DNA of 64,000 bases from assembly GCA_020352895.1 (NCBI GenBank), contig CP070685.1, positions 3,356,649 to 3,420,648 on the forward strand, written 5' to 3'. How positions within the stretch are numbered: position 1 is the stretch's first letter; each line of letters starts with the position of its first letter. This stretch comes from Phycisphaerales bacterium. GTDB lineage: Bacteria; Planctomycetota; Phycisphaerae; UBA1845; G020352895. The notes under the pieces are model-generated. The model was not told the origin of the DNA and did not search any database. It saw nothing but the letters and a program-made list of their open reading frames with translations. Shown piece by piece: positions 1 to 64,000 of this stretch. The position numbers and the translations under genes are program-made.

Positions 1-1974
1 AATATATGCCGCGACTTCGACAAGGCCACCAGCCGCGAATGGCTGGAGACCAATGGCTTGGGGGGCTACGCCTCCAGCAGCCTGGCCTTATGTAATACAC
101 GCCGCTACCACGGCCTCCTCGTCGCCGCCACCGAGCCTCCCGTCGTCCGCAAGGTTGTCCTGGCCAAGCTCGACGTCAGGGTATGCCAGCAGGACGCAAC
201 CTGGGAGCTGAGCACGAACAAGTGGCCCGGCGCCGTCCACCCCAGCGGCCATCAGCTTATCAGCTCCTTCGCCAACGAACCGTGGCCTACCTGGGTCTAC
301 GCCGCCCCCGGTTGGCGTCTCCAGCAGGAGATCCTGATGCCCGACGGGCTGAACGCAACCGTGGCGCGCTGGACGCTCCTCCAGTCGCCGGCTCCACTGC
401 GCCTGGAAATTCGGCCCAAGGTGACTTCGCGCGACTTTCATTCCCTCGCACGGAAAGGCGACTTAGGCAAGCCGACTGTGCGGCCCTACAAGCGCGGCTT
501 CCAAGTAACCTGGCTCGACGGTCGGCCTGGCGTCGAGATCATCCACGAAGGCGCCTTCTGCCCCGAACCGGACTTCTACTACAACTACGTTTACGACCGC
601 GAATGGGAGCGTGGCTTTGACTGCGAAGAGGACCTCTTCCAGCCTGGCATCATTGAATTCACGCTGGCGCCGGGCTCAGCCGCGAGCCTCGTCGCCGCCG
701 CCGGCCATACACCGGACGCTTCCCCGCAGGACATCATCGCCGCCGAGCAGGCGCACCGTCAGAGCCAGGTCTTTCCCATGCTGGGCAGCGACGAGGAGGC
801 AATCGAATTGGCCCGCGCGACGCGACACTACCTCGTGCGTCGAGGGGCAGGCTGGACCGTGATCGCGGGGTATCCCTGGTTCGGCGACTGGGGGCGCGAT
901 ACGTTCATCGCCCTGCCCGGGCTCACCCTTGTCACTGGTCGTCACCAGGTGGCCCGCGCAATCCTGACCGCCTTTGCCCCTTACCTTTCCGAGGGCATGA
1001 TGCCCAACCGGTTCCCCGACTCGGGCCAGCCACCCATCTACAACACCGTGGACGCAGCCCTGTGGTACATATACGCCCTGGGGAAGTATCTTGACTACAC
1101 CCATGAAGACGCCCTCGGCCGCGAGCTCTTTCCCGTCGTTCGCGAGATCCTCGACCGCTACGAGCGCGGCACGCGCTATGGCATCCGCCTGGACCACGAC
1201 GGTCTCCTGCTCGCGGGGATTCCCGGCACGCAACTAACCTGGATGGATGCCAAGATCGCCGATTGGGTCGTTACGCCGCGGATCGGCAAGGCCGTGGAGA
1301 TTCAGGCGCTCTGGCACCACGCCCTTCAGGTTGGCCGCCGCCTCGCCCGCGCCTTGGCCTACGAGGATGCTGCCCGACACTATGAGACGCTCACGAGCCG
1401 CGCCGAGGCTTCGTTCGCCCCGACGTTCTGGAACCACGGCGCCGGCTGTTGCCACGATGTTGTCGCTCCGGACGGCACGCCGGACACATCGATCCGCCCC
1501 AACCAGCTTCTCGTGCTGATGCTTGCCGGATGTCTGCTTCCCCCCTCACGCCAGCGCAGACTTCTCGACACGGTCAGCAGCGCACTACTGACCCCCATGG
1601 GCCTGCGCACGCTTGCCCCCGACGATCCTCAATACGTGCCGCGCTATCAGGGCGATCCTCGATCACGCGACGCGGCCTATCACCAGGGCACGGTGTGGCC
1701 TTGGCTGATTGGTCCCTTCATCTCCGCATACATGAACGTCCACACGCCCACCGATGAGGTCCGTCGTCGAGGCCGGTCCCTCCTGGACTCACTATGGGAC
1801 CACCTCGACCAAGCAGGCATCGGTCACATCAGTGAGTTGGCCGATGGAAACAGGCCGTGGATACCGCGGGGCTGCATCGCCCAGGCTTGGTCGGTAGCTG
1901 AGCCTCTTCGCGTCCTTCATGAGCATCTGCGGGTCGAGCCAAGCTCCTGCCGCCCAGCTAGCACGCGCGTCTGA
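1..1974 (+). CDS. glycogen debranching enzyme / amylo-alpha-1,6-glucosidase family protein (5' end outside window)
   Basis: Frame 1 is open from base 1 (..REWLETNGLGGYASSSL), so the TTG at 58 is internal. It has a GDE_N-type N-terminus and GDE_C-type core motifs GYPWFGDWGRDTFIALPG, LTWMDAK and AAYHQGTVWPWLIGPF. Confidence 0.85.
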   Translation, partial: NICRDFDKATSREWLETNGLGGYASSSLALCNTRRYHGLLVAATEPPVVRKVVLAKLDVRVCQQDATWELSTNKWPGAVHPSGHQLISSFANEPWPTWVYAAPGWRLQQEILMPDGLNATVARWTLLQSPAPLRLEIRPKVTSRDFHSLARKGDLGKPTVRPYKRGFQVTWLDGRPGVEIIHEGAFCPEPDFYYNYVYDREWERGFDCEEDLFQPGIIEFTLAPGSAASLVAAAGHTPDASPQDIIAAEQAHRQSQVFPMLGSDEEAIELARATRHYLVRRGAGWTVIAGYPWFGDWGRDTFIALPGLTLVTGRHQVARAILTAFAPYLSEGMMPNRFPDSGQPPIYNTVDAALWYIYALGKYLDYTHEDALGRELFPVVREILDRYERGTRYGIRLDHDGLLLAGIPGTQLTWMDAKIADWVVTPRIGKAVEIQALWHHALQVGRRLARALAYEDAARHYETLTSRAEASFAPTFWNHGAGCCHDVVAPDGTPDTSIRPNQLLVLMLAGCLLPPSRQRRLLDTVSSALLTPMGLRTLAPDDPQYVPRYQGDPRSRDAAYHQGTVWPWLIGPFISAYMNVHTPTDEVRRRGRSLLDSLWDHLDQAGIGHISELADGNRPWIPRGCIAQAWSVAEPLRVLHEHLRVEPSSCRPASTRV

Positions 1975-2258
1975 ATCCCGCCCTTCATTCAGGCGGCCTC
2001 GCCACGCATTCATCCTGAATCGACCACCTCACCGCCGACTTCCCGCCCATTCACGCCGTCCCCTGAATGCGATCCATATGGCGGTCACTAGAGGCCAGGC
2101 CGAGTGCGACAGAGGCGTTGAGGCTCTAACCTCACCAACGGCAGCTCGTCGTATCGGCCTGTTATGCTGTATCACTGTATATTGTGCGTCGCCACACTAC
2201 GATAGCTGACGTTTAGACGAATTAGTACAAAAAAAGTGCCAAAATATCGAACAAAGAC

Positions 2259-2286
2259 TTGCCTTTCACGAACATATCTGTAGATT
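2259..2286 (+). promoter_or_regulatory. candidate sigma-70 promoter of the sigma-factor gene
   Basis: TTGCCT (2259-2264), a 16-nt spacer, then TAGATT (2281-2286). It lies inside a conspicuously AT-rich island (about 2200-2340) in an otherwise GC-rich sequence, about 60 nt upstream of ATG 2347. Confidence 0.3.
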
Positions 2287-2346
2287 TAAACATAATAAAG
2301 CGGTCAAAAGCAGTCGGAAAGCAACCCAGACCCAAGGAGTCTACAC

Positions 2347-3177
2347 ATGAATACCCCCCCAAGCCCTCGCACGAGGAAAACCCGCCGCGGCACTCGGTCG
2401 GGCAGCGGAGCCATGAAGTTTGTGTCGCACCCCAGTCTCACGAGGCCGGGCGCTGAACAGCGCTACCTGGTTCCGGAGATCAGCGAACTCGTGACCCAAC
2501 AGGGCCGCCTCACGACGGACGAGGAAACGAAGCTCTTCCAGGCCTTCCACATGTGCGGCTACCTGGCCAACCGCGAGAAGCGGGCCAATGGCAGCCGGGA
2601 ATCCAAGCGATATACGGAGCTGGCCGAACTCCGGCAGAGCATCCGCCAGCGCCTGGTCGATGCGAACCTCGGGTTGGTATACGAGCTGGTCGGCCGGAAC
2701 CGCTTCACCAACGTGGATAACGACGAACTTGTCAGCGACGGTCTATACGCCCTGTTGCAGGCGGTAGACGCCTTCAACCCGTGGCGCGGCTTCCGTTTCA
2801 GCACCTACGCCTGCAACGCCATCCTGCGGGCCTTCATCCGCCGCTCCATGACCGAGTCCCGTCACCGACAGACGGCGCCGATCAGCTTTGACCCCGACAT
2901 GGACCAGGGTAACCAAGTCCAGATCTTCCATGACAACGCGAAGGGCTTGTACACCGAACGTCTGGCCAGTCTGCTCGATGGGAACGATGTGGACATGAAC
3001 GAAACTGAGCTGTTCGTACTATCGAGGCGTTTTCCGTCGGATCCCAGCCGCAAGCGGCAGACTCTCGAGCAGATCGGACGCGACATTCGCGTAAGCAAGG
3101 AGCGCGTTCGCCAGATCCAGAACGGCGCCCTGCTCAAATTGCGTAGCGCTATGGAGGCAGATCCGGTTCTCCGATAG
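2347..3177 (+). CDS. RNA polymerase sigma factor, sigma-70 family (group 3-like)
   Basis: Region 2 is DELVSDGLYALLQAVDAFNPWRGFRFSTYACNAILRAFIRRS. The region 4 HTH is TLEQIGRDIRVSKERVRQIQNGALLKLR. AAGGAG sits 8 nt upstream of the ATG. The N-terminal tail is basic and Arg/Thr/Ser-rich. Confidence 0.85.
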   Translation: MNTPPSPRTRKTRRGTRSGSGAMKFVSHPSLTRPGAEQRYLVPEISELVTQQGRLTTDEETKLFQAFHMCGYLANREKRANGSRESKRYTELAELRQSIRQRLVDANLGLVYELVGRNRFTNVDNDELVSDGLYALLQAVDAFNPWRGFRFSTYACNAILRAFIRRSMTESRHRQTAPISFDPDMDQGNQVQIFHDNAKGLYTERLASLLDGNDVDMNETELFVLSRRFPSDPSRKRQTLEQIGRDIRVSKERVRQIQNGALLKLRSAMEADPVLR

Positions 3178-3227
3178 GCCGGCTACCGAGACATCAAAGC
3201 ACTGGCAAGGCTTTTCCCCCGCTCCCG

Positions 3228-3259
3228 GCCCGGATAGGAAACGACTCCGGGCTTTTTTT
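3228..3259 (+). terminator. rho-independent terminator after the sigma-factor gene
   Basis: Stem GCCCGGA (3228-3234) pairs with TCCGGGC (3246-3252) and is followed by T7 (3253-3259). Confidence 0.6.
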
Positions 3260-3381
3260 GCCTGCGGCTGGCCGGCCCTCAGCCCGCGGGCCCCATAGGA
3301 CACGAGGCTCCGATTCACAAGGCAATCGGAGCCCACATCACGTGCGAGGGTAGCCAGCTTGCGTCGCGCTACCCGGCCAAC

Positions 3382-3465
3382 TGCGGATGAGAGGACTCGA
3401 ACCTCCACGGGCCGAAGCCCACAGGCACCTGAAGCCTGCGCGTCTGCCAATTCCGCCACATCCGC
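3382..3465 (-). tRNA. tRNA-Leu (anticodon CAG)
   Basis: The reverse complement folds as a class II tRNA. Acceptor GCGGATG/CATCCGC plus discriminator A, anticodon stem CAGGC/GCCTG with loop TTCAGGT, long variable arm TGGGCTTCGGCCCGT, and T-loop GGAGGTTCGAGTCCTCT. Length 84 nt. Confidence 0.9.
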
Positions 3466-3780
3466 TTCGGGCGCAATTCCTTGTCTCTGCTCGTCTTGCG
3501 CGTTTCGCCAGCTCGGCGGACCCCAGCATCGAATCCGGGGCGACCGCGCCGCGACATGCTCGCCACGACGGCCGCCGCCCAGCCAATGTATAGTATCACC
3601 TCGCCGGCATTCCGCAATGCCCCGTGCAGCTTGCTAGTTACGCCCGTCTCGACTGGCTTGGCGGTCTCGCGGCTCATGGTCGCCACCGAAGCGCTAGGGC
3701 GATGCGTTCCGCGCGTGGGCGCGGACCGGGCGTGTGAACAGCGGGGCCTCACCCGAGGAACGTAGCAGGCGGCGCCCACG

Positions 3781-5064
3781 ATGCGTGACCTCCAGCCAAC
3801 CTCATTCACCGTTGCCATAGAGCCGGGCACCGGAACAGACACCGCCGACCGACTCTATACCGCACAGTTCTTTGAAATCTTTGCTGCCGTGATCCTGTTC
3901 ATGACGGGCGCGGCCTTGCAGTTTCACTTCGGGCAATACCTCGAATACCTCGGACATGGCGTGGACACGCTAGGCAGAGTGCTGAGCATCGCCGTGACCG
4001 GCACACTGCTGATCCGCTTCCACATCGGCCGCTGGGTCGATCGATTCGGCTGCCGACCTACTTGGTTGGTCGGCACCGCGGCGGTGGCAGTAGCCGTGGG
4101 CTCGCTCCAGTTTGCCGAACGGCTATGGCTGATCGTGATACTCCGTACTATTCAGAACATGGCCTTCGCCGCCGTAATGACCACGGTCGCCGTCTTCGCC
4201 GCACAGATTGCCCCTCCCCATCGCCGCGCCGAGAGCATCGGGACCATTGGCCTGGCCGGCTTCCTCGGCCTCATCCTCGGCCCGACCCTTGGGGACGTGA
4301 TCTTCTCCGGTAGCGCGGATTCGATACTGCCCTACCGTGTGTTCTTCTCCGCCAGCGCGGCATGCAGCCTGGCCGCTGGGGGCATCATGCTGCGAGTGAA
4401 GCTGCCCGCTCACGGACACGCTCAGAGTGCCGCTTCAACAAGTGCTGTCCGGACGGGTGACCTGTCGACCTTTCGCATCATCATCCAGAACTGGCCCGGC
4501 ACAGTCCTGCTCGTCGGAGTCTGCTTCAGCATGGTGTTCTGCCTGCAGATGTCGTTTCTCGAACGCCTGGCCGAAGCGCGCGGTTTTCGAGACATCAAAG
4601 TCTTCTTCCTCTGCTACGCGCCCACGGCGATGGCGCTTCGGGTGCTCCTGCGACGCATGCCCGAGCGTTTCGGCCGCTCGCGAACCGTGTTGACGGGCCT
4701 GGCCCTGCTGTTCGCCGGGCTGCTCTGCCTGATCGGCATTCGATCGCAGGCCCAGCTCATCCTGCCAGGGTTGCTCATGGGTGCCGGGCATTCTTTCATC
4801 TTCCCGTCCATGGTCGATATCGCCGCGGGGAGTCTGCCTCCCGACTACCGCGGCACAGGGACGGCTCTCATCCTCGGGGCCGGCGACCTGGGTCTTTTGA
4901 CCGGTTTTGCTTGCATGGGGGAGGCAATCGAAGCGAGAGGCTACGACGTAACCATCGCTGCGCTCGCGGGAACGATCCTTGTGGCAGCCGCGGTTTTCGC
5001 GGCGTCCCGCTGGTCATCCGTTCTTCAAGGTCCATCTCGCAGAACCACGCCGCAGACCTCGTGA
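3781..5064 (+). CDS. MFS transporter
   Basis: 427 aa with about 12 hydrophobic spans, in an MFS-like arrangement with a GRWVDRFGCRP loop between TM2 and TM3. The start codon is not verified. Confidence 0.7.
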   Translation: MRDLQPTSFTVAIEPGTGTDTADRLYTAQFFEIFAAVILFMTGAALQFHFGQYLEYLGHGVDTLGRVLSIAVTGTLLIRFHIGRWVDRFGCRPTWLVGTAAVAVAVGSLQFAERLWLIVILRTIQNMAFAAVMTTVAVFAAQIAPPHRRAESIGTIGLAGFLGLILGPTLGDVIFSGSADSILPYRVFFSASAACSLAAGGIMLRVKLPAHGHAQSAASTSAVRTGDLSTFRIIIQNWPGTVLLVGVCFSMVFCLQMSFLERLAEARGFRDIKVFFLCYAPTAMALRVLLRRMPERFGRSRTVLTGLALLFAGLLCLIGIRSQAQLILPGLLMGAGHSFIFPSMVDIAAGSLPPDYRGTGTALILGAGDLGLLTGFACMGEAIEARGYDVTIAALAGTILVAAAVFAASRWSSVLQGPSRRTTPQTS

Positions 5065-5309
5065 CCGCTGCAGTTGACTGCCTGGGAATACGCTCGGCAA
5101 CTCGAACACGCTACCATCGCCTGACGGCCCCTCGTCGTTGAGACACGAGCCGCCGGTTGGAAGCAGCCCGCGCCTGGTGTACTCTGCATCGCGTTAGCGC
5201 ATGACATTGTGTGTATGGCGTGATCCCTGAGCGACTGACGTCTCTGGGACTCCGCACCGAAATCGCGCCGTTGTGCTCCGCTGCCCATAGGCCCATGGGA
5301 GGACGTAGT

Positions 5310-7766
5310 ATGTGCCGACTCGCCGGCTTCGCTGCTATGGCTTTGGCTGTGATCGGCTGGCCCCCTTCCGCCCCGGCCGTCGGAAGCCACTTCGATCCCT
5401 CCGGCTGCCTCGCCTGCCACGAAGGCATTGAGCCCATCCGCGAGCCTGAATCTGAGATGCTCCGCGTGATCAATGAACTTGGCGTGACAATGGGCGATCC
5501 GGAAGGTTGCATCATCTGTCATGGAGGTGACGCTGAAGCACGCACTGAGGAGGACGCCCATGGAGGTCGCTTCTTCTACGCAGACCCGGGCAGCCCCTGG
5601 GTCAACAGAAGTACCTGCGGAAAATGCCACGCGGACCATGTCCGCGCCCAGTGGTACAGCCCCATGATGACCGAGTCGGGCAAGATTCAGGGTACGTCGT
5701 GGTCCTTCGGCGCATTGCAGGGCTACGACCACGTCTGGGCCAACTACGACGCCCGCAATCCGGAGAGGCCGAACGAGCGGCTGGGCACGGCGGATTACCG
5801 CGCGTACATGGCCGATCTTGCGGCCAAGGAACCCGGCGCCTTCCCGGATGAGCAGAAAACCATGCCGGAAGCACCCACCAACCTGAGCCAACTCGCCGAA
5901 CATCCGGAACTGGCCGGCTTCACCTACCACCGCGCCGAATGCCAGCGCTGCCATCTGGGCGTCAAGGGCCGCGACAAACGCGGCGACTATCGCGGCATGG
6001 GCTGCTCCGCCTGCCACATGCCCTACGGCAACGAGGGTCTGTACGAAGGCGGCGACCCGACGATCCCGAAGGACGAGCCGGGACATCTGCTCGTACACAT
6101 GATTCAGTCAACACGCCAGGCCAAGGTCGCCCTGGGCGGCAAGACCTACTCCGGCATCCCCGTCGAGACCTGCACGACGTGCCACGACCGCGGGAAACGC
6201 ATCGGTGTCTCCTTCCAGGGCCTCATGGAAAGCGCATTCCATTCGCCGTATCAGGCCAGCGGAGAAGGGCAGGTCGATCTTCACATTAAGCATTACATCG
6301 CCATGCACCAGGACATTCACTCCACCGAAGGCATGATGTGCCTCGACTGTCACACATCGATCGACGTGCACGGCGACGGTTTCATCGCGGGCACAAACCT
6401 CGCCATGGTTCAGATCGAATGCACGGACTGCCACGGCACACCCTCTGCATACCCCTGGGAGCTTCCTCTCGGCTACGGTGACGAATTCGGCACTCCACCC
6501 CGGATCGGTGAAGCGCGCGGCGTTGCGACCGACCTCAACGCCCGCCTCAGCCAGGGCACGCTCTACGCACCGGAGGACGGATACCTCCGCACCGCGCGCG
6601 GCAACCCGTTTCCCGAAGTCGTGCGCCGCGGAGACCGGGTGATCGTTCACACCGCCGGCGGCAAAGATCTGGAATTGACGCCGCTCAAAACGCTAGCCTC
6701 CGATGATTCGCTGGGTAGAGAACCGCGCGTCGCCATGGTCGCCATCCACAAACACATCGACAAGATGGAATGCTACACCTGTCACGCAGTCTGGATACCA
6801 CAGTGCTACGGCTGCCATCTGAAGATCGACTACTCCAACAGCCTGCGAAGCTTCGACTGGGTCGCTGCCGGCCACATGCACGCCGAGCCCGAGCATGCTG
6901 CCGACCGTGGCGAGGCAGGCTACGACACCTACCTGCACGGCAAGGTCTCGGAGCAGCGCTCCTACATGCGATGGGAAGAGCCACCCATGGCCGTCAACGG
7001 CGAGGGCCGAATCTGCACCTGTACCACGGGATGCCAGCCTTGCGTCACCATCATCGGGCCCAACGGCGAGACCATTCTCCACAACCACATATTTCGCACG
7101 CCCCCCGGTCTGGAGGGCTCCGGCAGCGAAGGCCAGCTTACTCTTGATATGACCCCCGGCCAGCCGCATACCACAGGTCGGGCACGCTCCTGCGAGTCTT
7201 GCCACATGTTGGAAAAGGCCCTCGGTTACGGCATCGGGGGCGGTGCGTACACGCGGCCATGGGACGAGCCAATCACCGTCGACCTCATGACGGCTGGGGG
7301 AGAGATCCTCTCGGAACACGCGCGCCCGCAAATGGAGGGCATTCCGGGGCTTCGGGCCGATTGGTCACAATTCGTCACGCCCGACGGCGAACAACTCATG
7401 ACCGTCGGGCACCATTGGACCGGCTCGCGACCCATGAACGATGCCGAGCGAGCCAACACCGATCGCCGGGGACTCTGCCTGGCTTGCCACCAGGAGATTC
7501 CCACCGAGTCCCTGGCCGTCAGCCTTCTCCATCATGCGGCCGCCTACGCCGGCGCATTGCCCAAGACCAACGAGCAGCACGCCTCCCTGGTGCACAAGAT
7601 TCTGCTGTTCTCCGCATGGGGACAGGCCGGCGGTGCCGTGGGCACGCCCGCCGTCGCGCTTGTCATCGTCGTCTGGCTGATTGCCCGGAAGCGTCGGCGG
7701 ACGCGGCCGTCTGAGTCGGCCGATCGGGAGGCCGGGCCGCAGGGTCCGTCCGACCGCAAACGGTAG
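5310..7766 (+). CDS. multiheme c-type cytochrome (12 CxxCH), signal peptide, C-terminal membrane anchor
   Basis: There are twelve CxxCH motifs: CLACH, CIICH, CGKCH, CQRCH, CSACH, CTTCH, CLDCH, CTDCH, CYTCH, CYGCH, CESCH and CLACH. They include a paired motif CYTCHAVWIPQCYGCH. ATG 5310 is preceded by GGGAGGA and encodes a signal peptide MCRLAGFAAMALAVIGWPPSAPA. The C-terminal TM is AVALVIVVWLIA, followed by RKRRRTR. Confidence 0.85.
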   Translation: MCRLAGFAAMALAVIGWPPSAPAVGSHFDPSGCLACHEGIEPIREPESEMLRVINELGVTMGDPEGCIICHGGDAEARTEEDAHGGRFFYADPGSPWVNRSTCGKCHADHVRAQWYSPMMTESGKIQGTSWSFGALQGYDHVWANYDARNPERPNERLGTADYRAYMADLAAKEPGAFPDEQKTMPEAPTNLSQLAEHPELAGFTYHRAECQRCHLGVKGRDKRGDYRGMGCSACHMPYGNEGLYEGGDPTIPKDEPGHLLVHMIQSTRQAKVALGGKTYSGIPVETCTTCHDRGKRIGVSFQGLMESAFHSPYQASGEGQVDLHIKHYIAMHQDIHSTEGMMCLDCHTSIDVHGDGFIAGTNLAMVQIECTDCHGTPSAYPWELPLGYGDEFGTPPRIGEARGVATDLNARLSQGTLYAPEDGYLRTARGNPFPEVVRRGDRVIVHTAGGKDLELTPLKTLASDDSLGREPRVAMVAIHKHIDKMECYTCHAVWIPQCYGCHLKIDYSNSLRSFDWVAAGHMHAEPEHAADRGEAGYDTYLHGKVSEQRSYMRWEEPPMAVNGEGRICTCTTGCQPCVTIIGPNGETILHNHIFRTPPGLEGSGSEGQLTLDMTPGQPHTTGRARSCESCHMLEKALGYGIGGGAYTRPWDEPITVDLMTAGGEILSEHARPQMEGIPGLRADWSQFVTPDGEQLMTVGHHWTGSRPMNDAERANTDRRGLCLACHQEIPTESLAVSLLHHAAAYAGALPKTNEQHASLVHKILLFSAWGQAGGAVGTPAVALVIVVWLIARKRRRTRPSESADREAGPQGPSDRKR

Positions 7767-7918
7767 CCGCCCTGAACGGGCCCTCGCACCCCAGACTTCG
7801 CGGTGACCCGGGCGCGCCTGCCGTATTGCCACGCTCTCCCACCAGCCATCTGTGAACATCCATCCCCCATGTGCCGATTACAATGCAGGTCAGCTGACGG
7901 GAAATCCGGCTACCCGAA

Positions 7919-9118
7919 ATGGAGAGCACCCTCATGGCGACTCGTGCGTGCCGCATACGGATTCTCAGCCTGCTGTTGCCCGTGGGGCTTTGTGGATGTT
8001 CTGAAACGCTGTTCATCTTCGGCGATCGGCTGGGCGACCTCAGCGATGGCATCGATACGATCGAGCAATGCGTAAGCCCGCTGGAGCCGGCCGATCTCGG
8101 CGAGGTGTTCGCCGGGGCCGTGCCGGTGAACTGGAACGGTGACACGGCGCAGCTATCCGACGACACCCACCAGACTGTCGCAGACTACTACGCAGGTCAA
8201 CTGAGCAGCGAAGTACTCCCCGCGTACTACCTGAACGAACGCATCTTTCACCTTGGTTCCATGACATCCGGCGATCGGCTTGAAGTAGAAATCCTCAGCG
8301 ACGTGGTCAGTGATGTGTGGTTTTACGACTCGGGGTTGACCTTCGCCGGCGGCCGAGCGCACGACCTCGACGGCAACCGCATCATGCTAACCTTCCCGAT
8401 CAACAGCGAGAACCCGGATTGTTTCCTTCGATTCAACTTCTTCTACCTTTCCAACACGGGCAAGCCGATCGCACATATCACGCGAACGCAAGGGACGAGC
8501 CCGGGTGAGCCCCGCGGACAGACCGTGGTGCTCAACTTTGCCGGCTGGTCTCAACTGACGTTCCGCAGCGGTTCACTCAAGCCAACCGACGTAGGCCCAA
8601 CGGAGAATGCCATCGTCCGTGCGGCCGTCGTCCAGACCTTTCGAGAAACCTTCGCCGGATACAACGTGGTCGTATTGTCGAGCGACGACCCGCCGCCGGC
8701 ACAGCCCTATAGCATCATCCACATAGGACCGGCCGACCCTCGCATCGGGACGCTCGGCCAAGCCGAGCACATCGACTTTCAAAACGCCGTACCGGACGAC
8801 GTAGCCGTGGTCGACACCAACCATCGGGCGCTGAGCGCCGCCAGCCTGCTCGGCCCCGAGGTGCTGGGCGCCGCCCTCGGCAAGGTGGCCGCCCACGAAA
8901 TGGGCCACCTGCTGGGTCTTCACCACGTCTCGGACCCAAACGAACTGATGACGGGTGCCGGCTGCCAGGGAGTCGGCCTCGACCCGCTGGCCATGCTAAA
9001 CCGGCAATTTGCGCGAGCGCCTGTCTCGTCGTTCACGAACGATTTCTTCGTCGGATACCAGGATGCACCCGCAATCCTGCGCGATATCGTGGGCATAAGC
9101 GCAACGGATACGCCCTGA
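7919..9118 (+). CDS. metzincin-type zinc metalloprotease lipoprotein
   Basis: HEMGHLLGLHH matches HExxHxxGxxH and is followed by a candidate Met-turn (NELM). The N-terminal signal has lipobox-like LLPVGLCGC. The start could instead be the ATG at 7934. Confidence 0.7.
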   Translation: MESTLMATRACRIRILSLLLPVGLCGCSETLFIFGDRLGDLSDGIDTIEQCVSPLEPADLGEVFAGAVPVNWNGDTAQLSDDTHQTVADYYAGQLSSEVLPAYYLNERIFHLGSMTSGDRLEVEILSDVVSDVWFYDSGLTFAGGRAHDLDGNRIMLTFPINSENPDCFLRFNFFYLSNTGKPIAHITRTQGTSPGEPRGQTVVLNFAGWSQLTFRSGSLKPTDVGPTENAIVRAAVVQTFRETFAGYNVVVLSSDDPPPAQPYSIIHIGPADPRIGTLGQAEHIDFQNAVPDDVAVVDTNHRALSAASLLGPEVLGAALGKVAAHEMGHLLGLHHVSDPNELMTGAGCQGVGLDPLAMLNRQFARAPVSSFTNDFFVGYQDAPAILRDIVGISATDTP

Positions 9119-9327
9119 TCCCGCCGACTTTCGGTCTCTCCCGCCACGGCGGCCTGCAACGTCGCTATTTGCCCGTATTCAAAGTAACGACTACTATCAG
9201 CGGACGCTTTCGCTCAGGTGGTAGTTGAAGTGAGCCTCATGGCGAGGAGCGGCCGGTTGCCCGGGGATCAGACCGGCCGAGGCAGAGCAAAGCGATTCCG
9301 GCGAATTCACTATATAGGAGAACACAG

Positions 9328-11220
9328 ATGCGACGGTTCCGTGACCTCTGGACGTTCACCACGGCATGCCTGATGGCCGGCCTGCTCGCTGGCTGCGCCG
9401 ATCAGCAGGGCAAGAAGATCAAGATCACCAAGCTGGATGACCTACCCCAACACACGTACCCCGTCGAAGGCAAGGTCTCTGACATGGTCAAATCGGAACA
9501 GCGGACCATGGCCTTGGCCAAGCAGATTCGCGCCGACATCGAGAAGGACCTGGCCACCTACGAGATCGATGATCCTACCACTTTGCAGCGCATCTACGGC
9601 AGGCTGGCTACCATCGACATGCTCGAGGGCAAGTACAAGGACGCCCTTAAGCGCCTGGATCAAGTGCGCGCGCTCGAGGACAAGGAAGCCGCCAGGCTGA
9701 CCTCCGGCCTGACCAGTCGGTCGATGATTGCCGCCAGGAATGAAGCCGATCCCAACAGCGACATGACCGCCTACAAGAAAGCCTACCGCCGCATCCTCGC
9801 CGAGCAACTTGCCAGGCTTCCGTGGGAGATCGTGCAGGACGAGATCGAGGGAGCTAAAGGCATGCTAGAGATTCGCAGCGAGACGCTGATGATGGGCATG
9901 ATCGAGGCGCGCATGGAGCCCGTGGTGGCCAAGACTGGCGAGCTGAATGCCGACGATGCTTCCAGCGTGGTCGGCATCTATTACACGATAAAGGAACGCC
10001 TACCCCTGAACGACGAGACCATCGGCGTCTATCAGGAGATCATCGATGCCAACAGGAAGGAGAAGCCCAACATCTGGGCTGACCGTTCCGTGGCTCTCTC
10101 ACCGGGCGATAAGCTCAACCCAGTGCTGATAGCCGTGTGGGACTCCGGAACTGATCCGAAGGTCTTTGATAAGGCCCTCTGGACCAACTCCAAAGAGAAG
10201 CCTGACGGCATCGACAACGACGGCAACGGCTACATTGACGACATCCACGGCATCGCCTACGACATTCACGCCCGGCGCACCACCGACATGCTCTGCCCAC
10301 TGGAGGACACCGCCGAGCGCATCCATGAGGTCATGAAACACATGAAGGGCTTCACGGACCTCCAGGCGGCCGTGGACAGCCCGGAGGCCTCCGCCCTCAA
10401 GAAACACCTGTCCACCATGGAACCCGCCCAGGTCAAGGGCTTCATCGAAGACCTGATGCTCGCTGGCAACTACGCCCACGGCACGCACGTGGCCGGCCTG
10501 ATGGTCGACGGCAATCCGGCTGCCGAGTTGCTCATTGCCCGGCTGAGCTATGACCATCGCATGATACCGGTAGCCCGCACTGTCGAGTGGGGCCGGCGCG
10601 ACGGAGCCAAGTGCCGCGACACGGTCGAGTACTTCAAGAAGGCCGGCGTCCGTCTCGTCAACATGAGCTGGGGCGAGGCCAGGCAGGACGCCGAGGACTC
10701 ACTAGAGGCCAACGGCATCGGCGCCAATGCCGAGGAGCGCCGCGAGCTCTCGCGCAAGGTGTTCGAGCTCCAGAGACAGGGACTCTACGAAGCCATCAAC
10801 AACGCACCCGACATCCTCTTCATTTGTGCGGCCGGCAATGCCGACAACGATGTGGAGTTTGACGACTACATCCCTTCCTCGTTTGACCTTCCCAACCTCC
10901 TCGTCGTCGGGGCCGTGGACCAGGCCGGCGAACCGACCTCCTTCACCAGCTCGGGCCGCACTGTCCAGGTCTACGGCAACGGCTTCGAGGTCGACAGCTA
11001 CATCCCTGGGGGCGAGCGCATGAAGATGTCCGGCACATCCATGGCGTCGCCCAATGTCGCGAACCTCGCCGCCAAGTTGCTGGCCATCGACCAGGAGTTG
11101 ACACCGCCAGACGTGATCGAACTGATCAAAAAAGGAGCAGACAAGAAGACGTCCGGCGAGGTGACCTATCTGTTGATCAATCCGCAGCGAACCGTCCGGT
11201 TGCTGAAATCCAGAACGTGA
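9328..11220 (+). CDS. S8 family subtilisin-like serine protease lipoprotein with helical N-terminal domain
   Basis: The catalytic triad contexts are VWDSGTD (Asp), HGTHVAG (His) and GTSMASPNVA (Ser). The signal with lipobox is LLAGCAD. AGGAG lies upstream of the ATG. Confidence 0.85.
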   Translation: MRRFRDLWTFTTACLMAGLLAGCADQQGKKIKITKLDDLPQHTYPVEGKVSDMVKSEQRTMALAKQIRADIEKDLATYEIDDPTTLQRIYGRLATIDMLEGKYKDALKRLDQVRALEDKEAARLTSGLTSRSMIAARNEADPNSDMTAYKKAYRRILAEQLARLPWEIVQDEIEGAKGMLEIRSETLMMGMIEARMEPVVAKTGELNADDASSVVGIYYTIKERLPLNDETIGVYQEIIDANRKEKPNIWADRSVALSPGDKLNPVLIAVWDSGTDPKVFDKALWTNSKEKPDGIDNDGNGYIDDIHGIAYDIHARRTTDMLCPLEDTAERIHEVMKHMKGFTDLQAAVDSPEASALKKHLSTMEPAQVKGFIEDLMLAGNYAHGTHVAGLMVDGNPAAELLIARLSYDHRMIPVARTVEWGRRDGAKCRDTVEYFKKAGVRLVNMSWGEARQDAEDSLEANGIGANAEERRELSRKVFELQRQGLYEAINNAPDILFICAAGNADNDVEFDDYIPSSFDLPNLLVVGAVDQAGEPTSFTSSGRTVQVYGNGFEVDSYIPGGERMKMSGTSMASPNVANLAAKLLAIDQELTPPDVIELIKKGADKKTSGEVTYLLINPQRTVRLLKSRT

Positions 11221-11263
11221 TCCGCCGCCGCAATCGCGCACTGAATCTGAATTACGGATCTTT

Positions 11264-11300
11264 GCCGCCGGTATCAGTCCATGGTGCCGGCGGTTTCTTT
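11264..11300 (+). terminator. candidate terminator between convergent genes
   Basis: Stem GCCGCCGG (11264-11271) pairs with CCGGCGG (11287-11293) and is followed by TTTCTTT. Confidence 0.4.
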
Positions 11301-11309
11301 GAGCGACGG

Positions 11310-12452
11310 CTATGACCGGAGCGAACGTACCAGGGCCATCAGCCCGAAGGCCGTCCCGTACGGCCGGTCATACCGATGCACGTCATAGTCCCAGATCGAA
11401 CCGTTGTCCTGCTGGACCTTGAGAATCTCCCGCTGCAGTTCGGGCCACCAGCGGGCCTGCTCCTGCGCGTCCAGCCGCTCAATCACCAGCGCGGCATAGT
11501 AGTGACCGAACAGGTAGAAATAACCGGAGTTGTAATAGTACGCCTCGTGCGGAACTGGTTTGTGCATCGCGATCTCGAGGAACTTGTGCTCGCGGAAGAA
11601 ATGCCCTAACCCCATCACCATCTCCTCCGATGGCACCTCATGCCCGGCCAGCAGCAGCGCCGCCTGGCACACCTCAATCCGAGACAGCGAGCCCTTGACC
11701 ATATCGATGTACTCGGGATGCAGATTCGGTACCGTCCGCACGTGGTACGAATAGCCTCCGTTGGGGAGCCGGCAATGGTGGATGATCCGAACGGCGCGCT
11801 CCAACACGGCTTGGTCAATCTCGAATCCCGCATCCCGAACTTTGGCCAGAGCCACGACGGCCGAGGCGGTCATGAAGCTCGTCGCCCACTGCGGCCGCCG
11901 CGTACGCGGCACATCGAATTCCAGGTATCCCCACCCCCCGTTGATCGACTGAAACCGGGCCAGGCTCGCCAGATAACGCGGGACCACCTCCGCGATCTGC
12001 GCTCGCAGCGGTGAGCCGGCGTACCGCGGGCACACATACGCGTCCGCCAGTCCCTCCAACGCGTAGATGTAGGCCCAGTTGTTCATCGTGTCCCATTCGT
12101 TGGGCCGCTTCACGTCGGCGTTGTCGATCAGGTATCTGATGCCGCGGTCCGTCGCCGCCGCGACATCCCCCGATCCGCCCATCCGCACCAGGGCCGCCAC
12201 ACACAGCCCCGTCGTGGCCACCTTCCAGGCCCGATGTGTCTCGGGGTTCGACCATGTCGGCCCACTCCACGTGGTAATCGAATCCTGCGGCCCGCCCCAC
12301 GAGCCATCGGAATTCTGATCCCTCAGTAGAAACGCGACACCGCGCTCGACACCCGCGCGGACCTGCTCGGCCGTAGGCAGCTCCGCCGCCCGGGCCGCGC
12401 CCACCGTAACAGGCACGAGAGCCAGCCACGTCACCGTCCTCAGCCCCGCCAT
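11310..12452 (-). CDS. secreted prenyltransferase/squalene-oxidase-repeat (alpha/alpha-toroid) protein
   Basis: It has a signal peptide and repeated terpenoid-cyclase-type motifs: QNSDGSWGG, QSINGGWGY, RLPNGGYSY and QQDNGSIWDY. Confidence 0.75.
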   Translation of the reverse strand: MAGLRTVTWLALVPVTVGAARAAELPTAEQVRAGVERGVAFLLRDQNSDGSWGGPQDSITTWSGPTWSNPETHRAWKVATTGLCVAALVRMGGSGDVAAATDRGIRYLIDNADVKRPNEWDTMNNWAYIYALEGLADAYVCPRYAGSPLRAQIAEVVPRYLASLARFQSINGGWGYLEFDVPRTRRPQWATSFMTASAVVALAKVRDAGFEIDQAVLERAVRIIHHCRLPNGGYSYHVRTVPNLHPEYIDMVKGSLSRIEVCQAALLLAGHEVPSEEMVMGLGHFFREHKFLEIAMHKPVPHEAYYYNSGYFYLFGHYYAALVIERLDAQEQARWWPELQREILKVQQDNGSIWDYDVHRYDRPYGTAFGLMALVRSLRS

Positions 12453-12458
12453 GCCCGG

Positions 12459-13331
12459 CTACTCCTGTTCCTTTTCCCGCGCCTCGTCCTTTTCTTCGCG
12501 CTTGGCGATTTTCTCTCTCAATGCCTCGATCTCGCCCTCTAGCCGGGCGAGCTCCGCCTCGGCGCTGATAATCCCGATCTGATTATCCAGGGCGGACGCC
12601 TCGGCATCCCGCTGGGCCTTGCCGAGGACCTCGGTCTTCTTCTCCACGTTCAGCTCATGCTCCCGCAGCTCGGTCGGGATCGTCTCCTCGGTCAGGATTG
12701 CATGATCCTGCGTTCGCAGCTCAAGGTCGCACCGCGAGCGCTCCAGGCGGCGGCGTCCCCGCTCGAGCACGATTTCCTTGGTCTGGTCCGCGAAATCTTC
12801 CTCTGCGTACATCAGCTCGAGTTGGGCCAGCTCCTCCTCCGCTTCTTTCAGGCGATCCTCGGCCCGTAGTAACCCGAGCCTGGACCATTCGATTCGGTTC
12901 GGCGCCGACCGACGCTCGAACGTCGCCAATCGCCGCTGCTCGAGTTCCAACTCTCGCTCCGCCTCAGCCACAGCGACCTGGTTCTGTATCTGGCCATGCT
13001 TACCCGCCACCTGCGCCTTGACCAGCTTCTGCCGGGCAATCTCTATGTCTCGCTCCAGCTTGGCCAGCTTCCGCCGGTCCTCCGCCTGAGCCTCGGCCTC
13101 CTTCTCCTCCTGATCCGCTTCGGCCTGGACCTCTGCCAAGGTCCCTTCTTTCTCCTCCCCGGCCACGGGGGGACCGGTCTTCTCGGCCTCCTGGATCGGC
13201 TCAGCTGCGCCGCCGGTCGCCGCACAGCCAATCTCCCCCACCCCAAAGGCCAGAAACAGCATCAGGCCGGCCAAACATCGAGTCGTCGAGGTCCATTTCA
13301 CGCACTGTCGATAGGCTGGGCAGGCAGTCAT
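12459..13331 (-). CDS. exported coiled-coil protein (Glu/Lys/Arg/Leu-rich), function unknown
   Basis: It has an N-terminal hydrophobic segment with Cys (LMLFLAFGVGEIGC), then about 240 residues of heptad-like charged sequence. It lies 6 bp upstream of, and co-oriented with, 11310-12452. Confidence 0.6.
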   Translation of the reverse strand: MTACPAYRQCVKWTSTTRCLAGLMLFLAFGVGEIGCAATGGAAEPIQEAEKTGPPVAGEEKEGTLAEVQAEADQEEKEAEAQAEDRRKLAKLERDIEIARQKLVKAQVAGKHGQIQNQVAVAEAERELELEQRRLATFERRSAPNRIEWSRLGLLRAEDRLKEAEEELAQLELMYAEEDFADQTKEIVLERGRRRLERSRCDLELRTQDHAILTEETIPTELREHELNVEKKTEVLGKAQRDAEASALDNQIGIISAEAELARLEGEIEALREKIAKREEKDEAREKEQE

Positions 13332-13481
13332 GTTCGGTTCTCACATGCAACGGAAGGAAACTGCAAACGCCGCTTCGGGCACAGGAGGCTCATGGTAGCT
13401 TCGCCAAGCAGGCGTGTCGAGCCGAACGCCTTCTTCGAAGGTCGACATCCGGACACTCACCCAGCCTGACACGTATGAGCA

Positions 13482-13510
13482 TTGCCAGCGTCCTGATTCT
13501 GGCGCATACT
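13482..13510 (+). promoter_or_regulatory. candidate sigma-70 promoter of hflKC
   Basis: TTGCCA (13482-13487), a 17-nt spacer, then CATACT (13505-13510). It lies about 50 nt upstream of the hflK ATG. Confidence 0.35.
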
Positions 13511-13561
13511 TCCGAGCATAGAACGTGATACCCCACCCGCCGTGCAGCAAGGAGGTCAGGC

Positions 13562-14605
13562 ATGTCCGCACAATACGGATCCTCCGGTCAGGTCGATATC
13601 GAGCAGCTCGCCCAGCAGTTCCGCCGCTTCCGCCGCATATTCGCGGCCGTCATCATCGCGATCATTATCGTCGGCGGGATCGGCTCGATCATTTACTCGG
13701 TCCCCGCCGACAGCGAGGGCGTTGTGCTGCGCTTCGGCGAGTACCGCCACACCGTAGGGCCGGGGCTGAACTTCAAGCTCCCCTGGCCCGTTGACGAGGT
13801 TTACAAGGTCCCGGTGCGGCGCCCCCAAACGCTGGAGTTCGGATTCGTCACCCTCGAAGCTGGTAGGATCACGCGCTATGCACCGCCCAATGAAGACCAG
13901 CGAACCGTCGCGAGGATGCTCACCGGCGACCTGAACCTGGCCCACATCGAATGGATCATCCAGTACCGGGTCAAGGACGCCAAGGACTACTTGTTCAGGG
14001 TCGGCGGTCACTCCAACGTGCACATTGCCGTCGCCGACCTGATCCGCGACGTATCCGAGGCCGTCATGCGGCGCCTGGTCGGCGACCACAGCGTCGACGA
14101 GGCCATCACCACGGGGCGAGACGAAATCGCCGCCGAGGCCGAACGCCTCTGCCAGGAACTTCTTGACGAGTACCAGGCCGGTGTCGAGGTGATCTTCGTC
14201 AAGCTCCAGTCCGCCACGCCGCCCGAACCGGTCAAGGACGCTTTCGACAACGTCAACCGTGCCCGCCAGGCGAAGGAGCAAATCATCAACCAGGCCCGCG
14301 GCGAGCGTAACAAGCAGGTGCCCGCCGCCCGCGGCAAGAGAGACCGGGCCATCGCCGAGGCGGAAGGCTATCGGGAGAAGGTCGTTCGTGCCGCTCAGGG
14401 CCAGGCCAATGCCTTCCTCTCCCGCTTCACCCAGTACGAGAAGGCCCCGGAGATCACCCGCATGCGGCTCTACCTGGAGACCATGGAGCAGGTCATCGGG
14501 CAGGTGAAAGAGCTCGTTGTCATCGACAAGGAGGTCCGCGGTGTCTTGCCGCTGCTGAACCTCGACGCGCCACAGTCCGGGGCGAAAGGAGGTGGCCTGC
14601 GATGA
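13562..14605 (+). CDS. hflK: FtsH protease modulator HflK (SPFH/band-7)
   Basis: It has an N-terminal TM, the SPFH core (VPADSEGVVLRFGEY..GPGLNFKLPWPVDEV) and a C-terminal coiled coil. GGAGG lies upstream of the ATG. The stop overlaps the hflC start. Confidence 0.85.
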   Translation: MSAQYGSSGQVDIEQLAQQFRRFRRIFAAVIIAIIIVGGIGSIIYSVPADSEGVVLRFGEYRHTVGPGLNFKLPWPVDEVYKVPVRRPQTLEFGFVTLEAGRITRYAPPNEDQRTVARMLTGDLNLAHIEWIIQYRVKDAKDYLFRVGGHSNVHIAVADLIRDVSEAVMRRLVGDHSVDEAITTGRDEIAAEAERLCQELLDEYQAGVEVIFVKLQSATPPEPVKDAFDNVNRARQAKEQIINQARGERNKQVPAARGKRDRAIAEAEGYREKVVRAAQGQANAFLSRFTQYEKAPEITRMRLYLETMEQVIGQVKELVVIDKEVRGVLPLLNLDAPQSGAKGGGLR

Positions 14606-15555
14606 AAGTGCTCAACGCGCTCATCCTGCTGTTCGTGATCATCATCGTCATCTTCATCGCCGCCTCGGCCTACACCATCAACGAGTGGGAGCAGGCCGTC
14701 ATCACCCGCTTCGGCCGCCCCGTCGCCCACAAGACCGAGGCCGGTCTCTACTTTCGCAAGCCCTTCATCGAGAAGGTCCACAAGCTCGAGAAGCGCCTGC
14801 TGCCCTGGGACGGCGATCCCGAGAACATGCCCACTCGCGACAAGAAGCGTATTTTCATCGACGTCTGGGCCCGCTGGCGCATCACCGACCCGCTCAAGTA
14901 CTACCAGACGCTGCGCACCGAGCAGGCCGGCCACAAGATCCTCGACGACCTCGTCGACTCGCGCGTGCGCGACGTCATCGGCAAGTACAACCTCATCGAA
15001 GCCGTCCGCAGCACCAACCGTGAGCTGACTTATGAGAGCGAAGAACTCGAGGACGCCCTGGCCGCCCGACAAACCGAGATCTTCGTCGGCCGCACGCGGA
15101 TCGAGGAGGAGATCAGGGACGAGGTCGTCGACGACCTGAAAGGCAAGAACTACGGCCTCGAACTGGTCGACGTCCACATCAAGCGCGTCAACTACATCGA
15201 GTCCGTCCGCAACGCCGTATACGAGCGGATGAAATCCGAGCGTGACCGCATCGCCCGCCTGTTCGAGTCCGAGGCTCAGGAGGAGCGCGATCGCATCCTC
15301 GGCCAGACCCGCAAGGAGGTCGACGAGATCGAGGGCGAGATGGAGCAGCGCTCCGCCGAGATTCGCGGCGGCGCCGAGGCCGAGGTCATCCAAATCTACG
15401 CCGAGGCCATCGAGAAATCGCCCGAGTTCTACGAGTTCCTTCGCCGGCTGGAGGCCTACAGGAAGACGCTGGGACGCGACACGCGTCTCATCCTGTCGAC
15501 CGACAGCGAGTTCCTGCGCCTGCTCAACGAGATGGACCGCGGCAAGCAGGATTGA
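14602..15555 (+). CDS. hflC: FtsH protease modulator HflC (SPFH/band-7)
   Basis: It has an N-terminal TM and SPFH motifs (YTINEWEQAVITRFGRP, LYFRKPFIEKV). There is a 4-bp ATGA overlap with hflK. Confidence 0.85.
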   Translation: MKVLNALILLFVIIIVIFIAASAYTINEWEQAVITRFGRPVAHKTEAGLYFRKPFIEKVHKLEKRLLPWDGDPENMPTRDKKRIFIDVWARWRITDPLKYYQTLRTEQAGHKILDDLVDSRVRDVIGKYNLIEAVRSTNRELTYESEELEDALAARQTEIFVGRTRIEEEIRDEVVDDLKGKNYGLELVDVHIKRVNYIESVRNAVYERMKSERDRIARLFESEAQEERDRILGQTRKEVDEIEGEMEQRSAEIRGGAEAEVIQIYAEAIEKSPEFYEFLRRLEAYRKTLGRDTRLILSTDSEFLRLLNEMDRGKQD

Positions 15556-15833
15556 CCGCCGCCCGCCCCCCGGCCGTAATCCGGCCGCGGCGGGTCGGGA
15601 TAATCGGTGCAGCCCGCCCGATCTCCCCCCGGCGCGGACGGAAACGTCCTCGAAACGGCCTTCCGGGCAGAAACCAGCCCAATATAGGTCCCCGACTACG
15701 CAATCGAGTGCGATTTCGGGCCGCCGATCGGGACCGCGCAGGCATATCATTAGGCAAGCCGAAAACCCACGAGGATGCACCCTGCGCACCGGATGGAGGG
15801 TGCCCTCCGACAACCCCAGAGGGGGAGCAAGCC

Positions 15834-16769
15834 GTGCGAAGATTCATATGTTCTGCCATCGCGATCATGGCTCTAGCTATACAGGCGCCGGCCGCAGAAG
15901 TGACTTACGACGTTCGTCCGGGCGACGGGCTGAGTTCGCCGGTGCAGGTCGCCCCCGGCGGGACCGTGCCGTACGAGGTGACCATCGAAGTCAGCAGCGG
16001 CGACAACGACGGCCTGCTCCTGTTCATCTTCGATCTGCTCACTGACCTCGGAGTCCCGCAGAGCACCGACACCATCACGTTTGATCCGCTCATCGCCAGC
16101 CTGTTTAATTTTGGAGGTTTCATGCAATACGGCACTGCCGTCGACGATGACATCACCGACATCGGCGGCACGCAGGGCTTTGGCCTGGGGGGAGAAACGC
16201 CTGGTATCGGCCACGGCAGCCCGCAGCTGCTGATCCGGGGCGAACTCCAAACGCCGACGAACCAGCTCGGTGACTTCAACGTGACCATCGGGGCCAACAC
16301 CAAAACGCAACTGATCGCCCCTGGCGGCGGGATCATCGACGACCCCGCCATCACCACGAATCTGGGGCCGGGCTTCGTCATTCAGGTCCTGGCCGACAGC
16401 GATCAGGACGGCACGCCGGACATCAACGACAATTGTCCGGACGACGCGAACCCGGGCCAGGATGACAGTGATGGGGACCAAGTAGGTGACGCCTGCGACG
16501 CCTGCCCAGACGATCCGGACAAGATCGGCAAGGGCGCTTGCGGCTGCGGCACCGCGGACACGGACACTGATGGCGATGCCACCCCAGACTGTATCGATCC
16601 GACTCCACAGGGTGGTGTCACGCCGTCAGGGCCGCCCTCCAATGGCGATCAGCCTCCGGTCGTTGCACCACCGGGCTGTGGCGCCGGTGTGGGCATGGCC
16701 AATCTCGTGGGCTTCGGCGCACTGTGTCTGGTGGGGCTGGTTGGTCTGCGAAGGGGCCGATGGTACTAG
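15834..16769 (+). CDS. exported thrombospondin-type-3 (TSP3) repeat protein with Cys-containing C-terminal sorting-like tail
   Basis: GTG 15834 is preceded by GAGGGGGAG and gives a signal peptide VRRFICSAIAIMALAIQAPAAE. The Asp-rich calcium-binding-type repeats are DSDQDGTPDINDNCPDDANPGQDDSDGDQVGDACDACPDDPD and DTDTDGDATPDC. The C-terminus is PPGCGAGVGMANLVGFGALCLVGLVGLRRGRWY. The 5' part of the 15552 ORF has no coding support. Confidence 0.7.
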   Translation: MRRFICSAIAIMALAIQAPAAEVTYDVRPGDGLSSPVQVAPGGTVPYEVTIEVSSGDNDGLLLFIFDLLTDLGVPQSTDTITFDPLIASLFNFGGFMQYGTAVDDDITDIGGTQGFGLGGETPGIGHGSPQLLIRGELQTPTNQLGDFNVTIGANTKTQLIAPGGGIIDDPAITTNLGPGFVIQVLADSDQDGTPDINDNCPDDANPGQDDSDGDQVGDACDACPDDPDKIGKGACGCGTADTDTDGDATPDCIDPTPQGGVTPSGPPSNGDQPPVVAPPGCGAGVGMANLVGFGALCLVGLVGLRRGRWY

Positions 16770-16957
16770 CGCCGGCGCGACTTCCCGCTGAATCCCACCC
16801 GAGAACCGAACCGCGGCAGACGCCTGGATCCTGCCCACCGCAAGCCGGACGCCCTCGCTCGTTCGGCTACACGATGACGCATAGTCCCTGCGGCAGTAGA
16901 GACAACCCAGACCGGTAGGGCTTGCGACGGTCCTACGTCCAGTGTATATACACTCTT

Positions 16958-17031
16958 GCCCCGTTAGCTCAGTTTGGGAGAGCAGCTGGCTCTTAACCAG
17001 CGGGTCGTAGGTTCGAGCCCTACACGGGGCA
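16958..17031 (+). tRNA. tRNA-Lys (anticodon CTT)
   Basis: Cloverleaf: acceptor GCCCCGT/ACGGGGC plus A, D-arm GCTC-AGTTTGGGA-GAGC, anticodon stem GCTGG/CCAGC with loop CTCTTAA, and T-arm GTAGG-TTCGAGC-CCTAC. Length 74 nt. Confidence 0.9.
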
Positions 17032-17037
17032 GTCTAA

Positions 17038-17083
17038 ACCCCGCAGCGTCAAGGTCTTGTGATTCGCTGCGGGGTTGTTTTCG
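17038..17083 (+). terminator. terminator hairpin after tRNA-Lys
   Basis: Stem ACCCCGCAGCG (17038-17048) pairs with CGCTGCGGGGT (17065-17075) and is followed by TGTTTTCG. Confidence 0.55.
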
Positions 17084-17319
17084 TTCAAAGGGGGCCAAAG
17101 GGGGGGCCTTGACTGCCGGCCGACTCGGTTGACGGCCGCGTTCCCCGCTACGTAGAATCCCAGCCGCTTGATCGCCGGCGGCAAGCAGCCGAGCAGACCG
17201 TCGGCAAGTGTTTCGTTGCGGTCGTGTTGCCGTCGGAGAGCCCGTACCCAGGTAAGGCCGGTGATAGCCCCGGCAGTCGCCAGGCAGGCGACGCCTGAAC
17301 GGGCGTGCTGCCTCGCGTA

Positions 17320-18636
17320 ATGCAGGTCTGGCTGGTAAACCCTTTCGATCCCTGTCCAGGTGGTGCCGAGCAGCTGGGGCGCTACGCTCATCTGGTTCAC
17401 GCCTTGCGCGACGCAGGACACGGCGTCGTGTGGTGGTCCAGCACGTTCTCACACCGATTCAAGAGCGACGTAGACGCCGAGAGTCTGCAGCGCCAGGCCG
17501 CTTCCTGGGGTTTCGATCTGCGGCTGATCCCCACGCCGCCCTATCGTAGTAACGTGTCGGTTGGACGCCTTTGGAGCCACGTCGTCTATGCCCGTAGGTT
17601 CCGCGCGCTCGCCGAAAGCCTGGAACGACCTGATCTGATCCTGGCCAGCTCGCCCCCCCTGGAAGTCGCCGGTGAAGCCGCCCTTCTCGGGAGACGTTGG
17701 AACGTTCCCGCGATCATCGACATTCAGGACCGCTGGCCGGATGCGTTCGTGCGTGTGTTGCCGAAGGCAGCCCGGGGCCTCAGCCGGGGGCTTCTCCTGC
17801 CCTGGTACCGGGCCGAACGTCGGGCCTATCGCGCCGCCGACGGGATCATCGGCGTGGCCAGAGGCTACGTCGAGCGCGGCCTGGCTGTCGGGGGCGAAAA
17901 GAGATACCGCGGCGTATTCCCTATCGGAGTCCATCTCGGCGACGTGGACGAGGCCATCGCGCGGGGGGCCCAATCCCATGCCGACCGGTGGACGAAGCCC
18001 GACGACCGCATCTGGATGGTCTACTCCGGAAGCTTGACCCGCAATTACGATTTCCTGACCGTAATCCGGGCGGCCGCCCTGTCCAGGCAGCGCTTTGGCG
18101 GACGCCTGCGCTTCCTCATCACCGGGCAAGGCCATCTGGCCGAGAAGGCCCGCCGCATCATTAGGCGAGAATCGCTAGACAATGTTGACATGTGCGGCTT
18201 TCTGGGATTCGAGGAATGGGCGTACCTGGTTTCCCAGGCGGATGCGGGCTTCAATGTGTCTTTCCCCGACGCCCTGATCTATATGCCCAACAAGGTATTC
18301 TTCTACATGGCTGCGCGGCTGGCTTTGTTGAATACCATCCCGGGTCAGTGCGCCGAACTGATTGCCAAGCACGACTGTGGAGTGAATTACAAGGCGGGCG
18401 ACGTTGACGCCTGCTTTGCGTCCATACGCGGACTGGTCGAAGCGCCGGACGACCTTCGCCGTATGCAGGCAGCTTCGCGCCGCTTGGCCGAGACGGCTTT
18501 CGACCGCCGCATCATTGATCGCGAATTCGTCCGGTTCCTGAGAGACGTGGCCGAGGATTATCGCGACGTGCGGTCCGGTGAGCCAAGCCGCTTCACCAGA
18601 GACCAAAGGTCTGCTGAATTCGCCTTGTGGGAGTAG
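17320..18636 (+). CDS. glycosyltransferase family 4 (GT-B, group 1)
   Basis: MQVWLVNPFDP.. is a typical GT4 N-terminus. The C-terminal Rossmann half carries group-1 sequence features. I chose the ATG at 17320 rather than the upstream start at 17305. Confidence 0.8.
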   Translation: MQVWLVNPFDPCPGGAEQLGRYAHLVHALRDAGHGVVWWSSTFSHRFKSDVDAESLQRQAASWGFDLRLIPTPPYRSNVSVGRLWSHVVYARRFRALAESLERPDLILASSPPLEVAGEAALLGRRWNVPAIIDIQDRWPDAFVRVLPKAARGLSRGLLLPWYRAERRAYRAADGIIGVARGYVERGLAVGGEKRYRGVFPIGVHLGDVDEAIARGAQSHADRWTKPDDRIWMVYSGSLTRNYDFLTVIRAAALSRQRFGGRLRFLITGQGHLAEKARRIIRRESLDNVDMCGFLGFEEWAYLVSQADAGFNVSFPDALIYMPNKVFFYMAARLALLNTIPGQCAELIAKHDCGVNYKAGDVDACFASIRGLVEAPDDLRRMQAASRRLAETAFDRRIIDREFVRFLRDVAEDYRDVRSGEPSRFTRDQRSAEFALWE

Positions 18637-18785
18637 ACTGGGACGCCGGAGCCCTGTGATGGACAGCCTCCCAGTCCGCGACGGCCTTGTTCTCACCATT
18701 GCAGGCGGAGCCGCCGCGATCATTGCTGCCGGGCGTACCCGCCCTGCTTGCGGTTACATCAGAGCGTGGTCCTAGGAGATGGACG

Positions 18786-21230
18786 GTGCCCGAAGAAGAT
18801 CACGTACCTGGTCGGCGCATCCTGCTGCTCAGCCGACTGTTTCCCAAGGCGCCGGATCCCCGTCTGGGCATCTTCACGCTGCGGCAGGCGGAGCGCCTGC
18901 GCCACGCCGGCTTTGACATCGAAGTCATCTCGCCTGTGCCGTTCATCCCACAGGCTCTGACCCACGTCCCGCGCTGGCGGCGATACCGCAACCAGACGGC
19001 CCCTTGTGAGGTCAGCGGATTCAATGTGCATCGCCCGGCGTACTTCCGCCCACCCGGCAAGTGGTTCATCGGTTACGAACGGCAAGCCATGTGGTGGGGC
19101 ATTCGTTCCACAGTAGAGCGCCTGGCGGCAGCCCGGCCCTTCGACCTGGTCTACGCCTGGGACTTCAAGGTGGACGTGGGGGCCGGCTGTGACGCCGCCC
19201 GGCAATTGGGAATCCCCTGCGTCGGGCTGGCCATCGGCGGCGACCTCAACGTGGACGTGCGCTGGAACTCCAAGGCTCTCCAAGCCATCACCCGGAGCTT
19301 GCTGGAGTGCGACGCCATCGCCTGTGTATCCGAAGCGTTGCGTAAACGGGTGCAGGCGCTGACCCGCGGCCGGCGCGAGGCCACAGTCATCACCACCGGC
19401 GCCGACCTGACCGCCTTCCGCCCGGCGACGACCGAGGAGCGGGTAGCCATCCGCCGCGATCTTAACTGGCCCGCCGACGCCGTCGTCGTGCTCTCGGCCG
19501 GCTACCTGCTCCGGGCCAAGGGTGTGTTCGAGTTGCTCGCGGCATTTGACCGAGTAGCTGCCCGACACCCGCAGGCCATGCTCGTCTATCTGGGCGACGG
19601 GGCTGAGCGCCAGGCAATGGAAAGCAGGATCGCCGATTCACCGGTCAAGGAGCGCATCCGCCTACTTGGGCACATTCATCACCTGGACGTGGCCAGGTAC
19701 TTCCGAGCGGCTGACATCCTCGCCTTGCCCTCCTATCACGAGGGGATGCCCAACGTCGTCCTGGAGGGCATGGGCGCGGGCTTGCCGATCCTGGCCACGC
19801 GAGTAGGCGGCATACCGGAAGCCGTACCCGACGAGCGGTACGGAATCCTGGTCCCGCCGCGGGATGAGAACGAGCTGAGCCAGGCCCTGGAGCGCATGTT
19901 GGCTGACAAGCCTCTGCGCCGCTCCATGGGCGCCGCCGGTCGCCAGCGGGCCGTGGAGCACTACGATATCGAGCGGCTCACCCAACGTATGGGGGACTTC
20001 CTGGATCAGAGCGCCCGCCAAGGTCGACGCCAGCCCGAGCCCTCAGTGCCCACGATCGCCGTGATGACCGACATCAGTAGTAATGCCCCGTATTACATGG
20101 AACCGCTGGCCGCCGCGCTGCGCCCTCACCTGGAAGTCACTTGTCGGGCGAGTACCTTCATGCGCCAGCCTCTCTGGTACGACGAGTGCGGACTGCGCGA
20201 AGACCTGATGTGCTGGGTCATCCGCCTCCTGAGCAGCCACCCCAGGCTGAACACGAAAGGAACTCTCCGCAACCTGATCCGGGCGGCCGGGTATTTTACC
20301 GGCTGGCTGCAGATCATCACCGGCGCCATGCGCGAGCGCGCCCGCGTCATCCACATCCAATGGTGCATGATCCCCACGCTGGACATCTTCATGTTCGTGG
20401 TGCTCCGCTTGCTGGGCTTCCGGTTGATCTACACGGTGCACGACGCGATGCCGCACAGCGATCGCCGCTGGCGCTCAAGAATCAAGTACCGGCAACTCTA
20501 TCGCCTGGCCCACGCCCTGGTGGTGCTCTCCGAGCAGGTGGGGCGAGACCTTCAAGCCTGGGTTCTGCCCGGTATCTCCCACAAGATTCACCAGATCGAG
20601 CACGGGTTGCTGCGACCGAAGGCGCCCTGCCCCACGCGGGACGATGCCCGCCGACAACTCGGTGTCCTCTCAGATCAGGAGATGCTGCTCTTCTTCGGGG
20701 CTATTTCACCGTACAAAGGCATCGACGACCTGATCGAGGCCGCGGCGCTGGCCAGCCGGGCACGGCCCGGACTGGTCCTCTTCATTGCGGGCGACCCTCG
20801 CGAACCCTTCGATCGCTATCAGGATCTCATCGACAGGCTGGGCGTGACCGATCGGGTCCGCTCCCATCCGCAATTCGTGGACGAGTCCTTCAAGGTGAGG
20901 CTATACGCTGCCGCCGACCTGGTCATACTTCCTCACCGCGACCCCTCGCAAAGCGGCATGGGATGTGAAGCCCTGGCCTTGGGCAAGCCCCTGGTGGCTA
21001 CCGATCGAGGGGGGCTTCCCGACTTGGTCGAGCCGGGCAAGACGGGATACCTGGTACCGGCCGAGGACCCCGCAGCAATGGCCCAGGCCATAGTGGCCTT
21101 CTTCAGCCAGTCGTGCGAGCAGCAGCAGGCCATGGCCGAAGCGAGCCGACAACTCGGACTTCAGCGGTTCGATTGGAAGGTTATCGCCCGCAAACACGTG
21201 GATCTGTACCGCGCACTGGCCCGTGCTTAG
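18786..21230 (+). CDS. tandem-fused double GT4 glycosyltransferase
   Basis: There are two complete GT4-like halves. The first contains EGMPNVVLEGMGAGLPILATRVGGIPE and the second SGMGCEALALGKPLVATDRGGLPDLVE. They are joined by a short linker (..RQGRRQPEPSVPTIAVM..). GTG 18786 lies 7 nt downstream of AGGAG (18774-18778). Confidence 0.8.
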   Translation: MPEEDHVPGRRILLLSRLFPKAPDPRLGIFTLRQAERLRHAGFDIEVISPVPFIPQALTHVPRWRRYRNQTAPCEVSGFNVHRPAYFRPPGKWFIGYERQAMWWGIRSTVERLAAARPFDLVYAWDFKVDVGAGCDAARQLGIPCVGLAIGGDLNVDVRWNSKALQAITRSLLECDAIACVSEALRKRVQALTRGRREATVITTGADLTAFRPATTEERVAIRRDLNWPADAVVVLSAGYLLRAKGVFELLAAFDRVAARHPQAMLVYLGDGAERQAMESRIADSPVKERIRLLGHIHHLDVARYFRAADILALPSYHEGMPNVVLEGMGAGLPILATRVGGIPEAVPDERYGILVPPRDENELSQALERMLADKPLRRSMGAAGRQRAVEHYDIERLTQRMGDFLDQSARQGRRQPEPSVPTIAVMTDISSNAPYYMEPLAAALRPHLEVTCRASTFMRQPLWYDECGLREDLMCWVIRLLSSHPRLNTKGTLRNLIRAAGYFTGWLQIITGAMRERARVIHIQWCMIPTLDIFMFVVLRLLGFRLIYTVHDAMPHSDRRWRSRIKYRQLYRLAHALVVLSEQVGRDLQAWVLPGISHKIHQIEHGLLRPKAPCPTRDDARRQLGVLSDQEMLLFFGAISPYKGIDDLIEAAALASRARPGLVLFIAGDPREPFDRYQDLIDRLGVTDRVRSHPQFVDESFKVRLYAAADLVILPHRDPSQSGMGCEALALGKPLVATDRGGLPDLVEPGKTGYLVPAEDPAAMAQAIVAFFSQSCEQQQAMAEASRQLGLQRFDWKVIARKHVDLYRALARA

Positions 21231-21493
21231 GCCGGCCAGACGCTCATTCTCCAGGCCTGATACGCCGGAGCCGACCGGCCCCTCCGGCTGAGCTGGAAGG
21301 GGCCCGCTGGCCCCTCGCCGGCCGCCTTGAACGAATCCTGGTGAATGGGGCAGCGGCTACTGAGACTGGCCCCTGGCGGCGCAGACAAGAGGCGCACAGC
21401 ACCCCACCCCACGGAAACACTGCGCGCCTGATACAATTCTCAGACCGGCAGACCGGATCGCTCAGCCAGCCCAAGCCGCCCATTCGGACCCGA

Positions 21494-21868
21494 TCACGCC
21501 TCCGGCTTCTCCTTGGCCAGCACCGCGCGGATCTTCTCACCCTCATGCTTGGTGGTCATCTCCAGCTTGTCAGTGAAGCTGTTGTAGGTAGCCCCGTACG
21601 TGCGGACGGCGCCGTCTTTGGGCTCGAGCTTCAGCTTAAAGCCATCGAAGGAGAAGTTTCCGCTGGACTGCCGGCTCTTACCTTCCTGCGTGGCGGCCGC
21701 AGTGTAGGTCCCATCCTCGTTAAACGTGACCTTGACTAGCTGGAAGACCTTGGCGGACTCGGGCGGGTCCACGCTTTCGGTGTGCCAAGTACCCACCAAA
21801 GCGTTGCTGCACCCGGACAGCGACACCAGCAGACCCAATGACAAACAGGCCACTGCAATCCTTCTCAC
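21494..21868 (-). CDS. small lipoprotein, lipocalin-like beta-rich, function unknown
   Basis: The signal plus lipobox is LLVSLSGCSN. The mature part is short and beta-rich (VGTWHTESVD.., FSFDGFKLKLEPKDG). Confidence 0.55.
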   Translation of the reverse strand: MRRIAVACLSLGLLVSLSGCSNALVGTWHTESVDPPESAKVFQLVKVTFNEDGTYTAAATQEGKSRQSSGNFSFDGFKLKLEPKDGAVRTYGATYNSFTDKLEMTTKHEGEKIRAVLAKEKPEA

Positions 21869-22241
21869 GGCTCAGCTCCTTAATCTTCTGCGTTTCTCCG
21901 GATCACCCCGGCGCCGCGACGGCATCAGGCATCGTCCGGCATCCCACCAACGCCGGGCAGTATCCTCCCACCCGTCGCCCTGTCAAGCGATCGACGGAAG
22001 CACCCCGCAGTGGCCACGAACACGCTCCGGCCGGGAATCTGGTTCACTCAGCGCGGCCCATATACCAAGACTTGGACCCCAAATGTGGACCCAGCGCACC
22101 ACGCCCGTAACAACCATAACCGATTTGATGAAAAGCATTTAGAGCGATGCCGCGGGAAATGCAGGACCTCTTTGCCCGCCCTTTCCTTATATCTTACCGT
22201 CGCTGGGTATCAACATTCGCCGCAACCACAGGGGTCCAATT

Positions 22242-23678
22242 ATGGGGTTGACAGTCACAAACACAGAATCGCTACGCCTGCTGAACATCATTAACAACAT
22301 CTCCCAGTCCCAAACCAGAACGCTCGAACGACTCTCCACCGGCTTGAAAATCAACAAAGGCGCGGACGACCCCGCTGGCCTGATCGCCCTGACCTCGCTG
22401 CAGGCCGAGCTCACCGCGGTCGATGCCGCCATCGATAACGGCCAGCGCGCCGACGCCATCCTGAGTGTCGCCGACGGCGCCCTCCAGGAAGTCACCAACC
22501 TGCTTCTGGACATTGAATCGCTGGCCGCAGCCTCCACCAGCAGTGGCGGCCTGACGCCCGCGGAAGTCGCCGCCAATCAGGCCCAGATCGACGCGGCCGT
22601 CGACTCCATCGACCGCATCATCCGGACCACCACCTTCAACGGCAAGCGTCTCCTTGACGGCAGCTTCGGCATCGAAAGAAGCGGCATCGATACCACCGAG
22701 GTTACCGACGTCAGACTGTTCTCGCGCGGCAACTCGACTGCAGCCACGACTATAACCGTCGACGTGACTTCCGCGGCAGCGCAAGCCTCTTTCCAGCTGG
22801 TCGACCACGGCAACGCCACCAACGCCACCAGCGGCGTCACGCAGATCTCCGTCGCCGGCAAGCTCGGAACCACCACGGTCACCATAGCCGACGGCTCCAC
22901 CGCCGACCAGGTGGCCACCACCATCAACCTCTCCACAGACCTCACCGGGGTCGCAGCTTCCGCCACCAACGGCGTGGTCACGCTGTACAGCAACGGTTTC
23001 GGCTCCAGCCAGTTCGTGGCTACCGAGGTGCTTTCCGGGGGCGACGTCAACGGCACCTCTGACACCTACACCGGCAGTAACGGCAACCAGACAGGTACCG
23101 ACGCATCCGTCCTCGTCAACGGACAGGCAGCCTCCGTCGACGGCCTCAGCGTGTTCTTCAACGTGGGAGGGATCAGCGGCTCCTTCAACATGACCGAGAC
23201 CTTCGGTACCCAGACCACAACGGACTCGACCTTCACGGTCGCCACCACAGGAGGCGCCACCTTCCAATTGGGCACCGATGCCACAACCCGTTCAACAATC
23301 GGCATCGACGCCCTGTTCAGCTACATGCTGGGCGGCGGCGACACCGGCGGAGTGCTGAGCGATCTGAAGAGCGGCGGCAGCGCCAGCCTGACCAACGACG
23401 TAGCCACCGCCCTGACCGTAGCCAAGCAGGCCATCAGCGACGTGGCCACCGCCCGCGGCCGCATCGGTGCCTTTCAGAAGTTCCAGGTCCAGACCACCCT
23501 GAACAGTCTGGACGCCACCAAGGCCGGGCTCACCGACGCCAAGAGCATCATCGGTGACACCGACTATGCCAGCGAAACGGCTGAGCTGAATCGTCAGCAG
23601 GTTCTGCTGAACTCCTCGATCGCTCTGCTCGGCCTGGCCAATCAAAAGGCCGCTGCCGTGCTCTCCCTGCTCGGGTAG
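22242..23678 (+). CDS. fliC: flagellin
   Basis: The conserved N-terminal D0/D1 region is LERLSTGLKINKGADDPAGLIALTSLQAE. The C-terminal D1/D0 region is DTDYASETAELNRQQVLLNSSIALLGLANQKAAAVLSLLG. The central variable domain is Thr/Ser/Gly/Ala/Asn-rich. Confidence 0.9.
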   Translation: MGLTVTNTESLRLLNIINNISQSQTRTLERLSTGLKINKGADDPAGLIALTSLQAELTAVDAAIDNGQRADAILSVADGALQEVTNLLLDIESLAAASTSSGGLTPAEVAANQAQIDAAVDSIDRIIRTTTFNGKRLLDGSFGIERSGIDTTEVTDVRLFSRGNSTAATTITVDVTSAAAQASFQLVDHGNATNATSGVTQISVAGKLGTTTVTIADGSTADQVATTINLSTDLTGVAASATNGVVTLYSNGFGSSQFVATEVLSGGDVNGTSDTYTGSNGNQTGTDASVLVNGQAASVDGLSVFFNVGGISGSFNMTETFGTQTTTDSTFTVATTGGATFQLGTDATTRSTIGIDALFSYMLGGGDTGGVLSDLKSGGSASLTNDVATALTVAKQAISDVATARGRIGAFQKFQVQTTLNSLDATKAGLTDAKSIIGDTDYASETAELNRQQVLLNSSIALLGLANQKAAAVLSLLG

Positions 23679-23709
23679 GATCCCGGCGACGGTTCATCCG
23701 CGACAATCT

Positions 23710-23754
23710 GGCGGGCGGTCTGAAGGTCAAACCTTCCGGCCGCCCGCCGTCTTT
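23710..23754 (+). terminator. terminator between convergent flagellin and polX
   Basis: Stem GGCGGGCGG (23710-23718) pairs with CCGCCCGCC (23740-23748) and is followed by GTCTTTTCG. Confidence 0.55.
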
Positions 23755-23778
23755 TCGCTTCTCAAGAGAAATACAAGT

Positions 23779-25506
23779 TCAGGAACGCTTCCGCCGGAGC
23801 AGCTTGCCAAGCTGGGCACATGATCGCGTGTTCAGCACCAGGTCCTTGCCCGCCCACCCGCGCCGGGCCGTCATCACGCCGTAGACCATCTGGCCGAGCT
23901 GATCGTAGTGGTGCGCGTCCGTGCAGATACACAGCATCACACCGGCCTCGACCGCCTGGCGGGCATGAACGTCCTTCACGTCCAGTCGCTGCCAACTGGC
24001 ATTCAGCTCCAACATCGTCCCCGTCTCGGCCGCCTTGGCGATGATCGCGCCCCAGTCGACGTCCATGGGCTCGCGCTTACCCAGCAGGCGGCCCGAGGGA
24101 TGCCCGATCATGGTCACGTAAGGATTCTCCATGGCCGCCAGCGTCCGGGCGGTCACTTTCTTGCGATCCTGTGACAAACCGGAATGGATGCTGGCCACCA
24201 CGAGATCACACTCGGCCAGCAGATCGTCCGGGTAGTCCAGCTTGCCGCTGGAAAGAATGTCCACCTCGGTCCCTACCAGAACCTTGAGTCCTTTCATTCG
24301 CTTGTCCGCTTCGCGAATGTCACGGATGTGCTGCTCCATCCGCTCAATGCTCAGGCCGTTGGCGATCGCGCTGCTCTTACTGTGTTCGCAGATGCCGATG
24401 TACTGGTAGCCCATCTCCTTCGCCGCCCGGGCCATCTCTTCGATTGTGCACCTCCCGTCGCTGGCCACCGTATGCATGTGCAGATCACCGCGGATGTCCT
24501 CCAGCGTCACGAGGTCGGCCGACCGGGCGGCCGCGTCTGCGTCAAACTCGCCGCGATCCTCGCGCAGCTCGGGGCCCACGAACGGTGCCTTGAGCTTGGC
24601 GTAGATGCTCTTTTCAGTCTTGCCGGCGATCTGCGTGTCGCCGTCGAACAGCCCATACTCGTTGAGCTTCCATTTCTTCTTGATGGCCAGCTCGCGCAGA
24701 CGGACGTTGTGCTCCTTGGAGCCGGTGAAGTACTGCAGCGCCGCCCCGAACGACGCGGCTGGCACCACGCGAAGATCCACCTGAAGTTCCCCGCCGCCCG
24801 GGACCTCCACCGTGACCGATCCTTTCGTCGCACCGGAAGCCAGCACCGAACGTACAACATCGAATTGGGTGAACGCCTCCACGGTCTTCTTGCCCCGGGC
24901 GCACTCGCACAGCAGATCCACGTCACCCACGGTCTCCTTCCCACGCCGCAGCGAGCCGGCCACTTCCACGCGCTTGACCCCCGGCAGCTTCAGGATGCGA
25001 TCGGCCACGTCGTGAGCGACGGGCCAGGCCACCCCCAGCGGTGTCCGCCCGCTTGACTTCTCCAGGAACGCCAGCCCTGCGGCGATCTTCTTGACACTCT
25101 GCGTGCCCATTCCCGGCAGGGCGGCCAGTTGGCCGGACTCGATCGCCGCCTTGAGATCATCCACGTTCTCCACACCCAACTGCTTCCAGGCCAGGGCTAC
25201 CTTCTTCGGGCCCATTCCGGGAATCCCCAGCAAGGCTGGCAGGCCCGCCGGCACCTGGGCCTTGAGTTCCTCGTGCACTGTGATCTTGCCCGTCTCGAGG
25301 TACTGCTTGATCCGCTCGGCCTGCCCCTTGCCCACGCCGGCGATCTCCGTCAGCCGCCCCTCGCGACACATTTGCGTCACGTCACCGGCCAAGTCCTTCA
25401 GCGAGCGAGCCACGCGGCGGTACGAATTGATGCGAAACGGATCCGCACCCTGAATCTCCATCAGATCAGCGATCTGCTCAAACACAGCCGACAGCTCCCT
25501 GTTCAT
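23779..25506 (-). CDS. polX: DNA polymerase/3'-5' exonuclease PolX (Pol beta-like domain plus PHP domain)
   Basis: It has HhH motifs ([20 protein letters not shown]), the Pol-beta nucleotidyltransferase motif [16 protein letters not shown], and the C-terminal PHP motif [12 protein letters not shown]. Confidence 0.9.
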
Positions 25507-25772
25507 CTTCCGCGCCTGCCTTTCACCCAGTCGGTCTCATATCGGTCGCCGCCTCAGCAACTGAATATAATACCACATGCATGAACCGCTTCCCTGCGCC
25601 AAGCGGCCGACCCCACCGACACCGACGTTGAACACGCGGCAGCGGTCATAACCGCCACCGTTGCCACCCAAGCCCATGGAAGGTATCCTGTATCCGTTCG
25701 TGTCGCTCTGGCGGCAGAACCCACACGCCACCAGGAACGCGGACTGTAGTCGGGCCACGCGGGCAATAGTCC

Positions 25773-28700
25773 ATGACGACGCAGCGGGACAGGCATGCTT
25801 CGGATGATCACGCCGCCGACGGCGTGGAGTCCGAGCCCCAGGCGCCGCCTACTCAGGGTACCACCGGACCCGCGAAGGACAAGCAAGCGCTTCCGCGGGA
25901 GACTGCGGCACAGCGCCCCACGGAGGACATGCTCCGCGAAAGTGCGCAACGATTCCAGATTGCGGCGCAATGTACCGCGGACCTCATCTACGAATGGGAC
26001 GTGACCAGCGATCGCCTCGAGTGGTACGGCGATATAGACGCCATCCTGGGATACGAGCCTGGTGAGTTCCCGCGGACCCTGGGAGCCTGGCAGGAGTCGA
26101 TTCACCCTGATGACGCCCACCGGCTCGCGGTGGACGTCGAGCACCGCCGAGAAAATGCAGATCCCTTTTGTACCGAGTATCGGATTCACCACAAGGACGG
26201 ATCGTGGCGATACTGGACCGATCGCAGCGCCGCAGTCATGGATGATCAGGGAAAGCCGCGCAGGTTCATCGGCGCCTGTACGGATGTCACCGAGCGAAAG
26301 AAGGCCGAAGAGATCCTGCTGGAGAGCGAGGAGCGGTTTCGAATCCTGTACGAAAGATCGCCGCTGGGGTACCAGTCCTTGGACGAGGACGGCCGCATCA
26401 TCGAACTCAACAGTGCCTGGCTCGAGACGCTCGGCTACGAACGCGAAGACGTCCTGGGGCGATGGTTCGGCGACTTCTTGACACCGGAATATGTCCCGCA
26501 TTTCCGCAGGAACTTCCCGTGCTTCAAGGCCGCCGGAAAGATCCACGGCATTCAGTTCGAAATGATTCGCAAGGACGGAAGCCACATCCATGTCGAGTTC
26601 GACGGGAGAATCGGCCACGACGAACATGGCGAGTTTAAGCAGACGCACTGCATCCTCCGCGATATAACGGAACGGACGCGGGCCCAGGAAGCCCTCCTCA
26701 GGTCAAACAGACGGATCGCAAATATCCTGGAGAGCATCAGCGACGGGTTCTTTACCCTCAGCGACAAGTTGGTCGTCACGCACTTCAACAAGGCAGCCGA
26801 GCGGCTCCTCAGCCGCTCCAGCAAGGAGGTACTCGGGCGCAAGCTCCTCGAGGCCTTCCCGGAAGCCAAAGGCTCCATCTTCGAGCGCAAGTACACCGAG
26901 GCAGTCAGAGAGAAGAAGACCCTCTCCTTCGAGGCGTATTTCGGCGTGGCGCCTTACGAGAACTGGTACGACGTCAGGGTATACCCCTACGAAGACGGCA
27001 TATCCGTCTACTTTCGAGTCACCACCGACCGGAAGCGCTCCGAAGAGATCTTCAAAGAAGGCGAACAGAAGTACCGACAGCTCTTCACAACCGTGCCAGA
27101 CGCCATCATGGTCTTCGACGCCGAGACTCGACACTTTATCGATGTGAATGAGGCGGCCGTGCGCCTCTATGGCTACACCCGCGAGGAGTTCCTCCAACTC
27201 ACCCACAGCCACATCACCGCCGAACACATAGCGTCCGAGCAGTCAATACTCGAGACGCTTAACGGTGCACGCTCCGGAGTGCCGCTCCGCTACCACAAAA
27301 AGAAGGACGGAACCGTCTTTCCCGTGGAAATCTCAGCCGGAACACTGGGTCTCGGAGGAAGACGGATGATTTACGGCGTCATCCGAGACATCGGCGCGCG
27401 CAAGCGTGTGGAGCGCGAACGCGAAGCCACTATCGAACTGTTCCGACTCGTCAACGAGGCCAAGAGCTCCCGAGAGCTCGTCGCCACAGCGACGGATTTC
27501 CTGAAGGACTGGCTGGGCTGCTCCGCCGTCGGCATCCGGCTGCGTGACGGCGACGATTTTCCGTACCACGAGACCCGAGGATTCCCGAAGGAGTTCGTGC
27601 TGGCCGAAAACAAGCTGTGCCACGCGGATGCGCAGGGCAATATTTTGCGTGACGCAGAGGGGAATCCCGTACTCGAGTGCATGTGCGGCAACGTGCTCGC
27701 CGGCCGCTTCGACCCCTCCAAGCCGTTCTTCACCGAGCGGGGGAGTTTCTGGACCAACAGCACGACACACTTGCTGGCCACCACCTCCGAAGCTGATCGG
27801 CTGGCTCGCACGCGGAACCGCTGCAACGGCCAAGGCTACGAGTCCGTGACCCTCATCCCCTTGCGTCTCGGCGATGTGACCTTCGGACTGCTCCAGTTCA
27901 ACGACGAGCGCCAAGGCCTCTTCTCGCCGGAGACAATCTCCCTTCTGGAACGGCTGGCTGACCAGCTCGCCATCGGTCTCTCCCAACGGCTCGGCGCCGA
28001 AGCTCTTCGAGAATCTGAGGACCGCTACCGAAACCTTGTCGAATGCGCCGAAGACAGCATCTACACCATCTCCCCGGAGGGCATCATCACTTCTCTGAAC
28101 AGCGCCTTTGAGACGATCACCGGCTGGCCGCGCGACCAATGGATCGGCAGGAGTTTCAGTGAACTGCTTCACCCCGAGGATCGGAACCTTTCCGCGCAGA
28201 TGCTCAAAGCCGTGTTGCGCGGCGAGACCCCGCCGACACACGAGGTACGCATCCGGACCAAGTCGGGAGACCACCTGGTGGGAGAGTTTACCGAAACGCT
28301 GCACACGCGAGGCAACAAGGTCGTCGGGGTGCTGGGCATCGCCCGCGACATCACCGCACGCAAGCGGGCCGAGGAGGAACTGGCCCGATACCACGATCAA
28401 CTGGAGGACTTAGTGCGAGACCGAACCACCGAGCTCCAGGCTTCGCAAGAACGTCTGCGAAGGTCGGAGCGGCTCGCCAGTCTTGGAACCTTCGCGGCCG
28501 GCATCGCTCACGAAATGAACAATCCCCTCGGGCTGATGAAGCTGGAGATCGCCAGAGCGCTGCAGACGCTGGACAATCCGGCATCTCTTCGACACATCCT
28601 GGAAGCTGCCAACACCCAAGTGAGCCGCTGCGGCCGCGTCGTCGAGAACATCCTGCTGTTTGCCAGGAAACCCCGCCCCATCAAAGGGCCCGCCGACCTG

Positions 28701-29177
28701 AACGCCATCATCCGCTCTGCTTGCGACCCAGCCTCCGAATATGCCCGCAGACGCGGCGTGACTCTCCGCCTCGACTTGGCTGACGCTGTCAAGCGCGTTC
28801 CGGCGGACGCGACCGCCATGGGACAGGTCATGGCGAACCTGATCTACAACGCTGTCCAGGCTTCAGACCGGGGAGCGACTGTCATCGTTCAGGTTCGGCA
28901 AACCCCTCTGGCTACCCGTGTCGTGGTTCGCGACAGCGGCTGCGGAATGACCGAGGAGCAGCGCCGAAAAGCCTTCGACCCCTTCTACACCACTCGCCTC
29001 CACGAGGGCGGAACCGGCCTGGGCCTGAGCATCTGTCACAGCATTGTTAGCGACCACGGGGGAACGATTCACCTCGAGAGTGAACCCGGCGCTGGGACCA
29101 CCGTAACCGTGGAACTGCCCATGCAGGTTGCCGCGCAGCAGAATGGAGACTCCCATGTCAAAAGTGCTGGTAGTTGA
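25773..29177 (+). CDS. multi-PAS/GAF sensor histidine kinase
   Basis: There are several PAS/PAC-like repeats (e.g. W..GD....LGYEPGEF, E.RFR.LYE.SP.GY) and a GAF-like segment. The HisKA H-box is FAAGIAHEMNNPL. The HATPase_c boxes are VRDSGCGM and GGTGLGLSICHSIV. No TM segments are seen. The exact start is uncertain. Confidence 0.85.
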   Translation: MTTQRDRHASDDHAADGVESEPQAPPTQGTTGPAKDKQALPRETAAQRPTEDMLRESAQRFQIAAQCTADLIYEWDVTSDRLEWYGDIDAILGYEPGEFPRTLGAWQESIHPDDAHRLAVDVEHRRENADPFCTEYRIHHKDGSWRYWTDRSAAVMDDQGKPRRFIGACTDVTERKKAEEILLESEERFRILYERSPLGYQSLDEDGRIIELNSAWLETLGYEREDVLGRWFGDFLTPEYVPHFRRNFPCFKAAGKIHGIQFEMIRKDGSHIHVEFDGRIGHDEHGEFKQTHCILRDITERTRAQEALLRSNRRIANILESISDGFFTLSDKLVVTHFNKAAERLLSRSSKEVLGRKLLEAFPEAKGSIFERKYTEAVREKKTLSFEAYFGVAPYENWYDVRVYPYEDGISVYFRVTTDRKRSEEIFKEGEQKYRQLFTTVPDAIMVFDAETRHFIDVNEAAVRLYGYTREEFLQLTHSHITAEHIASEQSILETLNGARSGVPLRYHKKKDGTVFPVEISAGTLGLGGRRMIYGVIRDIGARKRVEREREATIELFRLVNEAKSSRELVATATDFLKDWLGCSAVGIRLRDGDDFPYHETRGFPKEFVLAENKLCHADAQGNILRDAEGNPVLECMCGNVLAGRFDPSKPFFTERGSFWTNSTTHLLATTSEADRLARTRNRCNGQGYESVTLIPLRLGDVTFGLLQFNDERQGLFSPETISLLERLADQLAIGLSQRLGAEALRESEDRYRNLVECAEDSIYTISPEGIITSLNSAFETITGWPRDQWIGRSFSELLHPEDRNLSAQMLKAVLRGETPPTHEVRIRTKSGDHLVGEFTETLHTRGNKVVGVLGIARDITARKRAEEELARYHDQLEDLVRDRTTELQASQERLRRSERLASLGTFAAGIAHEMNNPLGLMKLEIARALQTLDNPASLRHILEAANTQVSRCGRVVENILLFARKPRPIKGPADLNAIIRSACDPASEYARRRGVTLRLDLADAVKRVPADATAMGQVMANLIYNAVQASDRGATVIVQVRQTPLATRVVVRDSGCGMTEEQRRKAFDPFYTTRLHEGGTGLGLSICHSIVSDHGGTIHLESEPGAGTTVTVELPMQVAAQQNGDSHVKSAGS

Positions 29178-29520
29178 CGACGAACCGGGTTACTGCCGTC
29201 ACCTCGAACTGCTCCTCTCCCGCGACGGCCACGAAGTCGAAAGCGCCACCAACGGCCGCGACGCTATGGACATCGCCCAACGATTCCGCCCCGATGTGCT
29301 GGTGGCAGACTGGATGCTGTGCGACACACAGTGCGGCCTCGACCTGGCCCGCTCTCTGCGTCAGCTCAACCCGCGCCTGGCTACGATCATCATCACGGGC
29401 TACTACGCACCGGACCTGCAAGCCTCGACAGAAGAGGCTCTCGTCCATGCCTTCATCCAGAAACCCTTCGAACCGGCGGATCTCTGCGAGGCCGTTCGCC
29501 AGGCCGCCAGGCCGGCATAA
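29155..29520 (+). CDS. single-domain response regulator (CheY-like receiver)
   Basis: MSKVLVVDDEPG.., the phospho-acceptor context VLVADWML and a conserved Lys context (FIQKPF). GGAG lies upstream of ATG 29155. It overlaps the kinase 3' end by 23 nt. No output domain is present. Confidence 0.85.
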   Translation: MSKVLVVDDEPGYCRHLELLLSRDGHEVESATNGRDAMDIAQRFRPDVLVADWMLCDTQCGLDLARSLRQLNPRLATIIITGYYAPDLQASTEEALVHAFIQKPFEPADLCEAVRQAARPA

Positions 29521-29653
29521 GCCTGACCTCCCGACGGAGCGCGGTCACTGCGTTCCCCGGGCATCTCATCTCAACCGCACCACTCCAGTCACAAGCCCGC
29601 CGCCAGCCCCCCGTCTCTTGCTAGACCCGGCCTTACCGTCTACGCTATCGTCC

Positions 29654-30511
29654 ATGAGCGACCGTGACAGAGTCACCATTGCGACGCTCAAGGCCCGCAA
29701 GAAGGCCGGGCAGAAGTACTCGGTCATCACCTGCTATGACCACCCCACCGCCCGCATGCAGCAGGCCGCTGGCATCGACTGCATCCTGGTCGGCGACACG
29801 CTCGGCGAGGTCATCCTCGGTTATGAGAACAACCTCCGCGTGAAGATGGACTTCATCATCACGCTCACGGAGGCCGTCCGCCGCGGCGCCCCCAGTGTGT
29901 TCCTCATGGGCGACATGCCGTTCCTCTCCTACCAGGTCAGCATTGAGGACGCCATCCGTAACGCTGGGCGTTTCGTCAGTGAGGCCGGTTGTGACACCGT
30001 CAAGATCGAGATCGACCGCCGCCACCTCGACGTGCTCGCCGCCATGACCCGGGCCAATATCCCCGTCACCGCCCACTTGGGGATGCGGCCCCAGGCCGTC
30101 ACCCAGAACGGCGGCTACCGGGCCGTCGGCCGGAGCGCCGGAGCGGGCGCCGAGCTGGTCCGCCTGGCCCGCGACGCCGAACAGTACGGCGCCCACGCCC
30201 TCCTGCTCGAGGCCGTGCCTGCCGACGTTGCTCGAACCATCACGCAGAACACATGCCTGCCGGTCACCGGCATCTGCGCCGGACCGGATACAGATGGCCA
30301 AGTCCTGGTCATGCACGACGTGTTGGGTATCAGCGTCGGCCACACCCCCAGCCACGTCAAGCCATTTGCGGACCTGACAGGGGTCATGACCGAGGCATTC
30401 ACGCGATATCACAAAGACGTGATCGAAGGACGCTTCCCCGACCCCAAAAACAACATCCCTATGGGAAAAGGCCAGCTCGAGAAGTTCCGCGAACTGATCG
30501 CAGCCGGTTAA
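29654..30511 (+). CDS. panB: 3-methyl-2-oxobutanoate hydroxymethyltransferase
   Basis: YSVITCYDHPTARMQQAAGIDCILVGDTLGEVILGY and VKIE..., which are typical PanB motifs. The upstream 160 codons of the 29174 ORF overlap the regulator gene and are Pro/Arg/Ser-rich noise. Confidence 0.9.
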   Translation: MSDRDRVTIATLKARKKAGQKYSVITCYDHPTARMQQAAGIDCILVGDTLGEVILGYENNLRVKMDFIITLTEAVRRGAPSVFLMGDMPFLSYQVSIEDAIRNAGRFVSEAGCDTVKIEIDRRHLDVLAAMTRANIPVTAHLGMRPQAVTQNGGYRAVGRSAGAGAELVRLARDAEQYGAHALLLEAVPADVARTITQNTCLPVTGICAGPDTDGQVLVMHDVLGISVGHTPSHVKPFADLTGVMTEAFTRYHKDVIEGRFPDPKNNIPMGKGQLEKFRELIAAG

Positions 30512-30617
30512 CCGCGCCACACCGATAATGAGTACTAGCCGGGCTGGCTGATTCTCCGCGAAGTCCGAGATATGAGGTTGGTGAGCGGGCCGCGTTCCCC
30601 AGGAGAGTTCCGTGGGC

Positions 30618-31781
30618 CTAGGCGGGTGCTGTATCCCGGCACGCAGACATGACCAGCTCGGAGATCTCCTCGACGCGCCCGTCCCAGCCCTCCCCGGCCA
30701 CGAATGAGGCCCGCCATCGGCGACGCTCAGGCGAGTCCGACGCCACAGCTTCCTGACAGGCGGCCACGAAGGCCTCAGCCGAATCGGCGATCCGGACGTG
30801 TGGTTCGTAGACGCGAACTTCCGGCAGTGGAGTCGACACCACTGGCAGACCGGCCGCCAGATACTCCCGCAACTTGATCGGATTCACGTGCCGCGTCAGC
30901 TCGTTCGCCACGAACGGAATCACGGCCACGTCGAAACCCCGACAATAGCCCGGCAGCTCATCGTAGCTCACCCGTCCGGTCAAATGCACGTTCGGCCGCC
31001 TTCCCAGCCCGGAGACATCACACCCCGCTGCGCCGATCAACACGAATGACCAGTTCGGCCGCAGATCGGCCAACTCTCGCATCAGATCCATGTCGAACCA
31101 GTCGCTGATCAAACCGAAGAATCCGATCACCGGCCGCGGGAGATCAGCAAGCAGTCTCGGAATGCTCGTGTCTCCCATCAGAGCCTTACCGAAATGGTCC
31201 ACATCCACTCCGTGCCGGATCAGGTGCGTCCGCGGATGCAGATGCCGCTTGGCCTCATACAAGCCTTCTGCCGATGTCAGGACAATGTCGCTCTTACCGA
31301 TCAGTTCGCGCTCCAGCCGCCGAACCAATTCCCCATCATAACCAGCGAACTCGCTGAACTCGTCCACGCAATAATAAACCACTACCTCTTCACTGAGAGA
31401 GTCGATCAGATCCGCCACGTCCGGCGCGAAGCTCCATACCTGTATCGGCCGTCGCGGCCAGCCCCGCATCGCACGGCGAATCTGATGAAGAACCATCTTT
31501 CGATTGATGCCGCGGATGGCTGGTGAGCCTGGGACGGGAACAAGCATAGGCGTCATCGTGGTGATACCGTCAGAGACGCGCCGGCTTCCGCAAGTCACGC
31601 TGCTTAACGTGCGGACCGAATGCAGCACATCGTGCATGTTCGGCCGGGGCAGTCTCGAGCCGTGGTAGTTCACCCACAGGACCTCGTTCTCCGCGGCCAG
31701 CCGGCGCATGACCTGGTGCTTGCTCGTGGGATCAATGCCCCAGGAACTGGCCAGGCAGATAATGTTGCGCCCGCGGATCAT
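30618..31781 (-). CDS. glycosyltransferase family 1 protein (TuaH-like) of the EPS locus
   Basis: The start MIRGRNIICLASSWGIDPTSKHQVMRRLAAENEVLWVNYHG is typical. There is a 4-bp overlap (ATGA) with the upstream GT gene. The C-terminal region is a GT-B half. Confidence 0.75.
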   Translation of the reverse strand: MIRGRNIICLASSWGIDPTSKHQVMRRLAAENEVLWVNYHGSRLPRPNMHDVLHSVRTLSSVTCGSRRVSDGITTMTPMLVPVPGSPAIRGINRKMVLHQIRRAMRGWPRRPIQVWSFAPDVADLIDSLSEEVVVYYCVDEFSEFAGYDGELVRRLERELIGKSDIVLTSAEGLYEAKRHLHPRTHLIRHGVDVDHFGKALMGDTSIPRLLADLPRPVIGFFGLISDWFDMDLMRELADLRPNWSFVLIGAAGCDVSGLGRRPNVHLTGRVSYDELPGYCRGFDVAVIPFVANELTRHVNPIKLREYLAAGLPVVSTPLPEVRVYEPHVRIADSAEAFVAACQEAVASDSPERRRWRASFVAGEGWDGRVEEISELVMSACRDTAPA

Positions 31782-33028
31782 ACCGCCACCTCTGCTGTCA
31801 CCGAGCGACCGACCAGAACGTCCTTTGCGGCCGCCCGCCGGGTCTCCAGTACGCAGGGTCCCAGAAGGATGCGCTCCATCCGCTCCAACTGCTCCGGCCA
31901 ACTGAAGTTCTCCCTTACCCAGGCTTGGGCCGCCAGACCCTCCTGCTCGGCATAGCTGTCCACGACCAGCAACTGCTCCAGCGTCGAGATCCACTCCTCC
32001 CGCGTGTCCGCCACGGCGAGCCCCGGCAGAGATTCTTCTGCAATGCCTCTGGCCGCATCGCGGCTTGCCACTACCGGCCGGCCGCAGGCCATCCCCTCCA
32101 GCACCTTGTTCTGCAGCCCCCGGGCGACGCGCAAGGGAGCGATGACTACGCGCGCCCCGCGGAGATAGCTGACCACGTCTGGCACGCGGCCGGTCACCAT
32201 GATGCCCGGACGGTCTCCAAGCCGACTGACGCGCCTGCGAGGGTTACGCCCCACGATGATCCACTCCGCCTCGGGCACGCGACGCTGGAGCGCCGGCCAT
32301 ACGGAGTCCGCGAACCAGCAAACGGCGTCCTCGTTCGGCCAGTAGTCCATAGCACCCACGAAGGCGATGACCGGCTCACGAGCCGGCACCCCGCAACCCG
32401 CCTGCTGCGCCGTCTCCACCCCGTTGCCGACAACGTGAATATTCGCCTTGTCCAGGCGGGCGCGTAGACCGGACGCCTCGTGTCGGGTGATGAGAGTGAC
32501 CGCATCGAACTGGTCAACCTGAGCCATCTCCAGTTCAGCCACGCGGCGGTGTTCCCAGGCGTACAGCCACCGCGCAGGAGCATGGCGCCGCCTGGCATAG
32601 TCGCGCCACTTGAGACTATCCAGGTCGCAAAGGTCCAGACATCGCCGCCGGGCCCGAGCCCGAAGGCCGTATGGCCCCATGCCCGCCCCAAAACACAGCA
32701 CCGCGTCGAAATCAGTCCGCCGGGACCAATGATCCACAACCCCCTTCATCCTGGTGCTTTCCAGGTAACCCTCGCTCACGCTGCGGCTGCGCAGCAAGTT
32801 GACCAGCCCCTTGGCCGCGGACCACCAAGGCGATAACGGCACCGGCTCGAACTGCGCGCACATGCGTGCGCAGTCCCCGACGTGCGCCCAGTCTGCCAAG
32901 TCATCCACGAAACATGCACACCAGACTTCATGCCGTTCGGCCAGAAAGGCAAACTGATGAGACGTGCGAATCTTGTCCCCTCTCTCTGGGGGGTAAGGCA
33001 TTCGTGGGTAGATCAGCAGCAGCCTCAT
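31778..33028 (-). CDS. sugar transferase of the PEP-CTERM/EpsH1-associated type (TIGR03087-like GT)
   Basis: The N-terminus MRLLLIYPRMPYPPERGDKIRTSHQFAFLAERHEVWCACFVDDLADWAHV matches the characteristic start of that family. The longer 525-aa ORF extension is Arg/Ala/Gly noise. Confidence 0.8.
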   Translation of the reverse strand: MRLLLIYPRMPYPPERGDKIRTSHQFAFLAERHEVWCACFVDDLADWAHVGDCARMCAQFEPVPLSPWWSAAKGLVNLLRSRSVSEGYLESTRMKGVVDHWSRRTDFDAVLCFGAGMGPYGLRARARRRCLDLCDLDSLKWRDYARRRHAPARWLYAWEHRRVAELEMAQVDQFDAVTLITRHEASGLRARLDKANIHVVGNGVETAQQAGCGVPAREPVIAFVGAMDYWPNEDAVCWFADSVWPALQRRVPEAEWIIVGRNPRRRVSRLGDRPGIMVTGRVPDVVSYLRGARVVIAPLRVARGLQNKVLEGMACGRPVVASRDAARGIAEESLPGLAVADTREEWISTLEQLLVVDSYAEQEGLAAQAWVRENFSWPEQLERMERILLGPCVLETRRAAAKDVLVGRSVTAEVAV

Positions 33029-33033
33029 CTTCT

Positions 33034-34137
33034 CTAACCCGGAACCCACCCGGCCAGCCACGCTCCCAACGGCCGGGTTATAAGCAGAGGAAGACGCCGC
33101 CACGTGCGGATGGCCCACTGCAGACGGCTGCTGTCCGGCGTCAGATCGGCCGCCTGCGCTCCGGGTCGCACCCACACCTGGTACCGAAGCGGCACCGGCT
33201 GGAAGCCCTGATGACGCTTGAAGTCGAACGAGCCATGGTTGCCCACGCGGGACCGCCCGAAATCGAAACGCCTCAGCCCTGCGCGCACGCCCCACTCCAT
33301 GGCCGTCAGGTACAGGAAGTTGTTGGGGCTGCACCGCTCCAGCCGCTCGTCGCATCCTGCAAAGTACGGCATCAGCGTGTCATTGTGTATGAACGAGACG
33401 AGACCGGCCGCGGGCCGCCCCTCATGGCGCACCAGGGATACGACGTGGCGCGCCGGTGTGCCGCGGATGAGCCGCTCGAAGAAGCCGTACGGATAGTTGG
33501 GGGATCCCAGCCTGCGCATGCTGCGGGCGTACAGCTCCCAAACCTGCCTGAGATTGGCATCAGCAAACTCAACCGTCAGCTTGTGCTTATCGCGGGCGTT
33601 GCGTGCCGCCGCTCGGGCCTTGCGCGGCAAAGCGGCCAGCACGTCCGCCTCCGCCAGCGGGAGCGGCTTCTGAAATGCAACATAGCGGTCCTCTACGGTG
33701 GTCAACTCCGGCCAGAGTGGACGCACGCTGCGAAGGTCCACCTGCCGCACGCCGTGCTCGGCAGCCAACTCCTTCATGGCTCCCAGAAGCAACGCGGCAG
33801 CCTCTTGGAACTCGACCACCGCCCCGCCGTACACGGCGTACGGAACGCTGACTAGCAGCCTGCCTGCCAGCGGAGTGCGTACCAGAAACAGCGGGAGCAC
33901 GCCGACTATTCTCTCGCCCTGAAAGGCCGCGAAGTAGAACGGCTGATGACCGAACGTCTCTGCGACGGCCCGCCGCCACGCCCACGTGTGAAAGAATGTG
34001 CCTTCCGGATGTCTCTTGACATAGGCGTCCCAGCGATCCGCATCCTCGTGTCCGGCCATGTGGACACGGACAATCGGCCGGGAGGCTGGGTGCGGAGGTG
34101 TCGGCCGCGTGCTGGGCGCCTCGAGTGTTTCAATCAC
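33034..34137 (-). CDS. FemAB-family acyltransferase, PEP-CTERM-locus type (TIGR03019-like)
   Basis: WDAYVKRHPEGTFFHTWAWRRAVAETFGH, VGVLPLFLVRTPLAG..VSVPYAVYGG and RRFDFGRSRVGNHGSFDFKRHQGFQPVPLRYQVW. Confidence 0.8.
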   Translation of the reverse strand: MIETLEAPSTRPTPPHPASRPIVRVHMAGHEDADRWDAYVKRHPEGTFFHTWAWRRAVAETFGHQPFYFAAFQGERIVGVLPLFLVRTPLAGRLLVSVPYAVYGGAVVEFQEAAALLLGAMKELAAEHGVRQVDLRSVRPLWPELTTVEDRYVAFQKPLPLAEADVLAALPRKARAAARNARDKHKLTVEFADANLRQVWELYARSMRRLGSPNYPYGFFERLIRGTPARHVVSLVRHEGRPAAGLVSFIHNDTLMPYFAGCDERLERCSPNNFLYLTAMEWGVRAGLRRFDFGRSRVGNHGSFDFKRHQGFQPVPLRYQVWVRPGAQAADLTPDSSRLQWAIRTWRRLPLLITRPLGAWLAGWVPG

Positions 34138-34154
34138 CGTGGGCCGTCCCCCGT

Positions 34155-35024
34155 CTAACGGTAGTAGTTGTAGTACCGATCGTAGTAGTAGCCGTAAGCC
34201 CCCGCGTCATCGTGCCGCCCCAAGGCCACACAGCCAAGGATATTTACGTTGTTGGCTTGCAACTGTTTGACGGCACGCTTGGCCATGGGTTCGTGCGTAT
34301 GGTGCATGCGCACGATCATGATGACCCCGTAGCAGTTCTGGCCGATGATTCCTACGTCCGCCACTGTGTTTACCGGCGGGGTGTCCACCAGCACATAGTG
34401 GAAGCGCTTGCGGAGATCGTCAAAGACATTCTGGGCAACGGCGGAGCTCAGAATCTCCGCTGCGTTCTCATCACCCATGTTTCCGGGCGCAAGATAGCTC
34501 AGGTTGGGGGTCAAAGACCGGAGAGGCAGGCAGGGAAGATCTTCGCGAATCATGTCCGCTAGCCCTTGCTCCGGCGGCAGGCTCAGCATCTGCGACAGGC
34601 AGCCGCGGCGCACGTCACCATCCACCAGACAAACTCGCAGGTGCTTGAGCTCCGCCAGGGCGAAGGCCAGATTGACCGTGGTCAGGCTCTTCCCTTCGCG
34701 GGGCGCGCTGCTTGTGACCGCAATCACGCGGTGCTCGTTGTCGGGATTCTGATTTAACAGACGCGTACGCAGTGCGCGAAACTGCTCGGCTTCCATTCCC
34801 TCGCTCTGACGCACGGTCACAATGCGCTCGTCGAGCCCCGGCATGCTGGCCAGGATCGTGTGGGCTCGGTCTTCACCGGTGGATGCCTCGTCCCGCTCGC
34901 CGCCCAAAAGCCCGCCAAACGTGGGGACATCGACGATGGGCGCGTCCTCGGACGCTGGATCGTACCTGCGCGCCGACCCACGTTCTCTTCCTGCCTTCTT
35001 CAGTGCGTCCGAAATGATTCCCAT
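34155..35024 (-). CDS. CpsD/CapB-type tyrosine autokinase (EPS co-polymerase ATPase)
   Basis: Walker A is VTSSAPREGKS, Walker A' is VCLVDGDVRR and Walker B is YVLVDTPP. The C-terminal tyrosine cluster is AGAYGYYYDRYYNYYR. Confidence 0.85.
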   Translation of the reverse strand: MGIISDALKKAGRERGSARRYDPASEDAPIVDVPTFGGLLGGERDEASTGEDRAHTILASMPGLDERIVTVRQSEGMEAEQFRALRTRLLNQNPDNEHRVIAVTSSAPREGKSLTTVNLAFALAELKHLRVCLVDGDVRRGCLSQMLSLPPEQGLADMIREDLPCLPLRSLTPNLSYLAPGNMGDENAAEILSSAVAQNVFDDLRKRFHYVLVDTPPVNTVADVGIIGQNCYGVIMIVRMHHTHEPMAKRAVKQLQANNVNILGCVALGRHDDAGAYGYYYDRYYNYYR

Positions 35025-35030
35025 GACACC

Positions 35031-36839
35031 TCAAACCGTATCGCTGACGGCCCTTTCACCGAGGCGATCGCCCGCGTGCCAGGCCAAGTGCGACCTCCAG
35101 CGCGACCACGTCGCAGGGTGCTCGATGCTGGTATAGGCCGCGTACGCCGACAGGCCGGTCACCAGAATCAACAGTGCGGCCAGAGCCGGTTTGAGCACGA
35201 CCTGGCGCACAAATCGAGACCGACGTTCCGCAGGAGTCAGAATCTCGCCAATGGTCTCCAGGATGGGCAGCCCGGTTGCCCGAACCACTTGGTTGACTGT
35301 GCGGAACTTACGATCCATCAGTTCGGCCAGCAGAACCACGCCGACGCCGACGCCCAGAGCTAGCAGCACACTCAACATCACCACCATGCTGAATCGCGGG
35401 GAAACCGGCCGACTGCTCGGGCTGGCCGGTACCACCACCGAGAAGCCCATGTCCTTGCTGTGCAATTCCACGTCGATGGTCCGCTCCAACTCGTCGAATC
35501 GGTCCGCCCACGTCTTGACCTGGCTCCGGGCCCGCTCCAACTCGGCGCGAATCTGCTCGTATTCCCGCTGCCGCTCGAAGATGCTGGCCCGCATCTGCTC
35601 AAGCGATGCGATCTGCTGCTCGACGGCCTTGCGGTCCTCCTCAATTCGCTGCCGGTTGGCTTGCAGTGAGGAGATCTCCAGCTCCACTCGGGACTTCTCC
35701 ATGTCCCAGATCTCCTCGGCCACATCCGAGCGATGTTCATCCCGACCGCGTGCCGAAACGATGGCCACGGCCGTCTCACGCCTCACGCGCTCCGGCTCGT
35801 TCGCAAGAGCCTCGGCCGCCGCCCGCATACCCTGACGCAGAGCTTCGATCCGCGGGTGCTGGTCCGTCATACGCCGCGTGAGCTGCAGATCGGCAATATC
35901 CGTCTCGAACTGCCGGATGCGGCGTTCCAGGTCCGCACGGCGCGGGTTCGGAACAGTCTCCTGTGCCGGCCCTGTCTCCGGAAACGCGGAGTCCTGAGGT
36001 GCCACCAGGGGGGCTCCCCCTATAAACGCTTCTCGGCTGGCGATTTCTGCCTCCAACTCCCAGGCTCGGCGCTCCAGCTCGTCCCCATTGTTCTCCAGCA
36101 GCGCGACCTTCTCGGCGATCGTGCCCGGCCGACTCGGATCGATCCCCGGGTACTCGATTTCGAAGCGTAACATCTCCTCGGCCAGTCTGGCTTCCTCAGC
36201 CTGGCTCTCGTCCAGTTGGCGCCGGTAGTAGGCTCGCGCGTCTTCCAGCAGATTCATGATCCGCGCCCGCGTGCGGCGGAGGTAGGCGTCGCGAACTCGC
36301 TCCACCAACAGACGCGGCGTCTCTGCGTTGTCTGCCGTATAAGTAAGCTCAATCTGGTCCAGATCATCTGTCCGAAGATGGAAGCTCCAACCCAGCCCGG
36401 CGGCGTAAGACTTGGCCAGATCGCGACGCATCCGCTCTCCCTCGGGCGCCAGTTCGCCGTTGGTATCTCGCGGGTAGTCACGGGCCCAGCCAAGGTCATC
36501 CACCACCTCGCACCACAAGTCGGGGTCAACGATGTCGAAGCTGAAGGACCACAGCAGCGCCTTGAACTTGTGCGGGCTCCCTTCGCGCGCCAGCCGGGAT
36601 GTGGCCACATCCGTCCGCCGCTCGAACACAGTCGTCGCTTTGTATTTCCTCGGAAGACGATGACTGAACACCAGGGCTGCCGTCAGCGTCAGGCAGAACG
36701 GGACGAAGAGCATCCACTTGCGCAACATCAGGATGCGCAGCAGCTCCATCACCGTGTGGCGCATGTCGGCCCAGCCCGACTCTCCGGTCACCGGGGAGCT
36801 ACGAGCCTCATAGCCTGCCGGTTGTTTGCCCTCGAGCAT
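35031..36839 (-). CDS. polysaccharide chain-length determinant (Wzz/GumC-like, PEP-CTERM-locus type)
   Basis: The N-terminal TM is followed by RKYKATTVFE. A long coiled-coil periplasmic domain follows. The C-terminal TM is MVVMLSVLLALGVGVGVVLLAELMD. It lies 6 bp upstream of the kinase gene. Confidence 0.8.
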   Translation of the reverse strand: MLEGKQPAGYEARSSPVTGESGWADMRHTVMELLRILMLRKWMLFVPFCLTLTAALVFSHRLPRKYKATTVFERRTDVATSRLAREGSPHKFKALLWSFSFDIVDPDLWCEVVDDLGWARDYPRDTNGELAPEGERMRRDLAKSYAAGLGWSFHLRTDDLDQIELTYTADNAETPRLLVERVRDAYLRRTRARIMNLLEDARAYYRRQLDESQAEEARLAEEMLRFEIEYPGIDPSRPGTIAEKVALLENNGDELERRAWELEAEIASREAFIGGAPLVAPQDSAFPETGPAQETVPNPRRADLERRIRQFETDIADLQLTRRMTDQHPRIEALRQGMRAAAEALANEPERVRRETAVAIVSARGRDEHRSDVAEEIWDMEKSRVELEISSLQANRQRIEEDRKAVEQQIASLEQMRASIFERQREYEQIRAELERARSQVKTWADRFDELERTIDVELHSKDMGFSVVVPASPSSRPVSPRFSMVVMLSVLLALGVGVGVVLLAELMDRKFRTVNQVVRATGLPILETIGEILTPAERRSRFVRQVVLKPALAALLILVTGLSAYAAYTSIEHPATWSRWRSHLAWHAGDRLGERAVSDTV

Positions 36840-36931
36840 CCGAATCTCTCATTTGGCGTTGGGGGCCAGTCGTGTTCTCTGCTCCATCCCCCGTCCGACA
36901 GGGGGCCCCGGCGTGCCGCCTCCATCCGCCG

Positions 36932-37771
36932 TCATCGCAGGAGCCTGCCGGGCCGGATTAGGTTGACGTTGGTGTCTCCGTCATCGTCGCCGTTAAAGTG
37001 CTCGTCGTAATCGTCTTGAGCATCCAGGAAGCGTGCCGGCATCTCATAGGCCTCGAGCGCTGGAGTGATGGGGAACAGGAGCTCACGAAGCCTCAATCCC
37101 AGCCATCCCAGCGGCGTCGGTGGCACGTACAGTATGTCCCCCTCCTGCATGAGCATGTTCATCCGCATGTCGCCGTTGGTGGCCATCTTGTCGAAGTCGA
37201 CCTTCATCTCTCGGCGCTCGTCAGGATTCGGTGACGAACGAATCAGCTTGATCTCGCTCTTCCAGGCAATGAACGTCGGGTTGGCTGCCATCAGGACGTC
37301 GAAGACCGTGTCGCGCCCCGTAAACGGGTATGATCCCGGCCGGCCCACCTGACCGAAAACATAGATCTTCTTGCTGTTCTGCGTCACTACACGCACACGC
37401 AGGCTGGGATCCTTGTAGAACGGTACCAGTTGGCTCTCCACCTTGTACTTGATTTGCCGCGGCGTTAGACCGGCCACATGAACTCGATCGATCAGGTCCA
37501 GATCGATCGCTCCGTCGATGTCCACCTGCTGGCTGATCCCGTCGATCTCCAGGACGTGCGGCGACGAGAAGGAGACCACGTCGCCGGGCATGACCTTGAA
37601 GTCGCTTCCGGACGCCGCGTATGTGTGGCTCTGAAGGAAGTCCCCAACGTCGTACTTGTGATCACTGCAACCGCCAGCCACCCATAGAAGCAGCACGATG
37701 AGGGCGCGCGGACAGGCAGCACCGCTCATAGCAGTCCACATCCCCTGCCGCCGAGTCTGAGGGCCCGTCAT
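36932..37771 (-). CDS. polysaccharide export protein (Wza-like, Poly_export plus SLBB)
   Basis: The lipoprotein signal is LIVLLLWVAGGCSD. The Poly_export motif is FKVMPGDVVSF, and the SLBB-like sequences are IYVFGQVGRPGSYPF and LMQEGDILYVPP. The start is taken at ATG 37771 (GAGGGGG upstream); ATG 37741 is also possible. Confidence 0.8.
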   Translation of the reverse strand: MTGPQTRRQGMWTAMSGAACPRALIVLLLWVAGGCSDHKYDVGDFLQSHTYAASGSDFKVMPGDVVSFSSPHVLEIDGISQQVDIDGAIDLDLIDRVHVAGLTPRQIKYKVESQLVPFYKDPSLRVRVVTQNSKKIYVFGQVGRPGSYPFTGRDTVFDVLMAANPTFIAWKSEIKLIRSSPNPDERREMKVDFDKMATNGDMRMNMLMQEGDILYVPPTPLGWLGLRLRELLFPITPALEAYEMPARFLDAQDDYDEHFNGDDDGDTNVNLIRPGRLLR

Positions 37772-37932
37772 CTGCTGCCCCCTCAGGGCACAATTCCCCT
37801 CTTCCAGACTGGTCATGTTCGAACGCGTTCGGCACTCCCGGGTGCCACGAGCAGCCCGGTCCGCCCAGGCAGGCGCTTCCACGCCCGCCGGTCTGCAGGC
37901 CGGCCGTTCTGCCCATCCTCGGGTTTATCGGA

Positions 37933-37985
37933 TTGACCTAAACCTGAATTGACCTTGGCGGCTCTTTTGCGGCCGGGGCTATAAT
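37933..37985 (+). promoter_or_regulatory. divergent promoter region: direct repeat ATTGACCT x2 and a perfect TATAAT box
   Basis: ATTGACCT occurs at 37932-37939 and again at 37948-37955. TATAAT lies at 37980-37985, about 100 nt upstream of GTG 38084. The TTGACC-to-TATAAT spacing (25 nt) is non-canonical, so the repeats may be operators rather than a -35 element. Confidence 0.3.
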
Positions 37986-38083
37986 CCGCCCTGTTTTTGC
38001 CATAAAGCCGCCACCTCCAGAGACCGATATCCCTTGCGAAGGTCCGAATTCGTCTCGCCGAACCCGCGCAGGGAGCCTAGCCT

Positions 38084-41000
38084 GTGTACCGCTCATTCTT
38101 CAAGCTCCGCGAAGACCCTTTTGACAACTGCCCCGACCCGCGCTTCTTCTATAACAGTCCGGAACACGAAGAAGCCCTGGCCTCGCTGCAACATGTCGTC
38201 ACCCACCGCAAAGGGGCCATCCTGCTGACCGGCGCCCCGGGGGTCGGCAAGACCCTCGTAGCCCGCCTGGCCTTCCGCTGCTTGGGCCCCGACGTTCGCG
38301 TGGCATGGCTGCGAAACCCGCAATTGTCCGCCAAAGAGCTGCTGGTGGAGGTTTGCCGTGGACTTCACCTGGAGGCAGACGGCAAGGCCTCCCAGGTGGA
38401 TCTAATGAGCCTCCTGGAGCGCCACCTGATCAGCCGGTTTAGCAACGACACGGTGGTATGCATTGTGATCGACGAGGTCCAGGACTTCTCCTGTGAAGCC
38501 GTCCGGCTGCTCAAGACGCTCAACAACTTGGAAGTCGACGACGCCAAGTTGGTCCAATTGATCCTTCTGGGCCACCCCTCTGGCATCTCGCAAACCGTCG
38601 CCGGGCTCTGCAATGATTTTCGGGAAAGGCTCTATCGCATCCTGGAGTTGCCCCCGCTCGATCTGCACCAGACGGATGCCTACATCGCCCAGCGGCTCAC
38701 GCTGGCCGGCAATGACGGGGAAGTCTCCTTCACCGCCGAGGCCGTCGCGCGAATCCACGAGGTCTCCGGAGGCATCCCGCGCGCCATCAACAAGATCGCC
38801 GAGTTCGCTCTCCTGACAGCGTTCGCCCGTTCCGCTCACCTGGTCGGAGCCGACATCGTGGATCACGCCATCCAAGAGAATCAGCTCGATGCCGCCAAGC
38901 TGATGGAGCCGCCCGCGAACGCCGGCCCTCAATCCAACATCGGGCCCGAGCCAGCAACACGGCCGGCCGCCGAATCTGGCGGAGCGGCGCTGACAGGAGA
39001 AGTCAAGCACATGCACCGGATTGCCCGAGGCCTGCGCGCTCGAAGGCAGGACCTGCAGGATGCCGTCACGCTCGCGGACGCCACGCTGGAACACCTGCAG
39101 GATGCCAATGCCAACAGCCACCAGAACCTGACCCGGTTGGAGAATACTCTTGAGCACACCCGCCTCATGACCGAAGCGGCCCGTACGGCCGAGACGGACC
39201 TCCGCTCCGAACGTGACCGCACCGAGAGCCAACTCCGCGATCGGGCTGACGCCGTGGCTGCTCAGGTGGATGACCTCATTGGCAAGCTCGACGCCCATCT
39301 GGCGGACTTCGACCGCCTTCAGGAACGCGCGCGGCGCGCTGTGGCCGATGCCCGCGACCAGATCGCACTACTGGAACAAGCCAGCCAGCACTCGGCCGGC
39401 CTGGCAGCCAATATCGAAGAATTGCACGGTCGAGCCCGCGGGGTCGGAGACCTTTACCGCAGCCTCCAGGCCCGCCTGGACGCCACACAAGGACGCATCG
39501 ACAACGCCACCGCCACGGCCACCGACCAGATTGCTCGCCTGAACGACTACCAGACCTCCTTGAATGATCGCCTCGATCAGGCCAGAAGCGTCATCGCCGC
39601 GTTGGCCAAGGTCAGCGCCTCCGAGCTCACCATGAATGAACTCCTTCAGGCCGCCCAGGGGACTCAGGCCGGTCTTCAAGAAGCCAACAGGATGGCCCAG
39701 CAAACCCTTAGGGAAAGCGAGGACCACGTTGGGGACCTGACCGAAGCTCTCGACCGCAGTCGCCAGCATCTCAAGGACGCCGAACTCATTCTGGCCAGCG
39801 CCCGGGACGATCGGAAGGCCGCGGAGAATACGCAGCAGAACACTCGCGAACTCCTCGAGACCCTGACGGAGCAGAAAGCCCTGTTGGACGAATCCATGGC
39901 CCGCGCGGAACCAAGCGTGAGCGCTGTCCAGCAGGCCCGACTTCAGCTTGAAGATCTCCTGGCCAACAGCCGGGTCGCTGTCGACGAGCTCCAGCGCACC
40001 CGCTCCGAGAGCATCAAAGCCGCTCACGACGCCGCCGAACAGGTCCACGAACGACTCGAGAAGGCCGGCAGACAATTGACCCAGACGGCCAACGCCACGG
40101 AAACCTCTCTGGCCGCCTACGGCGCCCAAGTCAACCAAGCTACCGAGCAGAAGGCTGCCGAAGCGGCACGCATCCTCACCGCCCGGCAGAAGCAAGTCTT
40201 ACAGCAGATTCAAAACGCCGCCACCGAGGTCGAAGCCCGGGCGGCCGCCGCACGCGAGAACATCGAGGACGCCACCGCCTCCGCTCAGCAGAGAGTCTCC
40301 GAAGCGGCACAGACTCTCGCCGACCGGCGGATGGAGGCTTTGCAGCATACTCAACAAGCCGCCGCCGAAGCCGAAGACCGGGCCGCCGCCACGCGCGAGA
40401 ACATCGCCCGGGCGACAGCGTCCGCCGAACAGCAACTGCACGATGCTGGCCAGGAGGCAGCCGAGCATCTCGAGGCCAGGATCAATGCTGCCGGCAATAA
40501 GTGCCGGTCCGTTGTTTCCTCCAGTCAAGCCACTATCGCCGGAGCCACCGACCGACTCGCCAAAATCGTCAATCAAGCGGTCCAGGACGCCACTCGCCAG
40601 CTCACCGCCAGACAGCAGGAGTTGATCGACAGCGCAAACGAGGCCACCCAGGCCGCCGAAGCCGCCCTCTCCCTGGCCCTCAAACAATGCGAGACCGCGG
40701 CCGCCGAGGCCCACGCTCGCATCGCCACCGCCCGAGAAGAACTCACCGATGCAGTCGCTGAGACCCAATCGAAGATCGAGCGGCGCGTCGACCAGACCTC
40801 CCGGCAGTGCAACGACCTGCTCGCACAGGCCGAGCAGCGTCTGGGCGCCCTGGAGAGCGCCAACGCCGACGCGGCCCAAAGCGCTGACTCGATGCGTCGC
40901 CTCATCAGGCAGCTTGATGAGACCCAGGAACGAGGCCTGATCCAGCATCGGGACGCCCAGCGAGCTCACGCCGAGCTGTTCGCGCAGACCGCCCGGGCCG

Positions 41001-42331
41001 AAGACGCCCTCGGCCGCCTGGGCGAGCAGCTTCCGCACGTCGAGGAAGCTCACAAGCGCACCGGGGAACTATTACTGCGAGTCGATCACAAGGTAGATGA
41101 GCTCCAGCAGAGTCTTCAACAGGGCGACGCCTTCCTAGGGAAAGCCGCCCAATTCCTGGCAGACTTCCGCAGCTGGAAGCAGGAACTCCAGCGCGACCGC
41201 ACCCAGGCCGCCAAGGTGCTCCGAAGGGCCCGTAAGCATATCGCTAGCGTGCTGGAGGCCGAGGCACGGGCTCGTGGCACCATCCACATCGCCGACGAAA
41301 AGACCGCGAAGTTCGACGCGACCCTTCTGCGGGCCGATAAGCTCCTGTGTGAGACCGCGAACGAATTGAACCGAATGTCCGAGGCTCACGAAAAGACTGA
41401 GCAACTCCTCGATCGTGGGATGAGGCAGCTTAGCGAGCACCAAGTCAAGGCCGACGCAATCGTCACCGCCCTGGAGGAGAAGCGGCTGGCCGCCGGAAAC
41501 GCCCTTGACAAACTCGGGCAGAGCACACGGGCAGCCCTGCAAATCAACAAGATACAAGGACGTACGAGGGATGATCTTCGCAGAGAGACCAAGCGAATAA
41601 CCTCCAGGGCCTACGCCGAGAGGGAAGCGGCCCAGGAAGCACTCGGGAAGCTTCAAGATGCCACACGGCAGGCGGTAGAAGCCGTCGCCCAGCCTCGTGC
41701 TGTCTTGGAAGAGGCCATGCAGCGCGTCCCACAACTACAAAAACTCTGCAAGACGTTGCATGAGATCTACTTCAAGCTGAACACGCACGTGCCCGAAATC
41801 GTCACGCCCGGCGACTGGGAGAAGATGTGCGACAGCGCCGAAGGCGCCACCCGCCAACTCCTTATCGCCAACACTGCCCGCATTCGCCAACTCGTCGATG
41901 TGACACGACGGCTGTTTGAGAAGACGGCCGAACGCATGGCTCATTTGCAGAGCGAGAACGAGCGCGCCTCGACCCTGTGCCGCATGTTGCCCCGGCGGAT
42001 TGAGGAGTCCGCCAACCACCTGGCGGAGGGCAAGACCGAACCCAAGCAATGCACAAGAACCGGCATCCCTCAGGCGCTGGGTATCGTGAGAAGCGCCAGG
42101 TCTCGCATGCCGGCTCAAGGGGCCTCGACTGTTTCACGAATCGAAACCGATCTCACCGAGCTGTCACACCAGGAGGATTCAGAGAAGGTGGCCGCTTTGG
42201 CCAGGCGCGTCGCGAGGCTGGCTGAAATCGTCCAATCCGGCTCCGGCTTGCCGAAGCCGAGTCCAAGGGCGGATCGGGCCGAACCGGCTCCAGCCTGCGA
42301 GGCAAAAGTGGAAAGCGCTGGGACTGCGTAA
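38084..42331 (+). CDS. ExeA-like AAA ATPase (PEP-CTERM-locus type, TIGR03015-like) fused to about 1,100 aa of coiled coil
   Basis: The N-terminus is MYRSFFKLREDPFDNCPDPRFFYNSPEHEEALASLQHVV. Walker A is LTGAPGVGKT and Walker B is VCIVIDEVQD. Residues from about 300 to 1330 are Ala/Glu/Gln/Arg/Leu/Asp-rich helical repeats without any hydrophobic TM-like stretch. It is one uninterrupted ORF. Confidence 0.85.
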   Translation: MYRSFFKLREDPFDNCPDPRFFYNSPEHEEALASLQHVVTHRKGAILLTGAPGVGKTLVARLAFRCLGPDVRVAWLRNPQLSAKELLVEVCRGLHLEADGKASQVDLMSLLERHLISRFSNDTVVCIVIDEVQDFSCEAVRLLKTLNNLEVDDAKLVQLILLGHPSGISQTVAGLCNDFRERLYRILELPPLDLHQTDAYIAQRLTLAGNDGEVSFTAEAVARIHEVSGGIPRAINKIAEFALLTAFARSAHLVGADIVDHAIQENQLDAAKLMEPPANAGPQSNIGPEPATRPAAESGGAALTGEVKHMHRIARGLRARRQDLQDAVTLADATLEHLQDANANSHQNLTRLENTLEHTRLMTEAARTAETDLRSERDRTESQLRDRADAVAAQVDDLIGKLDAHLADFDRLQERARRAVADARDQIALLEQASQHSAGLAANIEELHGRARGVGDLYRSLQARLDATQGRIDNATATATDQIARLNDYQTSLNDRLDQARSVIAALAKVSASELTMNELLQAAQGTQAGLQEANRMAQQTLRESEDHVGDLTEALDRSRQHLKDAELILASARDDRKAAENTQQNTRELLETLTEQKALLDESMARAEPSVSAVQQARLQLEDLLANSRVAVDELQRTRSESIKAAHDAAEQVHERLEKAGRQLTQTANATETSLAAYGAQVNQATEQKAAEAARILTARQKQVLQQIQNAATEVEARAAAARENIEDATASAQQRVSEAAQTLADRRMEALQHTQQAAAEAEDRAAATRENIARATASAEQQLHDAGQEAAEHLEARINAAGNKCRSVVSSSQATIAGATDRLAKIVNQAVQDATRQLTARQQELIDSANEATQAAEAALSLALKQCETAAAEAHARIATAREELTDAVAETQSKIERRVDQTSRQCNDLLAQAEQRLGALESANADAAQSADSMRRLIRQLDETQERGLIQHRDAQRAHAELFAQTARAEDALGRLGEQLPHVEEAHKRTGELLLRVDHKVDELQQSLQQGDAFLGKAAQFLADFRSWKQELQRDRTQAAKVLRRARKHIASVLEAEARARGTIHIADEKTAKFDATLLRADKLLCETANELNRMSEAHEKTEQLLDRGMRQLSEHQVKADAIVTALEEKRLAAGNALDKLGQSTRAALQINKIQGRTRDDLRRETKRITSRAYAEREAAQEALGKLQDATRQAVEAVAQPRAVLEEAMQRVPQLQKLCKTLHEIYFKLNTHVPEIVTPGDWEKMCDSAEGATRQLLIANTARIRQLVDVTRRLFEKTAERMAHLQSENERASTLCRMLPRRIEESANHLAEGKTEPKQCTRTGIPQALGIVRSARSRMPAQGASTVSRIETDLTELSHQEDSEKVAALARRVARLAEIVQSGSGLPKPSPRADRAEPAPACEAKVESAGTA

Positions 42332-42403
42332 TCACCGCAGCTCCGTACGTTTCACCGGCGCTGCATCAACCGTACATCTCACAAAGTGTTATGGTGAAAG
42401 TGC

Positions 42404-42721
42404 TTACCGACGGGTGGGGGTCATCGCCTCCACGGCCCCGTCCATCAGGCGCTGCTTCATCACGCGCCCGACTTTGAACTTGACGGTTCGTTTCGAGGGA
42501 ACGTTGACCCGCTCGAGGGTCTTGGGGTTCTGGGCGACGCGAGCCGCCCGCACCTTGCTTTCGAATACGCCGAAGTCTCGAAACTCCAAGCGGTTACCCT
42601 TGCCCAACTCCTCGATGATCGCATCCAGGAAACTCTGAATGATGCGTTTGACCAGAACTCGCTTGCAGGTGTGTGAATCCGCAATCTGGTCTACCAGTTC
42701 CTTCTTTGTGATCGTTGCCAT
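42404..42721 (-). CDS. HU/IHF family DNA-binding protein
   Basis: MATITKKELVDQIA.., GNRLEFRDFGVFESKVRAARVAQNPKTLERVNVPSKRTVKFKVG. I chose the internal ATG 42721 because the 37 upstream codons have no family support. Confidence 0.85.
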   Translation of the reverse strand: MATITKKELVDQIADSHTCKRVLVKRIIQSFLDAIIEELGKGNRLEFRDFGVFESKVRAARVAQNPKTLERVNVPSKRTVKFKVGRVMKQRLMDGAVEAMTPTRR

Positions 42722-43046
42722 GGTGTCTCTCGGTGCTTGAGGTTCCAGCTCCAAAACACCCGGTGGAGGGTGCCGCCCCTGTATGAAAGTGCAGCGTCTG
42801 GACGTGGCAAACCGCTGCATCCAAGTGCCCATGGAATTAGGGTGAATTCACGCAAGTCATCGTACTGCAACCACTTCCCGAAAGCAAGACTTTTTGAGCG
42901 GCCCGCGAGCACAGAATTCGCTCCCGTGGAGCCGCCCGGAAAAACGCCCAGCTGGAGGCATCCTTCCGCCCCAGAGCCCGGTGCCTTGAAGGGCTCCCGA
43001 AAAGCTATTCCTGTGTGACTTTAAACGCTGGAAGGCGGCAAATGCC

Positions 43047-43436
43047 TCATCTGAAGGTCACCCCTTGCCGTCGGCTGGAGAACCTTCGATAGGTGAGGTC
43101 GTTGGTGTGGTTGAAACCTCGCTCGCGATCGATGAGGCGCTCTTCGAACTCTACCCATTCCCCGGCGGAGAACCCGCGCTCGGCAACGGGCCAGGTCCTG
43201 CGAATCGCGAAGTTCTCAGGCACGTAGACCGGCGACGGTCGTCTATCGAATAGCAGGTATGGCTCGACCTGACGTGCGAGCATCACGGGCTGCGTCTCTG
43301 CCGTCGCGGGCGGTTCACTCCCATCAATCATCGGCTGCAGCTCGGCCTGGGGGCTCTCCTGCACGCCCGACGGAACCGAGCAGCCAAGCGCCACCAGTAC
43401 CAGCCCCGCGACCGCCCGTAGTAATGCGCTTCTCAT
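43047..43436 (-). CDS. small lipoprotein, function unknown
   Basis: The signal plus lipobox is GLVLVALGCS. I recognise no family. Confidence 0.5.
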   Translation of the reverse strand: MRSALLRAVAGLVLVALGCSVPSGVQESPQAELQPMIDGSEPPATAETQPVMLARQVEPYLLFDRRPSPVYVPENFAIRRTWPVAERGFSAGEWVEFEERLIDRERGFNHTNDLTYRRFSSRRQGVTFR

Positions 43437-43634
43437 TCCTGGCCCTCCTGGGCCAACGGATATGCAGGAGGCGCGCCTGCTCCTGCCCAGCCCCAGGTCC
43501 TAGAAGGCCATCGCTAAGCCGATGCGCAGTCAAGTCTTGCGCCCACCGGGCCCCGGGCAACACTTGCACCACTGGTAGGGCCCGTGACGCCTGCTGCCTT
43601 GCTGCAACACTTCCCGCTAGAATCGTGGGCCTTG

Positions 43635-45230
43635 ATGCCCTCGCGTTTTCCGACCAGTCCCCGTGGCCCCCGACGCTGCAGCCGCCTTGCATTGGCCTTT
43701 GCTGTCCTCCCGCTCTTTGGCTGCGCCAAACCAACGTTCTTTCCGGACGCTCCCATGGCGCGGGAAAGCATACACGGAGCCACGCATATCGCCTTCGATC
43801 TCGATGGCGATGGCTCACCCGACTACACCCAGGCCTACCGAGGCCCTGTCAAACGCGTCTTCCTCTTCCGCGCGGCGGACGATGCCAATCCGAGGCACCA
43901 CGTCGTCGACTGGGATGACCTTGATCCAGCCAACGAGCGACACCTGTTCTTGCTGCTCGACGGCGTGCCCTACGACGCGATGGCGGAACTGTGGAGCGAG
44001 GGGCGATTTCGCCTCTTTCATCGGCCGGGGTTGCTTATCAGCACACTGCCCTCTCTGACGGACCCGTCGTTCGCTCAGATTCTCCAGGCAGAACCGCCCT
44101 GCGGCTACGAATCCTGCTACTTCCAGCGTGGCCGTAACCGCCTGACCAACGGAACACAGACTTACCTGAGAGGAGACAACGAGCCGTGGAACTCGGCCCT
44201 GGATTACCGCCTCAACTTCATCGAGGACGCCATCATGTACCTCTTCCCCGGTTACGTCTTCCGACGCGAACTGGAGAACGCGCGCCGAACCCTCCTTCGC
44301 TCAGAGCGACACCATCCCGTGGTCTACCTGCTCTCGACGGACGGCCTGGGACACATGCAGAAGCGGACCGAGGTCTTGCGGTACCTTCGCCTGCTGGACC
44401 GCTGGATCGAGAGGCTAATATACGAGCAGGGCGCGCGGTTGCAGATCACCATGCTCGCCGACCACGGGAACAGCTTTGTCGCCACTGAGCCGTTCCGCCT
44501 CAAGGAACTCCTTCAGCAGGCGGGCCTTCACGCGAGCCGTTCCCTCAAGAAGCAGGGAGACGTGGTCGTTCCCGAGTTCGGCCTCATCGATTTTGCAGCC
44601 TTATACGTGTTCGACGCAAACACACTCCATCGGGTCGTTGAAGTGTGTCGCCGCGACCCCGCGGTCGAACTGATCTGCTATCGCCAGGCACAGCCGCCCG
44701 GCATCATCGTTCTGAACGGGCGGCAGCGGGCCCTGATTCATCGCGTGGAACAACCGGTTCGGTACGGGTATGTCCAGCTCTCGGGCGACCCGCTTCGCCT
44801 CGCACAGACAATAAGGAGACTTAAGCAGATCGGTCAGCTCAGCGAGGACGGCCTGGCCCACGACCGGGCATGGCTCCAGGCCACCCGCCATCATGTCTTT
44901 CCCGACCCTCTGCATCGCATCTGGCAGGCCCTGACCGAGAACACGCGGAACCCCGCAGATGTCCTGCTGAGCCTGACCCCCGGTTACCACGTCGGCGATC
45001 CTTCTCTGGACGCGTGGGCGCGGATGGAGGGCACCCACGGCGGCCTGCGTGCCGCCAGCAGCAACACCTTCATCATGTCCACCGCCCTGCAGGTCCCCCC
45101 TTGGCAGCGCCCGGCTGATGTCCTGAAACGCATTCAAGCTACTGTCGCCTGGCAGCCCCGCGTCGGCGGTTCTGCCTCACGTTCACCCGCGCATCAAAAA
45201 ACCCAGGACATCTCCCAGGTCATTCCTTAA
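43635..45230 (+). CDS. alkaline-phosphatase-superfamily lipoprotein (nucleotide pyrophosphatase/PglZ-like core)
   Basis: The lipobox is AVLPLFGCAKP. The metal-ligand and nucleophile-type motifs are LLLDGVPYD, LPSLTDPSF, LLSTDGLGHM, MLADHGNSF and MEGTHGGL. The start is set at the Met before the signal peptide. Confidence 0.65.
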   Translation: MPSRFPTSPRGPRRCSRLALAFAVLPLFGCAKPTFFPDAPMARESIHGATHIAFDLDGDGSPDYTQAYRGPVKRVFLFRAADDANPRHHVVDWDDLDPANERHLFLLLDGVPYDAMAELWSEGRFRLFHRPGLLISTLPSLTDPSFAQILQAEPPCGYESCYFQRGRNRLTNGTQTYLRGDNEPWNSALDYRLNFIEDAIMYLFPGYVFRRELENARRTLLRSERHHPVVYLLSTDGLGHMQKRTEVLRYLRLLDRWIERLIYEQGARLQITMLADHGNSFVATEPFRLKELLQQAGLHASRSLKKQGDVVVPEFGLIDFAALYVFDANTLHRVVEVCRRDPAVELICYRQAQPPGIIVLNGRQRALIHRVEQPVRYGYVQLSGDPLRLAQTIRRLKQIGQLSEDGLAHDRAWLQATRHHVFPDPLHRIWQALTENTRNPADVLLSLTPGYHVGDPSLDAWARMEGTHGGLRAASSNTFIMSTALQVPPWQRPADVLKRIQATVAWQPRVGGSASRSPAHQKTQDISQVIP

Positions 45231-45409
45231 CGCAGCCGTGAAAATCGGCGCAACGCCCGCGCTCTATGGCGCGGTCGAAACATGGCAACCTATATATTGT
45301 ACCACGCCCCACCCCTCACAAAAAGCCGAGTCTTCCCGCAAATCCTTCACTCCTGCCCCTTCCGACAAGGCTTCCCGCTTCCCGGCAACTCCTCAGCCCA
45401 CACGCCGAC

Positions 45410-45425
45410 TGGCACGGACCTTGCC
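45410..45425 (+). promoter_or_regulatory. sigma-54 (-24/-12) promoter candidate
   Basis: cTGGCACGgaccTTGCc matches the consensus YTGGCACGrNNNTTGCW at every fixed position except the final W. It lies in a 561-bp intergenic region, about 370 nt upstream of the next plus-strand gene. Confidence 0.55.
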
Positions 45426-45691
45426 TGAAGCCCGCCGTCCGTTTTTTTCTGTAGACTCCCTTCCATTCGGACCGATCACCTGCTATACAGATAACAGAAG
45501 AGCCGCTTCTGCTGTGTGCGACAGGGAGTGATGTTTGAACAGAACCGATAACGCGAACCCAGGGAGACAAATGAGCGTGTGACCCGATCGATCCGCTTCG
45601 TGCCGACCGTTTGGGACATGCCTACGTCACCCACCTTGAAGCAGGGTTCCGTCAAACTCCTTCCACCGGCATTTGCGGTAGCGGTTGTTCT

Positions 45692-45745
45692 TTCGTAAAA
45701 CATCAAGGAGTTCGCTCACGCGGACTCCTTTGGTGTTTTTACGAA
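45692..45745 (+). promoter_or_regulatory. long imperfect hairpin (attenuator/terminator-like) in the leader of the nucleotidyltransferase gene
   Basis: TTCGTAAAACATCAAGGAGT (45692-45711) pairs with ACTCCTTTGGTGTTTTTACGAA (45724-45745). The core stem is AAGGAGT/ACTCCTT and a T5 run follows. It ends 46 nt before ATG 45792. Confidence 0.4.
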
Positions 45746-45791
45746 GAGGCGCGGATTCTCACCTCCGCATGGCCGATCCGGAACCAGGAAC

Positions 45792-47039
45792 ATGAAACAG
45801 CCCCGAGTCATCGTCTTCGAGGACAGTGCCTATCAGCGTCTTCTCCCTCTGACGTATTGGCGCACCGTAGGCGAGTTGCGCTGCGGATACCACACGCTCC
45901 TCGTTCGCCAAGCTACTGCATTGGCCTTTCCCGTCACTGAACTGTGGGTCCGCGAGGAGATGATCGCCATAACTGCCGAGCGCCATCCTCTGCGCGTGAA
46001 CGCACCGATCGCACCGGATGAGTCCCGATCTGCCCTGCTGATCAATGCTCGCTATCTTCCCGGCAAGCCCGCACATCCGCCACGCCCCGGCACCATGGGC
46101 GTGGTCGGTGATCAGATGGCTTTCGCCCACCTGCCGAGCAGAAATGGGGACGGTCTCGAACCACGAGCCATGACCTCTCTCGGTCCGGACGACATGCCGT
46201 TCCGCCACCTGACCGCCGTTGAGGCCCCCGGAGCCATGATCAACTACCCTTGGGACCTGGTCCTTTACAACGAAAGGTTGCTACGCGAGGATTGGCCCGG
46301 CTCGCCCGAATGCCAGGGCTACCTTTCCAAGGGGGCCCACCTCATCCGCCCGGAAGACATCTTCGTCGGCACCGACGCCCGGATCATGCCCGGCGCAGTC
46401 CTCGATGCCTCCGACGGCCCCATCCACATCGGGGCCGGTGTCAAGGTGTCCCCGCTCGCGGTCGTCCAGGGACCGGCCCACATTGGCGACCGGACCGTGA
46501 TCCAGCCAGGGGCCGCCATCCGCCACGGCTGCACCTTCGGGCCGGCCTGCAAACTCGGCGGCGAGATCGAGGCCACCATCATTCAGGGCTACACGAACAA
46601 GCAGCATGACGGGTTTCTCGGGCACGCCTACCTGGGCGAGTGGGTCAACCTTGGGGCCGACACGGTCAACTCGGATCTGAAGAACACGTATGGCGCGGTT
46701 CACGTCCCCATAAACGGTCGTGACGTTGATAGCGGCCAGACCTTCGTCGGCTCCTTCATCGCTGACCACGTGAAGACCGGTATAGGCCTGACCCTGCCCA
46801 CCGGCTGCGTCATCGGGTTTGCCTCCAGCGTCGCCCTCAGCACGCACGCGCCAAAGTTCGTGCCCTCTTTTTCCTGGATCACCGACCAGGGCACACAACA
46901 GTACGTCCCGGAACGATGCCTGGCCGTGGCTCGAAAGGTCATGGAACGTCGAGACGTTGCGATCACTCCCGCACAAGAGCAGCTTTTTCTCAGGCTGCCA
47001 GGGCTCTGTGCCCGGCACGAGGGGGATGCCGGCCGATAA
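45792..47039 (+). CDS. putative sugar nucleotidyltransferase with left-handed beta-helix (alternative GlmU-like)
   Basis: The N-terminus is MKQPRVIVFEDSAYQRLLPLTYWRTVGELRCGYHTLL. The C-terminal hexapeptide repeats are IGAGVKVSPLAVVQGPAHIGDRTVIQPGAAI.. and GEWVNLGADT. Confidence 0.8.
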   Translation: MKQPRVIVFEDSAYQRLLPLTYWRTVGELRCGYHTLLVRQATALAFPVTELWVREEMIAITAERHPLRVNAPIAPDESRSALLINARYLPGKPAHPPRPGTMGVVGDQMAFAHLPSRNGDGLEPRAMTSLGPDDMPFRHLTAVEAPGAMINYPWDLVLYNERLLREDWPGSPECQGYLSKGAHLIRPEDIFVGTDARIMPGAVLDASDGPIHIGAGVKVSPLAVVQGPAHIGDRTVIQPGAAIRHGCTFGPACKLGGEIEATIIQGYTNKQHDGFLGHAYLGEWVNLGADTVNSDLKNTYGAVHVPINGRDVDSGQTFVGSFIADHVKTGIGLTLPTGCVIGFASSVALSTHAPKFVPSFSWITDQGTQQYVPERCLAVARKVMERRDVAITPAQEQLFLRLPGLCARHEGDAGR

Positions 47040-47270
47040 CTTCGCGTTCCGGTCCGCGGCTGACTAATTCCGACGGTCTTTCATCCAGCCTCCGCCCGGC
47101 ACCAGCAAATACCGATTTGAGGACGACCCCCAAAATGCCGAATACTCCACTGGTCCGGGGATCATCGCCGGTCCGGATGCATCGGCCAGCCAACGGCCAA
47201 CAGTGATTCCCGTGCGCTGACCTGGAACCAGCGCTCGCTTGTCGCGGCCGGTGCCGCTGGGGAAGCTGCC

Positions 47271-48389
47271 TTGAAGATCGCTGCCATTGCACACTGCGCA
47301 GATGCACTCTCACTGGCCGGTGTCCCCGGCCTGGACGTCATCGCCGAGACCACTGACGAGTCATCCTTGCATCGGGCGGGCCAGTCGCTCTGCGACGTCG
47401 TGATCTGTGATCTCGATCAGGCAGAGCCACACGAGGTCAAGGCCGTTATCAACTTCTTCCCGAGCACGCCCGTGGTCGCCCTGATCTCCGAGCACACCCC
47501 GGCTTTTCGCGTGGTTGACGCTCAGTCATTCGGCTGCAAGGAGTTCATCCGCAAGCCATTCGATGCGAAGAACGTCGCCATCGCTCTGCAAAGCGTCGTC
47601 GTGCAGGGCGGCAGCCGCGGCAAGTCAATCTGCCTGATTGGGGCCAGCGGTGGTGCCGGCGTCACGACCATTGCCTGTAATCTCGCCGTCGCCCTGGCAC
47701 CAAAGGGACGCGTCGGGCTCATCGACGCTGACCTGAGTTTCGGCAACGTGGCCCAGTACTTCGACCGCACGCCGCAGTACACTATCGCCAATGTATGTTC
47801 CTGTGATCACATCGACCAGGTCTCCCTGAAGGCGGCCATGATCGAGACGGAGCACGGCGTCTCCATCCTTGCCCGCCCCAATGAGATAAGCGAACGAAGT
47901 AAGGTCACGCCCGGCAAAGCCGCCGGATTGATGCACGCCGCCAGCCGGACTTTCAATTTCATAGTGGTGGACCTGTTCCGGCAATTGGACGAACGGGTCG
48001 GGAGTTTCATGCTCCGGTCGGATCTGGTCCTTATTGTGACGGAGATGAACGTCAGCAGTGCCAACAACGCCCGCCGCATCCGCGACGCCCTCGTGAAAGA
48101 GGGATTCGATACACGCTGCGTCGCCCCCGTGCTCAACCGGGTCTCCAAGCGGTCGGCGCATGCCCTTACCCCCCCAGACGTGGAGAAGGTGCTGGGCCCC
48201 ATCTTCGCCACCATCCCCAATGACTTTCCTGCGGCCCTGAGCGCTTCTGATCGGGGTCAGCCGATCGAGCCACACAGCCCCATCGCCAAGGCCATCCAGC
48301 GAATGGCCGAGAGCATAGCGGGCTCTAAGACCGACGAACCTCGTACCGGCGCTCGCCTCATGCGCCTTCTCAAAGGAGCGGCGTCGTGA
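47271..48389 (+). CDS. CpaE/TadZ-like protein: receiver-like N-domain plus MinD/ParA-fold domain with degenerate Walker A
   Basis: It has a receiver-like fold (DVVICDLD, FIRKPF) without the N-terminal acidic pair. The ParA-fold P-loop reads LIGASGGAGVTTIACNLAVAL, so both lysines of KGGxGK[ST] are absent. It also has GLIDADLSFGNV. The start is TTG. Confidence 0.75.
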   Translation: MKIAAIAHCADALSLAGVPGLDVIAETTDESSLHRAGQSLCDVVICDLDQAEPHEVKAVINFFPSTPVVALISEHTPAFRVVDAQSFGCKEFIRKPFDAKNVAIALQSVVVQGGSRGKSICLIGASGGAGVTTIACNLAVALAPKGRVGLIDADLSFGNVAQYFDRTPQYTIANVCSCDHIDQVSLKAAMIETEHGVSILARPNEISERSKVTPGKAAGLMHAASRTFNFIVVDLFRQLDERVGSFMLRSDLVLIVTEMNVSSANNARRIRDALVKEGFDTRCVAPVLNRVSKRSAHALTPPDVEKVLGPIFATIPNDFPAALSASDRGQPIEPHSPIAKAIQRMAESIAGSKTDEPRTGARLMRLLKGAAS

Positions 48390-48766
48390 CTGACATTGAC
48401 AATAACGGCATCCTCTCTTCCCCAGATTCTGCGGCGCGGCCTGCGTCCCCCCTCTTGGCTCGCCTGTGGGGTGCCTCCGAGGAAAGCGACTCCAATGAGG
48501 AGTGGCGCCGCGCCGACCGCCGCCGAAAGAACTGCAGCGGCGTCCGCCTCGAACTCCAACGGCAGAACGGAACGGTCTACAATGTCCGCCTTCACAACGT
48601 GTCGCACAATGGCGTCTGCGTGATCTGCCCGAAGAAGATCCGCCAGGCTGACATCGTCAAGCTCCGCTGCCAGGGAGAATCCGTTCCAGATGAGGCCTTC
48701 AAGGTGGTGCACGTTACCTCCACGGTTGGCGGCTTCAAGCTGGGCTTGACCTTGCTTCGCGACTGA
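48386..48766 (+). CDS. PilZ domain protein (c-di-GMP receptor type)
   Basis: The RxxxR motif is in RRADRRRK and the N-x-S-x-x-G motif is in NVSHNG, about 30 residues later. A 4-bp overlap (GTGA) with the preceding gene suggests translational coupling. Confidence 0.75.
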   Translation: MTDIDNNGILSSPDSAARPASPLLARLWGASEESDSNEEWRRADRRRKNCSGVRLELQRQNGTVYNVRLHNVSHNGVCVICPKKIRQADIVKLRCQGESVPDEAFKVVHVTSTVGGFKLGLTLLRD

Positions 48767-48904
48767 ATCGCAGCTCCCAGAGCCTCAGCCCCTCCGTGAA
48801 CCGACGCTTGCACCCGGTGTTGAATTCCACGGCCCGTACGGAATATGATAACCGTGTCGCGCAGGCTCTCCCTGGTTCTCCTCCCGCCAGTGAGGTTCCC
48901 GACC

Positions 48905-49909
48905 ATGAGATCCGCTCCTCGCACAGCCATCTTGGCATGGGCCACGGTCCTCGTGCCAGCCGTCTCGGGCGTGCACGCGGATACGTTCTTGCTCAAGGAC
49001 GGCACTGAAGTCGCGGGCACTGTCACCTACGAGTCTGACGACGTAATCCACGTGGACACCTCGACAGGATTGGTGATCATCGACCTCCGCGACGTACGCC
49101 GAAGAGTCGTCTCCCCGCCAACCGCCGAGCCCCTCGATCCCGCCAAACAGGAGCGCATCGACAAGGCTGTCTATGAGTACACCCGACAGCTCCGCGCCAT
49201 CAAGCGGACCTACCTGGACCGGCCGCGCGACTCAAAGTACGAAGGAGCCTTCGCAAAGGGGCGCAAGCGCGTCCTCGCCATGAACGACCCACTGGCCATT
49301 GATCCCCTGACTCGCCTGCTTAGCGACGGCGACGAGCGCTGCCGCGTACTGCTCGTCGAGGCCCTCGACCGCTTCGACGATGACCAAGCCACCATGAATC
49401 TCGTGGTCGTCGCCCTGTTGGACCCTGCCGAGTCCGTTCGTCTCAAGGCGGCCGAAGCCCTTCTCAAGCGCAACGACCCCCGTGTCGTCTCCGATCTTCG
49501 TTCCGCGCTGCAAAGCGATGAGGACTTCGTGGTCCGAAACGCCGCCGTCGCCCTTGGCATATTACGCGCCCGCGAGGCCGCCCCCGACCTGATCCACTTG
49601 CTTAGCTACGAGCGCAAGGTCTCGTACACCGTCCCTCGCGAAGCGCTGCTCACGACCATCCAGGGTAATTACATCGCCGGCTACCGCGCGAAAGTGGCTC
49701 GCGGCGTGGCCCAGGTCGAGCCCATCATCGGCGTGATCGGCTCCGGCAGCGCTATTTCCAGTGCACCGATCACGGTGCGGCTCACCCAAACCGTGTACCG
49801 CACCGAGGTCCAGGAGGCCCTCATCGCCATCACCGGCCAGAACTTCGGCTTCAGCCACGACAAGTGGCTTCAGTGGTTGGCCCAGAATCCACCACCCAAG
49901 AATCCTTAG
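48905..49909 (+). CDS. exported HEAT-repeat protein
   Basis: The signal peptide is MRSAPRTAILAWATVLVPAVSGVHA. The HEAT/PBS-lyase-like repeats are LLSDGDERCRVLLVEAL, LLDPAESVRLKAAEALL and SDEDFVVRNAAVALG. Confidence 0.7.
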   Translation: MRSAPRTAILAWATVLVPAVSGVHADTFLLKDGTEVAGTVTYESDDVIHVDTSTGLVIIDLRDVRRRVVSPPTAEPLDPAKQERIDKAVYEYTRQLRAIKRTYLDRPRDSKYEGAFAKGRKRVLAMNDPLAIDPLTRLLSDGDERCRVLLVEALDRFDDDQATMNLVVVALLDPAESVRLKAAEALLKRNDPRVVSDLRSALQSDEDFVVRNAAVALGILRAREAAPDLIHLLSYERKVSYTVPREALLTTIQGNYIAGYRAKVARGVAQVEPIIGVIGSGSAISSAPITVRLTQTVYRTEVQEALIAITGQNFGFSHDKWLQWLAQNPPPKNP

Positions 49910-49930
49910 CGCCGCCGGAGCCGCGCACGA

Positions 49931-49952
49931 GAAAGCCCGGCCAACGCCGGGC
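49931..49952 (-). terminator. terminator hairpin downstream of rpmB
   Basis: GCCCGGC (49935-49941), loop CAAC, GCCGGGC (49946-49952). On the minus strand it is followed by TTTC. Confidence 0.45.
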
Positions 49953-49987
49953 GATCGACCGCAAACACGATTTTTAACTTCAACGCC

Positions 49988-50269
49988 TTACGCTTCCGCC
50001 TGGGACGACTCCGTCTGCTCATCCCGCTTCCACGTACGCTTGGGAGGCTTGGTGATCAGCCCCAGCCGCAGTGCCTTGGTGGACACGTAGACCCGACAGA
50101 CCTTGCCGTCCACCACGGCCCGTACGCGCTGCATATTGGGCTTGAATCTCCTCTTAGTGCGGCTTGTGATCTTGCGACCCACGCCGCCCAGATACTTGGC
50201 CTTCCCGCGTCGAGAAATCGATCGACCCGCGCGGGTCTTCTTACCGGTATAGGGGCATTGCCTGGACAT
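49988..50269 (-). CDS. rpmB: 50S ribosomal protein L28
   Basis: MSRQCPYTGKKTRAGRSISRRGKAKYLGGVGRKITSRTKRRFKPNMQRVRAVVDGKVCRVYVSTKALR. There is a C-terminal acidic extension. Confidence 0.9.
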   Translation of the reverse strand: MSRQCPYTGKKTRAGRSISRRGKAKYLGGVGRKITSRTKRRFKPNMQRVRAVVDGKVCRVYVSTKALRLGLITKPPKRTWKRDEQTESSQAEA

Positions 50270-50315
50270 ATTGCTCACCCGTCACTACGAATCCCCACCA
50301 CAATCCGAATCCGTT

Positions 50316-50344
50316 AGTATAGCCGCTACTCACAGAGTGGCAAA
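50316..50344 (-). promoter_or_regulatory. candidate sigma-70 promoter of rpmB
   Basis: On the minus strand: TTTGCC (50344-50339), a 17-nt spacer, then TATACT (50321-50316). It lies about 45 nt upstream of the start codon. Confidence 0.5.
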
Positions 50345-50620
50345 CCTCTACTTTACCTGGAACCGGAGGCAGGTGTAAAGTAACACTCTAAGCAATGATC
50401 TGCCGCCTCTTTAGTCGCGCCCCGTAATCAGCACGCCGGCCGCCTCCGGTCGCCTCCCTGAGGGCCCCCTGCCGGAATCTGCTCCCAAAGCGGGACAAAA
50501 TACGACGAGACGGAACAACCCTCCGGTTATAATGCAGGCATTAAGGCCAGACGTTGTTGAGTCGATGCCGGGGCTAATCGCCGCGGGACCGGTGGTATGG
50601 GTCCTGACGAGGACATCGCG

Positions 50621-51655
50621 ATGAACCTGCCGCGCGTTTGTGTGCTTCTGGCCTGTCTGTTGGCTCCGGGCCATGTCCAGGCCGACCTCATCGGCATCCA
50701 GCTTCGCACCGACCCACTCTGGGATGATGCCGCGTCCGCGCTGCTGACCGCCGATGCGCATGTCGTACGCCTGTACGCCGTCTTCGACGGGCCCGCCGGA
50801 CCCAACAATGAGAACGTCGTCCTCGCCGCTTTCGACTCGACGCTGTCGGTCGCAGACGCTGCCGCCGCCTTTTACCAGACACCCGCACCCCCGGGCAGCG
50901 ACACCGCACCCAGCAGTGATCTGTTCGCCACCTACCCGGCCCTGGAGTGGGATACCTTCGTCAGCGTCGGTGTGCTCGACAGCCTTTCCGGCGATACCAC
51001 GGCCGTGTTCCCTGACTTCGTCATGGGCATCAATACGATCACGGGCGGCTGGTATAACTCCTACCCGCCGAACCACCAAGGCGCCCCGGACCAGGATTTC
51101 GCTGTGGTGCTGGTCCAACTGACCATCCTGGGGCTCCCGCCCGACGTGGACGCCGCCGCCGAGCCGGACCTCCTTGTCCACAATCCCGTCCTGGACGGCA
51201 CCTTGACCGTCTCTCACAACTCCGCCAACGGTCCTATCAACACCGAGGTCACCTTCACCACTCTGGTCGACTGTAACGGCAACGGAATCGATGACCAGAT
51301 CGATATCGACGAGGGCACCAGCGAAGATTCCAACCGAAACGACGTTCCCGACGAGTGCGATGATTGCATCTGCGGCGATCTGGATCTCAACGGACGTGTC
51401 AACCTCAACGACGCCGTGACTTTCTTCGGCTGCTACTGGCTGCCCGAACCCGATCCCAACTGCAGCGCTTGGCAACTGGAGTGTTCGGACCTCGACCAGG
51501 ACGGCAACGTCAGCCTCAGCGACTACGCCACTTTCGCCGTCATCTACGGCAAGGAAATGACTCTCTCACCCCCACAGTGTCTCGACGGGGCTCGATCCCC
51601 GGTCCAGTCGCCGGAGCCGACGCGGCTTCCTCCCTTCTTCAGCGAGGAGCCTTGA
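50621..51655 (+). CDS. exported protein with dockerin/EF-hand-like Asp-rich repeats
   Basis: The signal peptide is MNLPRVCVLLACLLAPGHVQA. The C-terminal repeats are DCNGNGIDDQIDIDEG, GDLDLNGRVNLNDAVTF and SDLDQDGNVSLSDYATF. Confidence 0.65.
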   Translation: MNLPRVCVLLACLLAPGHVQADLIGIQLRTDPLWDDAASALLTADAHVVRLYAVFDGPAGPNNENVVLAAFDSTLSVADAAAAFYQTPAPPGSDTAPSSDLFATYPALEWDTFVSVGVLDSLSGDTTAVFPDFVMGINTITGGWYNSYPPNHQGAPDQDFAVVLVQLTILGLPPDVDAAAEPDLLVHNPVLDGTLTVSHNSANGPINTEVTFTTLVDCNGNGIDDQIDIDEGTSEDSNRNDVPDECDDCICGDLDLNGRVNLNDAVTFFGCYWLPEPDPNCSAWQLECSDLDQDGNVSLSDYATFAVIYGKEMTLSPPQCLDGARSPVQSPEPTRLPPFFSEEP

Positions 51656-51673
51656 GGCGGGCCGGCCACCCCA

Positions 51674-53434
51674 CTAAGGCATTCGCTCAAGTAACATCCA
51701 GGTTACACCCGGCCGCGTACGACTCTGAAACGTGTAAGCTTCGGTGAAGTGCCCCTCCAGCCACGCCTGAAGAAACTTGTTCACATACAGGTATTTGCCC
51801 CTCTGGCGGGATGCAAACACGAATCGCAGCTCCGGAACGTCGATCTTTCGAGCCAGAACATCGACGGTCAACTGCCCGGAGCTGATACGCTTCGTGTTCG
51901 TATCGGCCACGAAACCCACTAGGTCCCGGTCTGACAGAAACGCCACGAGCGGGGCCAGACCGGACTCCCCAAACAACCGATCGTCCGGCCGCGAGTGCTT
52001 CCGAACATAGGCGGCCGCACCGCGAACCTCCTCCAGATGACGCATCTCGTGCCACAGATAATGCGTCAGCCCGAGATAATCCCGGTCGATCCCTCGCTCC
52101 TCCCGCCACAGCGCCTTCCGGACCGCCGTGTTGACCGCGCCCAATGGCGGAGCGTCGAACCACTCCATGCGCCGATCCGCTGCGTTCGGGTACTCGTCGC
52201 GCAGCGAGTGTTTCACAAAGCCGTATCCGATTGCAACGACACCGCACAGCGTCAGACTGCGCAACACCAGCAGCCACCGAGTCCGATCGCACAGCACCCG
52301 CAAACCGCAACCGATCTCGCCCACCACGTACGCTGCCAACAGTGCCAGCGGGGCAAACACCATCAGAAAATAGAACTCATACCACTCGCGCAGTTTCGAG
52401 AAGAAGGCCGCATATCCGACCACGTAGGCCTGCAAGCCAAGCACGAAGCCGGGACGCGAATTCAGAAACGCCATAAAAGCCCCGGGCACCTGGGCACCCG
52501 GGCTCCGCCGCCTCTCGCGTGAGGTGTCCCGGCGCGCGCCTTTCCTGGTGCGGGCATCACAAGAAGGCTCTCCGTCCGCGCCCTTCCTCAATCTCGCTGG
52601 AGCCGCAGGCGTGGAGCCTCTCCGCCACCAAGCTAATGCCGCGGCCCCCACGATCGGTGCCCAGGCCAGGTAGAAGTTGTGGAGCAGGAACATCCGCGAA
52701 AAGACCCGGACCTTGTCCGTGGAGCGTACCTCCTTCATCAGGTGATACCGGAACACCGCCTCGGTGTAGGCCGCACCCCCCAGAACGAGACAAGCCACGC
52801 TCACCAGCAGATATACGCCGGCTGCTGCAACAATCGCCCGCAAGGCCCGCCGTGGCTCGCCCGCGAACCGCCACAGCAGGGCCATAATCACGCCCGGCAC
52901 GGCGTACACTACGGTCTGCGCACTGAGCCCCAGGAGCAACCCGCCCGCCACGTCGCGCCTCCGCAGGAGGCAGTAACAGCCCCAAAGCAGCAACGCCAGT
53001 CCGAGGTTCGCACCGGTGTAATGGCTGCTGGCCCGCAGCACGTCATAGCCCAGCAGAAACGCCGCCTGCGCGGCCGCTCCCTCCAGTGGCCCCAGCCGAC
53101 GGTACCCGATCCCGAACACAGCCAGACCCGAGGCCAGCCCGGCGAATATCGGCAGCGACCGCGCCACCACGTAGGAGGCACCAAATGCCTTGAAGACCGC
53201 TGCTGCCACAAACAACTGCAGGGGCGGATGTGCAAAGAAGAAATCTCGATAGGGCCACGCCTTCCCCTCGGCCATCACCTTGGCCATGTAGTAGTAGATG
53301 TTCTCGTCGCCGGGTACGCATCGATATGAGTACTGCTTCAGCACGAGGTAGACGAGCCCCGCGACCACGCAGGAGGCCCACGCCACATACGCGACCCACC
53401 GGGGCTCTGCTTTGACTTCGTCAACGGGAGACAT
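51674..53434 (-). CDS. GT-C fold membrane glycosyltransferase (GT39/ArnT/PMT-like)
   Basis: It is polytopic (about 10 or more TM). The first loop motif is GDENIYYYMAKVMAEGKAWPYRDFFFAHPP, with the acidic DE typical of GT-C. It has a C-terminal soluble domain. The start is taken at MSPVDEV (53434). Confidence 0.7.
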   Translation of the reverse strand: MSPVDEVKAEPRWVAYVAWASCVVAGLVYLVLKQYSYRCVPGDENIYYYMAKVMAEGKAWPYRDFFFAHPPLQLFVAAAVFKAFGASYVVARSLPIFAGLASGLAVFGIGYRRLGPLEGAAAQAAFLLGYDVLRASSHYTGANLGLALLLWGCYCLLRRRDVAGGLLLGLSAQTVVYAVPGVIMALLWRFAGEPRRALRAIVAAAGVYLLVSVACLVLGGAAYTEAVFRYHLMKEVRSTDKVRVFSRMFLLHNFYLAWAPIVGAAALAWWRRGSTPAAPARLRKGADGEPSCDARTRKGARRDTSRERRRSPGAQVPGAFMAFLNSRPGFVLGLQAYVVGYAAFFSKLREWYEFYFLMVFAPLALLAAYVVGEIGCGLRVLCDRTRWLLVLRSLTLCGVVAIGYGFVKHSLRDEYPNAADRRMEWFDAPPLGAVNTAVRKALWREERGIDRDYLGLTHYLWHEMRHLEEVRGAAAYVRKHSRPDDRLFGESGLAPLVAFLSDRDLVGFVADTNTKRISSGQLTVDVLARKIDVPELRFVFASRQRGKYLYVNKFLQAWLEGHFTEAYTFQSRTRPGVTWMLLERMP

Positions 53435-53569
53435 GCTCCCGCATTGAAACAGCCCCACCTGCCCCGGGCAAGGCGCACGCCTGGGCCTTGTGCACATGGA
53501 GGCAACCACCGGTTGACCCGAACCCGCGTCCCGGATAGCTTCCGACGCGAGTCGGGGCAGGGATTACTG

Positions 53570-54427
53570 ATGGGTCATTGGCTGTTTCTCGATGATGAGT
53601 TCGTGCCTCCCGACCTGGCCCGCGTACCGGCCAGCGACGCCGGGCTGCTTCACGGCGCCGGGCTGTTCGAAACCATGCGGGCGCACAACGGCGTGGTCTT
53701 TCGACTTCGCCAACACCTGGACCGCCTCAGGAATTCGGCCGAAGCCCTCCATCTGACCCTGCCTGAGAATCTCGACCGTGCTCCCCAAATCATCTCCGAG
53801 TTGCTGCAACGAAACGATCAGCGTGAAGCCCGCGTCCGTCTGACGGTCACGCCCGGGCACTGTGAGCGCAGCAGCCCCCTGCTGATCATCGCCACCCAGC
53901 CCTACGAGCCCTACCCAGACGAACTGTATGAAAGCGGCATGACCGTGCTGGTCACCGATCGGCGCCAGACTCCATACGACGCCTCCTGCGCCCACAAGAC
54001 CCTCAGCTACTACAACCGCCTGCTGGCCCTCCGCGAGGCCGCCCAGAGGTCCTGCCACGAAGCCCTTTGGTTCACCTATGAAGGTCGGCTCGCCGAAGGC
54101 AGCGTCTCCAACGTCTTCCTGGTAAAGGACTCCAGCCTGCTCACAGCGCCGCTGGACACGCCCATACTGCCCGGCATTACTCGCGCAACCGTTCTGGAGA
54201 TCGCCGCGCACCGCGGCCGCGCGCTTCAAGAACGAAGCCTTGCCATCGACGACCTGCTGGATGCCGACGAAGTGTTTCTGACCAACGTGATCATGAAGGT
54301 AATGCCCGTCTGTCGCATCGAGGCCAAGGAAGTCGGCGACGGTAAGCCTGGACCGGTCACTCGTGAAATCGCCAGAGCCTATGACGAGTTGGTGGAGAAG
54401 GAGTGTGCCCATGGCGGGCCAAAGTAA
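53570..54427 (+). CDS. class IV aminotransferase (aminodeoxychorismate lyase / branched-chain or D-amino-acid aminotransferase family)
   Basis: DAGLLHGAGLFETMRAHNG, AHKTLSYYNRLLA, EGSVSNVFLV and LPGITRATVLEIA. Confidence 0.8.
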   Translation: MGHWLFLDDEFVPPDLARVPASDAGLLHGAGLFETMRAHNGVVFRLRQHLDRLRNSAEALHLTLPENLDRAPQIISELLQRNDQREARVRLTVTPGHCERSSPLLIIATQPYEPYPDELYESGMTVLVTDRRQTPYDASCAHKTLSYYNRLLALREAAQRSCHEALWFTYEGRLAEGSVSNVFLVKDSSLLTAPLDTPILPGITRATVLEIAAHRGRALQERSLAIDDLLDADEVFLTNVIMKVMPVCRIEAKEVGDGKPGPVTREIARAYDELVEKECAHGGPK

Positions 54428-55586
54428 ACCCTCGCACCCCATCAGCGTCGGCCGCGTGATCGCCGACGTGTTTGGGCCCATGGCCCCGCTCAATCTGGCC
54501 GAATCCTGGGACAACGTCGGTCTGTTGGCAGGAGCCGAGCAAGCCGCATGCACCGGCATACTCCTCTGCGTAGACTTGACCGAAGACGTCCTCGCTGAGG
54601 CCATCAAGCAAGACCTGAACCTCGTCATGGCCTATCATCCGCCGATCCTCAAGCCCATCACTCGGTTGACGTCCTCGAGCACCGGCACCGACCGCGTGGT
54701 CTGGCTGGCGGTGAGCAACGGCATCGCGGTCTACTCCATGCACACCGCCCTCGACGCCGCCGACGGCGGTACCAACGACGTGCTCGCCGGGATTATCGGC
54801 CTTGTCGATGTCGAACCGCTCAGCTACGCCCCGGCCGCCCCGGCAGAGAAGAAGCTCGTCACCTTCGTTCCCGCCGAGCACGTGGAGGCCGTCGCCGAAG
54901 CCGTCTTCCAGGCTGGCGCGGGCCGCATCGGCGACTACGAAAAGTGCAGCTATCGTCTTGCCGGAGAGGGCACCTTCTTCGGCACGGAGTCCACCAGCCC
55001 GGCCGTTGGCGAGAAAGGCAAGCTCGAGCACGTCCCGGAAATCCGCCTGGAATGCGTGGTCCCTGGCCACCGCCTTGCTCACGTCGTCCACGCTCTGTGC
55101 CGGACACATCCTTACGAAGAGCCTGCCTTTGACGTCTACCCGCTCGATCCGCCCCTGGCCGGAGTGGAAGGCCGCATCGGCCGGCTCCCCAAACCGGAAA
55201 CGCTCGGGTCCCTGGCACGGCGTCTGAGCAGGAGCCTCCCCGCCGCCTGCGCACAAATAGTGGGAAGGCCCAACCGCCGACTCTCGCGTATCGCCGTCTG
55301 CGTGGGCGCCGCCGGGCGTCGCACCTTGGAGAGTCCCGCCGCGACCACGATCGACGCCACTGTCACGGGTGAGATCCGCCACCACGACGCTCTGGCCTAC
55401 CTGCGGCGAGGCCAGTGCGCCATCGCCCTGGGGCACTGGGCCAGCGAGCGGCCCACCCTCGCCGTCCTTCAAGAGCGCATCAGCACCGCGGTCGGCCGGC
55501 TGTCCGTCCGTGTGGCCCGAGCCGACCGCGACCCCTTTGCGGCCGTCCCGGACGCGCGAGCAGCCGACGCCAAGCCGGCCACTTGA
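54411..55586 (+). CDS. Nif3-like dinuclear metal center protein (GTP cyclohydrolase 1 type 2 homolog)
   Basis: LNLAESWDNVGLL, MAYHPPILKP, the inserted PII-like cap domain, and a C-terminal TGEIRHHD motif. It overlaps the previous gene by 17 nt. Confidence 0.85.
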   Translation: MAGQSKPSHPISVGRVIADVFGPMAPLNLAESWDNVGLLAGAEQAACTGILLCVDLTEDVLAEAIKQDLNLVMAYHPPILKPITRLTSSSTGTDRVVWLAVSNGIAVYSMHTALDAADGGTNDVLAGIIGLVDVEPLSYAPAAPAEKKLVTFVPAEHVEAVAEAVFQAGAGRIGDYEKCSYRLAGEGTFFGTESTSPAVGEKGKLEHVPEIRLECVVPGHRLAHVVHALCRTHPYEEPAFDVYPLDPPLAGVEGRIGRLPKPETLGSLARRLSRSLPAACAQIVGRPNRRLSRIAVCVGAAGRRTLESPAATTIDATVTGEIRHHDALAYLRRGQCAIALGHWASERPTLAVLQERISTAVGRLSVRVARADRDPFAAVPDARAADAKPAT

Positions 55587-55645
55587 TCCTCACCTCCGCT
55601 TTTTGGTAAGCTCGTTATCGAACCCATCGCCCTGGTAGCACGCCG

Positions 55646-57010
55646 ATGCCAACAGCGCTGCGGCGCGCAAACAGGGCTGAACCGAGGAGCGGGCGCGACG
55701 TGAGCCTCGATGCCCATCAGCCAACGCCAACCGAGCAGCCAGGACCATCCGCACCGGTCCCATCCGCCTCCGCAGGCCAGGCCTCGACCCAGGACATGAT
55801 CGTCAGCCAGCACATCTTCGACCTCTACGACGGCATGCTCGGCGATGTGCGTATTCCCCGTGTTCTCCAGGATGTCGCGGAGGTCACCTGCCGCCGACTC
55901 AACTCCGAACGGGCCTCCATCTTCCTGATAGACCATGAAACGCAGGAACTCGAATCCGTCGGCGTCATAGGAAATGTCGCCCGCACCATTCGCGTTCCCA
56001 TCCGCAAGAGTTCCCTGGCCGGATACTGCGCTACCACCGGTCGGGCATTCGTGGTGCCCGACGCGTACGGCGACCTGACCGCGATCGATCCGGAGCTCCA
56101 CTTCGACGCGAGCTGGGACCGAATCAACAACTTTCGCACCCGCGACGTCATGTGCGCTCCGGCCCGCTTTAAGGACCAGATCATGGGCGTGGTCGAAGTG
56201 ATGAACCGGCGAGGCCGCCCGTTCCAGGCCACCGACCTGTCGCCACTTCAAACCATCTCGCGCCTCGTCGGATACGCTCTGTATCACGCCCGCTTGTACC
56301 ATGACCTCATGAACCTGAAACGCCTGGAGAAGGAGAAGGCCGAATTCATGCGCATCATGGTCCACGAATTGAAAGCCCCGGTTGGGGTGGCCAAGATGCT
56401 CGCCGACGGCATCAAGCACCATGAGCACGTGCATCCGGACATCACCCCCATCGCCACGCGCATCTCCAACCGTCTGGCCCAGATGCTCGAGATGATCAAG
56501 AAACTGCTCGAACTCGCCAAGGTGAAGTCGGGCGACCCCTTCGGCGAAGTCGCCGTCATCGACCTCGTGCCCGAGACCCTCGCTGGCTGCGACCCCTACC
56601 GTGAACAGGCCGAACAGAAGGGCCTCGACTTCGTCGTCAGCACCCCCGACCGCCCCGTCTGCATACGCTTCGACTCGCAGGGGTATCACCTGGTCCTGTC
56701 AAACCTGGTCTCCAACGCCGTTAAGTACACGGCCTCGGGCTTCGTTCACGTCAGCCTCAAGACCGACGAAGACTGGGCCGTGCTCGAAGTCTCCGACAGC
56801 GGCATGGGCATCCCCGAGGTTGACATCCCCAAGCTCTTCCGGGAATTCTTTCGCGCCTCCAACGCCAAAAGCAGCAAAGTCCAGGGCAGCGGTGTGGGCC
56901 TGGCGACCGCCAAACGACTGGTCGAGCGCTTTGGCGGGCAGTTCACCCTGCAAAGCCGCGAAGGCAAGGGCTCGACCTTCATCGTGCGATTTCCGCTGCA
57001 CTCCGAATAG
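55646..57010 (+). CDS. GAF-domain sensor histidine kinase (soluble, orphan)
   Basis: The GAF-like segment is SIFLIDHETQELESV.. The H-box is MRIMVHELKAPV. The HATPase_c boxes are NLVSNAVKYT, VSDSGMGIP and GSGVGLATAKRLV. The start could be the ATG at 55796. Confidence 0.8.
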   Translation: MPTALRRANRAEPRSGRDVSLDAHQPTPTEQPGPSAPVPSASAGQASTQDMIVSQHIFDLYDGMLGDVRIPRVLQDVAEVTCRRLNSERASIFLIDHETQELESVGVIGNVARTIRVPIRKSSLAGYCATTGRAFVVPDAYGDLTAIDPELHFDASWDRINNFRTRDVMCAPARFKDQIMGVVEVMNRRGRPFQATDLSPLQTISRLVGYALYHARLYHDLMNLKRLEKEKAEFMRIMVHELKAPVGVAKMLADGIKHHEHVHPDITPIATRISNRLAQMLEMIKKLLELAKVKSGDPFGEVAVIDLVPETLAGCDPYREQAEQKGLDFVVSTPDRPVCIRFDSQGYHLVLSNLVSNAVKYTASGFVHVSLKTDEDWAVLEVSDSGMGIPEVDIPKLFREFFRASNAKSSKVQGSGVGLATAKRLVERFGGQFTLQSREGKGSTFIVRFPLHSE

Positions 57011-57122
57011 CCTCGCTGCGGGGCGTGTGTCGGCCGTCACGTATTCGTTTGCCGGCAAGCGCACGGACCCCTACAATGCCCCGCAACAAGTAAATTCGCA
57101 CGGGTCAAAACGGACCAGTCAC

Positions 57123-57617
57123 ATGAGGCTGAAAGGCTGCAAGGAAGGACTCGCCGTGCTCATGATCGCCACTCTGTTATCCGGCGCCGGCGGCTGCGAA
57201 GGCCCCGCGTCCGGCCTCAACGACCTCAGCGCCATGAACAAGGCCACGATTACCATCAACAACCACACCTTCGAAGTGTGGCTCGCCCAGACGCAGGATG
57301 AGATCACCAAAGGGCTCATGCAGGTCGACAGCGCCGAACTCGCCCCCACAAAGTCCGGCGCCGAGCGCGGCATGTTGTTCGTTTTCGAGGACGACCGCCT
57401 CCGCGGCTTCTGGATGTTCAACACCCCGACGCCACTCGACATCGCCTACATCCGCAGCGACGGAACTATCGTCAAGATATGGACCATGCGGCCGCTGGAC
57501 ACGAGCACGTATCCTTCCATCGAGCCGGCCCGCTACGCGCTGGAGGTCCGGGCCGGCTGCTTCAAGGAACTCGGCATCTTCGAGGGTGACAAGGTCATCC
57601 TTCCGGAAGGGCTGTAA
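57123..57617 (+). CDS. DUF192-family lipoprotein
   Basis: The lipobox is LLSGAGGCEG. DUF192 hallmarks are FEVWLAQTQDEITKGLM, GMLFVFEDD..GFWMFNTPTPLDIAYI and YALEV.AG. The upstream part of the 56601 ORF overlaps the kinase gene. Confidence 0.8.
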   Translation: MRLKGCKEGLAVLMIATLLSGAGGCEGPASGLNDLSAMNKATITINNHTFEVWLAQTQDEITKGLMQVDSAELAPTKSGAERGMLFVFEDDRLRGFWMFNTPTPLDIAYIRSDGTIVKIWTMRPLDTSTYPSIEPARYALEVRAGCFKELGIFEGDKVILPEGL

Positions 57618-57957
57618 GAATCACGTTCGCCACCGGCGCCCGGTGGGCAAGTCAATCGCGCGGGAGCCAACGGCGTGGAAGATGAGTATGAGGCTCCCGG
57701 TTCCGGAGCTGTGCCCTGGACGCCAAGCGCAGCCCGGTAGGCACGACGCGGGCCGTGATACAGAATGAAACCGCCGATAGACGCGAATGGACGCCGACTT
57801 GATTCGATCACCGGGCATATCATCGGCTGGGCCTGCCCGGTCGCCAACGAGTTGGGCCGCGGGGCCTGTGGCGCCCCCGCAATCAGCGCCGAAAGCACCG
57901 ACATGCAGCGCGAAGATCCCGGAAAAGTAGAATGTCCCCCCTTTTTGGGAGGAGAAG

Positions 57958-58770
57958 ATGGGTAGCAAGCCAGTCTTTGTCGCGTTCTTGGCGACGCTCC
58001 TGTCTGGATTCTCAGGAGCTTGCGAGGCACAGGAAGCCAAGAAGCGCGTGATTACGAGCGGACCCTGGTCGGCATGGGTCGAATCAAGTCCGGCGACCGA
58101 CGCACCTCTTCGGGCTATACCATACCGGCAGGTTGTCTATCGCCGGGGACCAGGCGATGACGCCCCGGTGGAGATCTTCCGTGAGACTTCTGAAAGGCGC
58201 TTGACGATCTCCTTGGCCGCCGACGGCAGACTCTTGGTCAATCCTGTCGGGCAGGGACCGCGCGTATACTTCAAGGACCCCAAGCAAGTTGTCACGCTGC
58301 CACTGTTGCCTCCCAACCAATGGGACAAGGCGTTCCCGCCGTATTACCGATTGAACGGGGATGCGTGGTTCCTCGGCGACGTTCTCTTCTACGGTCGATA
58401 CGCGTATGTCGGGCACTACCTCATCGGCTTCGTCCGCTTCGCGCCGAACCGCGCTTGTATTGTTGAGCAACGGTTGGTCGCTGAAGTCATGGATGACCCC
58501 GGCCAGACAGTGGACAACGTGGACGGCGCAAGGTTCGCCAGTCCTGCTCCGGTTCGTGTCGGTGACTACGTGTTCTGGAGGAACCGTGGCGACGCCACAG
58601 CAGACCCTCCGTGGAAAGAACAAAGAACCTGGATTGTGGATTTGGAACAAGCCCGACTCTGCGACATACGGGAACTGGACAATGGTTTTGTCAACCAACA
58701 ACGCGACAAGCTTCGGGCTTTCTTGTCAGACGGGGGCCCAAATAAGCCGGACGCGGGCGACGACAAGTAG
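57958..58770 (+). CDS. exported hypothetical protein
   Basis: GGGAGGAG lies upstream of the ATG. The signal peptide is MGSKPVFVAFLATLLSGFSGACEA. I recognise no family. The gene looks more AT-rich than its neighbours by eye. Confidence 0.55.
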   Translation: MGSKPVFVAFLATLLSGFSGACEAQEAKKRVITSGPWSAWVESSPATDAPLRAIPYRQVVYRRGPGDDAPVEIFRETSERRLTISLAADGRLLVNPVGQGPRVYFKDPKQVVTLPLLPPNQWDKAFPPYYRLNGDAWFLGDVLFYGRYAYVGHYLIGFVRFAPNRACIVEQRLVAEVMDDPGQTVDNVDGARFASPAPVRVGDYVFWRNRGDATADPPWKEQRTWIVDLEQARLCDIRELDNGFVNQQRDKLRAFLSDGGPNKPDAGDDK

Positions 58771-58834
58771 CCGCGCCTGAGCCGTCACGTTCACATCACC
58801 GTAAGGTTGCTCCAAACACATCACACCCTGCGCG

Positions 58835-58878
58835 TTCCGGAAAAAATGGCCACATGTTTCCGGAAACTCCGGCCACAT
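58835..58878 (+). repeat. tandem 21-nt direct repeat TTCCGGAAA-N5-GGCCACAT x2
   Basis: TTCCGGAAAAAATGGCCACAT (58835-58855) and TTCCGGAAACTCCGGCCACAT (58858-58878) match at 17 of 21 positions. Each unit begins with the palindrome TTCCGGAA. A third GCCACAT occurs at 59112-59118. Confidence 0.6.
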
Positions 58879-58903
58879 CGATGGGGGCGCTGCTCGCCAT
58901 TCG

Positions 58904-58927
58904 TTCCGCCCTTCGGGCGGGAGTTTT
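58904..58927 (+). terminator. candidate terminator downstream of 57958-58770
   Basis: Stem TTCCGCC (58904-58910), loop CTTCG, stem GGCGGGA (58916-58922), followed by GTTTTC. Confidence 0.4.
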
Positions 58928-59034
58928 CGGAGGCATGAGCGGACAATGACGCTGGGGGCCAAGGGCCAGGGAGGCCCGAAGGCCTCCCTCGACGCCTCGA
59001 CGTGTCCGTCACCGCCCGGCCCGGACATCCCTGA

Positions 59035-59094
59035 GGGATTCGGAGGGATTCGGGGGACATAAGAGGGATTCGGCGGATTCGGATTCGGATTCGG
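59035..59094 (+). repeat. GGATTC(GG) microsatellite-like tract
   Basis: GGGATTCGGAGGGATTCGGGGGACATAAGAGGGATTCGGCGGATTCGGATTCGGATTCGG contains six GGATTCGG cores, three of them perfectly tandem as a hexamer. GGACATAA occurs twice, at 59054-59061 and 59096-59103. Confidence 0.8.
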
Positions 59095-59587
59095 TGGACA
59101 TAATACAAAATGCCACATTGGTGACACACTGAGCGTGCAGCAAGTCGGGCCGGGAAAAGCGATATTCTGCTTCTTTGTTGCGAGGCAGGTGAGGGGGCGT
59201 AGACCTTCAGCGTCAGGGCGCCGCGGGCATTGCTCGGGGCCGTTTGCTGACGCGGCCGAGCCAGCGTGATGGTGGGCGTGGTCACGCTACGGGCTCGGGA
59301 AGAACTTGGGGTCACCCATTAGAGGGCTCGTGTCAACCGCGCGCGGTTTCCCTGTTGGCATGTTTCTTTGCCTTGATCATTGAGCGTTCTGCGGCGTCTC
59401 GCAGCCAGCGCACCCGATACGCACCCTGGTCTTCGTTGGTTCGATGCCGTGCCACCGGCACGCAGCAGGTGCCCTTCAGGATCAAGGCTCGCCGGCGTTT
59501 CGTGCGCGCTCCGCCCGGCGCCGCGCAAACAAGGCGAGAGAGCACCCACGGGCGACCACTCATGCAAAGTGCGGGCGAGGCACCGTC

Positions 59588-61957
59588 TTAATCGCACAAC
59601 CCGGACGCGATCTGCTGGCCCGTGGCCAGGTCATACAGATCGACCCGCAGCTTGAACCGGCCGCGCTCCGGCGGCACGGGCAGCGCCCAGGCCATCTCGT
59701 GTTCCTCGTGCACGATCCGCCGCGGCTCCCAGTCCAGGCTCGACGAGGCCATGCCCCCCGCCGGCCGAACCGCCGACGCACTTACCGACTTCATCCCCCG
59801 CTCGGCGTCCACCAGTGCGAGCCCGATCCCCATGTCGATCCGCGGCGTCGACTCGACCCGCACATACGCGTCGACATACGCACGTCCATAACGCCGGCCC
59901 GGTTGTGCAACCTGGAACTCCCGAATGCGCCAACCCTCCAGCCATAGTCCCGGCATCAGCCGCACAGGTACCTCCAACGCCGCCCCTTCGGGGATCGCAG
60001 CCACGTACCGCACCGCACCGACTGCAACCGCGCCGCCGGGACGCAGCACGGCCACCGGCCCGCGCTCCTCCGCAACCGCGTAGCCGTCCGCCAACGTGCG
60101 ACGGTGATTCGACCGGACCTGCCTGAGATAACGCGGCAGGTTCAACCTCCCCCAATCGTCCGCATAATCCAGCACCAACACGTCCGGCCACCCGTCCACG
60201 TCCGGATCGAAGGAGGACAGCACCCTCACCTCAGCCGCCTGCACACAATGCGCTGCCATGCAAATCGTCGCGGCCACGGTATCTCGATCTCCGACCTGAC
60301 TGCGCACCAACTCCACGGCGTCTGCGCGCGAGGCCAGCCGATCCAGCGGAGTCGTCGCCCGCAACTGTGGCCACCAACCCATCAGAAACGACGCCGTCGC
60401 CGCCGCGCCGAGCAGCGCCCATGCCCTGTGATGTTGTTGCGGCCGCGCCACGCAGCTCAGCGCAATCCAGAACACCAGCACGAGCACGACGGCGTGATAG
60501 TGATACGCGATGCTCCGAAGCAGCGGGTCCTCCCACAGCATCAGCCACACCCCTCCCGGCAGCACCGCCACCCAGCGCCATCCCCCGCGCCACAGCGGAA
60601 ACAGCGCCACGCTCGCGAGCACGACCAGCACGAACATCAGCGACTGCCACGAGAACACGGTCCCCCAGAATGCCGCCGGCCTGAACAGCGGACTCAGAAG
60701 AACCTCCCAGATGTTCCCGCCGAGATATTCGAAGCGATGCTCGCCAAGATAGGAAGACCCGCCACGAAACGCCGGGATGATCGCACCCACGACCACTGCG
60801 AAATACGCCAGCGAAACGGCCAAAATCACGATGCCGTGCTTCCGGCGACCACCCTGTGACAGGAGCCCAAGGCCTATCCCCGCGTAGGCGAGAGCCACCG
60901 TCTCGCGTAGCGAGCACGCCAGCGCGGCCAGGATCGCCATCCAGACCCACCGCCCCTTCTCCATGCACAGCAGGCTTCCCGCCACGAGCGGTACGGCCAG
61001 CATCACCCCGTGGAACCCCCGGCCCATGCTGAATGCCATCTGCGACAAGCTGGGGAGCAGCAACCAGGCCAGACCGACTGCGGCTCCTCCCCGTGGGCTC
61101 AGGCCGCAACGGCGACCGTATGCATACCACACCAGCGCGGTGGCTGCGGCGGCCACGATCTGCGCCACCAACAGAAGCCGGACCGGATCAGTGATTGTGG
61201 CAAGCGGCGTCAGCACATAGAACCCTGGATTCAAATGATCCCAGAATGGCGGCACCGAAGGGTTCTCACGAAACGGTGCCGACCAGCGCAGCGTGTTCAC
61301 CAGCCGCGACGCAAAAGTGCCCGTGTCGAAGTAGCCTACGTGCCCCGCCGCGTACATGCCGAGGAGATTCGTCGAGCACGCCGCCGCGAAGGCCGCGATA
61401 CACGCCATTAAGAAGAGGAACGGCCACAACGATGATGGGCGATCCGGTGTCTGTCCTTCGCCGATACCGACGTGATGCCACGCCAGTGCGATCTTCCCGA
61501 CCGCCGCCCCGACAAGCGCCGCCGTCGTGGGAAGCATCACGAAATGCCCGCGGCCCCCAATTGCCACGATCAGGCCAAACAGACAGACCACCAGGGCAAA
61601 CGGGGCCATCGACCGGCACCGTGTACCGGCACTTGCCGCCCATGTCTCGCACGCACGCCAGCGCCCGGCCGCCCACCGCTCCAGGGTGCAAGCCGCTAAG
61701 CAAGCGCACGCCCACAGGCATACGCCCACAAACGCGGTATAGCTTGGCGGGCGCAAGGCGTAGTCGTACCCGGCCACGCGGATGTCGGCGCAGCCGATCC
61801 GAACCACTGCCCATCCAACGCACGCAAGAAGCACCCAGAATGCCAACGACCACAGTCCGGATCGCGCGCCCTGCGGTGCCGACTCAGATGACATGGCCCC
61901 GGTCATGCACGCATTATGAGTGAAATGCGTTGTCGAAGCGAATGGAACGCCGGGCAC
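59588..61957 (-). CDS. large polytopic membrane protein, DUF2079/GT-C-like, with C-terminal soluble domain
   Basis: About 500 residues contain many TM helices. They are followed by a segment resembling the DUF2079 tail (VLSSFDPDVDGWPDVLVLDYADDWG) and an extra beta-rich C-terminal region of about 200 aa. The exact start (MPGV, MTGA or MSSE) is uncertain. The family call is from memory. Confidence 0.6.
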   Translation of the reverse strand: MPGVPFASTTHFTHNACMTGAMSSESAPQGARSGLWSLAFWVLLACVGWAVVRIGCADIRVAGYDYALRPPSYTAFVGVCLWACACLAACTLERWAAGRWRACETWAASAGTRCRSMAPFALVVCLFGLIVAIGGRGHFVMLPTTAALVGAAVGKIALAWHHVGIGEGQTPDRPSSLWPFLFLMACIAAFAAACSTNLLGMYAAGHVGYFDTGTFASRLVNTLRWSAPFRENPSVPPFWDHLNPGFYVLTPLATITDPVRLLLVAQIVAAAATALVWYAYGRRCGLSPRGGAAVGLAWLLLPSLSQMAFSMGRGFHGVMLAVPLVAGSLLCMEKGRWVWMAILAALACSLRETVALAYAGIGLGLLSQGGRRKHGIVILAVSLAYFAVVVGAIIPAFRGGSSYLGEHRFEYLGGNIWEVLLSPLFRPAAFWGTVFSWQSLMFVLVVLASVALFPLWRGGWRWVAVLPGGVWLMLWEDPLLRSIAYHYHAVVLVLVFWIALSCVARPQQHHRAWALLGAAATASFLMGWWPQLRATTPLDRLASRADAVELVRSQVGDRDTVAATICMAAHCVQAAEVRVLSSFDPDVDGWPDVLVLDYADDWGRLNLPRYLRQVRSNHRRTLADGYAVAEERGPVAVLRPGGAVAVGAVRYVAAIPEGAALEVPVRLMPGLWLEGWRIREFQVAQPGRRYGRAYVDAYVRVESTPRIDMGIGLALVDAERGMKSVSASAVRPAGGMASSSLDWEPRRIVHEEHEMAWALPVPPERGRFKLRVDLYDLATGQQIASGLCD

Positions 61958-61975
61958 CGTTACGCCCCGACGTCA

Positions 61976-63934
61976 CTACATGTTTCTCAGTGCAATCCAG
62001 ATCGGGCTTGAATAGACCCATTCCCCGTCAGCCTGTTCGATGCGCACGTAATAATAATCCCCGTCGCAAGCGGGTGCCGGGTCGACCCATTCCCAACTCT
62101 CCAGCAGGCCCTCGCATGTTCTTTGACCCACAGTCTCGTTGTTCTTGACTACAGTGACGCTCTTGACCGGCGCGTCGCCGAGAACCGAGACGCTCAGCTT
62201 CCGCTCCTGGTTCGGGTCATCGAGCGTCGCCACCCCTCCCATGTGCACGTCTCCCATGTGAAACCGCAGCACCGCCCGGCATCCCGTGGTCGCGTACACC
62301 CTCCGCGCCCGGAGAGCCTCCAGCACGGCCTCCCGCGTCAACGCCGTTGCATAAATGCCGGCCAGTCCTCCACACCCTCCGCCCAGGGCCCGCATGCCCG
62401 GATGCCCGTCGTGCGTGTCGCCGGAACCGACGATACCCAGCCTGTATCCCCGGGCCAGCGCACTCTGCACCATCCCGGACTCGACTGGGTTGTAAATGCA
62501 CTTCGGATGTCCCATCGCCTCCGACACGCCGTGCACCGACGTGATCTCCACGACGGGCTCGAAATGCGGATCATAGTACTTCCAGAACGTTGGGACAGGC
62601 CCGCCGCCCGGATGATGATCCACCGTGATGCAATCCCGCTCCGCCAGCGCCGCCCACAACTCCTTCGGCTCGTCCGTCTTCTCGTCGAAGCTGGTGATGA
62701 CTACGGCCTCGCTCTCGTCCGCGAAGATGACATGCTTGTGCCCATACTGCCAGTTGGTCCACTCGTACCCCGGAAACGTCACGAAGCGTCCCGGCTCATG
62801 GTAGGACCGCGACACCTCCAGGATATGCCGCCACGCCGCCTTATCCTCATCCAGCAGCGTGTAGCCCCAGTGACCGTGGTCCGTCAGCACCGCTACGTCC
62901 AGCCGGGACACGTCCCGCGCATACCGATACCAGTCCTCGGGCAGGGCTGTCCCGTCGCTGAAGTTCGAATGGCCGTGGAGGTCGGCCCAGTACAGCGTGT
63001 ACTGCGAAGGCCCCCTCTCCGTAACCACGATAGGAGTGGATTGTGCCTGCTCCAACGCCCCGTCCGCATCCTGGGCCGCGAACCACAACACGCCCGCGGC
63101 TTTCGGCGTGACGCGCACCCGGGTGCTACCACGATCGGATTCCTCAAACGTGACCTCTGCCTCAAAGTCCGCCGACGCCATTAGCGCCCTCAGCGCGGCC
63201 TTACCCTCGTATGACTCGACGAGGTTGTTGCCCGGATCGACCGCCGACAAACGCAGATCAAACGCTCCGCCCACGGTCGCGTGTGACGGCCCGAACAGCA
63301 CCAGACGGCTGGCCTGCCGAGCTTCCACCCGAATCGTGGGCTGCTCACGGATCGCCGTGAAGAACCCGTCGCCGTCGCCGTCCACCTTGATGAAGAAGCG
63401 CTCGCCGCGCTCGGCGTACCGATCCGTTAATCCCCGCGCCCTCGCGTTCCTGCCTCCTGACGTGTCGCCATATACGAAGTTCAGTGCCGTCCCCGCCTCC
63501 AATGGACGCTCCCGGATGATGGCCACCACACTACCGTTCTGACGGTCCACGTACGTGTCAAGTTTGACCTGCTCATCGGAACACCGCACCGTCACGTACC
63601 CGGGAATCTGCGGACTCACGTCCTGCGGCTGGGACCAACCCCAGAACTGCGACACCATGCACGCCACACCACCGCCGACCGCAATCCCTTCCCCCGCGGC
63701 TGTGTAGACGATCGTCATCGTGACAGGCTCGCGGACGCCCACAACATCGGGCGTCACCGCCGCCCGGCCCTTCCCGTCGTGCGGTGATGGCGCATAAGCC
63801 GACTCGTCCGGAAGCACCACGCGCGGCTTCGGATCAGACTCGTCGTCCGATTCTTCGGCCCGGCCTGCAACAAATGCATGCAGCACCGCCGTCACCATCG
63901 CGAGCACACAGAGGATTGTCAGAGCTTTCGACAT
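61976..63934 (-). CDS. exported PHP-domain metallohydrolase (CehA/McbA- or DUF3604-like)
   Basis: The signal peptide is MSKALTILCVLAMVTAVLHA. The PHP-type metal motifs are YWADLHGHSNFSDG, VAVLTDHGHW and GSGDTHDGHPG. The N-terminal domain is beta-rich. Confidence 0.7.
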   Translation of the reverse strand: MSKALTILCVLAMVTAVLHAFVAGRAEESDDESDPKPRVVLPDESAYAPSPHDGKGRAAVTPDVVGVREPVTMTIVYTAAGEGIAVGGGVACMVSQFWGWSQPQDVSPQIPGYVTVRCSDEQVKLDTYVDRQNGSVVAIIRERPLEAGTALNFVYGDTSGGRNARARGLTDRYAERGERFFIKVDGDGDGFFTAIREQPTIRVEARQASRLVLFGPSHATVGGAFDLRLSAVDPGNNLVESYEGKAALRALMASADFEAEVTFEESDRGSTRVRVTPKAAGVLWFAAQDADGALEQAQSTPIVVTERGPSQYTLYWADLHGHSNFSDGTALPEDWYRYARDVSRLDVAVLTDHGHWGYTLLDEDKAAWRHILEVSRSYHEPGRFVTFPGYEWTNWQYGHKHVIFADESEAVVITSFDEKTDEPKELWAALAERDCITVDHHPGGGPVPTFWKYYDPHFEPVVEITSVHGVSEAMGHPKCIYNPVESGMVQSALARGYRLGIVGSGDTHDGHPGMRALGGGCGGLAGIYATALTREAVLEALRARRVYATTGCRAVLRFHMGDVHMGGVATLDDPNQERKLSVSVLGDAPVKSVTVVKNNETVGQRTCEGLLESWEWVDPAPACDGDYYYVRIEQADGEWVYSSPIWIALRNM

Positions 63935-63960
63935 GTCCGTACTCTAGGAATCTGCGCGGC

Positions 63961-64000
63961 TCAGCCCCCTTCGTCGACCAACTTCTTCCTCAACAACGTC
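63961..64000 (-). CDS. 3' end of an unidentified minus-strand gene (truncated by window edge)
   Basis: The reverse complement reads ..TLLRKKLVDEGG-stop, with the stop at 63961-63963. Only 13 codons are visible. Confidence 0.2.
   Translation of the reverse strand, partial: TLLRKKLVDEGG

Follow-up and report, generated by a model that had tools for sequence, protein, structure and literature searches.

A gene in the window (the whole stretch of DNA analysed, 64,000 nucleotides of a Phycisphaerales bacterium) encodes a 1,415-residue protein in which an AAA+ ATPase head is joined through a long helical rod to a conserved C-terminal foot. This ATPase-rod-foot design is widespread in Planctomycetota, in a large rather than a rare family, and yet it is unstudied; in Planctomycetota the protein corresponds to the short ATPase found within canonical XrtA/PEP-CTERM polysaccharide operons. 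We give about even chances to its serving, in the cytoplasm and under the control of ATP, as a tether or scaffold for the machinery that assembles and exports EPS. The gene and its parts are:

38084..42331, + strand: whole gene, 1,415 aa, GTG start, stop included
38070..38075, + strand: Shine-Dalgarno-like AGGGAG, 8 nt 5' of the GTG start (read from sequence)
37883..38083, no strand: shared divergent intergenic region, 201 bp to the longest wza ORF
38084..38878, + strand: ExeA/TIGR03015-like AAA+ ATPase head, residues 1-265 (TIGR03015 and PF13401 profile matches)
38231..38254, + strand: Walker A GAPGVGKT, residues 50-57 (G50, G53, G55 and K56 invariant in the long-form alignment)
38456..38482, + strand: Walker B VCIVIDEVQ, residues 125-133, with D130 and E131 (D130 invariant in alignment A1)
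38879..38998, + strand: Pro-rich flexible linker, residues ~266-305 (prolines 276, 277, 282, 288, 290, 294)
38999..41689, + strand: helical spacer rod, residues ~306-1202 (hydrophobic period 3.5)
40142..40777, + strand: central repeat/variable zone, residues 687-898 (three related units of ~55 aa)
41690..42025, + strand: conserved C-terminal coiled-coil module (foot module), residues 1203-1314 (HMM, identity, AlphaFold2)
42026..42169, + strand: disordered linker, residues ~1315-1362 (pLDDT <50 at model residues 175-220)
42170..42241, + strand: terminal amphipathic helix, residues 1363-1386, QEDSEKVAALARRVARLAEIVQSG (AlphaFold2 helix)
42242..42331, + strand: Pro/Ser/Ala-rich tail, residues 1387-1415, and stop codon (composition, AlphaFold2 model)

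Codon-position GC is even along the whole ORF (GC3 0.66-0.81 and GC2 0.31-0.55 per 300-nt block, with neighbouring genes alike), and these blocks show no sign of a frameshift or misjoin between 38084 and 42331. The 'MY..F' start shared by all homologues falls at residue 1 in the alignment, and two of these homologues are collinear over their full length (P0002, 49% identity at 98% coverage; P0003, 39% at 93%). Furthermore, the head-rod-foot design recurs in 28 species-representative Planctomycetota genomes that encode the long form, and in independent cluster representatives, where 69 of the 151 closest (taken at 50% identity) are at least 1,000 aa. Long spurious ORFs do arise in GC-rich DNA, and several of 100-300 aa overlap the gene on the opposite strand. 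That the gene is itself such a chance ORF, a mis-assembly or the product of a frameshift that joined a short ATPase gene to a coiled-coil gene downstream of it is nevertheless scarcely credible, being effectively refuted by the conserved architecture, the uniform codon-position GC and the collinear homologues. The 1,415-aa ORF of the preliminary description therefore stands as one continuous, evenly coding gene, as does its shared divergent region of ~310 bp, provided Wza starts at Met38 (~312 bp). The idea of the fusion as a rarity does not survive these counts. The architecture is common; long-form relatives carry generic names only, and no functional annotation or literature for the ATPase-rod-foot architecture was found. 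The intergenic region 37883-38083 yielded no sigma-70 consensus and holds a terminator-like hairpin on the + strand at 37974-37993.

The head matches TIGR03015 (XrtA/PEP-CTERM-associated ATPase, typed by NCBI as a hypothetical equivalog) from end to end, residues 1-265 aligning with positions 1-265 of the 269 in the model (E 5.5e-54), and PF13401 AAA_22 at 70.7 bits. At 183.4 bits the protein falls short of the curated TIGR03015 cut-off of 324.5 bits, which true members exceed (336 and 369 bits); the ExeA/GspA-type N-terminus proposed earlier is thus upheld by both profiles, although it lies below the score for TIGR03015 itself. The DEAQ motif is invariant across 40 intermediate forms. No literature on the TIGR03015 base family was found. 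The linker that follows is gappy and weakly conserved among relatives, and AlphaFold2 models its equivalent in P0133 as disordered. By sequence profile, the head comes closest among solved structures to MuB (8xvb, E 1.5e-10) and Cdc6/ORC; these are DNA-binding ATPases, which counts against an EPS scaffold.

The rod has a hydrophobic period of 3.5 with a power of 5.19, beyond all of 1,000 shuffles (mean 0.72, maximum 1.55), and the dominant period is 3.6 in 59 and 3.5 in 8 of the 69 rods of the family. Residues 300-1350 consist (in %) of A 18.3, L 10.9, R 10.4, E 9.3, Q 9.1, T 7.0 and D 6.1, with P 1.0, G 3.3, C 0.8 and W 0.2. The protein has no TM segment, since its peak 19-residue Kyte-Doolittle mean is only 1.36, and in 84 family members the C-terminal part is likewise free of TM segments (maximum 1.5); lacking a signal peptide as well, it is a soluble cytoplasmic protein. 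The alignment to P0002 and P0003 is free of indels over two arms of the rod, residues 311-680 (370 residues) and 901-1200 (300 residues), at 32-52% identity. Rod indels relative to these homologues, with sizes that include 7, 8, 11, 22 and 51, are confined to 687-898, where internal repeats (687-742, 745-788 and 831-898) have scores of 107 and 85, while the null reached 55 at most. Both the helical remainder free of hydrophobic segments and the internal repeats were noticed in the preliminary description, and both are confirmed by these values. Indel sizes in the spacer peak at 7 (121), 11 (83), 18 (63) and 22 (44); as judged from such alignments, rod sequence and length drift fast and indels tend to keep the coiled-coil register. 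Against PDB and Pfam, the rod gave no family above threshold. A weak Apolipoprotein-repeat match was seen at 757-922.

The head and rod together could suggest an AAA+ protein that associates with DNA or the nucleoid, namely a loader of SMC or MuB/Cdc6 type bearing a coiled-coil arm and acting perhaps at the divergent promoter region or in chromosome organisation. Beyond the MuB, Cdc6 and ORC matches of the head, this would accord with weak SMC and LmuB matches, with a convergent HU/IHF gene directly downstream in the window, L001 and L006, and with the divergent arrangement, regulators being frequent among divergent gene pairs. We nonetheless find it improbable. The SMC and LmuB matches (24 and 16 bits) fall in the rod only and are explicable by coiled-coil composition, the HU gene adjoins only the three closest relatives and is absent next to the L002 and L005 genes, and neither a DNA-binding domain or HTH nor a split ABC-type head was detected in the protein. 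Moreover, a simple equal-arm fold-back is unsupported because ~1,000-aa forms retain the C-arm while most of the N-arm is gone, and a compulsory fold-back is unlikely because short and intermediate forms are entirely without an N-arm.

The foot module was defined by an HMM built from 7 proteins, which matched 90 sequences of 514-1,943 aa; in these it lies 25-240 residues (mostly 60-200) before the C-terminus. Among P0001-P0003 it is 70-79% identical over ~100 aa, against 62-68% for the ATPase, and its column identity in the major clade is 0.90, so that by sequence comparison it is the most conserved segment of the protein. AlphaFold2 predicts helices at 1145-1239 and 1242-1314 (pLDDT mostly >90) and the terminal helix (model residues 220-243; block-mean pLDDT 71 and 86), all confident, with disorder between module and terminal helix, where identity among the closest relatives is 21-28%. 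Equivalent terminal helices occur family-wide with a clade-specific consensus (SLGEIVQRNQKLNEWL..; LPPLIEFD.RRAA.A.RIA; RLA..V..L..LVE) and are conserved within each clade. The part beyond the ATPase, described at first as one uniform low-complexity region, is thus not uniform, for both the module and the terminal helix within it are conserved; the short Pro/Ser/Ala-rich end noted with it is found at residues 1387-1415.

Divergent from the gene lies an EPS operon, identified by profile matches:

30618..37882, - strand: divergent EPS operon, whole
36932-37882, - strand: Wza-like OPX lipoprotein (Poly_export/SLBB; below the XrtA-type model cut-off)
35031-36839, - strand: chain-length determinant (XrtA-type model match below cut-off)
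34155-35024, - strand: BY-type tyrosine kinase (XrtA-type model match below cut-off)
33034-34137, - strand: FemAB (TIGR03019, 288.6 against a cut-off of 260.35, passes)
31778-33355, - strand: stp1 glycosyltransferase (TIGR03087, 361.3 against a cut-off of 316.65, passes)
30618-31994, - strand: glycosyltransferase

No exosortase gene was seen among the scanned window ORFs. Divergent genes for Wza, the chain-length determinant, tyrosine kinase, FemAB and stp1 glycosyltransferase lie within ~1 kb upstream on 34 distinct contigs, and this linkage persists at protein identities of only 25-50%. The divergent pairing with wza noted at the outset is therefore conserved, and the design is almost always a neighbour of a polysaccharide-export operon, yet there are exceptions: the divergent P0006/P0007 subclade keeps the full architecture away from EPS genes, no wza occurs in the 10 kb upstream of L022, and L018 apparently lacks an upstream wza too. 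These exceptions, and the absence of an exosortase gene from the scanned window ORFs, weigh against a role in EPS export. Synteny with the operon that is stable over dozens of species is unlike that of mobile defence loci. An anti-phage ATPase of Lamassu type, combining a P-loop NTPase with a coiled coil, was suggested by a PADLOC LmuB match (16.4 bits, E 4.7e-4, residues 320-914); the match is marginal and confined to the rod, there are no defence-island neighbours, and we consider such a function very improbable indeed.

The exceptions to the linkage bear on another explanation, in which the protein would act as a general cytoskeletal or landmark coiled coil (compare Scy/FilP, crescentin or AglZ) and serve shape, polarity or division in an FtsZ-less lineage, with EPS adjacency reflecting shared regulation or history and no physical role in export. 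Both the general role and this account of the adjacency appear unlikely to us. Architecture kept outside an EPS context in the P0006/P0007 subclade, the absence of wza upstream of L022, the very long rod with heptad/hendecad periodicity and a head from an AAA+ group known for assembling into oligomers or filaments would all fit it. However, the wza pairing is retained across the 34 contigs despite the low protein identity, the head is nearest to an ATPase internal to canonical PEP-CTERM EPS operons, and rod length and sequence are loosely constrained across the family. In Photobacterium, Vibrio and other taxa, that short ATPase is co-directional and downstream of Wza, chain-length determinant and kinase, and the same Wza/chain-length determinant/kinase/short-ATPase order is tabulated for Rubrivivax gelatinosus (PMC3684757).

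From this linkage we infer a role in EPS export, with the tether or scaffold as our preferred reading. The protein would be a soluble, cytoplasmic assembly of head, spacer and foot. Its head, with intact Walker A and B motifs, is probably an ATP-dependent oligomerisation switch, by analogy with AAA+ relatives, and would lead through the Pro-rich hinge into a helical rod of ~900 residues; rod and foot module, if fully extended, could span up to ~150 nm. The foot, comprising the ~100-residue coiled coil, the disordered linker and the amphipathic helix, may be the partner-binding or self-assembly end. In this proposal, the protein would serve as tether or scaffold for the Wza/chain-length-determinant/tyrosine-kinase export machinery on its cytoplasmic side, and clustering would be controlled by ATP binding. 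Of the filament, ruler or scaffold first envisaged, the scaffold or tether is thus kept as the best reading, and a strict ruler is disfavoured because the spacer between head and foot module ranges from 72 to 1,484 aa, ~20-fold across the family, so that rod length as such is not essential.

Among known systems, the short TIGR03015 proteins (about 265-390 aa) are like the head, with P-loop and DE(A/V)Q motifs, and share a common gene set (Wza-type export protein, chain-length determinant, tyrosine kinase, FemAB of TIGR03019 and stp1 glycosyltransferase of TIGR03087). Their genes lie inside the operon, whereas ours is divergent from it, and the 1,415-aa protein adds ~1,150 residues of linker, rod, conserved foot and terminal helix. 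As expected from the outset, the known relatives sampled are ATPase-only (265-447 aa) or carry a TM and periplasmic part (L048 and L051, from Desulfobacterota). The ATPases of ExeA/GspA (type II secretion) and MshM type have in common with our protein an AAA_22-type cytoplasmic head and would, like it, be accessory to an outer-membrane export channel; ExeA assists secretin assembly. ExeA/GspA possesses a TM segment, and its peptidoglycan-binding domain is periplasmic; our protein, in contrast, is wholly cytoplasmic and without TM, and no GspB/ExeB or secretin gene is present. SMC, MukB and Rad50 likewise combine an ATPase with a very long coiled coil and a central variable zone in the rod, but their head is a split ABC domain, whereas here a AAA+ domain stands at the N-terminus only, and the TIGR02168 (SMC) match reaches 23.9 bits against a cut-off of 567. 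The long bacterial coiled-coil proteins, Myxococcus AglZ and FrzS, Streptomyces Scy/FilP and crescentin, place a small N-terminal globular domain before hundreds to >1,000 residues of coiled coil with mixed heptad and non-heptad periodicities, and FrzS is linked to EPS production. The rod, matching nothing in PDB or Pfam, is unrelated to them in sequence; the AglZ/FrzS head is a receiver domain rather than an AAA+ ATPase, and the conserved foot and terminal helix set the family of the 1,415-aa protein apart from all of these and define it.

A single ORF at 38084-42331 (+) encodes a protein of 1,415 aa from a GTG start, with a Shine-Dalgarno-like AGGGAG lying 8 nt 5′ of the start, and the N-terminal M/V-Y-R-S-F-F-K-L of the protein aligns with residue 1 in every homologue. 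GC content by codon position is even over the whole gene (GC3 0.66-0.81, GC2 0.31-0.55), the same as in the adjoining genes, and gives no sign of a frameshift or chimeric join within 38084-42331. On this evenness, together with the many family members in other genomes, a mis-assembly or chance ORF was rejected, and we assign an artefact next to no probability. Opposite-strand ORFs of 100-300 aa that overlap the ATPase gene are the usual by-product of 63% G+C DNA.

The N-terminal head (residues 1-265) aligns with positions 1-265 of the 269 in NCBIfam TIGR03015, the XrtA/PEP-CTERM system-associated ATPase (E 5.5e-54), and matches Pfam AAA_22 with 70.7 bits. Membership of TIGR03015 is defined by a whole-protein HMM score of at least 324.5 bits. 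Because the window protein scores 183.4 bits, far under this curated cut-off, while controls from Photobacterium (336.2 bits) and a gammaproteobacterial MAG (369.1 bits) pass, we classify its head, from sequence, as a divergent relative of TIGR03015 and not as a certified member; heads of other long and intermediate Planctomycetota forms score 175-264 bits. Walker A (GAPGVGKT, residues 50-57) fits the P-loop pattern GxxGxGKT, and IDEVQ (residues 129-133) forms a DEAQ-like Walker B. The TIGR03015-like N terminus suspected at the outset is thus borne out by the end-to-end alignment and both Walker motifs, though the curated cut-off is missed. G50, G53, G55 and K56 of Walker A and the Walker B aspartate D130 never vary among the long forms, and 40 intermediate forms all carry an unchanged DEAQ. 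Judged by these motifs, the AAA+ head appears catalytically intact, and the protein is predicted to be cytoplasmic. The nearest solved structures by sequence profile are MuB (8xvb, E 1.5e-10) and Cdc6/ORC. This similarity, and the HU gene that adjoins the ATPase gene, would suit a DNA- or nucleoid-associated AAA+ protein, but the window protein is without any DNA-binding domain, and we consider such a role improbable.

Residues 300-1350 are rich in A (18.3%), L (10.9%), R (10.4%), E (9.3%), Q (9.1%), T (7.0%) and D (6.1%) and poor in P (1.0%), G (3.3%), C (0.8%) and W (0.2%). No transmembrane (TM) segment was found in the entire protein, where the top 19-residue hydropathy mean is 1.36. Hydrophobic residues recur with a period of 3.5 (power 5.19; in 1,000 shuffles the mean was 0.72 and the maximum 1.55, and none reached 5.19); by region, residues 300-600 and 900-1200 have a period of 3.5, and residues 600-900 and 1200-1380 one of about 3.65. 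A windowed Smith-Waterman scan detected three related units of about 55 aa (687-742, 745-788 and 831-898), which self-blastp and Tandem Repeats Finder missed. Together, the hydropathy maximum, the period and the three units confirm the TM-less helical tail with internal repeats first described. By sequence the rod has no match in the PDB, and its other matches (Apolipoprotein, Baculo_PEP_C, SMC and LmuB) are weak and compositional only. An anti-phage defence system is highly improbable, the sole PADLOC match being to LmuB, at 16.4 bits and over the coiled coil. SMC, Lamassu and defence readings were rejected, since matches of 24 and 16 bits reflect coiled-coil composition only.

The tail had been taken for one uninterrupted low-complexity region; in fact it contains a conserved module and a terminal helix, which together form a foot. 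When the C-termini of the seven first-found long homologues were aligned, a helical module of about 100 residues stood out as conserved (1203-1303 of the window protein). Searches with an HMM of this C-module found 90 sequences (514-1,943 aa), in which the module lies 25-240 (mostly 60-200) residues from the C terminus; one iteration on, the number was 126 (511-2,137 aa), and in almost all of these the distance is 60-240 residues. Past iteration 2 the model drifted into generic coiled coil, and iterations 1 and 2 alone were used. Between the window protein and two full-length relatives, identity is 10-32% in the linker, 26-52% in the rod and 21-28% in the tail. At 70-79% identity, against 62-68% in the ATPase, the C-module is by sequence comparison the most conserved part of the protein; column identity in its core reaches 0.90 in the major clade. 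After a disordered stretch follows a short helix (1363-1386, QEDSEKVAALARRVARLAEIVQSG), whose counterparts are clade-specific but conserved: the major clade has SLGEIVQRNQKLNEWL.., another clade LPPLIEFD.RRAA.A.RIA, and the intermediate forms RLA..V..L..LVE. An AlphaFold2 model of residues 1144-1415, built from an 18-sequence alignment, contains helices at 1145-1239 and 1242-1314 (pLDDT mostly >90), disorder at 1318-1363, the helix at 1363-1386 and a disordered tail. Since a Foldseek search of this model against the PDB returned extended coiled coils only, all with E >1, the C-module is predicted to be a conserved coiled-coil segment and not a globular fold. In the model of the 514-aa homologue P0133 (40 sequences), the ATPase is followed by a linker with about 70 disordered residues, then by the module, which forms a single helix of 88 residues (pLDDT ~90), and by two more helices.

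We define here a family by a TIGR03015-like head, a TM-less helical spacer, the C-module (about 100 aa, mostly 60-240 residues from the C terminus) and the terminal helix that follows it; the window protein has all four features. When 1.84 billion cluster representatives were searched exhaustively with HMMER, the head profile produced 39,927 matches at E ≤0.001. Among the 151 closest representatives (six seed homologues counted), 69 have at least 1,000 aa, 14 have 700-999, 61 have 470-699 and 7 are shorter, the longest reaching 2,137 aa. A scan of GTDB species representatives yielded 76 loci, 28 of them with an ORF that reaches 1,000 aa or more (maximum 1,943 aa) and all 28 labelled Phycisphaerae or Planctomycetota; 7 further Planctomycetota loci encode forms of 474-867 aa. 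Head-rod-foot proteins are a large unnamed Planctomycetota family and no oddity of one genome, and with long forms in 28 GTDB species representatives and 69 of the 151 closest clusters the fusion is not rare. Outside the phylum, relatives are either ATPase-only proteins of 265-432 aa (Omnitrophota, unclassified bacteria, Photobacterium and Vibrio) or carry a TM segment and a periplasmic part (two Desulfobacterota loci, L048 and L051), matching the two kinds of relative named in the preliminary description. Source databases name these proteins only "AAA family ATPase" or "ExeA / PIP family". We found no literature or annotation describing the head-rod-foot architecture and none on the function of TIGR03015, and the founding paper on PEP-CTERM does not mention the ATPase.

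Several observations at the edges of the family can be added. In P0020 (674 aa) and P0053 (599 aa) the head begins at residue 358 and 308, respectively, which means that these two proteins are either extended N-terminally or products of a gene-call fusion. A distinct short paralogue occurs in some Phycisphaerae (loci L037, L038, L040, L045-L047 and L052; 304-447 aa), with the N terminus MYLQHYNF..PFRNTPDPRFFYETPRHNE, a Pro-rich tail and no EPS genes upstream; that of L047 scores 294 bits to TIGR03015. Two apparent short forms adjoining a wza operon, L036 (with an N run, XXXX) and L041 (with a stop after 29 codons), are probably assembly artefacts.

From head to module the spacer measures 72-1,484 residues (mode 900-1,100), though inside subclades its length is well kept. 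This 20-fold range disfavours a strict molecular ruler, an idea raised at the outset. In 84 family members no TM-like segment follows the head, and the dominant hydrophobic period is 3.5-3.6 in 67 of 69 family rods. Between the window protein and its full-length relatives P0002 and P0003, the arms 311-680 and 901-1200 are indel-free at 32-52% identity, and all rod indels, with sizes including 7, 8, 11, 22 and 51, fall in the central repeat zone. Over 290 related, non-independent pairs, indels of at least 5 residues peak at 7 (121), 11 (83), 18 (63) and 22 (44), the pattern that a coiled coil obliged to keep register would show, and they are concentrated close to the linker and at 0.5-0.6 of rod length. 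In two clades the central hot spot lies about midway between the linker and the module end, which hints at a fold-back arrangement. Yet in forms of about 1,000 aa the entire C-arm is kept and most of the N-arm is missing, and at about 514 aa the N-arm is absent altogether, so that an equal-arm fold-back hairpin is not supported and the coiled coil may be either a parallel oligomer or a hairpin.

Upstream of the ATPase gene, and divergent from it, lie genes for polysaccharide export and synthesis:

(-) strand: Wza-like OPX protein whose probable lipoprotein signal terminates in ..WVAGGC
(-) strand: chain-length determinant and BY-type tyrosine kinase
(-) strand: FemAB-family protein, TIGR03019, over cut-off
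(-) strand: stp1 glycosyltransferase, TIGR03087, over cut-off
(-) strand: one more glycosyltransferase

The export, chain-length and kinase genes match XrtA-type models with scores under cut-off. The locus is of the PEP-CTERM/XrtA EPS type, with the ATPase gene divergent and not inside the operon. The divergent pairing with wza noted initially is kept in 34 distinct contigs, where the wza gene ends 280-1,000 nt 5′ of the ATPase start, and it persists at just 25-50% protein identity. The short ATPase of Photobacterium, Vibrio and other taxa is encoded co-directionally and 3′ of Wza, the chain-length determinant and the kinase, and the order Wza, chain-length determinant, kinase, short ATPase has been tabulated for Rubrivivax gelatinosus (PMC3684757). 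Exceptions to the linkage are L022, without wza in 10 kb upstream, apparently L018, and a divergent subclade (P0006, P0007 and L072) that has other neighbours and no adjoining EPS genes. The proteins of this subclade (loci L083 for P0006, L084 for P0007, and L072) are head-rod-foot forms of 1,165-1,567 aa with D-Q-A-E in Walker B instead of D-E-x-Q, and the P0006 gene lies 3′ of three co-directional genes without a Pfam match. No exosortase was found among about 39 window ORFs scanned, and no flanking gene matched GspB/ExeB or a type II secretin. In the divergent intergenic region no sigma-70 consensus promoter was found; at 37974-37993 (+), about 90 nt 5′ of the ATPase start, it holds a GC hairpin and T-run that resemble a terminator (CGGGGCTATAATCCGCCCTG TTTTTGCC) and may act as a leader or attenuator or have arisen by chance.

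Downstream, genes for an HU/IHF protein, a 548-aa protein and GlmU are conserved only among the closest relatives. The HU/IHF-family gene (42404-42832, -) is convergent to the ATPase gene and kept in the two closest relatives, L001 and L006; because its 142-aa ORF is about 40 N-terminal residues longer than relatives of 97-102 aa, the true start is probably farther downstream. The 548-aa ORF (43584-45230, +) has no Pfam, NCBIfam or PADLOC match, and syntenic homologues (55-63% identity) lie 3′ of the long ATPase in L001 and L006. Elsewhere in the window, a sensor histidine kinase of 1,134 aa with multiple PAS domains (25773-29177, +), a few kb from the EPS operon and weakly similar to the XrtA/PEP-CTERM kinase PrsK (100 bits, cut-off 300), could be a regulator of that operon. 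An 847-aa protein with two tandem GT4 glycosyltransferase modules (18687-21230, +; matches to TuaC, stp2 and HpsP) adjoins another glycosyltransferase (17305-18636, +), and the genes at 17305-21230, some 10 kb away from the EPS operon, may make up another EPS-related cluster. A 478-aa flagellin gene (22242-23678, +) adjoins a PolX DNA polymerase/PHP gene (23779-25506, -), and an 851-aa multihaem cytochrome (5211-7766, +) resembles ExtM of selenite/tellurite reduction operons at 199 bits, below the cut-off of 800. Several long (-) ORFs at 51674-57010 (611, 354, 371 and 406 aa) lack Pfam matches and could represent either new genes or reading frames that arise spuriously in GC-rich DNA.

Given the intact head, the flexible hinge, the variable but register-constrained spacer, the conserved foot and the EPS linkage, we infer, with about an even chance of being right, that the window protein acts as an ATP-switched tether or scaffold at the cytoplasmic face of the Wza, co-polymerase and kinase machinery, in which the head would serve as an oligomerisation switch and the foot as a partner-binding or self-assembly end. 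A general role as a cytoskeletal or landmark protein is a less probable alternative. The cell plans of the phylum Planctomycetota are unusual. On a fuller version of the tether, which is itself rather unlikely in all its parts, the protein would be the founding example of an ATP-switched coiled-coil tether of up to about 150 nm: the AAA+ heads would oligomerise upon ATP binding, the foot would dock on the Wzc-like kinase and co-polymerase complex and thereby cluster or position polysaccharide export machines in Planctomycetota, and repeats gained or lost in register in the central zone would tune the reach of this cytoskeletal-like tether. If the tether is true, it would reveal a cytoplasmic-side organisation of the Wzx/Wzy-type export machine and a new class of Planctomycetota coiled-coil organiser; if it is wrong, there is still a large, unnamed and easily recognised family, currently labelled "AAA family ATPase" only. 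As a lineage version of the PEP-CTERM/XrtA-locus accessory ATPase with two conserved ends and an evolvable rod, the protein offers handles for study, and a foot more conserved than the enzyme domain, with a terminal helix that may dock, is a possible route to the partners of the ATPase.

Among known systems, the head is related to TIGR03015 and the ExeA/GspA ATPases and presumably works alike, whereas the TM segment and peptidoglycan-binding domain that define ExeA/GspA are absent from the window protein (hydropathy maximum 1.36; no peptidoglycan-binding Pfam match). The SMC model TIGR02168 gives 23.9 bits, against 567.35, and covers rod residues 330-596 only; furthermore, SMC proteins build an ABC-type head from both termini and have a hinge, while the window protein has an AAA+ head at its N terminus only. 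The rod has no sequence relationship to AglZ/FrzS, Scy/FilP or SMC, and its likeness to these rods is one of kind.
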